DNA of 64,000 nt from Tubulanus polymorphus (GCF_964204645.1 NC_134033.1:6844231-6908230), one strand, 5' to 3'; shown: positions 1 through 64,000, counted from the first letter of the stretch. A program made the numbers and translations. Notes: a model not told the origin generated them from the sequence alone.

Positions 1-3000
1 ACGACGTTTTCGGGTCGAAAAGTGCTTTTCCTGACGATTTGAGCGCTTTTACGCATCGACATTGTCGTTTTTTTCCGATAGGGGGAATATTTGATACGAA
101 AACGTCTTTTCTCGCGCTGAACGACGTTTTCGGGTCGAAAAGCTCTTTTCCTGACGATTTGAGCGCTTTTACGCATCGACATTGTCGTTTTTCCGATATG
201 GGGAAATATTTGATACGAAAACGTCTTTTCTCGCGCTGAACGACGTTTTCGTGTCGAAAAGTGTTTTTCCTGACGATTTGAGCGCTTTTACGCATCGACT
301 TTGTCGTTTTTTCCGATAGGGGGAATATTTGATACGAAAACGTCTTTTCTCGCGCTGAACGACGTTTTCGGGTCGAAAAGTGCTTTTCCTGACGATTTGA
401 GCGCTTTTACGCATCGACATTGTCGTTTTTTTCCGATAGGGGGAATATTTGATACGAAAACGTCTTTTCTCGCGCTGAACGACGTTTTCGGGTCGAAAAG
501 CTCTTACTTGACGATTTGAGCGCTTTTACGCATCGACATTGTCGTTTATTCCGATAGGGGGAATATTTGATACGAAGACGTCTTTTCTCGCGCTGAACGA
601 CGTTTACGTGTCGAAAAGCTCTTTTCCTGACGATTTGAGCGCTTTTACGCATCGACTTTGTCGTTTTTCCGATATGGGGAAATATTTGATACGAAAACGT
701 CTTTTCTCGCGCTGAACGACGTTTTCGGTTCGAAAAGTGCTTTTCTTGACGATTGGAGGGCTTTTACATATCGACATTGTCGTTTATTCCGATAGGGGGA
801 ATATTTGATACGAAGACGTCTTTTCTCGCGCTGAACGACGTTTACGTGTCGAAAAGCTCTTTTCCTGACGATTTGAGCGCTTTTACGCATCGACTTTGTC
901 GTGTTTCCGATAGGGGGAATATTTGATACGAAAACGTCTTTTCTCGCGCTGAACGACGTTTTCGAGTCGAAAAGCTATTTTCCTGACGATTTGAGCGCTT
1001 TTACGCATCGACATTTTCATTTTAGCGATGGGGAGAATATTTGATACGAAAACGTCTTTTCTCGCGCTGAACGACGTTTTCGGGTCGAAAAGCTCTTTTC
1101 CTGACGATTTGAGCGCTTTTACGCATCGACATTTTCCTTTTCCCGATAGGGAGAATATTTGATACGAAAACGTCTTTTCTCGCGCTGAACGACGTTTTCG
1201 GGTCGAAAAGTGCTTTTCTTGACGATTGGAGGGCTTTTACGCATCGACATTTTCGTTTTTCCGATAGGGGGAATATTTGATACGAAAGCGTCTTGTTGGC
1301 GCTGAACGACGTTTTCAGGTCGAAAAGTGCTTTTCCTGACGATTTGAGCGCTTTTACGCATCGACATTGTCGTTTATTCCGATAGGGGGAATATTTGATA
1401 CGAAGACGTCTTTTCTCGCGCTGAACGACGTTTACGTGTCGAAAAGCTCTTTTCCTGACGATTTGAGCGCTTTTACGCATCGACTTTGTCGTTTTTCCGA
1501 TATGGGGAAATATTTGATACGAAAACGTCTTTTCTCGCGCTGAACGACGTTTTCGGTTCGAAAAGTGCTTTTCTTGACGATTGGAGGGCTTTTACGTATC
1601 GACATTGTCGTTTATTCCGATAGGGGGAATATTTGATACGAAGACGTCTTTTCACGCGCTGAACGACGTTTACGTGTCGAAAAGCTCTTTTCCTGACGAT
1701 TTGAGCGCTTTTACGCATCGACTTTGTCGTGTTTCCGATAGGGGGAATATTTGATACGAAAACGTCTTTTCTCGCGCTGAACGACGTTTTCGGGTCGAAA
1801 AGTGCTTTTCCTGACGATTTGAGCGCTTTTACGCATCGACATTGTCGTTTTTTTCCGATAGGGGGAATATTTGATACGAAAACGTCTTTTCTCGCGCTGA
1901 ACGACGTTTTCGGGTCGAAAAGCTCTTACTTGACGATTTGAGCGCTTTTACGCATCGACATTGTCGTTTATTCCGATAGGGGGAATATTTGATACGAAGA
2001 CGTCTTTTCTCGCGCTGAACGACGTTTACGTGTCGAAAAGCTCTTTTCCTGACGATTTGAGCGCTTTTACGCATCGACTTTGTCGTTTTTCCGATATGGG
2101 GAAATATTTGATACGAAAACGTCTTTTCTCGCGCTGAACGACGTTTTCGGTTCGAAAAGTGCTTTTCTTGACGATTGGAGGGCTTTTACATATCGACATT
2201 GTCGTTTATTCCGATAGGGGGAATATTTGATACGAAGACGTCTTTTCTCGCGCTGAACGACGTTTACGTGTCGAAAAGCTCTTTTCCTGACGATTTGAGC
2301 GCTTTTACGCATCGACTTTGTCGTGTTTCCGATAGGGGGAATATTTGATACGAAAACGTCTTTTCTCGCGCTGAACGACGTTTTCGAGTCGAAAAGCTAT
2401 TTTCCTGACGATTTGAGCGCTTTTACGCATCGACATTTTCATTTTAGCGATGGGGAGAATATTTGATACGAAAACGTCTTTTCTCGCGCTGAACGACGTT
2501 TTCGGGTCGAAAAGCTCTTTTCCTGACGATTTGAGCGCTTTTACGCATCGACATTTTCCTTTTCCCGATAGGGAGAATATTTGATACGAAAACGTCTTTT
2601 CTCGCGCTGAACGACGTTTTCGGGTCGAAAAGTGCTTTTCTTGACGATTGGAGGGCTTTTACGCATCGACATTTTCGTTTTTCCGATAGGGGGAATATTT
2701 GATACGAAAGCGTCTTGTTGGCGCTGAACGACGTTTTCAGGTCGAAAAGTGCTTTTCCTGACGATTTGAGCGCTTTTACGCATCGACATTGTCGTTTATT
2801 CCGATAGGGGGAATATTTGATACGAAGACGTCTTTTCTCGCGCTGAACGACGTTTACGTGTCGAAAAGCTCTTTTCCTGACGATTTGAGCGCTTTTACGC
2901 ATCGACTTTGTCGTTTTTCCGATATGGGGAAATATTTGATACGAAAACGTCTTTTCTCGCGCTGAACGACGTTTTCGGTTCGAAAAGTGCTTTTCTTGAC

Positions 3001-6000
3001 GATTGGAGGGCTTTTACGTATCGACATTGTCGTTTATTCCGATAGGGGGAATATTTGATACGAAGACGTCTTTTCACGCGCTGAACGACGTTTACGTGTC
3101 GAAAAGCTCTTTTCCTGACGATTTGAGCGCTTTTACGCATCGACTTTGTCGTGTTTCCGATAGGGGGAATATTTGATACGAAAACGTCTTTTCTCGCGCT
3201 GAACGACGTTTTCGAGTCGAAAAGCTATTTTCCTGACGATTTGAGCGCTTTTACGCATCGACATTTTCATTTTCCCGATAGGGAGAATATTTGATACGAA
3301 AACGTCTTTTCTCGCGCTGAACGACGTTTTCGGGTCGAAAAGCTCTTTTCCTGACGATTTGAGCGCTTTTACGCATCGACATTTTCCTTTTCCCGATAGG
3401 GAGAATATTTGATACGAAAACGTCTTTTCTCGCGCTGAACGACGTTTTCGGGTCGAAAAGTGCTTTTCTTGACGATTGGAGGGCTTTTACGCATCGACAT
3501 TTTCGTTTTTCCGATAGGGGGAATATTTGATACGAAAGCGTCTTGTTGGCGCTGAACGACGTTTTCAGGTCGAAAAGTGCTTTTCCTGACGATTTGAGCG
3601 CTTTTACGCATCGACATTGTCGTTTATTCCGATAGGGGGAATATTTGATACGAAGACGTCTTTTCTCGCGCTGAACGACGTTTACGTGTCGAAAAGCTCT
3701 TTTCCTGACGATTTGAGCGCTTTTACGCATCGACTTTGTCGTTTTTCCGATATGGGGAAATATTTGATACGAAAACGTCTTTTCTCGCGCTGAACGACGT
3801 TTTCGGTTCGAAAAGTCCTTTTCTTGACGATTGGAGGGCTTTTACGCATCGACATTGTCGTTTTTTCCGATAGGGGGAATATTTGATACGAAGACGTCTT
3901 TTCTCGCGCTGAACGACATTTTCCTGTCGAAAAGTGCTTTTCCTGACGATTGGAGGGCTTTTACGCATCGACATTTTCGTTTTTCCGATAGGGGGTATAT
4001 TTGATACGAAAACGTCTTTTCTCGCGCTGAACGACGTTTTCGGGTCGAAAAGTGCTTTTCCTGACGATTTGAGCGCTTTTACGCATCGACATTGTCGTTT
4101 TTCCGATAGGGGAATATTCGATACGAAAACGTCTTTCTAGCGCTGAACGACGTATTCGTGTCGAAAAGCTCTTCTCCTGACGATTTGAGCGCTTTTACGC
4201 ATCGACATTTTCCCTTTCCCGATAGGTGGAATATTTGATACGAAAACGTCTTTTCTCGCGCTGAACGACGTTTTCGGGTCGAAAAGTGCTTTTCCTGACG
4301 ATTTGAGCGCTTTTACGCATCGACATTGTCGTTTTTCCTATAGGTGGAAAATTTGATACGAAAACGTCTTTTCTCGCGCTGAACGACGTTTTGGGGTCGA
4401 AAAGTGCTTTTACTGACGATTTGAGCGCTTTTACGCATCGACATTGTCGTTTTTTTCCGATAGGGGGAATATTTGATACGAAAACGTCTTTTCTCGCGCT
4501 GAACGACGTTTTCGGGTCAAAAAGTGCTTTTCCTGACGATTTGAGTGCTTTTACGCATCGACATTGTCATTTTTCCGATATGGGGAAATATTTGATACGA
4601 AAACGTCTTTTCTCGCGCTGAACGACGTTTTCGGGTCGAAAAGTGCTTTTCCTGACAATTGGATAGCTTTTACGCTTCGACATTTTCGTTTTTCCGATAG
4701 GGGGAATATTTGATACGAAAACGTCTTTTCTCGCGCTGAACGACGTTTTCGGGTCGAAAAGTGCTTTTACTGACGATTTGAGCGCTTTTACGCATCGACA
4801 TTGTCGTTTTTCCCGATAGGGGGAATATTTGATACGAAAACGTCTTTTCTCGCGCTGAACGACGTTTTCGGGTCGAAAAGTGCTTTTCCTGACGATTTGA
4901 GTGCTTTTACGCATCGATATTGTCATTTTTCCGATATGGGGAAATATTTGATACGAAAACGTCTTTTCTCGCGCTTTTACGCATCGACTTTGTCGTTTTT
5001 CCGATATGGGGAAATATTTGATACGAAAACGTCTTTTCTCGCGCTGAACGACGTTTTCGGTTCGAAAAGTGCTTTTCCTGACGATTTGAGTGCTTTTACG
5101 CATCGATATTGTCATTTTTCCGATATGGGGAAATATTTGATACGAAAACGTCTTTTCTCGCGCTGAACGACGTTTTCGGGTCGAAAAGTGCTTTTCCTGA
5201 CAATTGGAGGGCTTTTACGCTTCGACATTTTCGTTTTTCCGATAGGGGGAATATTTGATACGAAAACGTCTTTTCTCGCGCTGAACGACGTTTTCGGGTC
5301 GAAAAGTGCTTTTCCTGACGATTAGAGCGCTTTTACGCATCGACATTTTCGTTTTTCCGATAAGGGGAAAATTTGATACGAAAACGTCTTATCTCGAGCT
5401 GAACGACGTTTTCGTGTCGAAAAGCTCTTTTCCTGACGATTTGAGCGCTTTTACGCATCGACTTTGTCGTTTTTCCGATATGGGGAAATATTTGATACGA
5501 AAACGTCTTTTCTCGCGCTGAACGACGTTTTCGGTTCGAAAAGTGCTTTTCCTGACGATTTGAGCGCTTTTACGCATCGACATTTTCCTTTTCCCGATAG
5601 GGAGAATATTTGATACGAAAACGTCTTTTCTAGCGCTGAACGACGTATTCGTGTCGAAAAGTGCTTTTCCTGACGATTTGAGCGCTTTTACGCATCGACA
5701 TTGTCGTTTTTTTCCGATAGGGGGAATATTTGATACGAAAACGTCTTTTCTCGCGCTGAACGACGTTTTCGTGTCGAAAAGCTCTTTTCCTGACGATTTG
5801 AGCGCTTTTACGCTTCGACATTGTCGTTTTTCCGATATGGGGAAATATTTGATACGAAAACGTCTTTCTCGCGCTGAACGACGTTTTCGGGTCGAAAAGT
5901 GCTTTTCCTGACGATTTGAGTGCTTTTACGCATCGACATTGTCATTTTTCCGATAGGCGGTAAATTTTATAAGAAAAGGTCTTTTCTCGCGCTGAACGAC

Positions 6001-7657
6001 GTTTTTGGGTCGAAAAGTGCTTTTCCTGACGATTTGAGCGCTTTTACGCATCGACATTTTCGTTTTTCCGATAGGGGGAATATTTGATACGAAAACGTCT
6101 TTTCTCGCGCTGAACGACGTTTTCGGGTCGAAAAGTGCTTTTCCTGACGATTTGAACGCTTTTACGCATCGACTTTGTCGTTTTTTCCGATAGGGGGAAT
6201 ATTTGATACGAAAACGTCTTTTCTCGCGCTGAACGACGTTTTCGGGTCGAAAAGTGCTTTTCCTGACGATTTGAGCGCTTTTACGCATCGACATTGTCGT
6301 TTTTCCGATAGGGGGAATATTTGATACGAAAACGTCTTTTCTCGCGCTGAACGACGTTTTCGGGACGAAAAGTGCATTTCCTGACGATTTGAGCGCTTTT
6401 ACGCATCGACACTGTCGTTTTTTCCGATAGGGGGAATATTTGATACGAAAACGTTTTTTCTCGCGCTGAACGACGTTTTCGGGTCGAAAAGTGCTTTTCC
6501 TGACGATTTGAGCGCTTTTACGCATCGACACTGTCGTTTTTTCCGATAGGGGGAATATTTGATACGAAAACGTTTTTTCTCGCGCTGAACGACGTTTTCG
6601 GGTCGAAAAGTGCTTTTCCTGACGATTTGAGCGCTTTTACGCATCGACATTTTCGTTTTTCCGATAGGGGGAATATTTGATACGAAAACGTCTTTTCTCG
6701 CGCTGAACGACGTTTTCGGGTCGAAAAGTGCATTTCCTGACGATTTGAGCGCTTTTACGCATCGACACTGTCGTTTTTTCCGATAGGGGGAATATTTGAT
6801 ACGAAAACGTTTTTTCTCGCGCTGAACGACGTTTTCGGGTCGAAAAGTGCTTTTCCTGACGATTTGAGCGCTTTTACGCATCGACATTATCGTTTTTCCT
6901 ATAGGGGGAATATTTGATACGAAAACGTTTTTTCTCGCGCTGAACGACGTTTTCGGGTCGAAAAGTGCTTTTCCTGACGATTTGAGCGCTTTTACGCATC
7001 GACATTATCGTTTTTCCTATAGGTGGAAAATTTGATAGGAAAACGTCTTTTCTCGCGCTGAACGACGTTTTCGTGTCGAAAAGCTCTTTTCCTGACGATT
7101 TGAGGGCTTTTACGCATCGACATTTTCCTTTTCCCGATAGGGGGAATATTTGATAAGAAAATGTCTTTTCTCGCGCTGAACGACGTTTTCGGGTCGAAAA
7201 GTGCTTTTACTGACGATTTGAGCACTTTTACGCATCGACATTGTCGTTTTTCCGATAGGGGAAATATTTGGTACGAAAACGTCTTTTCTCGCGCTGAACG
7301 ACGTTTTCGTGTCGAAAAGCTCTTTTCCTGACGATTTGAGCGCTTTTACGCATTCGACATTTTCCCGATAGGGGAATATTTGATACGAAAACGTCTTTTC
7401 TCGCGCTGAACGACGTTTTCGGGTCGAAAAGTGCTTTTCCTGACGATTGGAGGGCTTTTACGCATCGACATTTTCGTTTTTCCGATAGGGGGAATATTTG
7501 ATACGAAAACGTCTTTTCTCGCGCCGAACAAAGTTTTCGTGTCGAAAAGTGCTTTTCCTGACGATTTGAGCGCTTTTACGCATCGACATTGTCGTTTTTT
7601 CCGATAGGGGGAATATTTGATACGAAGACGTCTTTTCTCGCGCTGAACGACGTTTTT
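1..7657. repeat. Tandem satellite array, 118-120 bp monomer (~64 copies in window), CpG-rich, with 1422-bp and 828-bp higher-order repeats
   Basis: Monomer acgacgttttcgggtcgaaaagtgcttttcctgacgatttgagcgcttttacgcatcgac...ctcgcgctga recurs every 118-120 bp; identical spurious ORFs recur at +1422 (407/1829, 645/2067, 1022/2444) and +828 (2541/3369). Confidence 0.98.
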
Positions 7658-7988
7658 AGTAATTAGGAAATGGCGTTTTCATACCAGAGGTCGAGAGGTC
7701 GAGACACCACTCATCACAGCTAGGCTCTAGTGAGAACGGACGATTGTTCTGTGATACACATATACAGTGAGTGCGCGTAACAACAACTGCGCGTGGATAG
7801 ATCGATACAGTGAGTCGCTACTGAGAACGGTTATTAACGCGTGTGCTATTACTGCGTGTCAACTGTGCCCGGATAAATAGATGCTGTGAGGCTTGGGTGA
7901 GAACGGTTAATAGCGTGCTTGTTATATACAAGGGGAAGTAATCCCCACTCATCACCACAAGTAATTTTTTTTCCTTATAAATGGGAGA
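7658..7988 (+). repeat. Left TIR of Maverick A
   Basis: Reverse complement of 56060-56404 apart from a few substitutions and one ~14-nt indel. Confidence 0.95.
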
Positions 7989-10900
7989 GAATAAGACAGA
8001 ACAAATTGATGTTAATGAAAATCAATATTAATGTCCATATTGTAAAAAATACATTGATAAATCTCAAAAATCGCGTCATGAAAAATCTTCAAATCATATA
8101 AAAAATGTTATAGATTTTGAAACTTCAGAAAATTCCAATGAAAGAAAAGAACGATTAGAAAATATGAATGTGGATGAAATAAAATGTGAAGTTTGTAATG
8201 AATTTATAGTTAAAAGGAATTATAGTAGACATCTCGAATCACAAAAACACCATCAAAATTTGAGTAATTATGTTTTAGGAAAAGATTATTTCGATGATAA
8301 ACCTCAAAAAGTAAAAAAACCAACTTCAAAAACTAAATCCATTTCAAATAAACCTTACATGGAAAATGTTAGAAATTATATTGATTCACTAGAAATAAAA
8401 GATACAATTGAAATATCAGAAACATTACGTAGTAAAATTGGTCCTGCAGCTATTATATTTAGATTTTTTAAAGGTACAACAATAGAAGATTATAGTAAAT
8501 TTAATGAAATAATAGAAAAAATACTAGATTTGATAACAGATGTTGAATATCCAAAAATTAGTATCTCTGGGAAAGTAAGTTTTTTAAAGTCAGAAGAGAA
8601 AATGGATTATAATATTCAAACACTCTCTGAAGAAATAATTTCAAAAACGCAAATAAAAGAGAAGTTAGAAAAAATATTTAATGAATTTAAACGTCATATT
8701 GAAGAAAGATATTTTGAGGGTTCTGGTTTATCATTAAATGAAATTATATTTTTAAATTTAAATGTTTATAATACAAAAAGGAATAAAACATCAAAAAGTA
8801 AAACAATGTTTAAAAATGATTCAAACTTTACAACAGAAAAGGATATTAAAGCATCATCTTATATTAAATTACCATTTACAACAAAAGCAGTAATAAATGT
8901 TCAAAATGAAGATAATAAATGTTTTCTATGGTCAATTATTAGTTGCTTACACCCCACAGAAGATATTACGCATAGTTTTAGTAAAACAAATTACCGGAAA
9001 TATGAAACATTATATAAAATTGATCAATATCTATAAAAATGATACCCAAAATAGAAAAAATTAATAAGTTAAAAATAAATGTATTCGAATTAATGCAATT
9101 ACCAAATACAAAAGGTGAAAATATTAAAGATTATACTTTGGAAGCTTTATATTTAACATAATATTATGATGATGAAAATGCTATAGATTTGTTATATTAC
9201 AAAAAAGATGAAAATGAACATTATATGTGGTTAAAACAAATTGATTTATTCTTTAGAACAGAAAGTGATTTTAACAGTCATAAAATTTATCTATGTAGAA
9301 AATGTTTATCTAAATTTAGAACTGAGAATGCGTTACTAAAACATAAAAGAATTATGTGATAATAAAGATTTTTGCAAATTAATAATGCCAACAGAAAAAG
9401 ATTATAAATTGAAATTTACTAATCATAAATTTAAAAATATTGTTCCATTTGTAATTTATGGGGATTTTGAATTAACTGATCAAGATAGAAAAGAAATATA
9501 TAACAAAAAGCAATTATTAAAATCAATGCATAAAGGAAATGAATTAAATGAAGACACAACACAAGACCCGCCAATTATAAATACAATTTAAAAAGTTCAT
9601 CAAAGAGCTGGCTTATGGAATTTACATCAAATCAAATTATCCCGAATCATATGAAAGTCAATATATTTCTTTTAGAGGTGAAAATGTAGTTAATGATTTT
9701 TGTGACAAAATGATTGAATTAGAAAGTGATTTTGCAAAATTATTAAACAAAAATAAAAGAATAGTTATGACAAAAGAAGATGAAATTGATTTTAATTATG
9801 CAACTCATTGTTGTTATTGTGAAAAACGTTTTTATTCATTTGATAAAAAAGTTAGAGATCATGATCATTTAAATTCAAAATATCGTGGAGCTGCTCATGA
9901 AGATTGCAATTTACAAGCTAAGAAAGTTAATTTCGTACCAATATTATTTCATAATTTATCAGGCTATGATACCCATCTATTTATAAAACAATTATCGGGA
10001 AAATTGGGTGCAATTAATCAAGAAATAAAAGAATATAATGCTATGAATGGGGTAAATGTAAGAAAATATGATTTAAAACTATTAGCTAAAACATCTGAAA
10101 ATTATATTTCATTTCAATTTGGTTGCAATAGAGTTTTAGATTCTTATAGATTTCTAGCAAGTTCATTAGATAATTTATCAAAAAGTTTAGTTGATAATGA
10201 TTTTGTTATAACTCGATATTATTATCCAAATGAACAAGATTTTAAATTATTGAGATATAAAGGTGCAATTCCTTATTCATTTTATAAAACACACAATGAT
10301 TTTAATGTAACAGAATTATTAAAAGATCAATTTTATGATCAATTAAAAGAGGAGTATGTGAAAGACGAAGTGTTTAATAGAACATTAAATATTTGGAACC
10401 ATTTTAAGATGAAAAATCATGGTGAATTAGTTGATTTATATTTAAAATCAGATGTGATGATATTGGCTGACATATTTGAAAAATTTAGAGAAGTTAATTT
10501 AAATCATTTTAATGTTGATTCTTGTTATTGTTATTCAAGTCCTGGTTTAACCTGGAAATGTGGTTTAAAATATACAAATGTAGAATCAGATTTATTAAAA
10601 GAACCAGACTGGTTTTATTATTTGAAAAATCAATTAGAAGTGGAATTAGTGGTGTTATGGGAGATAGATATTTTAAAGCAAATGATGAATATAAATTATT
10701 ATGATGCAACCTCAACCATACAAAAATTTTATATTAACAGAAGTTGAAAATGGTGATAAAACTGATTGGGAAAGCGCAATTGCGAGTTTAAAAGATGAAG
10801 CACCAAATGGTTATTTCTTTGTAGTTGATTTAGAATATCCTGAAAATATAAAGTTTAAAACAAGAAACTTACCTTATTGCCCAGAACATTTAACCGTAGA

Positions 10901-12989
10901 TGATAGTTATTTAAGTGAATACCAGAAGAAAATAAAACCGAAAGATCATGTTTTTACAGAACAATTAATACTTACTCAAAATAATAAATACAATTATATT
11001 GTTCATTATAGAATGTTAAAATTTTATCTAAAACAAGGAATGAAATTAAAGAAAGTACATAGATATATTGAATTTAATCAATCGAAGTGGTTAGAAAAAT
11101 ATATAGATTTCAATACTCAACAGAGAACCATATCAAAAACAGATTTTGAAAAAGATTTCTTCAAATTAATGAATAATAGTTTTTATGGTAAAACATGCGA
11201 AAATATTAGAAATAGAAATGATATTGAATTAGTAAATAATTCCGAAAGATTAAGACATTTACAATCAAGTCCTAGACATTTAGGAAATAAAAGATTTGAA
11301 GATTATTTAACAGCAGTTAAATTAAAAAGAACGTCAATGAAATTTAATAAACCTATATTCATTGGTTCAACTGTTTTAGAAGTATCAAAATTATTAATGT
11401 ATGATTTTTATTATAATGTTTTACAACCACTTTTTGGGGAAAAGCATATTGAAATATTATATTTTGATTCTGTAACAGCTGAAACCCCAATATTATTAAA
11501 ATGTAATGATAAAATATTGATAAGAAGAATTTCAGAAATAATTGCAAAACAAAATGAATGTTATATTTCACATGGTGAAAAAGAATTAATACAAATAAAT
11601 GGATTAATGGATTTTTGGACAAGAAATGGATGGAAAAAATTAAAGAATATTATTAGGCATAAAACAAATAAGAAAATCTATAGAGTTAGAACTAAATTAG
11701 GGTTTGTAGATGTTACAGAAGATCATAGTTTAATTAAACGAAATGGTGATGAAATAAAACCAACTGATATAAAAATTGGAGATGAATTATTACATAAAAG
11801 ATTTTTCCAAAGAATGAATCATATGTCATTCGACGAAATTATTGATAATATTTATAATATAGAACCTGAAACATAAGAAGAAAAAGAATATTTTATCAAA
11901 GGATTTTTCATGGGTGATGGTTCAGCAGGTGTGTATAAATATGTTTGGGGTAATAAATATTGTTGGTATTTATGCAATCAAGATTTGATATTATTTGAAA
12001 GAATAAAGAAATATTGTGAAGAAGTTTATCCAAATAAAACATTTAAAATCATGGATGTTATGAAATCATCAGCAGTTTATAGAATACTTGTAAATAATCC
12101 TAAAGATTTTGCTATAAAATATAGTGATGAATTATATATTCATGCAATAGTGAAAAGTAATACTTCAACTAAAGAAAAGATAGTTCCAGATTATGTATTA
12201 AATGCAAAAAATAATTTAAGAAAATGGTTCTTCATTGGATTCTACGCAGCAGATGGTGCTAAAAAATTTACAAAGGATAAAAAGATAACCTTTGCACAGA
12301 AAGGAAAAGTTGCTATATCAGGGTTAAATATATTATGTAATTCATTAGGCTTCAATATGAATATTGGATTGATTAAATCTAAACCAAATTGCTTTAATTT
12401 AAGCCACACAGAAAAAGATTTAACTGAAGAAGTTAAAGATTTATTTGAAATATATAACCCAACAGATTATGTTTATGATTTATCAACTGTAGATGGCACA
12501 TTTAACTGTGGATTTCTATTAATTTGCTTCAATACTGACAGTTACATACTAAAAATCAAGACAAATGACATATCAAAAGACTTAAAAACATTAAAACATC
12601 ATTTTGATTTTAGCAATTATCCCAAAGATCATGAACTGTTTAGCAATGATAATAAAAAGATTCCTGGTAAGTTTAAAGATGAATTAGGGGGTGATGAAAT
12701 GATTGAATTTGTTGGGATAAGAAGTAAAATGTATAGTTACAGAACAAAAGATCATGAAGCTAAAAAGTTAAAAGGAATAACAAAACATGTGGTTGATAAA
12801 CATATAGAATTTCAAGATTATATAAAGTGTTTATATAACTCAATTGTAATGAAACATAAAATGAATTGTTTAAGATCAGAAAATCCCGAGATGTACATTA
12901 ATGAAGTTGAAAAAACTAGTTTGAATCCATTTGATGATAAAAGGCATATTTTAGATGATGGAATAAAAACATTACCTTATGGCCATTAA
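7981..12989 (+). pseudogene. polB: Protein-primed family B DNA polymerase of Maverick A (N-terminal C2H2 fingers, OTU-like region, exonuclease with endonuclease VII-like insert, polymerase), intein-containing, disrupted
   Basis: ORF pieces 8164-9036, 9385-9591, 9710-10747, 10701-11876, 11910-12989; motifs YGDFE, RDHDH..GAAHEDCN, FHNLSGYD, KLMNNSFYGK, YFD/TDS, GKFKDE, PFDDKR; motif A (YIDANNLYGWAM in the B copies) deleted near 10700. Confidence 0.93.
11469..12533 (+). other. Intein with LAGLIDADG homing endonuclease inserted in pPolB motif C (Pol-c site); one in-frame stop at 11874-11876
   Basis: EILYFD|SVTAETPILL ... VDVTEDHSLI (block B TxxH) ... KGFFMGDGS, FFIGFYAADG (LAGLIDADG motifs) ... 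YVYDLSTVDGTFNCGFLLICFN|TDSYILK; B copies read YFDTDSYILK with no insert. Confidence 0.93.
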
Positions 12990-13264
12990 AACAGAAAATC
13001 AATATCATCATACTCGAAATCACTATTGGTTTCTTCTTTTTCTTTTAATTGTTCTTGTATAATTTGTTTAGGTTCTTCCATTTCATTTTTCTCATTTAAA
13101 TAAAGTTCTATCTTGTACCACATTTCATCTCGCTCTCTTTGTTTCTTTTTGTTTGTTAATTCGTCAAATGGAATTATAATATCGATGTTTAAATAATTTA
13201 CAATCTTATTTGAAAAGAATTCACAATTAATTGAATCTGTTATTCTATTTTCCAAATGATACAT
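12986..13264 (-). CDS. Hypothetical Maverick A protein (92 aa), possibly the tail of a decayed longer gene
   Basis: ORF convergent with pPolB with overlapping stops; no recognised motif. Confidence 0.4.
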   Translation of the reverse strand: MYHLENRITDSINCEFFSNKIVNYLNIDIIIPFDELTNKKKQRERDEMWYKIELYLNEKNEMEEPKQIIQEQLKEKEETNSDFEYDDIDFLF

Positions 13265-13511
13265 TAATATTTGTTTGAATGTTTTTTTATATTTTCCAAA
13301 TCTTCTTCTGTTAATTTAGGTTTTTCATAATAATCGTTAAATAATAAATATAAATACATTTTCTTTTTTTTGTGTTAAATGTTGATGGAATAATTGTTTT
13401 TATAATATCTTTTTTAGTTATTTCACCATTTTTATGTTCTATTATTTTCATTTTTTCAAGCCATTGCTTATATTCTGGTGTATGATCTTCCATAGAAAAT
13501 ATCTTAAATAT

Positions 13512-13968
13512 TTAATCTAGATATTTTAATTTTGGTTCTATAAGAATATCTCTAGTTTTTTCATCACCCCATAAATTTTTTTGCCATCCAAATTCATTAC
13601 AAAATATCACAGGACCTTCTTGTCTTAAGTACTCATAAATACATTTTGGGCATTTTTGTCTATCATCTCTTAGTAATAGAACTTCATTTAGCTCTTGGTA
13701 TTTTCTTACGTTTTCTTTATGTTTTATTGTTCTATTATGTAGATTTGAATTACTTGTTGTAATAATCAATTTACAATATTTACAATAATATGTTTTTCTT
13801 GTTAATTCATTATATTGTTTTTCTAACTTTTCAACTGTTTCTTTATTATCTGGTAACGTTTTCTCATATTTTATTTTTTCTAATAAACTATTTTTTCTTT
13901 CATTGAATTCAGTTTCAAATTTATTAGAAATTTTATCTATATGTGCTTTACGAAATTGATGATTCTCC
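13512..13968 (-). pseudogene. 3' part of Maverick A C2H2 zinc-finger gene split by the Gypsy insertion
   Basis: Removing the Gypsy element rejoins ...HICEPCRMKFSPENIEDWE|NHQFRKAHI, a complete C2H2-like finger. Confidence 0.7.
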
Positions 13969-14456
13969 TGTCACCCTGATATAATTTGCATATTTCATAA
14001 TCATATAGATCTACAATGTCATATCGAACAGTTCATAACATTTCATAGCTCTACTACATATTATTAATAATAATAATGATAATAATAATAATATAGTATA
14101 ACTTATGACTATAGTGTCAATATGTGCTTTAAGGTCGTAATCAACATGTGACATTACTCAACATGTTTTCACGATAATTAGCTATAATCAGTGCTCATCG
14201 ATAATTAATTAATGTCTCTCAAACATGTCACTAGGTGCGTCCTGATGTCTACAACTTGTCTGACACACGTTATACTCATGATTCTGTATATAAAGACTAT
14301 GTAAAGCTATGATAATCATTCTCATTCCGGGATGCAATAAAGATTGTACATATAAGGTTTAACTGCCTTGTTGTTCCTGATGGATGGAATCCTGTACCGC
14401 TGGTGTAAATGCTAGTTCCCCAGCCAGCCTGCCCATACAACAACCAGCCGGTTACA
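13969..14456 (+). repeat. Gypsy 5' LTR
   Basis: tgtcaccctg...ccggttaca; (AAT)n tract, TATA-like tatataaag and aataaa; direct repeat of 20691-21194. Confidence 0.95.
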
Positions 14457-14458
14457 GA

Positions 14459-14513
14459 TGGCGGAGAACCGGCTTTACCTTCACAGATCGACGGTTACAG
14501 ATGGTGGAGAACC
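14459..14513 (+). promoter_or_regulatory. Primer-binding site, duplicated (tggcggagaacc / tggtggagaacc), probably tRNA-Ala type
   Basis: TGG 2 nt after the LTR end; TGGTGGAGAA complements a tRNA 3' end ...TTCTCCACCA. Confidence 0.6.
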
Positions 14514-14911
14514 CAAATTTAAGTCCTCGTGACTTACACAAGTACAGATGAAGCTGCTGATATACGGATTATGACTGAAACATACCACAAAATAGAAGAT
14601 CGCATTCAACTACACTTGCGACAAGACCGTGCTGATCGCCGAAATCGCTGCTGTTTTGGTGGATACAACACATTATGGTAACTTGTTGTCAGCCATAGGT
14701 AATATAATTGTATCTTCATCTCGAATTAGCGGTCGGATATTGAGTATAGGAAATTATAGCTCTTTGAGTTTGGGAGCATTACTGTGTAGTTGAGCAGTTT
14801 GATACATATCTCAAGTTTCGATTGTTCAATTCAAAGCATTTTTCTAGCAAACATTATTCATAATCAGTTTCATTTCGTTCTGTACACTTACGTGGTATAC
14901 ACTTCAAAAAG

Positions 14912-17900
14912 ATGAAGCGCATACATTGTAGTAAGGATGTTTGTCGCAAAGAAGTATCTCGATTATGGGTACCTGATATCAATGCGGTTGATATAAGCTT
15001 AGTTTCAGGGTTGAATCGGAATATTATAAACGTTGATATTAATAAACACTCCCAACGAGCATTAGTCGATACAGGTGCATCAATTTCATGTATTGCTAGA
15101 TCAACGGTCGAAGGATGTATCAAAAATCCCATATATAGTCATTCGGATATAAACATTATTAGAGGAGTTTGTGGGGAAGCACATTCAGTAATTGGTAGAA
15201 TTGATGTACCCATTTGCATTCAATCTCATGTATTAACACATAAGTTTTATGTATTCGATAGGCTACATACAGATGTCATTCTAGGACTGGATTTTTTGAA
15301 GGAAAACAATGTGAACATTGACCTTGCATCAGGCACAATTGAATTTAAAGATGTTTCGATTCCATTAAAGATTCTTAGGAATAAACAAGAGCTGTACAGA
15401 AATAAAGCTAAAACGATTAACAGGATAGTTATTTCACCAAATACTAAACAAATAGTTCAAATAAGTGTCGATACGTTGGCGGAAGGTTCATTGGTTGTTT
15501 TTGAACCATACAACCACAAGTTATTGAATAAATGTTTAGGTGGAGGTAAAACATTATGCAAAATCACGGACGGTAAAATTTTCGCCACTATTGTGAATCC
15601 TACTAATGAACCGATTCAAATTTCAAAAGATTATGTGCTTGGATTTGCATACAATGTAACTGACGATGATTGTTTCGATTTCGCAGATGACAATACTAGT
15701 GCAAACATTTTCTCCGTTGATACTGATACACTACGAAATTATGATGAAAAAATTAAAATAGCGGAAAATTTAGGCATACAAATTCCAGAAAACTCAGGAT
15801 TGACTCTGGAACAAAAAGAGAGATTAATGTATCTAATTGGATGTAATAGGTCAATATTTGCTAGTAACTTACAGGAAATCGGCAAAACTTCATTAGTTAC
15901 CCAGAAACAACTGATGACGACCCTATAATTCGAAGACCTTATCGCAAAAGTCCACACTTGAGACAGGTAGAAAACGACTTGGTTAACTGTTAGATGCCGA
16001 TCTTATTGAACCAACTGATTCTGTTTTCAATAATCCTGTGGTTTTGGTCAGAAAACCAGACAATACGTATAGGTTTACTATTGATTTTAGAAAACTGAAT
16101 TCGAAGACCGTAACGCAATCATTTCCACTACCTCATTTTGATGATGTATTTGACACTATAGCCGATGCTAAACCCATGATATTTAGTAAATTAGATCTTA
16201 ATTCAGGATTTCACCCGATACCGTTACATGAAGAATCGCGTCATAAAACAGCTTTTCAAACGACACAAGGCAAAATGTGCTTCAAAAGAATGCCGATGGG
16301 AATTAAGAATGGTCCTATGGCTTTTCAGATGCTTATGTCAAAATGTTTAGGTCCTTTGAATTGGCAATATGTATTGTGTTTCATTGATGATCTAATCATA
16401 TTCTCTCAAGATTTTGACAGTCACCTAGTTCATTTATCAAATGGTTTTGAGAAGCTTAAACAAGCCGGTCTAACTGCCAAACCGACTAAGTGTGAATTTG
16501 CAGTCCCAGAAATTGAATATCTGGGTTATACCTTATCTGCTGAGGGTCTTCGTACTTGTAAAAAGAACATCGAAAAGGTTAACAGCTTTCCAGTTCCGTC
16601 CAATGTCAAACAATTACGAAGTTTTCTAGGGTTGACAAATTTTTACAGGAAATTCATTCAAAATTATGCATCAATAGTTTCTCCCTTGAATGCTTTGAAC
16701 TGTAAAGATGTGAAGTTCAAATGGACCCCTGATTGTCAGAAAGCTTTTGATACGCTTAAACAGGAATTAACTAGTGATCCAATTCTGATATTCCCTGATT
16801 TCAATTCTCGTTTCTATCTCTCGGTTGACTCTTCGGACTATGCTATTGGTTACGTTTTGTCTCAGAAAAAGAATAATTTAGAACATGTTATCGGATATGG
16901 TGGTCGCGCGTTACGTGTAAACGAAAAGAAATGGCATATTAGTGATAAGGAAGGATTAGCTTTGATTGAAGGAATTCAGAATTTTCATCCCTACCTGATT
17001 GGAAAGGAATTCACTGTGTATACTGATCGCAAAAGTTTAACGTATATTAATGAAAACCGACTAAACAAACGTATAGGACGTTGGGAATTGGCTCTTCAAG
17101 CATATAATTTTTCTGTTGAACACCGACCGGGTAAGAAAAATGGCAATTGCGACGGTTTAAGTAGACGAGATTATGATAAACCTCCTCCTCCTAGACCTGA
17201 TGATCCTTCACAAGAAACTGTTTTCACAGCAATGACAAATGGATCTCAGTCTTATGAAGTCGTGTTTGATTATACTAGCCCCGTGGTGGCTGAGTTAACT
17301 CCTGATACTTATAAGGAGATTGAACTGATTAAACCTGCTAATATAACTCACTTACAGCGGAATTGCCCTGAAGTTTGTCACATGTTGGAACATAAGTTAG
17401 ATCCATCATATGCTGTCAACGATGAAAAACTGTTTCGAAAGCTCAATTGGAGGGCCGACCAATATGGTATTATCGATGGCACGTTATATTATTTGTATAC
17501 GCCTAGAGTTACTGGTATTCCTAAAGCCGAGAAGGTCATCCCAGTTCTTGAAGTTCCTAGGTCATTACGGTCGGAAATATTGAAAGCTTACCATGATTCA
17601 TTAGTGGGAGGTTGCCACCAGGGTCGAGATCGTCTTTATGGTGTTTTACGTAATAAATATCATTGGGATTCCATGTATGAAGATTGTGGGAAATATGTTT
17701 CTACTTGTGAGAATTGCCAACAGGTCAAACGGAATTATCATAGTCATCCAACACCCTTACAACCATTACCAATTGAAGGCTTATTCTCCAGATGGCACAT
17801 TGACTTTCTTTGCAATCTTCCGGAGACACCTGATGGTAATAAGCATATTCTACTCGTGGTAGATAGCTGGAGTAAATGGCCCGAGGCTTTTCCTCTCAAA

Positions 17901-19810
17901 ACTCAGGAAACAACAGAGGTAGCAAAGGTTCTCTTTAAAGAGATATTTTCGCGGTATGGTGCTCCTCATTCTTTAGTCTCTGATCGCGGTAAAACATTTA
18001 TGTCTAAGTTAGTTGGAGCTCTCTGTGAATTGTTTCACGTGAAACAACATTTCACCGCTCCGTACCATCCTCAATCAAACTCAGTTTGCGAGAGAACTAA
18101 CCAGTACATTTGGCAGTCGCTTAGGTCGTATTGTAACCAGGATCAGACTAATTGGGATACGCTAATGCCAAGTGTAATGATGAGTTATAGGCATGTTCCC
18201 TCAACTGAAGGTTCAGGTTTTAGCCCTTACCACATGTTATTTGGTCAAGAAATTCGTCTACCAGACACGGCTTTAATTCCACGGCATTCGTTAGCTACTG
18301 ATCATAAGGCATACTTATCACATATATTTAAGGCAGCTGGTCATATCACGAAATATCGCTAACGAGAATATTAAAAGAGCTCAAAATAAGTATAAAACTC
18401 AGTTCGACAGAAAGGCATTAAAACCTCAGTTTCAGATTACTGATCGCGTTTGGCTAAAAGTCATGAAAGTTAAGAAAGGAAAATCACCAAAACTGTAGAA
18501 AATACGTAGGTCCCTATTTCATTCAGTCAATAGCTAGTAAAGGGGCTTATCAATTACGAAGAATCTCTGATAACGTTTTACTCCCATCGCATGTCAATGG
18601 GAACCGTCTTAAGTTATACAAAGATCCCTCATCGCGTCCAAATTATGAAGAGGTCGCATGGGATGGTTCAACAGCTGAGGAAAACCCTGAATTATTCGAC
18701 GAGATTCATGGGCGCTTAAAATATAAACCTAGCAATTTAGCTGATACTCCAACTGACACTCAAATTTCGGCTGACGATAACAAAGATAGACCGGTAGTTA
18801 CTGAGACTTTCAATGAATCAGACATTCAGAAAATTCTACAGTACAAACTAGAAAGTGGTTTATGTAAATATCGCGTAAAATGGAAGTCAGATTTAAATCG
18901 TGGAAATTCTTGGGAATTAGGAAAATGGATCCCAAATAAACTAATTCGACACTTTCACGAAAACTATGCGGCATCAGGCAAAAAACGTAAGAAACCTTGC
19001 AAAAGTAAGTTTTTTGATCGCATTACAGACAATTCTGATAATAATCAGGGACAACAAAACGATCGAAATGAAAACGAGAATGACGTAGCAAATATTATAA
19101 TCACAAATACAGATAGATGTCAGGATAGTGAAGTAGAAATACGTGAAAAACCTAGAAGAAAATTAAATGGAACCGTAATACAGGGTGTATATGTTACTAA
19201 TGATCGCTTCCAGGAATTTGATAATCAGATGTCTAATGAAGACTCATCAAATAATGAGAATGTAAAAAGTGTATATTGTTCAGCTCGATCGAAAACTCAC
19301 CAAGATCATACGAATCAGGATAGCGTTAAGAGTAGTTCAGATTCAAGTAATGTCGCTATCGAAGAGGCTATTCGGACGGGAAATCGTCGAGCATTATGTC
19401 CATGCCCTACAGGAAAAACGGTTGTTGCTACCAAATTTCAGAATAATGTGCTATTCGTAAAATATCACCATGACAGTCCATGGTACCGGGCATCAAAACG
19501 AGATTGGTTTGAAGTAAGTGATTACGGAGAAAGTCTTGAACATGTATGGGGTATATATCATGTCATCTTGGAAAATGAAAGGCCTCCCACCGAAACCGAG
19601 CTCAAAAACATTATACCTACTGCCGCTCGAGCCGTATCAACCCGTTTCAACGACCAGGGAGTCTTAGAATACTATGTTTTATTTGGGCGGTTCGCTCCCC
19701 CTGCATGGCGGCCTTGGTATGAAACACCTCCTGGCACACAAAGTCAGTACGCTTCTCGTTTAAAATCTATTTCTTCGAAACTCAGTAGTAGCTACAGTAG
19801 GTTTTCTTAA
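14912..19810 (+). pseudogene. pol: Gypsy pol (protease, RT, RNase H, integrase, GPY/F motif, chromodomain-like C-terminal extension), frameshifted
   Basis: ALVDTGAS; RFTIDFRKLN, CFIDDLIIFS; DSSDYAIG, DGLSR; HHCC, WHIDF, SDRG, ERTNQ; frame ~18500-19810 carries VGPYFI and KYRVKWK..SWE. Confidence 0.93.
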
Positions 19811-20675
19811 TTAAGCTTTCCAGGATATCATATGGATATCAGCGATGAATTGATCAGCTTATTACTCGTACGTATATTTTCAGTTTATTTACGCCCTGAA
19901 CGGTTCAAAGATCGGATAGTTCATACGTTCAATTAATATATACTAGTCATTTTAAGTAGAGTGCATGAAATCTTTCGTAGAAAACACGCAAATAACGTCA
20001 TTGTAAATCTAATACGAGACATAACTGAGATGAGTGTACGGTACGGTATGAATTTATCAATGATATAATATAACGTGGATTAATTGAGACTGCGATGATA
20101 GGTGTTAAAACAGTTCAGTTATGCTGGTGGTGTCATCTTTGCTCAATTACTATGGTTATTCTTTATTTACTTCTGACCACTTATTTTGGATGATGATAAT
20201 TTTTTCCTTTTGGTTGACAAGGGTAACTGTATTTGTGTTGTGTCATTGCCTGAACTCTACTCTGATGTCAAATGTTGCATGTGACTATCATTGTGTCACG
20301 AAGTTATTTCCAGTCAGTAATCGAAAGATCTTCAAAACAGAGAAATGCGTACTACTTGCAACTTGCATCACCAACTGATCTTCGGGACACTATAACTACA
20401 CAACACGTCGCTACTTCTGTTCGTCGCAGAACCAACCAGAATTCGGGGATCGTTTGCAGATCATTCAAAATTACAGTTAACGTATCATCGCATCGTCCGT
20501 ATATAACGACAACATGTGACTCTTTCGTGAATGACTGATAATCCGGATGTTACTGTCCAGCGTTTGCACATTTTTGCGCGGTGAAAGTCAATCTTTCATG
20601 TTTTCGCGATGGACGGAGTTTTGATGAACTTATAGTATCTGCGTTTTCCGCAAATTTGGAGGACCAAATTTAATT

Positions 20676-20688
20676 GGACAAGGGGGCA
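20676..20688 (+). promoter_or_regulatory. Polypurine tract
   Basis: ggacaagggggca immediately upstream of the 3' LTR. Confidence 0.7.
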
Positions 20689-20690
20689 TC

Positions 20691-21194
20691 TGTCACCCTG
20701 ATATAATTTGCATATTTCATAATCATATAGATCTACAATGTCATATCGAACAGTTCATAACATTTCATAGCTCTACTACATATTATTAATAATAATAATA
20801 ATAATAATAATATAATATAACTTATGACTATAGTGTCAATATGTGCTTTAAGGTCGTAATCAACATGTGACATTATTCAACATGTTTTCACGATAATTAG
20901 CTATAACCAGTGCTCATCGATAATTAATTAATGTCTCTCAAACATGTCACTAGGTGTTTGTTTGTGCGTCCTGATGTCTACAACTTGTCTGACACCTAGT
21001 TCTCACATTATACTCATGATTCTGTATATAAAGACTATGTAAAGCTATGATAATCATTCTCATCCCGGGATGCAATAAAGATTGTACATATAAGGTTTAA
21101 CTGCCTTGTTGTTCCTGATGGATGGAATCCTGTACCGCTGGTGTAAATGCTAGTTCCCCAGCCAGCCTGCCGATACAACAACCAGCCGGTTACA
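20691..21194 (+). repeat. Gypsy 3' LTR
   Basis: Direct repeat of 5' LTR with small indels. Confidence 0.95.
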
Positions 21195-21542
21195 CTCCCA
21201 ATCTTCTATATTTTCAGGACTAAATTTCATTCGACAAGGCTCGCAGATATGATCTTTTATATTGTCCTTGTCATAGAATAAGAAAGGTCTTTTCTAAATA
21301 ATTTCAGGTTCAACTTCAACAGAATTACTATTACTTTCGTTACTATCAACATTAGCCGTTGCGCCATTAATTTTACACTTCTCTGAATGTTTTTTAACAT
21401 AATTTCTTGAGAATAATTTATTACATTTTGGACAGTTTTGTTTAGGGGGTTTATAATTTTCATCATGTTTTTTCATATGTCGAGCCATATTACTTTTTCT
21501 TAGAAGTTCACCACAAATTTCGCATGGTATCTTCTCATCCAT
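21195..21542 (-). pseudogene. 5' part of Maverick A multi-C2H2 zinc-finger gene
   Basis: CEICGELLRKSNMARHMKKH, CPKCNKLFSRNYVKKHSEKC; continues across the Gypsy insertion. Confidence 0.75.
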
Positions 21543-21599
21543 TTATTAGGGAAAAAAATTACTAGTGGTGATGAGAGGTAATTTTTTGTGTTATAAATA

Positions 21600-22357
21600 A
21601 TGGGTGAATTAATAGAATACAGAATATTTGTTGATTCTAGAAAACTTACAAATTATAAATCACATAATTTACTAGTTCAATTAGATAGAGAATTTAAGAA
21701 TTGTGTTGATTTAAAATTAGTTAATATAAGTTTATGTAACTCATTTTACAATATATCGGATAAAAGTCTAGAACATTTAATTTTTTCAATCTTTTACAAA
21801 AAAGGAATAAATGGTTTTTTATATATTTAAAACCAGGATTATATAATTTAAATAAATTAGCACAAGAAATTGAAAGAAAAGCTCGAGCTAAATTAGGAAG
21901 AGATTCCGGATTTAGTATTAGATTTTCAAAAAGTGATATTTCTAATAAAATAAAGATTAGGTTAGCTCATGAAGAACAATTTAAATTTACAGTAAGAAAA
22001 CCTTTAGCTAAACTGTTAGGAATTAACCCAGATATTGTTACAGTAAACGCAGAAGGTAGATCAAATTTAATGCCTTTAACACACTTTTATATTTATTGCA
22101 ACTTAATTGATCCTACAAAAACATTTGAAGCAACTAAAGATATAACTTGTAATTCTAGTTTACTAAACATTTTACCATTGAAGAATGTTAAACAATTTGG
22201 AACGCAAATAAATTATAATTTAGCTGAATGTGATTTCAAACCTTGTATTCCTCAATTTAATAATTTGAAATTTGAAATTAGAAATCACAATGGATACTTA
22301 ATTGATTTGAATAACTTTCCTGTAATATATGAATTAGTTATAAGATGTAAAGAGTAA
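21600..22357 (+). pseudogene. Putative minor capsid (penton) protein of Maverick A, frameshifted
   Basis: IFVDSR, PGLYNL, FYIYCNLI, C-terminal FEIRNHNGYLIDLNNFPVIYELVI pattern of Polinton single-jelly-roll proteins; intact homologue at 38355-39110. Confidence 0.72.
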
Positions 22358-22373
22358 TTTTTTCATTATACAA

Positions 22374-22729
22374 ATGAATATAACTGTTGGACCGAGTATA
22401 TGTTTTGGATTTGATTTTAAACGTGAGAAAGAAATGAAATTTAACATTACTGGTGTAATTATACATATTAAAAATATTGCATTTTCAAATGAAACAACAT
22501 TTGAGTATGAAACAACAATAGATAAAGAAACTTTAAATGTAGAAAAGATTACTAATTTAATTAGAGAATCTTTAAGATTTTATGAATTAGATGAAGATTT
22601 TATCATCGATGATATTAAAAAAATAATAATTGAAATATATACAAATGAAACTAGTAATGAAAAAATGTTGAATTAATTATAAATAAGTTAACTAAATATT
22701 TTGAAGATAGTAATTTTTTTGATAAATAA
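22374..22729 (+). pseudogene. Conserved hypothetical Maverick protein (~118 aa), frameshifted near the 3' end
   Basis: Homologous to 37982-38338 and 62285-62641. Confidence 0.75.
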
Positions 22730-22951
22730 ATGAGTGATAATAAGTGGATAATAACTGGATTATATAATGGAGCATTACTATCAGTTGGAACTGTTGGTTA
22801 TTCAATGGTATTAAAAAAAGTATTTAAAATGGGAAGTGTTAATGTTGATAGATTCGATATAAATGATATTTTAAAATTAACATTAGCAGTTACTTTATCT
22901 AATTTAACTATTGATTATTTGGAAAAACAAAAATATATTCCTCCCATATAA
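22730..22951 (+). CDS. Small hydrophobic Maverick protein (73 aa)
   Basis: Near-identical in all three copies; two hydrophobic segments. Confidence 0.8.
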   Translation: MSDNKWIITGLYNGALLSVGTVGYSMVLKKVFKMGSVNVDRFDINDILKLTLAVTLSNLTIDYLEKQKYIPPI

Positions 22952-22975
22952 ATGCGTAATTATTTTACTAAATAA

Positions 22976-23398
22976 ATGGCTTCTGCAATTATAACTATTA
23001 TAGGATCGGCAATTGTTAACGCTTTAGCATTTACTGGTAGTGGTTATTTATTTAAGCATATTGATAAAAATAGTTCATTAGGAGAACAAAGAAGACATAA
23101 CTTAGCATTATAAAAATACAATAAAGCAGCAGAAGAATATACAGAAAAGAGGCAAAACTATATGGATTATATTAACAAGGAATTATATGATCAGAAGATT
23201 TCACATAGAGATTTTCAATCAGTTGATGATGCAATGAGTTTATATAACGCGGTAACCAATAAAGAAAAATTACATCTACATAAACCTACAATATCAGATT
23301 ATTATACCCCAAGTAAAGAACAACAGAAATATGAAATAATTTGGATTTTAGGTGGAACTGTTATTGTTATATTTGTAGCATATAGATTTACTAATTAG
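22976..23398 (+). pseudogene. Maverick membrane/coiled-coil protein (140 aa), internal stop
   Basis: Homologue of intact 37328-37750; hydrophobic N- and C-termini. Confidence 0.78.
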
Positions 23399-23417
23399 TA
23401 ATTTTTTTGCTAAATAA

Positions 23418-23843
23418 ATGGATGATAATATTGATATTATTCCTCATGATATAAATAAAACTAAATTAAAAATATATTTAGAAAAACAAATATTAGAATT
23501 TGAAAATGACTTAAAGATAAAAAAGAAAAAATATTTAAAATCTAAAATTATATATTATTTGATTATAAGTGGTTCGGTTACAATTAGTTCTGTAATAACA
23601 TTTCTAGCAATATTTTCGCCATTAACACCTTTAGCTATATCAATTGGCGTATTAGGATTAAGTTCAAGTGTTTTAACTGGTATAAGTTCAAAATTAAATA
23701 TAAAAAGTAATAAAGAAAAAATTAAAACTAATATAAAAGAGATTAATAAATTGAAGAATACACTAGATTATATAATAAGTTTAAATGGTCATACAACAGT
23801 TGAAGAACAAGATAAATTATTAAAAGAATTGATAAATTATTAA
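23418..23843 (+). CDS. Maverick two-TM protein (141 aa)
   Basis: Central hydrophobic hairpin; near-identical to 36874-37308 and 63330-63764. Confidence 0.82.
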   Translation: MDDNIDIIPHDINKTKLKIYLEKQILEFENDLKIKKKKYLKSKIIYYLIISGSVTISSVITFLAIFSPLTPLAISIGVLGLSSSVLTGISSKLNIKSNKEKIKTNIKEINKLKNTLDYIISLNGHTTVEEQDKLLKELINY

Positions 23844-23859
23844 TTTTTTAATTATATAA

Positions 23860-25070
23860 ATGGTAGATAGTTTTCCAAAAGCTTTCCAATATAATAAATC
23901 AATTAAATATAATATTCCAGCAATAGATTTTGATAAAGATATTACATATAGAAATGAAGTTTTAGATTCATTAACTAATTTAGAAATTTATGTCACTGAA
24001 ACTTATAATTTTAATGCAAAGATGGAAAATATATTTCATGTATATTTAATTGATTTTAAAAAATTGAAAGATGAAAAACAATGGTTATTAAAATCTAATA
24101 TGAAGTATTGGCAGAACCAATTAAATTTTGCTGTTTATTGTGCAACAACAGGTTGTGGAATTAGTTGGAATGATCATTTGAATAATTCTAAATATAAATT
24201 AATTCAAAGTTTATTTAGATTTCATACATACTTTCAAATCAGAATAATATTAAAAGAATTAGAGTGTGCTTTACCAGGATCTAGATATTTTAAAGAATAA
24301 GATATTAATATTAATTTATCAAAGTTTTATAAAATTTGCAATGAATTTAATATAGATATAAATAATTATGATTTTAGAACAAAAATTGGAACAATAAGAT
24401 CACTTCCTTGCCCAAGAAATATTGCGGAATATTGTGCACTTCCCATACCATCTAATAGCTTTTATAATATCTATAATAATAAATTAGGTTATGCTAAAAT
24501 AGAAACAAAGGCTTTAGAAACATTAAATTTCAATAAATTACCGAAATTTTATGATCATTTAAAACAAGAAAACAATAATAATTGGGTTTATTTCATTTTA
24601 GAAAATAATGAAGGTTTTACAAAATCAGGTATACAAAGAATAAATCAATCTATTAGAACTTATTTGATATGTATTCTAGGTGCACAAGTTGAAACAAGAT
24701 CCCCAATAATTGGAAATTTATATACATCATTTGATACACAGAAACAATTCAAAGTATTATTTGAAGATTCAATTCATAATGATAAAAATAGGTCGATTCC
24801 AGAAAACATTGTAAGATATCAAAATTATTTAGATAAATCACATATTAGATTAGGTTATTGTATAGGCCATAATCTATCAATTATTTCTAATGATTTAGTA
24901 TTAAAGATGGGAAATATAATTGGTTATAATAATCTAATTAAAACTGCAACAATAAATAATTCATTTGGATTAAATGATATAAATAAAAAGATTATTACTG
25001 CTCCAAAATTAATGGAAGGTGAAAAAAATAAAAAACATATTCAATCAACAGAAACTAAAACTAAGAATAT
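23860..25070 (+). pseudogene. 5' part of conserved ~430-480 aa Maverick protein, split by the Helentron
   Basis: MKYWQNQLNFAVYCATTGCGISW shared with 35559-36857; breaks after STETKTKN and resumes at ~49906. Confidence 0.85.
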
Positions 25071-25125
25071 AGCTGCAAAGCAGCGATAACGAATTTTCTG
25101 CACAGTCTTAGAATCCTGTTCAACT

Positions 25126-25357
25126 GTGGATTTCGACAAAGCATTTGATTAGGCACAACATCAGCCATTACTAAACAGGCTATTAGGAAACAGTATCAAT
25201 GATAGGTCGCCCAAATGGCTCAGCAGTTATCTCTGAACGAAAACTTGTAGCCGAAATCAACGGAACGCCTCATCTTGGAATAAGTCGGTCAAACTAGTGG
25301 AGTCACGCAAGGTAGTATCCTAAGTTGTCTTCTGTTTAATGTCCTGACAAATGACAT
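25126..25357 (+). pseudogene. Non-LTR (LINE) reverse transcriptase fragment inside the Helentron
   Basis: Translates to VDFDKAFD and, after a frameshift, TSGVTQGSILSCLLFNVLTNDI (cf. DFxKAFD / SGVPQGSxLGPLLFxxxxND). Confidence 0.75.
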
Positions 25358-25984
25358 ACACAGTAATCCAACATATACCAGACCGAGTAAATTTCCAAAT
25401 CGACCTTAACACGCTGTTCGACTTAAAAACTTAATGTTCCATTAAGAAAATCTTGTTCGAATGAAAATTATTCTGTTTGAGCGAACAATACGCTTCTTGC
25501 TTGAACCAAAAATTTTCTTCATCCTGACAAAAAATGTGTTCGAATAAAAAGCTATGTTATTGTTGAAATGAAAAATTTTTAGTCCCGGCAAAAAAATTTG
25601 GTTGAGCGAAAACAATTTTTTCGAACCAATGTTTGAATGAAAACAATTCTGTTCGATTGAACGAAATACTTAATACTTTCGGTTCGGAGAAAAAACTTTT
25701 TTCAATATACTTGTTCGAACGAAAAACTTAATGTTCTGACAAGAAAATTCTGTTCAAATTAAAACGATTATGTTCAATTGAACGATTGTTCGAACGAAAA
25801 ACCTTTCGTTTGGACAAAAAAAAGTTTGTACAACTTTGTTCTAACGATTTTTTTCAAATTGGTTCAATCGTATAGAATATCGAATATAATATGGTTCGAA
25901 CGAAATAAATTTTGTTCCGACGAAAGAATTTTCAAGCGAAAGGTCTTTTGAACGAAAAAAAAAAGATATTTCTGGTGCTCCGCA

Positions 25985-26546
25985 AGTAATAGGGGTAATG
26001 GGCTTTCAGGCCAAAGGTCGAAGGGTCGAGCTCATTAAAAAACAAAACATTAAAAGTAATTCAAAACTATTATATATTTTCATAACCGTGTGTATTTTAT
26101 ATTATAACTAAATATTTATTCTAAGATATTAATAATTTAAATTTTAAAAGCATATTGTATTAAATCAATTGGTCGCTCCACTTCGCTACCGCTCCGCTCC
26201 GCGACCAATTGATTTATTTACAATACACAAATTCATATAAGCAAATATATTCAAATAATAATAATTATTCTATTATTCAACTGAAATACACACGGTTATG
26301 AAAATGTATTATAGTTTTAAATTACTTTTAATATTTGTTTTTAATGAACTCGACCATTCAACCTTTAACCTGAAAGCCCATTACCCCTATTACTCTTAAA
26401 ATAATCATGTACATGAATAACATTTAAATTGACAGATTATTCAATATAAAAGTATATATTTACAACATTATTTCAATATTCATATTTGTATGAGTTAGAT
26501 GTTTAAACATTAAAAGTGTTAGTAAAGTGTGATTGAAATAATGCAT
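25985..26546 (+). repeat. Left TIR of Maverick B1 (~560 bp), first ~410 bp palindromic
   Basis: Matches 44336-44706 (inverted) and 56601-57106 (direct); arms 25985-26097 and 26284-26394 are complementary. Confidence 0.92.
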
Positions 26547-27259
26547 AGCTGTTTATACTATAACATGATTCTATTTGAGCCTATATACATTTCATGTAAT
26601 GAACTATTGAATAAATCTATAAAGTCACAGCTGTTACAACTGTTACTATGACGCCGAGACATATGAGTCATAATATTACAAACGTGTAGAACACTCTAGA
26701 ACCGGAACCAGATGACGTGGCAAGAAATGAACAGGCGCTGTAACATTACGCTCAGGATATTCTATCTCTCGAAACGAAATTAGGAGTTTATAGTTTACAA
26801 TTCTTAATCTAAATGTAAGTACTGTTTTTTGTAGTTATTAGGGCTATTAAATATGAAACCTTTAGATATATTTAAGTGTATTTAGTATATCTTTCAGATG
26901 GCTAGAGTTGCCGCTAATATCTTTTAGATTAATAAAACGCCATACGCATCAAGAAGTGATAGAGAAACTCAAGATACTCTTTCTGACTGAGGAATCAACA
27001 GCAATGGGGATATCGAACCAATAGAAATTAGCACAAGAAACACAAGAATCGCCAAAAGATCGACGAAGAAACTATATAAGAATTTCAAAAACATTAAGAC
27101 TCCAATGATTAAGTTTAACATTTTTTGATGTAGTTAAATATTTACCAGCAATTGAAAAAATGTTTGTAATTATAAATTGTATTTATAGAAATCAAATGAT
27201 GTATTGGAAGAAACGGCCGAACAACTTGTATAATGTATTGTGTAAATCTGATTGGCGAA

Positions 27260-27610
27260 TTTTTATGTTCGGTCGTTTCTATTCAGAATGAATATATAAT
27301 TAGGATTAGCGCATGCGCATTGAGCATAACCGCACACGAATGCGCGGTTTTGCTCAGTGGTATGATTTAGAAATTTCATGTCGGTTGTTTCTATTTACAT
27401 AATGAATATATAATTATGATTAACGCATGCGCATTAAGCAAAAGCGCGCATGAATGCGCGGTTTGCCTAATGCGAACACGTTTAGAAATTTTCTGTGTTC
27501 GGTTGTTTCTATTTTACAGAATTTACATAATGAATACATAATTATGATTAACGCATGCGCATTAAGCAAAAGCGCGCATGAATGCGCGCTTTTGCCCAGT
27601 GGTATTATTT
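27260..27610. repeat. Three degenerate ~110-130 bp tandem units containing cgcatgcgcat
   Basis: gttcggt..ttctatt..aatgaata.ataatta.gatta.cgcatgcgcatt.agca repeated near 27300, 27420 and 27545. Confidence 0.75.
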
Positions 27611-27733
27611 AGATATCAAGGAATCGAAACAATTTATCAAAAGCAGCGAGGAATGAAAAAGGATGACGTTGGTAGAAGAAATGGAAGAGGATTCTAAAAT
27701 ATTAACCAATTTAGTAAAAAATACATATAATAA

Positions 27734-28406
27734 ATGGAACCAGAACAACCAGAAATTATCAATATTACAAATAACACTGCTGGTGTTATAAATATATACT
27801 ACAAGAAGTGTTCTAAATGTGAATTAGATAAATTAGCTATAACAGAATTTAATAAGCGTAAGATTAGCAAAGATGGTTTTCAATATTGTTGTAAAACTTG
27901 TTTTAAACTATATACCAAACAATATCGAGAAGATAATAGAGAAGCTTATAATGATTATATGACAGAATATATGAGAGAAAGATATCAAACAGATCTTAAT
28001 TTTAGATTGAAACAATGCTTAAGATCTAGATTAACACAATTATTCAACACATTCAGAAACACTATCTAATCTATTGGGTTGTTCAGATGAATTTCTCAAA
28101 TCATGGATTATATTTCAATTCGATGATAAAATGAATATAGATAATTATGGGGATTATTACCATATTGATCACGTGTTACCAATATCTAAATTTAACATGA
28201 ATGATGAATACAATAAAAAACTTATTTGGGGTTGGAAAAATTTAAGGCCTTTAGAAAAGAAAGAAAATCAAATCAAATCTAATAAACTAGATTTACAGTT
28301 ATATTTAGAACAGTTAACAAAGGCAAAGAAATTTATTGATCAATGGAACAATGATCCAAATAATGAACAATACGTTGAGGAATTTGATATCAAGGATCCG
28401 AAATGA
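27734..28406 (+). pseudogene. HNH-type endonuclease with N-terminal Cys4 finger, of a type seen in large DNA viruses; frameshifted
   Basis: KKCSKC..F....DG....CKTC; GCSDEFLKSW..QFDDKMNIDNYG.YHIDHVLPISKF...WKNLRPLEKKENQIKSNK. Confidence 0.72.
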
Positions 28407-28708
28407 CTTATCTGGACAGTTATAATTACTGCTCCTAATAGATAAACAAAAGTAGTGAGATATCAAATAGAATTTAAATAAAGTATAATAAAAAAACAAT
28501 AACTTCAACTAGCTAGTGAATTCTATTATATTTTTAATATTTTCTTTTCAAAAAGAGAATACTTTATATTTTGAATAGATTCAAATAGAAATTCTTTAAA
28601 TTCAAATAGCTAGTATCAGTAGTCAATACTAGAATTCTTTAGCTTTAACTAGCTAGTATCATTTGAAGAATACTTATAATATTTTTTTGCTTTTTTTCTC
28701 TAATATAA

Positions 28709-29310
28709 ATGTCAAAGAAATCTAATAAGAATAGTATTGATATTGAAAAAAAACATTAGATGATTTGGGTATAAGTGATAATAAAGATACAGTTTTAACT
28801 AATTGTGCTCAAGTTAATTGTAATATAGATTATGATACTATTTATATTGTAAGCATCATCTAGAACTATTGATTGCCGGTGGAAAAACTAAGGAGTTTTT
28901 AAATAGAATCATTACTTTTCAAGAATTTGATGCTATGAAACCAGATAAAGTAATAAAATATTTTAAGATTTATGAAGAGGCAAGATTGGCCCGAATAAAT
29001 GATTCTATTTCAGATGGTATTGTCAAATGTTATTCTAAGTTATGTAACCAGTTAATACCAATTGATGATGAAAATAAATTATATAGTGATTTGAAAAATG
29101 ACTACTTAGTTATGACTGAATTACAAAAATGGGTTGGTTATGCTTCATTTCAATTATGATTGGTTATGACATTAATTTCTACTGGCGTCATAACATTTTC
29201 GAACATCAAGCCTATGGAATATAAATCAGGTAAGAATGAAACAGATGACGCTGTACTACAACCAAACGTCGAAACAGAAAATGAATCAGAACAAAAATTA
29301 ACTAAAATAA
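28709..29310 (+). pseudogene. Conserved hypothetical Maverick protein with C-terminal hydrophobic segment
   Basis: Homologous to 54799-55389 (YEEARLARIND, DLKNDYLVMTEL). Confidence 0.7.
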
Positions 29311-29653
29311 ATGAGTGATGGAGTTAAGAAACAAATTAAATGGGCAAGAGAATTAGGTAAAAGATCTTCAGAATTAAAAAAAAGCTAAGAAAAAGAAATT
29401 AACTGATATAAATGAATCACAGACTTTATCTGATATTGATTCAAATAATAATCCATCTGATTCTTCTAATGCTGGAAGTAATTATAAATTATATATTACA
29501 ATTGGATTAGTAACAGTTATTATATTATCCGGTGTAATATATAAATCAAAATTCAAATCTAATGATAAAGATGATTACAATGACAATAAACCTATTATAC
29601 CAGAAAATAAATTAAATGATAAAGTCATTGAAAATAAACCAAGATTATTATTA

Positions 29654-30787
29654 ATGGATTAAAATAAGATTAAAAAAGAACAATATTTAAGAGATTTATA
29701 TTATAACCCAGAAAGTGAAGTATCATATTCTAACGTTTCAGAATTATGGAATAAAATTAAATCTGATAATGAAAATGGTGATGGTGCCGTACGGCACCCA
29801 CATGGTGGTATAAAATATAGTGAATTAAAATCATGGTTACAAAATCAACCAACATATCAAATACACAAGAAAATGGATAAAACTTATTTAACAAGAAAAG
29901 TTATGGTTTCATATATCGATCAACAATGGCAAGCAGATTTAATTGACATGAAGAACTTAGAGGAATACAACAAAGGATATTTCTGGATATTAAATGTTAT
30001 AGACATATTCAGTCGATACGCATGGTCAATTCCAATCAAAAATAAAACTGGAATAGAAGTAACAAATGCTTTTAAATCTATATTTAAAGAAGCTATTCCA
30101 GATAAGATACAATTTGATGAAGGTAAGGAATTCTATAACAAACATTTTAAAAAACTATTATCTGATAACGATGTAGATTATTTTTCAACACATTCAGATA
30201 AAAAAGCATCTATCATAGAAAGATTTAATAAAACATTGAAAACTAGAATGTGGAAATATTCTACTGCTAATGAAACATATAAATATATCGATGTATTAGA
30301 TGATTTAGTGAAAGGTTATAATAATTCTAAACATAGTTCTATAAATATGAAACCTATACAAGCTAGAAAAGAAGATAATTCGGAAATAGTTTGGAATAAT
30401 TTATATGGAGCATTTGTTACACATGATTTCGGTGAACCTAGATTCAAAATTGGACAACACGTCAGAATATCTAAATATAGAAAAACATTTTATAAAGGTT
30501 ATACCCCAAATTTTACTGAAGAAATATTCAAGATTAAAAAGATAATATTAACTAAACCATTTGTTTATAAATTAGAAGATTTAAAAGACGAACAAATATT
30601 AGGTTATTTCTATGAACAAGAATTATCACTAGTTCCAAGTCCAGATGAAATAGAATACAAAATAGAAAAAGTATTGAAAACAAAAACTCTTAAAGGAAAA
30701 AAGTATTCTTTGGTGAAATATAAAGGATACGATGATAAATTTAATGAATGGATTTTATCTAGTAAAATTAAAAGAATAAATGAATAA
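29654..30787 (+). CDS. Retroviral-like (rve) integrase with C-terminal chromodomain, Maverick B1; open from 29873, early stop in N-terminus
   Basis: QQWQADLIDM, IDIFSRYAW, QFDEGKEF, IERFNKTLK; YKIEKVLK..YSLVKYKGYDDKFNEWI. Confidence 0.92.
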
Positions 30788-31391
30788 AGATTTATTTATA
30801 TTTGAACCGCATAATATGTTAGTTACTGGTGTAACCAATTGTGGTAAAACACATTTCATATTAGATTTGTTAGAAACTATTTATAAGAATCGTTTTGATA
30901 ATATAATATTATTCTGTCCTACTTCTGAAATGAATAAAACATATGATAGAGATATAGTTAAGATAAAAAAGTTTATTATATTAGATCCTAAAACAGTAAA
31001 AGGAAATTTAGATAATTGTATTAAAATAGCAATCGATACTTATAAAGGATCAAATACATTATTCATTATAGATGATTGCGCAAATTTACATGATTCAAAA
31101 GTTAGAGAAAGTGAGTTATGTTATCTAGCTTTCTCTGGGAGACATTTTGGGATAACAACATGGGTTTTAAATCAAAAATATAATTCAATTGTTAAAGACT
31201 TTAGGGAGAATATAAGATTTCTAGTTTTATTTGATAACAAAGATAAAAAATCTATGCAACAATCATTGGAAGGAAATCAAATTATACCTACTGAATTACA
31301 TGATGAATATATGAATAAATTAAAGAATAATAAAGGTTCAAAATTATTACTGAGATTACAATTTCCCTATGAATATAAATTTGTAAAATAA
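30780..31391 (+). CDS. A32/FtsK-like DNA packaging ATPase, Maverick B1
   Basis: Walker A GVTNCGKT, Walker B LFIIDD, GRH motif, LNQKY. Confidence 0.9.
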   Translation: MNKDLFIFEPHNMLVTGVTNCGKTHFILDLLETIYKNRFDNIILFCPTSEMNKTYDRDIVKIKKFIILDPKTVKGNLDNCIKIAIDTYKGSNTLFIIDDCANLHDSKVRESELCYLAFSGRHFGITTWVLNQKYNSIVKDFRENIRFLVLFDNKDKKSMQQSLEGNQIIPTELHDEYMNKLKNNKGSKLLLRLQFPYEYKFVK

Positions 31392-31960
31392 CTATTTGTG
31401 TACCTATGTATTAGATGCCCTAATACCTGATACCCCATTAGATACCCTAATACCTGATACCCTATTAGATACCTTAAATACTTAAAACCCCCTTTTTTAA
31501 AATAAATATTATTTATACAATTTTCAACCAATTTATTTTTATTTTTTCAACTAATATATGAATCAGTTTGAAAATAATAAAGGTTATTTATTATTACTGA
31601 GGTTTCAATTTCCATATGAATATCTGTTTATAAAATAAGATATTTTATGTATTAGATTGTATTAGATATGTATTAGATATGTATTAGATATGTATTAGAT
31701 ACCTTAAATACTTAAAACCCCCTTTTTTATTTACTATTATTTTATACAATTTTCAACCTTTATTACTTTTTGAGTTAAATATAATTAATATCTTAATCAC
31801 TTTCACTATCAGACCCTAACAATTTATTCAAATTCTCTACCGAATTTTCTTTTTCAAATTCTTTATTATTTTTATACTTTTTCATCCTTTTTACCGAATC
31901 ATCAATAGTTGTTTCATTGTTATGCTTATTCATCCAATCAAATTTATCATTATTTTCTAC

Positions 31961-32647
31961 TTAATGTTTCATAGAATCTTTATTAGTGTTTGCTCCTAAT
32001 ATTTCATTTACAGTGTTTGATCCTAATATTTCATTAGCATCGGTTATATCTAATTCATCTTTATTAGGTGTTGCTAATAATAAATCTTCATATATTTTTT
32101 CACCATTTACTTTTTGATTTGAAACAAACTTTGTAACATATCTAAATGGGTGTTCTATAAATTCTTTTAAACCAACACGTTCTATAACATTATTTATATG
32201 TACCCTTGTTTTCATATGTTTATTCCAATTTGATGAAGCGTTTGAAAATTCACTTTTACAATATCCACAATAATTTCTATTTTCATTAACATTTAATATT
32301 ATTACATTATTAGATGTAGAAGGTATTACATTATTAGACGTAGAAGGTATTACATTATTAGATGTAGAAGGTATTACATTATTAGATGTAGAAGGTATTG
32401 CATTATTAGATGTAGAAGGTATTACATTATTAGATGTAGTAGGTATTACATTATTATCAATTACATTACTTAAATTATCAACAACTTCACTTTTATTATT
32501 ATCGATTTCTATTAGTTTAGTTTTATAAATTTTGAAAATAGGATCAAATATCAAAGCCATATTACAAGGTATTACATAATATAAACCATCATTATTTTCA
32601 TGTGTATCGATGTATGGAATATGTTTATATACTTTACCACCTTCCAT
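31961..32647 (-). CDS. B-specific zinc-finger protein with (NNVIPSTS)n repeat
   Basis: CGYCKSEF..WNKHMKTRVH; 24-bp tandem repeat at ~32300-32460. Confidence 0.7.
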   Translation of the reverse strand: MEGGKVYKHIPYIDTHENNDGLYYVIPCNMALIFDPIFKIYKTKLIEIDNNKSEVVDNLSNVIDNNVIPTTSNNVIPSTSNNAIPSTSNNVIPSTSNNVIPSTSNNVIPSTSNNVIILNVNENRNYCGYCKSEFSNASSNWNKHMKTRVHINNVIERVGLKEFIEHPFRYVTKFVSNQKVNGEKIYEDLLLATPNKDELDITDANEILGSNTVNEILGANTNKDSMKH

Positions 32648-32679
32648 TTATTATATAAATTTTTATTAAAGTTAAAATT

Positions 32680-33920
32680 CTAATACATAACACTATTTAA
32701 TTGAGAATTTACAATATTTAATTGTGCGTCAGATATAATATAAATGTGCATTTTAAAATTTTTGATTCCTTTATTCTTTGTCATGAATAATTGTATTCCA
32801 TCTTTAGTGTTCTGTAGTTTTTTTCCAGAACCATATAATGAATTATCCTCTGTTGTTCTAAAATCTAACCATAATGCATATTTATTACCGGTATAATAAT
32901 CAATTTGATTAATGTTACAATTTTCAGATGATTTTACTTTATCATTCATAAAATGTTTTCTAATTTCTGGCCATTGATCAATCATTCTCATTCCTTGACA
33001 AAATATTTTATTTGCTATTCCCTCGATAGTTATTCCTACTTTTGTTATTTCAGGATTATAATAATTATCAACATTTATTGCGCCATTAGTATATGTTGCA
33101 AAAGTATTAATATACCTTTAATAGATCTTCTTGGGAAGTTAATATTCTCATTAATAATTTCATCATTTGCATTTATAGTTATAGTTTTAAATTTATCAAT
33201 ATAATCATATAATAATGAAAATCCTTGATTGTATTGAGTTTGAATTATACTTGAAATATTTTCATCAGTTACTGTATCATATTCTAAACATATATTCGAT
33301 AATTTATAACTCATATCTTTATTAACGCTAGATATTGCAATTTCATTTACAGGAGCAAATGTTATTTCGAATATAACGTCTTCTTGAATTGCGTATTTAT
33401 ATAAAGGTGCATTGTTATTTATCAATTCAAAGTCTAATAGAATTTTATATTTGATTCCATATATACTTTTTATCAATTTATCTACAGCATTAGTTAATAT
33501 TGCGCTATTAGCTTCTGATCTTAATTTATTTTGGTTTTCTGATTGGATGCCTTGAAATATCATATTATTCCTATTTTCTTTAGTTAACCATAAATCTTTA
33601 TAATGCATAAATAAATTATAATCATCTAATGAGAAAACTGTTTCTGGACCAATCTTTATAGTTAATTTTTTAATCAAATATCTTCCAACATTATCAACGA
33701 CATAATTATTATTATTACCGATTACTTTTATATCGGCTGATAAATAAATACTATTTGGAACATAAAAAGTATTTTGTGTTAATCTAGGAATTCTAACATA
33801 TAAAGTTTCATCGGGATTAATATTAGAAGGGTTATGAGTAATTATATGATGTGATCTTTCTGCTTTGATAGCATTAGATATTCTATGATTTTTAGAAGGA
33901 TTGATATAAATCCCACTCAT
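32680..33920 (-). pseudogene. Major capsid protein (putative double jelly-roll), Maverick B1, one frameshift
   Basis: ORFs 33075-33920 and 32680-32991, ~410 aa together; beta-rich; C-terminal KYALWLDFRT..LxGSGKKL resembles the capsid-type FxxDF/GSG motif; homologue at 51583-52823. Confidence 0.75.
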
Positions 33921-33940
33921 TTATTTAACAAAAAAATTAA

Positions 33941-35543
33941 TTATTTATTTTCTATCATGTTTACTAACCCAAAAATAATTGCACTTACAACTGTAATTAG
34001 AAATAAAATAATATGTTCAGCAGCAAAGTTAATAATGTTTCCTGCAGATTTCAATATAAAACCAACAATTGATGCAATAACTCCTGGCAATGCTGCAGCA
34101 GATTTCTTTGATAGTTCCCATAAATATTTTGCTAATTTCTTTAAACCATCCTTAACTTTATCTTGTATAGAATTATTACCTGGGGGTTTATCTGGTTTAT
34201 TTGGAGTAGGAGTAGATTTCAGTGAATTTGATATAGCTAAACCTATTGTTGTAATTACCATAGTTACAGCTGTTAGAATTGAAAGAATTGTTATTCCTTC
34301 TAACTTAAATAATAATTTTATTCTATCTTTCAATGATATTTTAGAATCTGGTTTTATCAACAAATCTTTAAAAATAACTTTTAATCTATTAATATTATAA
34401 TCATATGATTTTAATAATGATTTAATTTCTTCTTTTTGTAATTCTATGTTATATTCTCAATCATCTTTTTCTTTTTCTAAATACGCATTTCTTTTTTTAA
34501 ATTCGATTTCTCTAATAACTATATTATCTCTATCTAATTTTAGTTGTTCTATTTCTTTAATTTTATCAGTTCTATCTTTTTCTAAAAACCTAATTTTAAT
34601 ATCTCTTTTACTTTTTTCATGCGCAATTTTATCAGTTGATTCTTGCATACCTTTAATTTCTCTACGCGCTTGTTCAGGAAATGCTTCTAATTCATCATCA
34701 TTTAAATCAAATAATCCTTTTTCTAGTAAAGATTGTATTCGATTTATTCCAGTTTCAGCACCGGGTGTATCTAAAGCACTATTCATCTCTTCTTCAAATT
34801 AATGAACTGTATCTAACATGTTATCAAAATGTTTTACTAATTGTAATTGACTTGAATCATTATCAATTTGTTGAATATCTCTTCTCGATATTTCGGGTGT
34901 TGAAGATCTTAATTTATCTAATCGATCTCTATTCTCTTCCATTTCCGTTTTTGAATTTTTATCGATTATTTCAAATAAGTCATTAATTCTTTGACTAAAT
35001 ACTCTTATATTATCATCTCTTTCTTTTTGTGTAACATCAGTTATTTCATTACTATTACTTATTCTTTTAATTTTATCTGGATCTAATTTTCTCAAAGTTG
35101 ATTCCGCTTATATTTCATTTAGTCTTGTCTTTTGATTAGTGATATCAATATAATAATCACCATCCAAACGATAATAATATTTACCTTTAAAAAGTTTTAA
35201 TTTTTGTACTAAAAGTCTGGCGCCTCTATCATTTATATTATATCCAGATTCTTGGGGGTTTATCTGGTTTATTTGGAGTAGGTTAATACATAAATTCATA
35301 ATTTTCAAAATGTTCTCTTTCCAAACCTTCATTTTCATTTTCAGGAGGTATTCTCGATCTAGTTCTTCTATCAAATTCATCTGTTGATGGGGCTTTAGAA
35401 CCACTATCTGCTAAATTAGAATTATATGCTGATTCATTACCATCATCAATATTAGTTTCTGCATCATTATAATCATCATCAATATATCCTTCATTATTAT
35501 TTCCCATGCCTTCCATTTCATAATCTTCTCCACCTTCTGCCAT
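33941..35543 (-). pseudogene. Acidic/coiled-coil protein with C-terminal membrane helices, Maverick B1
   Basis: Fragments 35283-35543, 34799-35095, 34457-34786, 33941-34363; homologue at 50105-51542. Confidence 0.72.
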
Positions 35544-35558
35544 TTACATAATAAAAAA

Positions 35559-36857
35559 TTAAAATTTAAAATATGATATTCCTCCGATTACAATTCCTAT
35601 ACAAGTTAAAGCTAATTTAGTATTTTCATGGGATTTATTATCATCATTTAGTTTAATTATATCATGTTGAATATTATCAGTTTTTATATTTTCTGATGTA
35701 TTGTAATCTTTTATTTTAGAATCATTATTTAATTTAATATTGTTAGTTTTAGTTTCAGTTGATTGAATGTGTATTTTATTTTTTTCACCTTCCATTAATT
35801 TTGGAGCAGTGATAATCTTTTTATTTATATCATTCAATCCAAATGAATTAATTATTGTTGCGGTTTTATTTAGATTATTATAACCAATTATATTTCCCAT
35901 CTTTAATACTAAGTCATTAGAAATAATAAATAGATTAGGGCCTATACAATAATTTAATCTAATATGTGATTTATCTAAATAATTTTGATATCTTACAATG
36001 TTTTCCGGAATCGATCTATTTTTATCATTATGAATTGAATCTTCAAGTAATACTTTAACTTGTTTCTGCGCATCGAATGAAGTGTTATCATTTCCAATTA
36101 TTGGTGATCTTGTTTCAACTTGCGCACATAAAATACATATCAAATAAGTTCTAATAGATTGATTTATTCTTTGTATTCCAGCTTTAGTAAAACCTTCACC
36201 ATTTTCTAAAATGAAATTAACCCAACCATTATTATTATCAATTTTATAATTATGATAAGCTGAAATTCTATGCATATAATCAATTCTTTTTATTTCAAAC
36301 TCTTCACCAACACCTTGCAATTTACCATGCGCTCTAAAATCGGAATTAATATTTATATTAAATTCATTACATATTTTATAAAACTTAGATAGATTAATAT
36401 TATTATCCAATTCTTTAAAATATTTAGACCCGGGTAAAGGACATTCTAATTCATTTAATATTATTCTGATTTGAAAATATGTGTGAAATCTAAATATTGT
36501 GTGAATTAATTTTAAATCAGAATACTTCAAATTTTTATCTAAGTTATTTAAATGATCATTCCAACTTATTCCACATCCTGTTGTTGCACAATAAACAGCA
36601 AAGTCTAATTGGTTCTGCCAATATTTCATATTAGATTTTACTTTATATATATGGTATTCATCTCGAGTAAAAGTAACTTCATATGCATTAAATATATTTT
36701 CCATTTTAGAAATAAAAAACAGTGATTTAGTAACATAAATTTCTAAATTAGTTAATGAATTTAAAACTACATTTCTATATGTAATATTTTTCTTGAAATC
36801 TATTGCAATATTATATTTAATTGATTTATTATATTGGAAAGCTTTTGAAAACCCCAT
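35559..36857 (-). CDS. Conserved Maverick protein (432 aa) with C-terminal TM anchor, function unknown
   Basis: Intact ORF ending LALTCIGIVIGGISYFKF; homologues in A and B2. Confidence 0.85.
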   Translation of the reverse strand: MGFSKAFQYNKSIKYNIAIDFKKNITYRNVVLNSLTNLEIYVTKSLFFISKMENIFNAYEVTFTRDEYHIYKVKSNMKYWQNQLDFAVYCATTGCGISWNDHLNNLDKNLKYSDLKLIHTIFRFHTYFQIRIILNELECPLPGSKYFKELDNNINLSKFYKICNEFNININSDFRAHGKLQGVGEEFEIKRIDYMHRISAYHNYKIDNNNGWVNFILENGEGFTKAGIQRINQSIRTYLICILCAQVETRSPIIGNDNTSFDAQKQVKVLLEDSIHNDKNRSIPENIVRYQNYLDKSHIRLNYCIGPNLFIISNDLVLKMGNIIGYNNLNKTATIINSFGLNDINKKIITAPKLMEGEKNKIHIQSTETKTNNIKLNNDSKIKDYNTSENIKTDNIQHDIIKLNDDNKSHENTKLALTCIGIVIGGISYFKF

Positions 36858-36873
36858 TTATATAATTAAAAAA

Positions 36874-37308
36874 TTAATAATCAACTAATTCTTTTAATAA
36901 TTTATCTTGTTCTTCAACTGTTATACGGCCATTTAAACTTATTATATAATCTAGTGTATTCTTCAATTTATTAATTTCTTTTATATTAGTTTTAATTTTT
37001 TCTTTATTACTTTTTATATTTAATTTTGAACTTATACCAGTTAAAACACTTGAACTTAATGCTAATACACCAATTGATATAGCTAAAGGTGTTAATGGAC
37101 TGAATATTGCTAGAAATGTTATTACAGAACTAATTGTAATCGAACCACTTATAATCAAATAATATATAATTTTAGATTTTAAATATTTTTTCTTTTTAAC
37201 TTTTAAGTCACTTTCAAATTCTAATATTTGTTTTTCTAAATATGTTTTTAATTTAGTTTTATTTATATCATGAGGAATAATATCAATATTATCAACTTTA
37301 TCTTCCAT
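36874..37308 (-). CDS. Maverick two-TM protein (144 aa)
   Basis: Intact; three copies in window. Confidence 0.82.
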   Translation of the reverse strand: MEDKVDNIDIIPHDINKTKLKTYLEKQILEFESDLKVKKKKYLKSKIIYYLIISGSITISSVITFLAIFSPLTPLAISIGVLALSSSVLTGISSKLNIKSNKEKIKTNIKEINKLKNTLDYIISLNGRITVEEQDKLLKELVDY

Positions 37309-37327
37309 TTATTTAGCAAAAAAATTA

Positions 37328-37750
37328 CTAATTAGTAAACTTATAAGCAACAAATATAACAATAACAATTCCACCTAAAATCCATATTATTTCATATTTC
37401 TGTTGTTCTTTACTTGGGGTATAATAATCTGATAAATTAGGTTTGTATAGATGTAATTTTTCTTTATTTGTTACTGCGTTATATAAACTCATTGCATCAT
37501 CAACTGATTGAAAATCTCTATGTGAAATCTTCTGATCATATAATTCTTTATTGATGTAATCCATATAGTTTTGTCGTTTTTCTCTATATTCTTCCGCTGC
37601 TTTATTATATTTCTCTAATGCTAAGTTATGTCTTTTTTGTTCTGTTAATGATCCATTTTTATCAATATGTTTAAATAAATATCCACCACCAGTAAATGCT
37701 AAAGCGTTAACAATTGCCGATCCTATAATAGTTATAACTGCAGAAGCCAT
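37328..37750 (-). CDS. Maverick membrane/coiled-coil protein (140 aa)
   Basis: MASAVITIIGSAIVNALAFTGGGYLF..EQKRHNLALEKY; C-terminal TM. Confidence 0.82.
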   Translation of the reverse strand: MASAVITIIGSAIVNALAFTGGGYLFKHIDKNGSLTEQKRHNLALEKYNKAAEEYREKRQNYMDYINKELYDQKISHRDFQSVDDAMSLYNAVTNKEKLHLYKPNLSDYYTPSKEQQKYEIIWILGGIVIVIFVAYKFTN

Positions 37751-37774
37751 TTATTTAGTAAAATAATTATGCAT

Positions 37775-37981
37775 TTATATGGGAGGAATATATTTTTGTT
37801 TTTCCAAATAATCAATAGTTAAATTAGATAAAGTAACTGCTAATGTTAATTTCAAAATATCATTGATATCAAATCTATCAACATTAACACTTCCCATTTT
37901 AAATACTTTTTTTAATACCATTGAATAACCAACAGTTCCAACTGATAGTAATCCAGTTATTATCCACTTATTATCACTCAT
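37775..37981 (-). CDS. Small hydrophobic Maverick protein (68 aa, 5-aa in-frame deletion)
   Basis: Homologue of 22730-22951 and 62642-62863. Confidence 0.78.
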   Translation of the reverse strand: MSDNKWIITGLLSVGTVGYSMVLKKVFKMGSVNVDRFDINDILKLTLAVTLSNLTIDYLEKQKYIPPI

Positions 37982-38338
37982 TTATTTATCAAAAAAATTA
38001 CTATCCTCAAAATATTTAGTTATCTTATTTATGATTAATTCAACATTTATTTCATTACTATTTTCATTTGTATATATTTCAATTATAATTTTTTTAATAT
38101 CATCGATGATACAGTCTTCATCTAATTCATAAAATCTTAAAGATTCTCTAATTAAATTAGTAATCTTTTCTACATTTAAAGTTTCTTTATGTATTGTTGT
38201 TTCATACTCAAATGTTGTTTCATTAGAAAATGCAATATTTTTGATATGTGTAATTACATCATTAACGTTAAATTTCATTTCTTTCTCATGTTTAAAATCA
38301 AACCCAAAACATATACTCGGCCCAACAGTTATATTCAT
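37982..38338 (-). CDS. Conserved hypothetical Maverick protein (118 aa)
   Basis: Intact; three copies in window. Confidence 0.78.
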   Translation of the reverse strand: MNITVGPSICFGFDFKHEKEMKFNVNDVITHIKNIAFSNETTFEYETTIHKETLNVEKITNLIRESLRFYELDEDCIIDDIKKIIIEIYTNENSNEINVELIINKITKYFEDSNFFDK

Positions 38339-38354
38339 TTATATAGTGAAAAAA

Positions 38355-39110
38355 TTACTCTTTACATCGTATAAATAATTCATATATCACAGGAAAGTTA
38401 TTCAAATCAATTAAATAACCATTATGATTTCTTATTTCTAATTTAAAATTATTGAAATGTGGAATACAAGGTTTGAAATCACATTCAGTTAAATTATAAT
38501 TCATTTGAGTTCCAAATTGTTTAACATTTTTTAGCGGTAAAATATTTAGTATACTAGAACTACAAATTGTTTCTTTAGTTGCTTCGAAAGTTTTTGTAGG
38601 CTCGAATAAATTGCAATATATATAAAAGTGTGTAAAAGGTATTATATTTGAGCTGCCTTCTGCGTTTCCTGTAACTGTAAGCGGTTTAATTCCTAACATT
38701 TTAGCCAGTGGTTTGTTTACCATAAATTTATGTTGTTCATTAGATATTTTTATTCTAATTTTATTAGTACTATCAATTTTATTAAATTTAATTTCAAATA
38801 CAGAAGTGCCCCCGATTTTCAACCGAGCTCCACTATTAATTTCCTGCGCTAATGATTCTAAATTATATAATCCTGGTTTTAAAAATATATGAAACCATTT
38901 ATCTTTATTTCTCATATAAATCATAAACCCTCTATGTTCAAAAGTTTTATCTGATATATTATAAAAAGAATTACATAAACTTATATTAACTAATTTTAAA
39001 TCTACACAATTCTTAAATTCTCTATCAAATTGTACTAGTAAATTATGAGATTTATAATAAGTAAGTTTTCTTGAATCAACAAATATTCTGTATTCTTTTA
39101 ATTCCACCAT
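38355..39110 (-). CDS. Putative minor capsid (penton) protein, Maverick B1
   Basis: Intact 251 aa; IFVDSR, PGLYNL, FYIYCNL, LEIRNHNGYLIDLN. Confidence 0.75.
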   Translation of the reverse strand: MVELKEYRIFVDSRKLTYYKSHNLLVQFDREFKNCVDLKLVNISLCNSFYNISDKTFEHRGFMIYMRNKDKWFHIFLKPGLYNLESLAQEINSGARLKIGGTSVFEIKFNKIDSTNKIRIKISNEQHKFMVNKPLAKMLGIKPLTVTGNAEGSSNIIPFTHFYIYCNLFEPTKTFEATKETICSSSILNILPLKNVKQFGTQMNYNLTECDFKPCIPHFNNFKLEIRNHNGYLIDLNNFPVIYELFIRCKE

Positions 39111-39138
39111 TTATTTTACATATTTTCTTATTCGAAAT

Positions 39139-39474
39139 CTATTTCATGGTGCCCCTTTCCCCTTTGTATACGAAATAGAAATCACCAGAACATAATTCTT
39201 CTAGATCTTGACTTGATAATCTATGAAATCTATCCGGTAAATATGTTCTGAATTTATGTGTATTTCCTTTTAATCCTTCATATTCTAAGTGTATAACTAA
39301 TTTATCTCCATAGTTATTAGTAACTGTAACAATATCTGTAATTAGATATTTCTTATGGTTTGTTAATTCTGTTAACTTTTTGAATTTATAATCTACAGAT
39401 TTTACATTTGTGATATCTTTAATTCTATCTTGAAATAATTTGTTGTTCTCACTGTGCGCTTGTTTACTCTCCAT
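39139..39474 (-). CDS. Small protein downstream of pPolB, possibly OB-fold ssDNA-binding
   Basis: FKKLTEL..KYLI..TNNYGDKLVIHL..RTYLPDRF..FVYKG; homologues at 61141-61496 and 55757-56067; function is inference. Confidence 0.6.
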   Translation of the reverse strand: MESKQAHSENNKLFQDRIKDITNVKSVDYKFKKLTELTNHKKYLITDIVTVTNNYGDKLVIHLEYEGLKGNTHKFRTYLPDRFHRLSSQDLEELCSGDFYFVYKGERGTMK

Positions 39475-39503
39475 TTTAATAACATATTTTTATTAAAATT
39501 TGA

Positions 39504-42500
39504 TTAACACGTTAGAATTCTTTTCATTATCTCGTTCTCTTTTGTTTCTTCTCTTGTAAATTTTAAGTATTCATCTAAATTGCAACCATATGCAACTGTA
39601 TGAATTCCATCATCTAAAATATATCTTTTATCATCAAATGGGTTTAGACTTATCTTTTCAATTTCTTCAATAAACATTTCATGATCTTCAGATCTTAAAC
39701 ATCTCATCTTATGTTTTCTAACTTCTTCATTGAATATAAAATTGATGTAATCTTTGAAATGAATATTCTTTTCTACTACACTTTTGGTTATTCCTTTTAA
39801 CTTTTTAGCTTCATGTTCTTTAGTTTTATATGAATACATTTTAGATATAATACCTATGAACTTTATCATTTCTTCACCGCCTAATTCATCCTTAAACTTC
39901 CCTGGAACTTTTTTATTATCATTGCTAAACAATTCATGATCTTTAGGATAGTTACTAAAATCAAAATGATGTTTTAATTTTTTTAAATCATCTGTTATGT
40001 TATCAGTTTTTATCTTTAATATGTAACTGTCGGTATCAAAATATGATATTTCTATATGTTTTTCTCCAAAAAGTGGTTGTAATACATTATAATAGAATTC
40101 ATACATTAGTAATTTTGATAATTCTAAAACTGAAGCGCCAACATAGATTGGTTTATTGAATTTCATTGATGTTCTCCTCATTTTAACTGCAGCTAAATTT
40201 TCATCAAATATTCTGTTACCAATGAACTTAGGATATGTTTGTAAATGTATAATTCTTTTACCATTACTGACTAACTCAATATCATTTCTATTTCTAATAT
40301 TTTCACAAGTCTTACCATAGAATGCATTATTCATTAACTTGAAGAAATCTTTCTCGAAATCAGTTTTAGCTTCAGTTCTCTGTTTGGTGTTAAAATCTAT
40401 ATATTTTTCTAACCACTTAGATTGGCTGAATGAAATATATCTATGTACTTTTTTTAGAATCATTCCTTGTTTTAGATAAAACTTTAACATTCTATAATGT
40501 ACTACATAATTATATTTATCTTCCTGAGTTACCATTAACTTTTCTGTATGAATATGATTTTCGGGTTTAATTTTTTTTTGGTAATCTGATAATTCTTCAT
40601 GAGTTACAGTTTTATGTTCGGGACAGTAAGCTAGATTTCTAGATTTAAATTTTTTATCTTCAGGATATTCTAAATGTACAACAAAGAAGTAACCAGTACC
40701 TGAATCATCTGCAATATCTTGGATTCTTTTCTTCCAATCAAAATTATCATTATTTTCATTCTGTAAAACTTCAGTTAATTCAAATACTCCATAAGGTTGT
40801 GGTTCCATCATTGCCCAACCATATAAATTATTTGCATCTATATATAATAACTTATATCCGGGGTTATCATTTACATTGAAATATCTATCACCTCATACAC
40901 CTGAAACTGCTCCTCTTATAGATTTTTCAAATAATAATAATACATCTGATTTTAAATATATATCTACTAATTGCCCATGATTTTCTATTTTGAAATGATT
41001 CCAAATATTCAATGTTCTATTATATACTTCATCTTTAACATATTCATTTTTTAATTCATCATAGAATTGTTCTTTCAATAATTCAGTTATATTGAAATCA
41101 TTATGTGATTTATAAAATGAATATGGAATTGCTCCTTTATATCTCATTAATTTAAAAATCATCATTATTTTGATAATGTTGTTTTAATATTTTTAATTCA
41201 TCATCAACTAATGATTTTGATAAGTTATCTAATGAACTATTTAAAAATCTATATGAATCTATAAATCTTAGACACCCAAATTGGAATGATATATAATTCT
41301 CAGGGGCCGGTTTCACAAAGCATAATTAACTTTAATTATAATTAGGACCTAAATCATGATTAAATTTCCTTAATCATGATTAGTTAATTACGATTAAAAT
41401 TCGGTTTCACGAAAGGGTTTAATTACAAAATTAACTAATTACATAATTAGGCAACTTGATTACAATTTAACTGTATCAAAATGGCGGAACTTTAGACAGC
41501 CATTTGCTGTCCAAGCATCAACAACCTTCCTTGTTTAGAGGAAAAGAGAAATTCACTCCTTTGGGAGTTAAAGATTGCTCTGAAAGGTCTCAGGAACCAG
41601 TGGAAAAACTTAGCAAGATTTCTCAGAAGTTTTTAAATAGAAACTCACCTCCAGTCAGCAAAATTAAATCCTCGTAAATGGGGTTTATTTCCGAGCAGTG
41701 ATTAGCACTTTTTAACACTAACTCCATAGATATGTACTCTACTGACGGAAATCTATCATATGTATGGACAAAATCAATTAATCCAATACTTCTAAGTATG
41801 TGGTGGTCGTGCTGACAAAAACATAGGACGTTTGAAAATAAATCAATAGAATTTAGAGTATTGACATGCCTTTTTTCAAAAGGCAAAAAATCCAAATTAT
41901 TTGAGCCAAACAATCTGAAGAACTAAATAAGTGTAGGAATTGCCGTCGTCAATTAATAAACACCAAATTCCATGAATAATATCTGCAGCTTTTTGTTTTT
42001 AATAATAAACTAATGATGATTATAAGGTTTAATTACACTCTAGAGGAGAATTAAATTTTGTAATTAACTTAATTATAATTAAAGTTAATTACGTTTTGTG
42101 AAACACCTAACTTGATTAAATCATGATAATTTAATCATGATTAGTGATTTAATCATAATTAAGGGTTAATTACGCTTTGTGAAACCGGCCCCTGATGTTT
42201 TAGCTAACATTCTAAATTTATAAGTTGGTATTTTATCTTTTGATCTATTTGAATTTAATCTCTCTATTTCATTATTGATTTCTTCTATTTTATGGCATAA
42301 CAGTTTGATGAATAAATTTGCATCATATCCTGATAGATTATGAAATATAACTGGTACAAAGTTAATTTTCTTAGCTTGTAAGTTACAATTCTCATGTGCA
42401 GCGCCTCTAAACTTTCCATTCAAATGATCATGGTCTTTTACTTTTTTATCTTTATAATTAAATATCTTTTCACAATAATAACATTTATCTGCAAACGCAA

Positions 42501-44281
42501 ATTCTTCTTTATCTTCTTCTGTCTTTATAATTTCTATATTTGTATTCAATAATTTACTAAATCTTATTTCATATTCAATTAATAAGTCACAAAAATGATT
42601 GATAACATTTTCATTTCTATAATCATAATATTCACTTTCAATTAGTTCTGGATAATCAGATTTAATATATATTCCGAAAGCTGCATCTGATTGATGAATC
42701 TTTATAATAGTATTTGTTATTGGTGGTTCTTCTGAAAAATCATGTTCATTAGAATTTAATTTCTTTCTTTTATAATATATTTCTTTTCTATCTTGATCGG
42801 TTAATTCTTTATTTAATGATTCAAAATCTCCATATATAACAAATGGAACTTTATTTTTGTAATCATATTTTTTGAATTCTAATATTTTATCTTTTTCATT
42901 TGGTAAAACTAATTTACAATAATCATGATTTTTCACATAATTGTTTATGATTTGATAATGTACTTTCATTACTGAATCTATGTAAACATTTTCTACAAAG
43001 ATATATTTTATGGTGATCATTTTCTGATTTAAAAAATAAATCGATTTGTTTAATCCACATATAATGATTTTCATAATATAGTATATCTATAACATCGTTT
43101 GAATCATAATCTTTTGATAGATATAAAGGTTCTAATGTATAATGTTTTATGTTGTTACCTTTTGTATTTGGTAATTTGATTAAATCAAATACATTTATTC
43201 TTAAATTATTATCTCTTTCTATTTTTGGGATGTTTTTAATTATAACAGGATACTTATCTATCTTATAATTATTTTCAAATTGTTTATAATTTGTTAATCT
43301 ATAAGTATGTTTATTATAATCTTCAACTGGGTGTAAACAACTTATAATTGTCCATAGAAAACATTTATCATCTTCATTTTGTACATTTATTACAGCATTA
43401 GTTTTAAATAGTAGTTTAATATAACTCGATGCTTCAATATCGGGTTCTTTATAATATGATACATTATTTTCATCGATTGGTTTTGATTTAGTTAACTTAT
43501 TATATTTTGTGTTATAAACATGTAAAGTCATAAATATTATTTCATCAAATATTAAACCTGATCCTTCAAAATATTTCTCTTCTATTTTAGTTTTTACTTC
43601 ATTATAACATTTATCTAATTTATCATCTATATGTTGTTTTGAAATAATATGTTGTGAATGAGAATTTATATTATATATTGGTTTATCTTCAGATTTTACG
43701 AATTTAACTTTAGAAGATATACTTATTTTAGGATATTCAACATCAGTTTTTATTCTTATTATTTCTTTCATATTTTCTAAATGTTTTTTATTTTCTTCTA
43801 ATGTTTTTCCTTTATGAAATTTAAACTCGATAGCTGCTGGGCCAATATCACTTTTAAATGCTTCGGTTATCTCTATATCTTTTTTATTATCTAATGAATT
43901 AATATATTTTCTTACATCTTCCATGTATGGTCTTTTATTGTTTAATTTATTGTTTATGCTTTTAATTGTCTTCTGTTTCTTATCATTATCTTTATCAAAA
44001 TAATCTTCAACTAAAATATCATTATTCTTATTTCTAATATGACTTTTAGATTTTAAATGTTCTTTATAATATCTTTTATCACTGAATGATTGATTACATG
44101 TATCACATTTATATGTTTCTTTTTCATTCTTTAGTTCATCTAATTTAGTTTCTAATATATCATCTTCATATTCTAGTTTCAATTTATTCTCTAAATGTGT
44201 TTTAGTTTTATTGTGTCTTGCTTTTTGGGATTTATCTATATTGATATTACATGTTGGGCAGTAGTACTTATTTGCTTCCAT
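39504..44281 (-). pseudogene. polB: Protein-primed DNA polymerase B of Maverick B1, intein-less, disrupted by a Harbinger MITE and frameshifts
   Basis: C2H2 fingers, EDDKCFLW, YGDFES, DHDH..GAAHENCN, FHNLSGYD, KLMNNAFYGK, YFDTDS. Confidence 0.93.
41304..42191. mobile_element. Non-autonomous PIF/Harbinger-type element (888 bp)
   Basis: TIRs gggccggtttcacaaagc / gctttgtgaaaccggccc flanked by CWG (cag / ctg); removal restores LAKTSENYISFQFG. Confidence 0.85.
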
Positions 44282-44335
44282 TTTAATACTAAATTTTTTA
44301 TTAAAATTGATTTTAGAAGATCAATGATTTATATC

Positions 44336-44706
44336 ATGCATTATTTCAATCACACTTTACTAACACTTTTAATGTTTAAACATCTAACTCATACAAATAT
44401 GAATATTGAAATAATGTTGTAAATATATACTTTTATATTGAATAATCTGTCAATTTAAATGTTATTCATTTACATGAATATTTTAAGAGTAATAGGGGTA
44501 ATGGGCTTTCAGGTTAAAGGTTGAATGGTCGAGTTCATTAAAAACAAATATTAAAAGTAATTTAAAACTATAATATATTTTCATAACCGTGTGTATTTCA
44601 GTTGAATAATAGAATAATTATTATTATTTGAATATATTTGATTATATGAATTTGTGTATTGTAAATAAATCAATTGGTCGCGGAGCGGAGCGGTAGCGAA
44701 GTGGAG
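44336..44706 (-). repeat. Right TIR of Maverick B1 (truncated)
   Basis: Reverse complement of 26176-26546; breaks after gcgaagtggag. Confidence 0.9.
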
Positions 44707-44710
44707 TAGC

Positions 44711-45420
44711 AAACCAAAATATTGAATTGTCGCAGGCGATAAAACCAAAATATTGAATTGTCGCATGGGACAAAACCAAAATATTGAATTGTCGCGAGCG
44801 ACAAAACCACGGTGGTTCTAAACACCGACCGAAACCGTCCAATACCGACCAAAAGCCGTCCAACACCGACCAAAAGTAAAATTAGTACCGACCAAAATTG
44901 TAACAACCACCAAAAGTAGAATATGATACCGACCAAAACTAAGACGAGTAAAATGATACCCGACATCGTCTGATACCGACCAAAAGAATTTTGAACCAAT
45001 CGCACAGATAATTCTCAAAACAAAGCTACGCGTGTCACTTCGATCACTGAGCGAAAACCAAACTAATGAATTGTCGCGGGCGATAAAACCAAAATAATAA
45101 ATTGTCGCGGGCGATAAAACCAAAATATTGAAGTGTCGCAGGCGATAAAACCGCGACAAAAAAAAAATTGTCGCGGGCGATAAAACCAAAATAATGAATT
45201 GTCGCGGGCGATAAAACCAAAATATTGAATTGTCGTGGGCGACAAAACCAAAATATTGATTTGTCGCGGGTGACAAAACCAAATTAATGAATTGTCGCGG
45301 GCGATAAAACCAAAGTAATGAATTGTCGCGGGCGATAAAACCAAAATAATGAATTGTCGCGGGCGACAAAACCAAAATTATTGTTTTGTCGCGTTATTTT
45401 AGTTTTGTCGTTTTGTCATA
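44711..45420. repeat. ~30-31 bp minisatellite (aaaaccaaaataatgaattgtcgcgggcgat) interrupted by accgaccaaa repeats
   Basis: Tandem units at 44711-44810 and 45055-45380; short accgacc repeats at 44820-44985. Confidence 0.9.
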
Positions 45421-46303
45421 ATGTCGCCCTCATTTGCATATACGTGTTTTTTTACACATGGCCCTTATCAGCCACCATACTTAAGCCTTAAGGTCGCGTA
45501 AAACTCGATAAACACTTCAAGCGACACAGCGAACGATCTCCTTTCCACCACAGCGAACGCTTAACGCTACTAGCCTATGTAGGCCTATCTATATGCGTAG
45601 GCCTAACATCCGGACAGATTGGTCGTAGGCCTATTGAATAACAACCCACCTAAATATCGTAAATTTTGTTTCGAAGTTCAATCCAATGAGTCCGTTAATA
45701 AACGCAACAATTATACTGTGTTTGTTTGAGACAGTAAAGCTCATAGCACCGGTAGGCCTAAAGCCGCGTCAAACTCGATAACACAAGCGACACAGCGAAC
45801 GATCCCTTTCCCCCACAGCGAATGCTTACTCCGAATGTCAAGTGTGAGTCCAGCATACGGAAAGGATTGTGTTATATACTTGTATTTAGTAAATTCCTTG
45901 TGCATTTGACAATGATCGGTATGTACTGTAGGAAATATAAAGTATTGATGGTATTGATATAGAGGTTGAAGCCCGCGGCCGAATAAAGTAATATATTCTT
46001 TTATTTTGATACCTCGTCGACATAACAGCTTTTCTCCGCTATATCTCTTCGGCGTATTTACTTTAGGCCTACGACTCCCCGGTACACTTATGACTTGTCT
46101 TGATTGAAATTCGCACGGAGCATTTGTAGATTGAAATGAGCTGAATGATATCAGACGGATTGTATCGGCAACAGCGGTAATGTAAAAAAGCCTATGTACT
46201 TTTGACAATAAAAGTGTGGAAAAAAATAATAATAAAAATAATAAATATAGCTGCAAAGCAGCGATAACGGGTTTTCTGCACAGTCTTAGAATCCTGTTCA
46301 ACG

Positions 46304-46536
46304 GTGGATTTCGACGAAGCATTTGATTAGGCACAACATCAGCCATTACTAAACAGGCTATTAGGAAACAGTATCAATGATAGGTCGCCAAAATGGCTCA
46401 GCAGTTATCTCTGAACGAAAACTTGTAGCCGAAATCAACGGAACGCCTCATCTTGGAATAAGTCGGTCAAACTAGTGGAGTCACGCAAGGTAGTATCCTA
46501 AGTTGTCTTCTGTTTAATGTCCTGACAAATGACATA
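46304..46536 (+). pseudogene. LINE RT fragment, second copy
   Basis: VDFDEAFD ... SGVTQGSILSCLLFNVLTND. Confidence 0.72.
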
Positions 46537-47563
46537 CACAGTAATCCAACATATACCAGACCGAGTAAATTTCCAAATCGACCTTAACACGCTGTTCGAC
46601 CAAAAAACTTAATGTTCCAACAAGAAAATCTTGTTCCAATAGAAATAATTCTGTTTGATTGAACAATACGCTTTTTGCTTGAACCAAAAATTTTCTTCAT
46701 TCTGACAAAAAATGTGTTCGAATAAAAAGCTATGTTATTGTTGAAATGAAAAATTTTAAGTCCCGGCAAAAAAATTTGGTCGAGCGAAAACAATTTTTTC
46801 GAACGAATGTTTGAATGAAAACAATTCTGTTCGATTGAACGAAATACTTCATACTTTCGGTTCGGAGAAAAAACTTTTTTCAATATACTTGTTCCAACGA
46901 AAAACTTAATGTTCTGACAAGAAAATTCTGTTCAAATTAAAAAAGACTCTGTTCAATTGAACGATCGTTCGAACGAAAAACCTTTCGTTTGGACAAAAAA
47001 AAGTTTGTTCAACTTTGTTCTTACGATTTTTTCAAATTGGTTCAATCGTATAGAATATTATTGGTTCGAACGAAATAAATTTTGTTCCGACGAAAGAATT
47101 TTCAAGGAAAGGTCTTTTGAACGAAAAAAAAGATATATCTGGTGCTCCGCAGTAACTTAAAGCCGGATGTAGGTTGGTCTTGTGACACGATGCGATCCTC
47201 GCGTTGCATCGCAAGTTTCAGTGCAAGTCGGTTGCAATACGATTGTGTGCGACTAGTTTCTGCCAGTCGCAAGAGCGCGTCGGTTGGTTGTGACAGTCGT
47301 GTCACGTCGCAGAAAGTAGAACACGTACGACTCCATGTGACTGGCGTTGCTGAAAGATGAGGACGCCAGTGGTATGACGACTGAGTTTCAATTCGTCAAA
47401 ACGTCACGATGTGTCAACATATTTATGTTGACTTGATGCGATATATCGCGATATATCGACATAAATATGGCGACTTGTCGTGTTTGAACGCGACAACTCG
47501 AGGCCCTTTATCGCTTCCGTAGATCTTTCATTAAGTAGGATCACTTGAATGATCGCTTTAATA

Positions 47564-47903
47564 CGGAAGCGATAAAGGGCCTCGAGATGTCGCGTTCAAA
47601 CTCGGCAAGTCGCCATATTTATGTCGATATATCGCGATATATCGCGTCAAGTCGACATGAATATGTCGACATATCGTGACGTTTTCACGACAAATTTCGC
47701 TTTTTTGCCCATTTTCCACGGGACAAGCCGTCATGTCGACTTGTCGCGAGGAAAATGGTCGAGAAAACGAAATATGTCGTCAAAACGTCACGATATAGCG
47801 ACATATTCAAGTCGACTTGACGCGATATATCGCGGTATGTCGACATAAATATGACGACTTGTTGAGTTTGAACGCGACCACTCGAGGCCCCTTATCGCTT
47901 CCG
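47564..47903. mobile_element. TA-flanked MITE (340 bp), with partial copies ending at 47519 and starting at 47971
   Basis: ta|cggaagcgataaagggcctcgag...ctcgaggccccttatcgcttccg|ta; long internal inverted symmetry. Confidence 0.8.
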
Positions 47904-47994
47904 TACTTTAATATCACTTTAAAAAAAAAAGAATCTGCCAAAATGACCTTAATATTCGACACTATATGTACAGAAGCGATAAGGGGCCTCGAGA

Positions 47995-48460
47995 TGTCGC
48001 GGGCGATAAAACGAAATTAATGAATTGTTGCGGGTGATAAAACCAAAATAATGAATTGTCGCGTGCGACAAAACCAAAATAATGAATTGTCGCGGGCGAT
48101 AAAACCAAAATAATGAATTGTCGCGGGCGATAAAACCAAAATGATAAATTGTCGCGGGCGATAAAACCAAAATAATGAATTGTCGCTGGTGATAAAACCA
48201 AAATATTGAATTGTCGCAGGCGATAAAACCAAAATATTGAAGTGTCACAGGCGATAAAACCAAAATATTGAAGTGTCGCAGGCGATAAAACCGCGACAAA
48301 AAAAAAATTGTCGCAGGCGATAAAACCAAAATAATGAATTGTCGCGTGCGACAAAACCAAAATAATGAACTGTCGCGGGCGATAAAACCAAAATAATGAA
48401 TTGCCGCGGACGATAAAACCAAAATTATGAATTTTCGCGGGCGACAAAACCAAAATTATT
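47995..48460. repeat. ~31 bp minisatellite, same family as 45055-45380
   Basis: About 15 tandem units. Confidence 0.9.
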
Positions 48461-49905
48461 GTTTTGTCGCGTTATTTTAGTTTTGTCGTTTTGTCATAAT
48501 GTCGCCCTCATTTGCATATACGTGTTTTTTTACGCATGGCCCTTATCAGCCACCACACTAAAGCCTTAAGGTCGCGTAAAACTCGATAAACACTTCAAGC
48601 GACACAGCGAACGATCTCCTTTCCCCCACAGCCAACACTTAACCTAGTAGAGGCTACTAGCCTATGTAGGCCTATGTATATGCGTAGGCCTAACATCCGG
48701 ACAGATTGGTCGTAGGCCTATTGAATAACAACCCACCTAAATATCGTAAAAATTTTGTTTTGAAGTTCAATCCAATGAGTCCGTTAATAAACGCAACAAT
48801 TATACTGTGTTTGTTTGTTTGAGACAGTAAAGCTCAGTACCGGTAGGCCTAAAGCCGCGTCAAACTCGATAAACACTTCAAGCGACACAGCGAACGATCC
48901 CTTCCCCCCACAGCGAATGCTTACTCCGAATGTCAAGTGTGAGTCCAGCATACGGAAAGGATTGTGTTATATACTTGTATTTAGTAAATACCTTGTGTAT
49001 TTGACAATGATCGGTATGTACTGTAGGAAATATAGAGTATTGATGGTATTGATATAGAGGTTGAAGCCCGCGGCCGAATAAAGTAATATATTTCTTTATT
49101 TTGATACCTCGTCGACATAACAGCTTTTCTCCGCTATATCTCTTCGGCGTGTTTAGTTTAGGCCTACGACTCCCCGGTACACTTATGATTTATCTTAGTA
49201 AATACACGGTTAATTTGGTAAAGAAAAATAGATATTGCTAAACTAACTGCTTGAAACCCGCAGCCAAATCACTGGTAGTTATAAATTAATTTGTACTCGA
49301 TTTGATTCTCATGATGAGGAGAAACTCGCAGCTGATCCCCGGAACGACGAAATAGTAACACACGTCGATTCGTCGATGTTTACGGCTCGACAGTGCTTTT
49401 AAAATCTAAAGTAGTAAATTTCCAGTGTATCGGTAATATGATTTGATGAGGAAATGGGCTATTGTTAAAATCACTGTTTGAAGACCGCGACTGAATGTGA
49501 AGTCTGCGGCAATAAATTAGTTCATTTATACTTGAATTGATAATCGAAGTGACAGTCGGCCTGCGGGTTGATTTCGGGATGACGACTCGAAAAACATGTC
49601 GCCCCATTGAATGGGGCTAAATTTTCGATGTTTACGGCCCGACAGCGCTTTTGTAACGATGATTCGTGAAAAAACACGCGGGCTATTTGTAGATATCAGT
49701 GAGCTGAACGATATTATATGGATTGTATATGAAACAGCGGTAAGGTAACAAAGCCTATGTTCTTTTGGTAAAAATAGTGTGGAAGAAAATAATAATAATA
49801 ATAATCACGCGGATATCAATAGGGTTTTCTGTGAAATAACAGAAAACCCTAATAAGAAACACGCGAATCTCAATAGGGTTTTCTGTGATGTAACAGAAAA
49901 CCCTA

Positions 49906-50088
49906 AATATTAAATTAGATAATGATTCTAAAATAAAATATTATAATACATCAGAAAATATTAAAACTGATAATATTCAACATGATATAATTAAAACTGA
50001 TAATGATAATAAATCCCATGAAAATACTAAATTAGCTTTAACTTGTATAGGAATTGTTATAGGAGGAATATTATATTTTAAATTTTAA
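49906..50088 (+). pseudogene. 3' remainder of the Maverick A gene begun at 23860
   Basis: NIKLDNDSKIKYYNTSENIKTDNIQHD...LALTCIGIVIGGILYFKF matches the C-terminus of 35559-36857. Confidence 0.88.
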
Positions 50089-50104
50089 TTTTTTTATTAT
50101 ATAA

Positions 50105-51542
50105 ATGGATGTAGAAGGTGGAGAAGATATTGGAATGGATAATTTTGATGAACCTGGCATAACTGATGAACAACAAACTGATTTTAGTGAAACAAGTTTT
50201 AATGACGGTAATGAGCCAGAATATAATAATAATTTAAATATGCCTGATTATATTAAAAATGCAGAATCACAATTAAATCCTGAAAATTTAGACCCAGATT
50301 TAGTAAAACAAGATTTAGATAATATAAACAAAATACCTAAATTAGAACGTATAATTGAAAATTCTAAACTTAACATAAATGATGAAGACGTTGGACCTTT
50401 AGCAGATCAATTAAAATTTTTAGATAATGGCAAATGGTATTATCATTTGAAAGGTGATTATTATATTGATATCACTTATAAAAATAACAAAAATAAAATA
50501 TTAACAAAATCAACTTTGAGTGATTTAGATCCAGATAGAATTAAAAGAATTAGTAATAGTAATGTAATAACTGATGTTATAAAACAAGAATTAACTGGTA
50601 ATGATATAGACGTATTTAAACAAAGAATTAATGAATTATTTGAAATAATCAAAAAGAAATCAGAAACAGAAACAACTTCTGAACAGAATATAACTTCCAA
50701 AACTACTAAACTTAAATCAAATAAAGTTCCAATTGAAAAACTTTTACCGAATGGATTAATTGATGCAACAGATCAACAATTAGAAGATTTAAATATATTT
50801 TCTGATAAAGCAATTAGAGAAATTATTAGTATAAGAAATGAAGCTGATAAAATTGCACATAATAAAAGTACAAGAGATATTAAAATTAGAACTTTAGAAA
50901 AAGAATTAACCGATAAAAATAAAGAAATGGAACAATTAAAGTCTGATTTAGATCATCAAGTAATTGATGAAATAGAATATAGGCAAAAAGAATTACGATT
51001 AGAAAAAGAAATTAATAATTTAAAAGATAATTTAGAAGTACAGAAAGAAGAAATTAAATTATTATTAAAATCATATAATTATATTATAAATAGATTAAAA
51101 GTTATTTTAAAGATTTGTTGATAAAACCAAATTCTGAAATATCATTGAAAGATAGAATAAAATTATTATTTAAATTAGAAGGAATAACAATTCTTTCAAT
51201 TCTAACAGCTGTAACTATGTTATTTACAACAATAGGTTTAGCTATATCAAATTCACTGAAATCTACTCCTACTCCCAATAAACCGGATAAACCCCAGATA
51301 ATAATTCTGTACAAGATAAAGTCAAAGATGGTTTAAAGAAATTAGCAAAATATTTATGGGAACTATCTAAAAAATCTGCTGCAGCTTTACCAGGAATTAA
51401 TGCGTCAATTGTTGGTTTTATATTGAAATCTGCAGGAAACATTATTGACTTTGCTGCTGAACATATCATTTTATTTTTAATTACAATTGCAAGTGCTATT
51501 ATTTTTGGGTTAGTGAATATGATATCAAAAAATATCAAGTAA
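50105..51542 (+). pseudogene. Acidic/coiled-coil protein with C-terminal membrane helices, Maverick A, frameshifted
   Basis: ORF 50105-51121 continues as 51115-51336 and onward; homologous to 33941-35543. Confidence 0.75.
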
Positions 51543-51582
51543 ACATGATAAAAGATAAATGATTAATTTTTTTGTTAAATAA

Positions 51583-52823
51583 ATGAGTGGGCGTTATATC
51601 AATCCTTCTAAGAATCATAGAATATCTAATGCTATTAAAGCAGAAAGATCACATCATATTATTACTCATAACCCTTCTAATATTAATCCTGATGAAACTT
51701 TATATGTTAGAATCCCTAGATTAACACAAAATACTTTTTATGTTCCAAATAGTATTTATTTATCAGCCGATATAAAAGTAACCGGTAATAATAATAATTA
51801 TGTTGTTGATAATGTTGGGAGATATTTGATTAAAAAATTAACAATAAAGATTGGCCCAGAAACAGTTTTCTCATTAGATGATTATAATTTATTTATGCAT
51901 TATAAAGATTTATGGTTAACTAAAGAAAATAGAAATAATATGATATTTCAAGGCATTCAATCGGAAAACCATAATAAATTAAGATCAGGAGCTAATGGCG
52001 CAATAGTAACTCGTGCCGCAGATAATTTGATAAAAAAGATTTATGGAAGCAAATATAAAATTCCATTAGACTTTGAATTGATAAATAATAATGCGCCTTT
52101 ATATAAATACGCAATTCAAGAAGATGTTATATTCGAAATAACATTTGCTCCTGTAAATGAAATTGTATTATCTAGCGTTGTTAAAGATATGGGATATAAA
52201 TTATCGAATTAGAATATAATACAGTAACTAATGAAAATATTGCTAATACAATTCAAACTCAATACAATCAAGGATTTTCATTATTATATGATTATATTGA
52301 TAAATTTAAAACTGTAACTATTAATGCAAATGATGAAATAATTAATGAGAATATTAACTTCCCAAGAAGATCTATTAAAGGTATCTTAATATTTTTTACC
52401 ATTGCAACATATTCTAATGGCGCAATAAAGGTAGATAATTATTATAATCCTGAAATAACAAAAGTAGAAATAACTATCGAAGGAATAGCAAATAAAATAT
52501 TTTGTCAAGGAATGAGAATGATAGATCAATGGCCAGAAATTAGAAAACATTTTATGATTGAAAAAGTAAAATCATCTGAAAATTGTAATATTAATCAAAT
52601 TGATTATTATACAGGTAATAAATATGCATTATGGTTAGATTTTAGAACAACAGAGGATAATTCATTACATGGTTCTGGAAAAAAACTACAAAACACTAAA
52701 GATGGAATACAATTATTCATGACAAAGAAAAGAGGAGACAAAAATTTCAAAATACACATTAATATTATATGTGACGCACAATTAAATATTGTAAATTCAC
52801 AATTAGATAGTATTCAATATTAG
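51583..52823 (+). pseudogene. Major capsid protein, Maverick A, disrupted
   Basis: ORFs 51583-52212 and 52512-52823, near-identical to the B1 copy. Confidence 0.75.
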
Positions 52824-52853
52824 AAATATAAAGTTAAAATTAAGGATATATAA

Positions 52854-53980
52854 ATGGGCGGTAAAAAACTCCTAATACTAAAGAACAATATTTAAGAAAT
52901 TTATATTACAACCCTGAGAGTTCGGTTGCTTATTCTTCTACCAACAATATGTGGCGTCAAGTAAAACAAGATAAATTAGATAAGATAATCCCAAAAAATT
53001 TAGTTAAATATAAAGATATAAATGAATTTATGTTAGAACAACCAACATACACAACACATAAAAAAATTGTTAGAGAATATAAAACTCGTAAAACTATGGT
53101 AAGTTATGTAGATCAACAGTGGCAAGGAGATTTAATTGATATGAAAAATGTTAAGAAAGATAATGATGATTATTGGTGGATATTGAATATAATTGATATT
53201 TTTAGTCGTTATGTATGGAGCTTCCCACTTTACAGAAAACATGCTGCACAAACATCAAATGTTTTAAGAAAATTTCTTTCGGATGATAAAATAAAACCAG
53301 AAAAAATACAATTTGATGATGGAAAAGAATTTGATAATTCACTTGTTCATGAACTCTTAGATAATCATAATATTAAATATTTTTCAACAAAATCGGATAA
53401 AAAAGCAGCAGTGGTTGAACGATTTAATAGAACATTAAGAACAAGAATGTGGAAATATTTTACAGCAAATAATACTTTTAAATGGATTGATGTTTTACCA
53501 AAATTGATAGAAGGTTATAATAATTATTATCATTCTTCTATTGGAATGAAACCTATTGATTCTAGAAAACCTGAAAATGCTGAAATTGTTTGGAATAATT
53601 TATATGGAGCATTTCTTGTAGATGATTTTGGTGAACCTAAATTTAAAGTTGGTCAAAATGTTAGAATTTCTAAGTATAAAAAGATATTTGACAAAGGATA
53701 CGATCGAAATTTTACTAGGGAAATATAAAAAATAAAAAAGGTAATAACAACAAAACCATATGTCTATAAATTAGAAGATTTAGATGGTGAAGAAGTTGAT
53801 GGCTACTTTTACGAAGAAGAATTAAGTTTAACTACTGAAAATCTAGAACAAGAATATAAAATTGAAAAAGTATTAAAAACAAAAACTATTAAAAGAAAAA
53901 AATATTCTTTAGTAAAATGGGTTGGATGGCCAGATAAATTCAATGAATGGATATTATCAAGTAAAATTAAAAATATATAA
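52854..53980 (+). pseudogene. rve integrase with chromodomain, Maverick A, frameshifted
   Basis: QQWQGDLIDM, QFDDGKEF, VERFNRTLR; tail YKIEKVLK..LVKWVGWPDKFNEWI. Confidence 0.9.
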
Positions 53981-54590
53981 ATGAATAAGGAATTATTTAC
54001 ATTTGAGCCTCATAATATGTTAATTTCTGGCGTAACAAATTGTGGAAAAACTTATTTTATATTAAATTTATTAGAAACTGTTTATAAAAACTATTTTGAT
54101 AGTATAGTATTATTTTGTCTAACATATGAATTTAATCAAACTTATGATAGAAATATTACTAGAAATAATACATTTATTATAATAGATCCTAAAACAGTAA
54201 AAGAAAATTTAGATAATTGTATAAAAATAGCAATTGATATTTATAAAGGATCAAATACATTATTTATCATAGATGATTGTGCAAATTTACATGATTCAAA
54301 AATTAGAGAGAGTGAGTTATGTTATTTAGCTTTTTCTGGTAGACATTTTGGGATAACAACTTGGGTTTTAAATCAAAAATATAATTCAATTGTTAAAGAC
54401 TTTAGAGAAAACATTAGATTTCTAGTTTTATTCTACAATAAAGATAGAAAATCGATGAAAAATGCACTTGAGGAAAATGATATTATTCCACATGATTTAC
54501 ATAATGAATATATGGATAAATTAAAAAAATTTTAAAAGATCAAAATCACTATTTAGATTACAACACCCATTTAAATATGAATTTATTTAA
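53981..54590 (+). CDS. Packaging ATPase, Maverick A (3' frameshift after 54535)
   Basis: GVTNCGKT, LFIIDDC, GRHFG. Confidence 0.88.
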
Positions 54591-54798
54591 ATTCAACTAG
54601 CTTGTTAATCTAGTATATTTTTAGTTACATTCTAGTTGAATTCTAGTTATTGGTAGTTGAAACAAAAATCAAATAAAATTCCACAAGAAATAAATAAAAA
54701 CAACAATATTTCAACTAGCTTGTTTATCTAGTTGAATTCTAGTTACATTCTAGTTGAATTCTAGTTGCAACAACACAACTAATTTTTTTGTTATATAA

Positions 54799-55389
54799 AT
54801 GGTGGGTGAAAAGAAAATAAAATCTAAAAATGGTGATGTTCCAATTGAAAAAACTTTAGATGATTTAGGAATAACAGAAACAAAATTAACTCCAGATGAT
54901 GGTGCTTTAAGTAATGTTACAACAAATAATAATTATGAATATTATCTTTATTGTAAACATCAATTAGAAATATTAATAGCATCTGGAAAATGTAAAAATT
55001 TTATCGGTAAAAATTTAACTTATAATGAATTAGATAAAATGAAATCAGATGAAATTATTAGATTATTTAAGATTTATGAAACCGCGAGAACAGCTAGAAT
55101 TAATGACGCGATATCAGAAAATGTAGTAAAAGGTTAAAGTAAATTATGTAATTATATGCTGCCAATTCAAGATGAAAATAGATTTTATGCTGATTTAAAA
55201 AATGATTATTTAGTTATGACCGAATTAAATGAATGGATTGGATATTTATCATTTCAATTAGGTGGATTTATGACATTATTATCAACTGGAGTTATAACAT
55301 TTTCAAATATTGAAAGTAAAAATATTTCTATAATAAATGAACAAGGTGGAAGAAGTGAAGAAAAAACCGAGAAGTCCGAAACAAATTGA
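54799..55389 (+). pseudogene. Conserved hypothetical Maverick protein, one internal stop
   Basis: In-frame ORFs 54799-55137 and 55156-55389; homologue at 28709-29310. Confidence 0.72.
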
Positions 55390-55756
55390 ATTGAAAATAT
55401 TGTTATTTCTACTTCTTCTAATAATAGAATATTTGATAAATGTCTATATTTTACAGTTGGATTTGTAATTGTATTCATTTTGATTGGGTGTAATTGGTAT
55501 AAGAAATCAAATAAAATTCATGATATTTATAATTCTGAAACAACTGCTATCAAAAATGAAAATACTTCTGAAATTCCAAAATTGATAATAAAAAAAATGG
55601 ATTAATATTTTAGAAAAAAAGCAAAAAAAATGATTTTTTTTTAATTAATTGAATATCTCACTACTTTTGTGTATCTATGCGGAGCAATTAAATTGTCCAG
55701 ATAAGTCATTTCGGATTCTAGATATTCATTATTTTTATTAATTTATTTTTTAAAAT

Positions 55757-56067
55757 TTAATCAACAATTTCTAAATTATGATGGCCATCTTCATTTTTTC
55801 CATGATAGATTATTTTAAATCCTTCTAAATCTTTTAATTCCTCTGCATTTATCAGGTAAAAATACTTTAAATTCTCGCGATGTACTAACAGTTGCAGTAG
55901 CTTAGATTAGCTGATACTTTCTCTCCATATTTAGTTCTCTTTTCTAATTTCAATATTTTATGTTCAATTTCTTTTGTAACATCAACTTACTCTTTTATTT
56001 CAAATTGTTTTTTTGCTGGTTTTATTCTGTTATTTATTGTTGTTAAGAATGCTTTTCTATCTCCCAT
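55757..56067 (-). pseudogene. Decayed homologue of the B-family small (putative SSB) gene, starting inside the right TIR
   Basis: Minus-strand fragments TKYGEKV, KVFLPDK, IIYHGKNEDGHHNLEI vs B TNNYGDKL, RTYLPDR, FVYKGKNEKGHHEIDF. Confidence 0.62.
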
Positions 56068-56404
56068 CTATAAGGAAAAAAAATTACTTGTGGTGATGAG
56101 TAGGGATTACTCTCCCTTGTATATAACAAGCACGCTATTAACCGTTCTCACCCAAGCCTCACAGCATCTATTTATCCGGGCACAGTTGACACGCAATCAC
56201 TGTACTACAGTAATAGCACACGCGTTAATAACCGTTCTCAGTGGCGACTCACTGTATCGATCTATCCACGCGCAGTTGTTGTTACGCGCACTCACTGTAT
56301 ATATGTATCACAGAGCAATCGTCCGTTCTCACTAGAGCCTAGCTGTGATGAGTGGTGTCTCGACCTCTCGACCTCTGGTATGAAAACGCCATTTCCTAAT
56401 TACT
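56060..56404 (-). repeat. Right TIR of Maverick A
   Basis: Reverse complement of 7658-7988, ends ...ttcctaattact. Confidence 0.95.
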
Positions 56405-56600
56405 CTTTCCTGACGATTTGAGCGCTTTTACGCATCGACACTGTCGTTTTTTCCGATAGGGGGAATGTTTGATACGAAAATGTTTTTTCTCGCGCTGAAC
56501 GACGTTTTCGGGTCGAAAAGTGCTTTTCCTGACGATTTGAGCGCTTTTACGCATCGACATTGTTGTTTTTCCGATAGGGGGAAAATTTGATAAGAAAACA
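56405..56600. repeat. ~1.6 monomers of the 119-bp satellite between two Mavericks
   Basis: Same sequence and orientation as 1-7657. Confidence 0.95.
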
Positions 56601-57160
56601 AGTAATAGGGATAATAGGCTTTCAAGCCAAAGGTCGAACGGTCGAGCTCATTAAAAAACAAAACATTAAAAGTAATTTAAAACTATAATATATTTTCATA
56701 ACCGTGTGTATTTTATATTATAACTAAATATTTATTCTAAGATATCAATAATTTAAAAAGCATATTGTATTAAATCATTAAATACACAAATTCATATAAT
56801 CAAATATATTTTAATAATAATAATTATTCTATTATTCAACTGAAATACATACGGTTATGAAAATATATTATAGTTTTGAATTACTTTTAATGTTTTGTTT
56901 TTAATGAACTCGACCATTCAACCTTTAACCTGAAAGCCTATTATCCCTATTACTCTTAGAATAATCATATACATGAATAAAATTTAAATTGACAGATTAT
57001 TCAATATAAAAGTATATATTTACAACATTATTTCAATATTTATATTTGTATGAGTTAGATTTTTAAACATTAAAAGTGTTAGTAAAGTGTGATTGAAATA
57101 ATACATAATTTAAATCATTGAACTTCTAAAATCAATTTTAATAACAATTTCAGTATTAAA

Positions 57161-60100
57161 ATGGAAGCAAATAAGTACTACTGTCCAACATGTAATATCA
57201 ATATAGATAAATCCCAAAAAGCAAGACACAATAAAACTAAAACACATTTAGAGAATAAATTGAAACTAGAATATAAAGATGATATATTAGAAATTAATTA
57301 GATGAATAAAAGAATGAAAAAGAAACATACAAATGTGATCATGTAATCAATCATTCAGTGATAAAAGATATCATAATGAACATTTAAAATCTAAAAGTCA
57401 TATTAGAAATAAGAATAATGATATTTTAGGTAAAGATTATTTTGATAAAGATAATGATAAGAAACAGAAGACAATTAAAAGCATAAAAAATAAATTAAAC
57501 AATAAAAGACCATACATGGAAGATGTAAGAAAATATATTAATTCATTCGATAATAAAAAAGATATAGAGATAACCGAAGCATTTAAAAGTGATATTGGCC
57601 CAGCAGCTATCGAGTTTAAATTTCATAAAGGAAAAACATTAGAAGAAAATAAAAAACATTTAGAAAATATGAAAAATATTATAAAAATAATAACTGATGT
57701 TGAATATCCTAAAATTAGTATATCTTCTAAAGTTAAATTCATAAAATCTGAAGATAAACCAATATATAATATAAATTCTCATTCACAACATATTATATCT
57801 AAACAACATATAGATGAAAAATTAGATAAATGTTATAATGAAGTAAAAACTAAAATAGAAGAGAAATATTTTGAAGGATCTGGTTTAATATTCGATGAAA
57901 TAATATTTATGACTTTACATGTTTATAACACAAAATATAATAAGTTAACTAAATCAAAACCAATAGATGAAAATAATGTATCATATTATAAAGAACCAGA
58001 TATTGAAGCATCAAGTTATATTAAACTACCATTTAAAACTAATGCTGTAACAAATGTACAAAATGAAGATGATAAATGTTTTCTATGGGCTATAATAAGT
58101 TGTTTACACCCAGTTGAAGATTATAAACAACATAGTTTTAGATTAACTCATTATAAACAATTTGAAAATAATTATAAGATAGATAAGTATCCTGTCATAA
58201 TTAAAAACATCCCAAAAATAGAAAGAGATAATAATTTAAGAATAAATGTATTTGATTTAATCAAATTACCAAATACAAAAGGTAACAACATAAAACATTA
58301 TACATTAGAACCTTTATACCTATCAAAAGATTATGATTCAAACGATGTTATAGATAAACTATATTATGAGAATCATTATATGTGGATTAAACAAATAGAT
58401 TTATTCTTTAGAACAGAAAGTGATCACCATAATAAAATATATCTATGTAGAAAATGTTTACATAGATTCAGTAATGAAAGTACATTATTAAATCATAAAC
58501 AATTATGTGAAAATCATGATTATTGTAAATTAGTTTTACCAAATGAAAAGGATAAAATATTAGAATTCAAAAAATATGATTACAAAAATAAGGTACCATT
58601 TGTTATATATGGAGATTTTGAATCATTAAATAAAGAATTAACTGATCAAGATAGAAAAGAAATATATTATAAAAGAAAGAAAGTAAATGCTAATGAAAAT
58701 GATTATTCTGAAGAACCACCAAAAACAAATACTATTAAAAAGATTCATCAATCAGCTGCAGCTTTCGGGTTATATATTAAATCTGATTATCCAGAACTAA
58801 TTGAAAGTGAATATTATCATAACAGAAATGAAAATTTTATCAATCATTTTTGTGACTTATTAATTGAATATGAAATAAGATTTAGTAAATTATTGAATAC
58901 AAATATAGAAATTATAATGACAGAAGAAGATAAAGAAGAATTTGCGTTTGCAGATAAATGTTATTATTGTGAAAAGATATTTAATTATAAAGATAAAAAA
59001 GTAAGAGACCATGATCATTTGAATGGAAAGTTTAGAGGCGCTGCACATGAGAATTGTAACTTACAAGCTAAGAAAATTACTTTTTACCAGTTATATTTCA
59101 TAATCTATCAGGATATGATGCGCATTTATTCATCAAACAGTTATGTCATAAAATAGAAGAAATTAATAATGAAATAGAAAGATTAAATTCAAATAGATCA
59201 AAAGATAAAATACCAACTTATAAATTTAGAATGTTAGCTAAAACATCTGAGATTTATATATCATTCCAATTTGGTTGCCTAAGATTTATAGATTCATATA
59301 GATTTTTAAATAGTTCATTAGATAACTTATCAAAATCATTAGTTGATGATGAATTGAAAATATTAAAACAACACTATCCAAATAATGATGATTTTCAATT
59401 AATGAGATATAAAGGCGCAATTCCATATTCTTTCTATAAAAATCATAATGATTTCAATATAACTGAATTATTAAAAGAGCAATTGTTTCAAAATAGAAAA
59501 TCATGAGCAATTAGTAGATATATATTTAAAATCAGATGTATTATTATTAACCGATATATTCGAAAGGTTTAGAGATGTAAACCTAAAATATTTTAATATT
59601 GATCCTTGTCATTGTTATTCTAGTCCAGGTTTAACATGGGATTGTGGATTAAAATTTACAGATATAAAAATGGATTTGTTAACAAATACAGATCAATTAC
59701 TTTTATTCGAAAAATCTATAAGAGGAGGAGTTTCAGGTGTATTAGGTGATATTTATTTCAATGTAAATGATAACCCTGGATATAAGTTATTATATATAGA
59801 TGCAAATAATTTATATGGTTGGGCAATGCTCCTTATGGAGTATTTGAAATAAGTGAAGTTTTACAGAATGAAAATAATGACAAATTTGATTGGAAGAAAA
59901 GAAATCTAGATATTGCAGATGATTCAGATACTGGTTACTTTTTTGTTGTAGATTTAGAATATCCTGAACATATTTAATTTAAATCTAGAAATCTGGCATA
60001 CTGTCCAGAACATAAAACTGTAACTCATGAAGAATTATCAAATTACCAAAAAAGAATTAAACCCGAAAATCATATTCATACAGAAAAGTTAATGGTAATG

Positions 60101-61111
60101 ATAAATATAATTATGTAGTACATTATAGAATGTTAAAGTTTTATTTGAATCAAGGAATGATTCTAAAAAAAGTACATAGATATATTTCATTCAGTCAATC
60201 TAAGTGGTTAGAAAAATATATAGATTTTAACACCAAACAGAGAACTGAAGCTAAAACTGATTTCGAGAAAGATTTCTTCAAGTTAATGAATAATGCATTC
60301 TATGGTAAGACTTGTGAAAATATTAGAAATAGAAATGATATTGAGTAAGTCAGTAATGGTAAAAGAATTAGACATTTACAAACATATCCTAAGTTCATTG
60401 GTAACAGAATATTTGATGAAAATTTAGCTGCCGTTAAGATGAGAAGAACATCAATGAAATTTAATAAACCAATCTATGTTGGCGCATCAGTTTTAGAATT
60501 ATCAAAATAACTAATGTATGAATTCTATTATAATGTATTACAACCACTTTTTGGAGAAAAACATATAGAAATATTATATTTTGATACCGACAGTTACATA
60601 TTAAAGATAAAAACTGATAACATAACTGATGATTTAAAAACATTAAAACATCATTTTGATTTCAGTAATTATCCTAAAGATCATGAATTGTTTAGCAATG
60701 ATAATAAAAAAGTTCCCGGTTAATTCAAAGATGAATTAGGTGGTGAAGAAATGATAGAGTTCATCGGTATTAGATCTAAAATGTATTCATATAAAACTAA
60801 AGAACATGAAGCTAAAAAGTTAAAAGGAATAACCAAAAGTGGAGAAGAATTTTCATTTCAAAGATTACATCAATTGTATATTCAATGAAGAAGTTAGAAA
60901 ACATAAGATGAGATGTTTAAGATCTGAAGATCACGAGATGTTTATTGAAGAAATTGAAAAGTTTAGTTTGAATCCATTTGATGATAAAAGATATATTTTA
61001 GATGATGGAATTCATACAGTCGCGTATGGTTGCAATTTAGATGATTATCTATAATTTAAAAGAGCAGAAACAAGAGAGAATGATATTATGAACAGGATTA
61101 TAACGTGTTAA
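57161..61111 (+). pseudogene. polB: pPolB of Maverick B2, intein-less, many stops and frameshifts
   Basis: YGDFES, RDHDH, YIDANNLYGWAM, KLMNNAFYGK, EILYFDTDSYIL. Confidence 0.92.
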
Positions 61112-61140
61112 TCAAATTTTAATAAAAATATGTATTATAA

Positions 61141-61496
61141 ATGGAGAGTAAACAAGCACACAGTGAGAACAACAAATTATTTCTAGATAGAATATAAAAG
61201 ATACTTCAAATGTCAAATCAGTAGATTATAAGTTTAAGAAGTTAAAAGAATTAACAATCCATAAGAAATATCTAATTACAAATATTGATACAGTTACTAA
61301 CAAATATGGAGATAAATTAGTTATACACTTAGAATATGAAGGATTAAAAGGAAATACATATAAATTCAGAACATATTTACCAGATAGATTTCATAGATTA
61401 TCAAGTGAAGATTTAAAAGAATTATGTTCTGGTGATTTCTATTTCGTATACAAAGGTAAGAATGAAAAAGGGCACCATGAAATAGATTTCGAATAA
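61141..61496 (+). pseudogene. Small putative SSB-like gene, B2
   Basis: Homologous to 39139-39474. Confidence 0.6.
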
Positions 61497-61513
61497 GAAA
61501 ATATGTAAAATAA

Positions 61514-62268
61514 ATGGTAGAATTAAAAGAATACAGAATACTTGTTGATTCTAGAAAACTTACAAATTATAAATCACATAATTTACTAGTTCAATTAGAT
61601 AGAGAATTTATGAATTGTGTTGATTTAAAATTAGTTAATATAAGTTTATGTAATTCTTTCATAATATATCGAATAAAAGTCTTGATCATTTAGCTTTTAA
61701 AATTCATGTTAGAAATTTGAATAAATGGTTTCATCTTTATCTAAAACCAGGATTATATAATTTAGAAACATTAGCGCAAGAAATTAATTAAAGAGCTCCT
61801 TTAAAAATGGGCGCAGCTGCTAGATTTGAAATTAAATTTATCAAAAGTGATAGTTCGAATAAAATAAGAATAAAGTTAACTAATGAACAACATAGATTTC
61901 TAGTAAGAAAACCTTTAGCTAAACTGTTTGGAATTCTCCCGGATAGAGATTATTCAAGTATCGAAACTTATACAAATTTAGTGACTTTTACACATTTTTA
62001 TATTTATTGCAATTTAATCAATCCTACAAAAACATTTGAAGCAACTAAAGATACAATTTGTAATTCTAGTATATTAAATATTTTACCATTAAAAAATGTC
62101 AAACAATTTGGAACTCAAATAAATTATAATTTAACTGAATGTGATTTTAAACCTTGTATTCCACATTTCAATAATTTTAAATTAGAAATAACAAATCATA
62201 ATGGTTATTTAATTGATTTGAATAACTTTCCTGTGATATATGAATTAGTTATAAGATGTAAAGAGTAA
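61514..62268 (+). pseudogene. Putative penton, B2
   Basis: Homologous to 38355-39110. Confidence 0.72.
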
Positions 62269-62284
62269 TTTTTTCACTATATAA

Positions 62285-62641
62285 ATGAATATAACTGTTG
62301 GGCCGAGTATATGTTTTGGGTTTGATTTTAAACATGAGAAAGAAATGAAATTCAACGTTAATGATGTAATTACACATATCAACAATATTGCATTTTCTAA
62401 TGAAACGACATTTGAGTATGAAACAACAATAGATAAAGAAACTTTAAATGTAGAAAAGATTACTAATTAAATTAGAGAATCTTTAAGATTTTATGAATTA
62501 GATGAAGATTTTATCATCGATGATATTAAAAAAATAATAATTGAAATATATACAAATGAAACTAGTAATGAAATAAATGTTGATTTAATCATCACTAAGA
62601 TAACTAAATATTTTAATGATAGCAATCTTTTTGATAAATAA
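62285..62641 (+). pseudogene. 118-aa conserved protein, B2, internal stop
   Basis: Homologous to 37982-38338. Confidence 0.72.
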
Positions 62642-62863
62642 ATGAGTGATAATAAGTGGATAATAACTGGATTATATAATGGCGCATTACTATCAGTTGG
62701 AACTGTTGGTTATTCAATGGTACTAAAAAAAGTATTTAAAATGGGAAGTGTTAATGTTGATAGATTTGATATAAATGATATTTTAAAATTAACATTAGCA
62801 GTTACTTTATCTAATTTAACTATTGATTATTTGGAAAAACAAAGATATATTCCTCCCATATAA
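62642..62863 (+). CDS. Small hydrophobic protein (73 aa), B2
   Basis: One residue different from the family A copy. Confidence 0.8.
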   Translation: MSDNKWIITGLYNGALLSVGTVGYSMVLKKVFKMGSVNVDRFDINDILKLTLAVTLSNLTIDYLEKQRYIPPI

Positions 62864-62887
62864 ATACATAATTATTATACTAAATAA

Positions 62888-63310
62888 ATGGCTTCTGCAA
62901 TTATAACTATTATATGATCGGCAATTGTTGACGCTTTAGCATTTACTGGTGGTGGTTATTTATTCAAGCATATTGATAAAAATGGTTCATTAACAGAACA
63001 AAAAATACATAACTTAGCATTAGAGAAATATAATAAAGCAGCGGAAGAATATAGAGAAAAACGACAAAACTATATGGATTATATTAACAAGGAATTATAT
63101 GATCAGAAGATTTCACATAGAGATTTTCAATCAGTTGATGATGCAATGAGTTTATATAACGCGGTAACCAATAAAGAAAAATTACATCTATACAAACCTA
63201 AATTATCAGATTATTATACGCCAAGTAAAGAACAACAGAAATATGAAATAATTTGGATTTTAGGTGGAACAGTTATTGTTATATTTGTTGCTTATAAGTT
63301 TACTAATTAG
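62888..63310 (+). pseudogene. 140-aa membrane protein, B2, early stop
   Basis: Homologous to 37328-37750. Confidence 0.75.
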
Positions 63311-63329
63311 TAATTTTTTTGCTAAATAA

Positions 63330-63764
63330 ATGGAAGATAAAGTTGATAATATTGATATTATTCCTCATGATATAAATAAAACTAAATTAAAAATATATTT
63401 AGAAAAACAAATATTAGAATTTGAAAGTGACTTAAAGATAAAAAAGAAAAAATATTTAAAAAGTAAAATTATATATTATTTGATTATAAGTGGTTCGGTT
63501 ACAATTAGTTCTGTAATAACATTTCTAGCAATATTCAGCCCATTAACACCTTTAGCTATATCAATTGGCGTATTAGGATTAAATTCAAGTGTTTTAACTG
63601 GTATAAGTTCAAAATTAAATATAAAAAGTAATAAAGAAAAAATTAAAACTAATATAAAAGAAATTGATAAATTGAAGAATACACTAGAGTATATAATAAG
63701 TTTAAATGGCCGTATAACAGTTGAAGAACAAGATAAATTATTAAAAGAATTAATAAATTATTAA
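63330..63764 (+). CDS. Two-TM protein (144 aa), B2
   Basis: Intact ORF. Confidence 0.82.
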   Translation: MEDKVDNIDIIPHDINKTKLKIYLEKQILEFESDLKIKKKKYLKSKIIYYLIISGSVTISSVITFLAIFSPLTPLAISIGVLGLNSSVLTGISSKLNIKSNKEKIKTNIKEIDKLKNTLEYIISLNGRITVEEQDKLLKELINY

Positions 63765-63780
63765 TTTTTTAATTATATAA

Positions 63781-64000
63781 ATGGCAGAAGCTTTCCAATG
63801 TAATAAATCAATTAAATATAATATTCCAGCAATAGATTTTAATAAAGATATTACATATAGAAATGAAGTTTTAAATTCATTAATTGATTTATATATTTAT
63901 GTTACTGAAAGTAATAATTTTCATGTAAAGATGGAAAATATATTTCATGTGTATACAATTAATTTCAAAAATTTAAATGAGGCAAAACAATGGTTATTAA
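63781..64000 (+). CDS. 5' end of the conserved ~430-aa protein, B2 (cut by the window edge)
   Basis: MAEAFQCNKSIKYNIPAIDFNKDITYRNEVLNSL matches the starts at 23860 and 36857. Confidence 0.75.
   Translation, partial: MAEAFQCNKSIKYNIPAIDFNKDITYRNEVLNSLIDLYIYVTESNNFHVKMENIFHVYTINFKNLNEAKQWLL

Follow-up and report, generated by a model that had tools for sequence, protein, structure and literature searches.

Is the insert that splits the polymerase gene of a Maverick element in this DNA a genuine intein and, if so, in whose chromosome does it lie, where did its lineage originate, and does that lineage move? Reviews describe metazoan genomes as lacking inteins (PMC8529194), and the relevant part of a eukaryote-wide survey places them in fungi, protists, plastids and large DNA viruses only (PMC5784728). 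The locus was analyzed within a window of 64,000 nucleotides, meaning the whole stretch of DNA presented here, which holds an interrupted polymerase gene in Maverick A and two copies with an empty site in Mavericks B1 and B2.

The insert in polymerase motif C

The insert measures 1065 bp and is in frame with the protein-primed DNA polymerase (pPolB) of Maverick A. It is preceded by ...IEILYFD and followed by TDSYILK..., with polymerase motif C split as YFD/TDS and the first Asp of the D-T-D catalytic motif separated from its Thr. Its parts are as follows.

11469..12533, + strand: intein at the Pol-c site with a predicted LAGLIDADG endonuclease, 355 codons
11469..11795, + strand: N-terminal splicing (Hint) region, with Ser1 and the block B motif at 11712-11732; region end approximate
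11874..11876, + strand: stop at intein codon 136, apparently private to the Maverick A copy
11901..12257, + strand: LAGLIDADG core, with motif 1 at 11901-11921 (Asp150) and motif 2 at 12237-12257 (Asp262); matches to Pfam LAGLIDADG_3 and the I-DmoI fold
12468..12533, + strand: C-terminal splicing region, with block F Asp337, penultimate Phe and Asn355; Thr+1 at 12534

The features of a class 1 intein are present, namely a Ser nucleophile as the first residue, a block B TxxH within V-T-E-D-H (residues 82-86, with Thr83 and His86), a block F Asp at residue 337, a terminal Asn, and Thr as the +1 residue. The penultimate residue of the Maverick A copy is Phe; His is usual at this position without being obligatory, and relatives carry His, Lys or Ser. 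Assignment to the Pol-c allele follows from the Asp/Thr position in PolB motif C and from kinship with inteins of that site, whereas the endonuclease is recognized by two LAGLIDADG-type motifs with acidic residues (residues 145-151 and 257-263) and by the LAGLIDADG fold of the predicted model. A single in-frame stop lies ahead of the first of these motifs. A preliminary description, made from the sequence alone, had reported this in-frame insert with its boundaries, Ser start, block B, two LAGLIDADG motifs, block F and Asn/Thr end, all of which were found, and had placed it at a YGD/TDS-type site, which is the same as that given for Mimivirus in the account of its polymerase intein (PMC549080).

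The intein was searched as a read-through translation with the stop as X, and the comparison with Hint and LAGLIDADG profiles proposed in that description returned matches. NCBIfam intein_Nterm (TIGR01445) scored 27.7 bits against a cut-off of 24.5 and covered intein residues 2-88, Pfam LAGLIDADG_3 scored at its cut-off of 22.5, and Pfam Intein_splicing (PF14890; E 4e-7) reached 30.3 bits, which is under its cut-off of 35.8. Residues 27-111 matched PI-PkoII in sequence (E 4e-7). An AlphaFold model with a pLDDT of 67, built on a 9-row alignment, had endonuclease-bearing inteins as its best Foldseek matches (TliVMA, E 1e-11; PI-PfuI; PI-PkoII; PI-SceI), followed by mini-inteins and I-DmoI. Additionally, 245 proteins longer than 622 residues matched the intein at E<=0.001. 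Together, the TIGR01445, Pfam, Foldseek and protein matches indicate that the insert is not a chance likeness. On its residues, profiles and modeled fold, the insert in the Maverick A polymerase is confirmed as a genuine Pol-c intein with a predicted homing endonuclease. A Hedgehog-like non-splicing domain was considered and rejected.

Chromosomal setting and host

Three Maverick copies, one Gypsy element and several repeat arrays share the window, of which the following features bear on the intein and its host.

7659..7988, + strand: left terminal inverted repeat of Maverick A, starting AGTAAT and abutting a 118-bp satellite
8032..12989, + strand: pPolB of Maverick A, with Pfam DNA_pol_B_2 and Endonuclease_7 and several frameshifts/stops between about 9030 and 10700
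13969..21194, + strand: Gypsy LTR retrotransposon inside Maverick A, with a 4-bp target duplication
21195..25071, + strand: Maverick A continued after the Gypsy element, 88-90% identical to the B copies
39585..44281, - strand: pPolB of Maverick B1, broken, with an intein-free site at 40035/40034
49897..56059, + strand: Maverick A remainder after the nested block, with capsid (51583-52820), integrase (52865-53977) and packaging ATPase (53981-54532) by Pfam
56060..56404, - strand: right terminal inverted repeat of Maverick A, 94% identical to the left one
57339..61030, + strand: pPolB of Maverick B2, broken, with an intein-free site at 60585/60586

Without its nested insertions, Maverick A spans ~16.7 kb and carries pPolB, rve integrase, packaging ATPase and major capsid genes between terminal inverted repeats, which is the gene set and repeat structure of a Maverick/Polinton. 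A nested block of ~24.8 kb containing Maverick B1 interrupts it, and one ORF is split between 25071 and 49897. In its pPolB, the Endonuclease_7 match lies upstream of, and separate from, the intein, and tblastn of the related polymerase P0002 matches in several frames. The element is decayed, with one stop in the intein, frameshifts upstream and nested insertions; neither a 6-bp target duplication in the satellite flanks nor, by simple motif scan, a maturation protease was seen. Given the decayed pPolB, the nested insertions and the satellite setting, Maverick A is dead and the chromosome around it is eukaryotic and rich in repeats, and the Gypsy insertion with its target duplication marks it as chromosomally resident. 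The satellite occupies 1-7656 in about 65 copies, arrays of a 31-bp repeat lie at 44711-48471, and a 0.9-kb repeat of another element (25056-25989 and 46233-47155) is associated with the nested block. The LTRs of the Gypsy element are 94% identical, and a weak chromodomain match (E 0.003) follows its integrase.

Both B copies are empty, as the preliminary description had stated. Their uninterrupted site reads GAT/ACC GAC AGT, and in the 30 bases around it B2 differs from Maverick A at 1 position and B1 at 2, which makes the B alleles plausible homing targets, as had also been proposed. No sweep of the intein into B is seen: Maverick A seems mostly intein-plus, whereas B1 and B2 are empty despite the near-identical site. 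High A/B identity beside the site was considered as evidence of conversion and rejected, other stretches being equally alike. Across modules, A and B share 70-81% identity in pPolB (8032-12989 of A), 88-90% in the downstream and capsid genes (21595-25070 and 50750-52857), and 76% in integrase/ATPase, which is inverted relative to capsid in B1; these differences suggest that modules may have been exchanged between Mavericks.

Sequencing reads extend the picture to other copies in the species. Reads and contigs of three DNA-type runs cover 30/30 bins of 8000-22000, so the insert is not an assembly artifact; a run presumed to be RNA gave no coverage, which is uninformative about expression. About half of the sampled words occur in four runs from a single study. 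In run X5, which comes from another sample and study and of which ~12% was read at 85% likeness, depth was 232 in the bin consisting entirely of intein and 230-285 in two A-specific bins downstream, compared with 325-397 in bins of flanking extein, to which B-type reads can contribute, and a median of 118 for the Gypsy interior. The closeness of the intein depth to that of the A-specific flanks suggests that most A-family copies carry the intein. Stop-free copies, which the preliminary description had recommended looking for, seem common, the stop being nearly absent from X5: 241 of 243 reads differ from the Maverick A copy at codon 136, so the stop looks private to this copy. Among the 15 joints listed of 150 in the read analysis, none spans the intein. 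Many other Maverick copies lack the Gypsy insertion, with 136 X5 reads skipping Gypsy at its main joint. In contigs of run X4 (sample S2), Maverick sequence (8000-13600) was ~80x deeper than the Gypsy interior (14538-20141; medians 40484 vs 508), compared with 2.8x in X1 and X5, depth not being a copy number; the X4 excess could reflect amplification or replication of the Maverick, library bias or an effect of summing contigs.

The read data bear directly on whether the locus is real. An assembly chimera, a contaminant virus or a non-splicing Hint-like domain might be invoked because Pfam Intein_splicing falls under its gathering cut-off, but the Gypsy insertion with target duplication, the satellite surroundings, the coverage by reads of another sample and study, and the recurrence of the same junction in many independent assemblies leave such explanations a negligible likelihood; the chimera was rejected outright on the reads and contigs of the runs that cover the locus. 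The satellite, the copy number and the Gypsy insertion show that the DNA belongs to a eukaryotic nuclear chromosome. The host itself is probably an animal: among the 120 pPolB relatives listed of 6243, two of the three named by organism are animals, Pinctada imbricata and Ladona fulva (45% identity), and the top Atlas clusters of the Gypsy pol are commonest in Chordata, a weak lead. The same evidence speaks against a protist or fungal host, which would leave the intein real and is independent of the mechanism discussed below. We consider such a host unlikely. In its favor, no host gene lies within the 64-kb window, a weak chromodomain match follows the Gypsy pol, and HNH-bearing pPolB2 is reported from oomycetes, and pPolB2 generally from metamonads, in sections of Jeong et al. 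(bioRxiv 10.1101/2023.08.22.554363). The proposal of a genome-integrated Maverick in a metazoan germline accordingly stands as to its chromosomal, eukaryotic residence and is probable as to the animal, while the co-infection that it invoked is conjecture. The third named relative, P0245, is a Polinton pPolB fragment on a 1.4-kb contig labeled Bartonella, which is probably eukaryotic contamination.

Relatives of the intein and their likely origin

Among the 120 longer matches listed of the 245, the exteins were RNA-primed PolB in 107, Polinton-type in 8 and topoisomerase II in 5, and 7 of the top 9 were Polinton-type (41-62% identity). Similar-length proteins gave a comparable picture, with 21/40 in the same intein set (40-72%) and most of these bearing pPolB-type flanks where a flank was present. 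Several clusters of the relatives are large, with 136, 121 and 55 members, and the contigs listed for them reach 1 Mb, which fits elements present in many copies in eukaryotic DNA. Ser1, TEDH, the two endonuclease Asp motifs, the Asp of block F, the terminal Asn and Thr+1 are retained in each of the 12 Polinton inteins examined, and the eight that were compared pairwise share 41-77% identity. Domain content and GVMAG contig matches suggest that the remaining RNA-primed PolBs are giant-virus proteins; the extein flanks of Maverick A align with giant-virus PolB at shuffle level (18-21%).

Searches of viral and archaeal sequences were also made. A degenerate pattern for the C-terminal junction of the intein had 0 matches in viral_contigs, and scans of related loci (37 viral and 80 metagenome loci, the latter the best 80 of 130) found no pPolB of the Maverick A type. 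The best 150 matches in a 50% representative library included 139 new proteins, none of which matched the B1 polymerase. Eleven archaeal loci were found, of which 8 gave whole Pol-c inteins (L118 and L120-L126, from Promethearchaeota, Aenigmatarchaeota, Iainarchaeota and unclassified archaea); these are more distant than the giant-virus-type inteins.

Several relatives occupy other settings. The P0158 cluster (55 members), P0163 and P0173 are ORFs that are almost intein only; their N-terminal flank, of ~11 residues, does not follow pPolB, and often there is a short C-terminal flank of a few residues. These ORFs may represent decayed copies, a split gene or an intein-bearing derivative that is non-autonomous. 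The same intein superfamily occurs in the type II topoisomerases P0007, P0095, P0110, P0111 and P0114, mostly at a motif-C-like site TDQD/TDG, and at a second PolB site (P0008 and others), which implies non-allelic jumps. P0242 ends in a deoxynucleoside kinase fragment.

The intein trees were built from homologues gathered by similarity to the query, without the Mimivirus sequence itself. Polinton inteins form one clade in all three, with a support of 99 in a quick tree of 118 rows, from which P0044, P0083 and P0102 were omitted (wrong end or atypically long), and of 100/100 in each of two later trees of subsets (51 and 44 rows). When the 44-row tree is rooted with the 8 archaeal Pol-c inteins, this clade falls inside the giant-virus-type PolB inteins (89/97). 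Its sister is a group sharing a C-terminal GFPLI-type motif, with moderate, unstarred support (85/92; 86/93). One sequence of that group, P0030, exactly matches the intein of GVMAG-M-3300020169-51, a genome listed as Imitervirales IM_01, Mesomimiviridae, in a taxonomy supplement (PMC8575486) whose entries, as far as consulted, contain 2 of 6 GVMAG names. A group with a Mesomimiviridae genome among its members is thus probably the sister of the Polinton inteins, whose lineage likely passed from giant-virus polymerases into Polintons on a single, ancient occasion. The support being moderate, this direction is likely and not proven. Because the nearest relatives form an entire clade of inteins in Polinton pPolB, a giant-virus jump, if there was one, would be ancient and upstream of Maverick A. 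The giant-virus source put forward in the preliminary description is therefore upheld for the clade, which nests among giant-virus-type PolB inteins, and fails for the immediate ancestry of this intein, whose nearest relatives are Polinton inteins; Mimivirus as the specific source is not borne out, the only giant-virus relative that could be named being the Mesomimiviridae (IM_01) genome.

Mobility, mechanism and meaning

The distribution of plus and empty alleles bears on whether the intein moves. The extein tree comprises 83 rows, including about half of the lower-ranked relatives, and leaves out P0005, whose exteins do not align. Intein presence requires 7 changes for 8 rows on this tree, against a shuffled mean of 7.8, with 105 of 500 shuffles as low, and starred branches force 6 changes. 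The closest extein relatives of Maverick A, P0240 and P0499 (84-88%), have no intein at this site. Plus and empty alleles also coexist within clusters: among the 15 listed members of the P0003 cluster, 7 have the intein and 6 span the site without it, and the P0006 cluster holds both kinds of allele with nearly identical flanks. Between 6 plus and the 2 closest empty alleles of the P0003 cluster, there are 0 fixed differences from -1000 to -8, 11 from -7 to +44 and one at +104, at the protein level. This is the pattern expected if the intein came with its flanks from a sister family (co-conversion), and it could also reflect ordinary recombination at a conserved motif.

The clearest apparent jump is that of P0005, into an unrelated Polinton polymerase. 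Its intein is sister to that of Maverick A plus P0002 (97/84, 97/92), whereas its exteins align to the others at shuffle level (21% vs null means of 19-21%), gave no BLAST match among the other proteins collected, and look like a different type of Polinton polymerase, one commonest in arthropods and molluscs. Taken together, the sequences indicate horizontal movement in the form of patchy presence, a local conversion-like tract and this one jump. Intein and extein identities nevertheless track each other across seven related polymerases and Maverick A (Spearman 0.60, 28 non-independent pairs), so much of the history is co-descent and the gain is old. The separate intein and extein trees that the preliminary description had called for therefore yielded the NCLDV affinity it expected as well as a partial congruence with co-descent, which it had named beforehand as refuting. 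The history read from these data is one of an old gain, followed by loss and re-invasion.

We regard it as likely that a decayed intein occupies the catalytic motif of this Maverick, that intact copies splice and spread by cutting empty alleles, and that the lineage goes back to what was likely a single, old gain from giant viruses. Descent without present homing offers a different account, in which one ancient gain was followed by vertical inheritance and repeated loss, the endonuclease being a relic. The correlated identities, the agreement of the main groupings of both trees, the similar GC of intein and exteins (0.25 vs 0.24-0.27) and the still empty B copies are all compatible with it, but it would require many precise losses, given that the motif is uninterrupted in 115 of the 120 relatives listed for B1 and that this length-limited search showed an intein start in none of them. 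The placement of P0005, the local tract of P0003 and the retention of the endonuclease Asp motifs in 12/12 Polinton inteins favor mobility, and we judge purely vertical descent rather improbable.

Regarding direction, transfer from Polinton-type polymerases to giant viruses might be argued from the sister link, which has a bootstrap of only 85-86, from the poorly resolved backbone of the giant-virus-type inteins and from the long branch that the archaeal root forms. With either topoisomerase-intein or archaeal roots, however, the Polinton clade lies deep inside a more diverse giant-virus-type set, and the preponderance of RNA-primed over Polinton-type exteins among the longer matches listed (107 vs 8) also makes this direction very unlikely. 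A direct jump in recent times, taking the intein from a Mimivirus-like PolB to the Maverick A family, would explain the shared insertion site and the 35-43% identity to giant-virus-type inteins. It is contradicted by the deep clade of far closer Polinton inteins, the nearest being P0002 (62% over the full length) and P0161 (72% over 161 residues), and by the 117 viral and metagenome loci scanned, none of which holds a closer full-length intein relative or a matching pPolB. This jump, a strong form of the idea in the preliminary description, was rejected as barely credible. An old giant-virus gain with predicted homing among Polintons remains our preferred reading.

In class 1 inteins, the acyl shift at Ser1 is aided by block B and followed by transfer to Thr+1, cyclization of the terminal Asn, and ligation. 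The same residues are named for the Mimivirus PolB intein in the portion of its description on which we draw (PMC549080). By this chemistry, Ser1 of an intact Maverick copy would start the N-O shift with the help of block B, Thr+1 would receive the N-extein, and the terminal Asn would free the intein as the exteins are ligated. The polymerase would be active only after splicing, so selection on replication of the element would maintain splicing. The endonuclease is predicted to cut the conserved empty site, whereupon repair would copy in the intein and some flanking DNA. Many similar Maverick copies in each nucleus would serve as donors and targets, so that invasion, loss and renewed invasion may alternate and the intein may on rare occasions jump to another polymerase family.

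Known systems share parts of this arrangement. As described in passages of Ogata et al. 2005 (PMC549080), the Mimivirus PolB intein and archaeal PolI inteins share the motif C site, a length of ~350 residues, Ser first, Asn last, Thr+1, TxxH and LAGLIDADG, whereas the host protein in Maverick A is the protein-primed polymerase of an integrating, multi-copy transposon-virus. Endogenous giant-virus polymerases with inteins on nuclear scaffolds of Klebsormidium, Tetrabaena and Hondaea, noted in part of a study of Anaeramoeba (PMC10710043), likewise brought a viral DNA polymerase intein into a nuclear genome. In those algae and protists, as far as that account goes, a whole giant-virus gene was endogenized; the Maverick intein sits in another polymerase class, within a transposon with plus and empty alleles, and likely in an animal. 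The VMA1/PI-SceI and Prp8 nuclear inteins also combine Hint and LAGLIDADG domains and home in the nucleus, but in the survey passages that treat them (PMC5784728) they occupy single-copy host genes of mostly unicellular eukaryotes, whereas the Maverick intein resides in a multi-copy selfish element.

Nuclease domains inserted in Polinton polymerases have been described before. In the sections of Jeong et al. that treat it (bioRxiv 10.1101/2023.08.22.554363), pPolB2 carries HNH and VSR nuclease domains, for which these sections describe no splicing domain, in contrast to the full Hint-LAGLIDADG intein in the active site of the Maverick A polymerase; the word 'intein' has 0 occurrences in their main text. 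One sentence in Krupovic et al. (PMC11071308) suggests that nuclease insertions in pPolB stem from intein invasions. A 2026 preprint on mosaicism has 0 occurrences of 'intein', and the passages seen of a cryptophyte PLV paper and of Yutin et al. mention inteins only generally. No Hint/LAGLIDADG intein in a Polinton is described in the literature searched, most subscription journals and Repbase being outside its scope. An intein with homing endonuclease motifs in a Maverick protein-primed polymerase, of a lineage that appears to run across several Polinton families, thus seems to be new.

The finding would extend inteins to protein-primed polymerases, to transposable elements and, likely, to animal chromosomes. 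There is perhaps an even chance that animal genomes harbor true homing inteins, as an old giant-virus-derived lineage in the Maverick polymerases of several hosts that converts empty copies in the manner of a gene drive and has jumped between two Polinton families sharing little beyond the catalytic motif. Since the intein splits that motif, no intein-plus Maverick would be active unless its polymerase were spliced in the host cell. The intein also provides a sequence marker for earlier encounters of Polintons with giant viruses. The crossing of an intein between polymerases with barely similar DNA, a problem raised in the part of Ogata et al. 2005 cited above (PMC549080), becomes testable here, as does homing among many dispersed donor and target copies in one nucleus.
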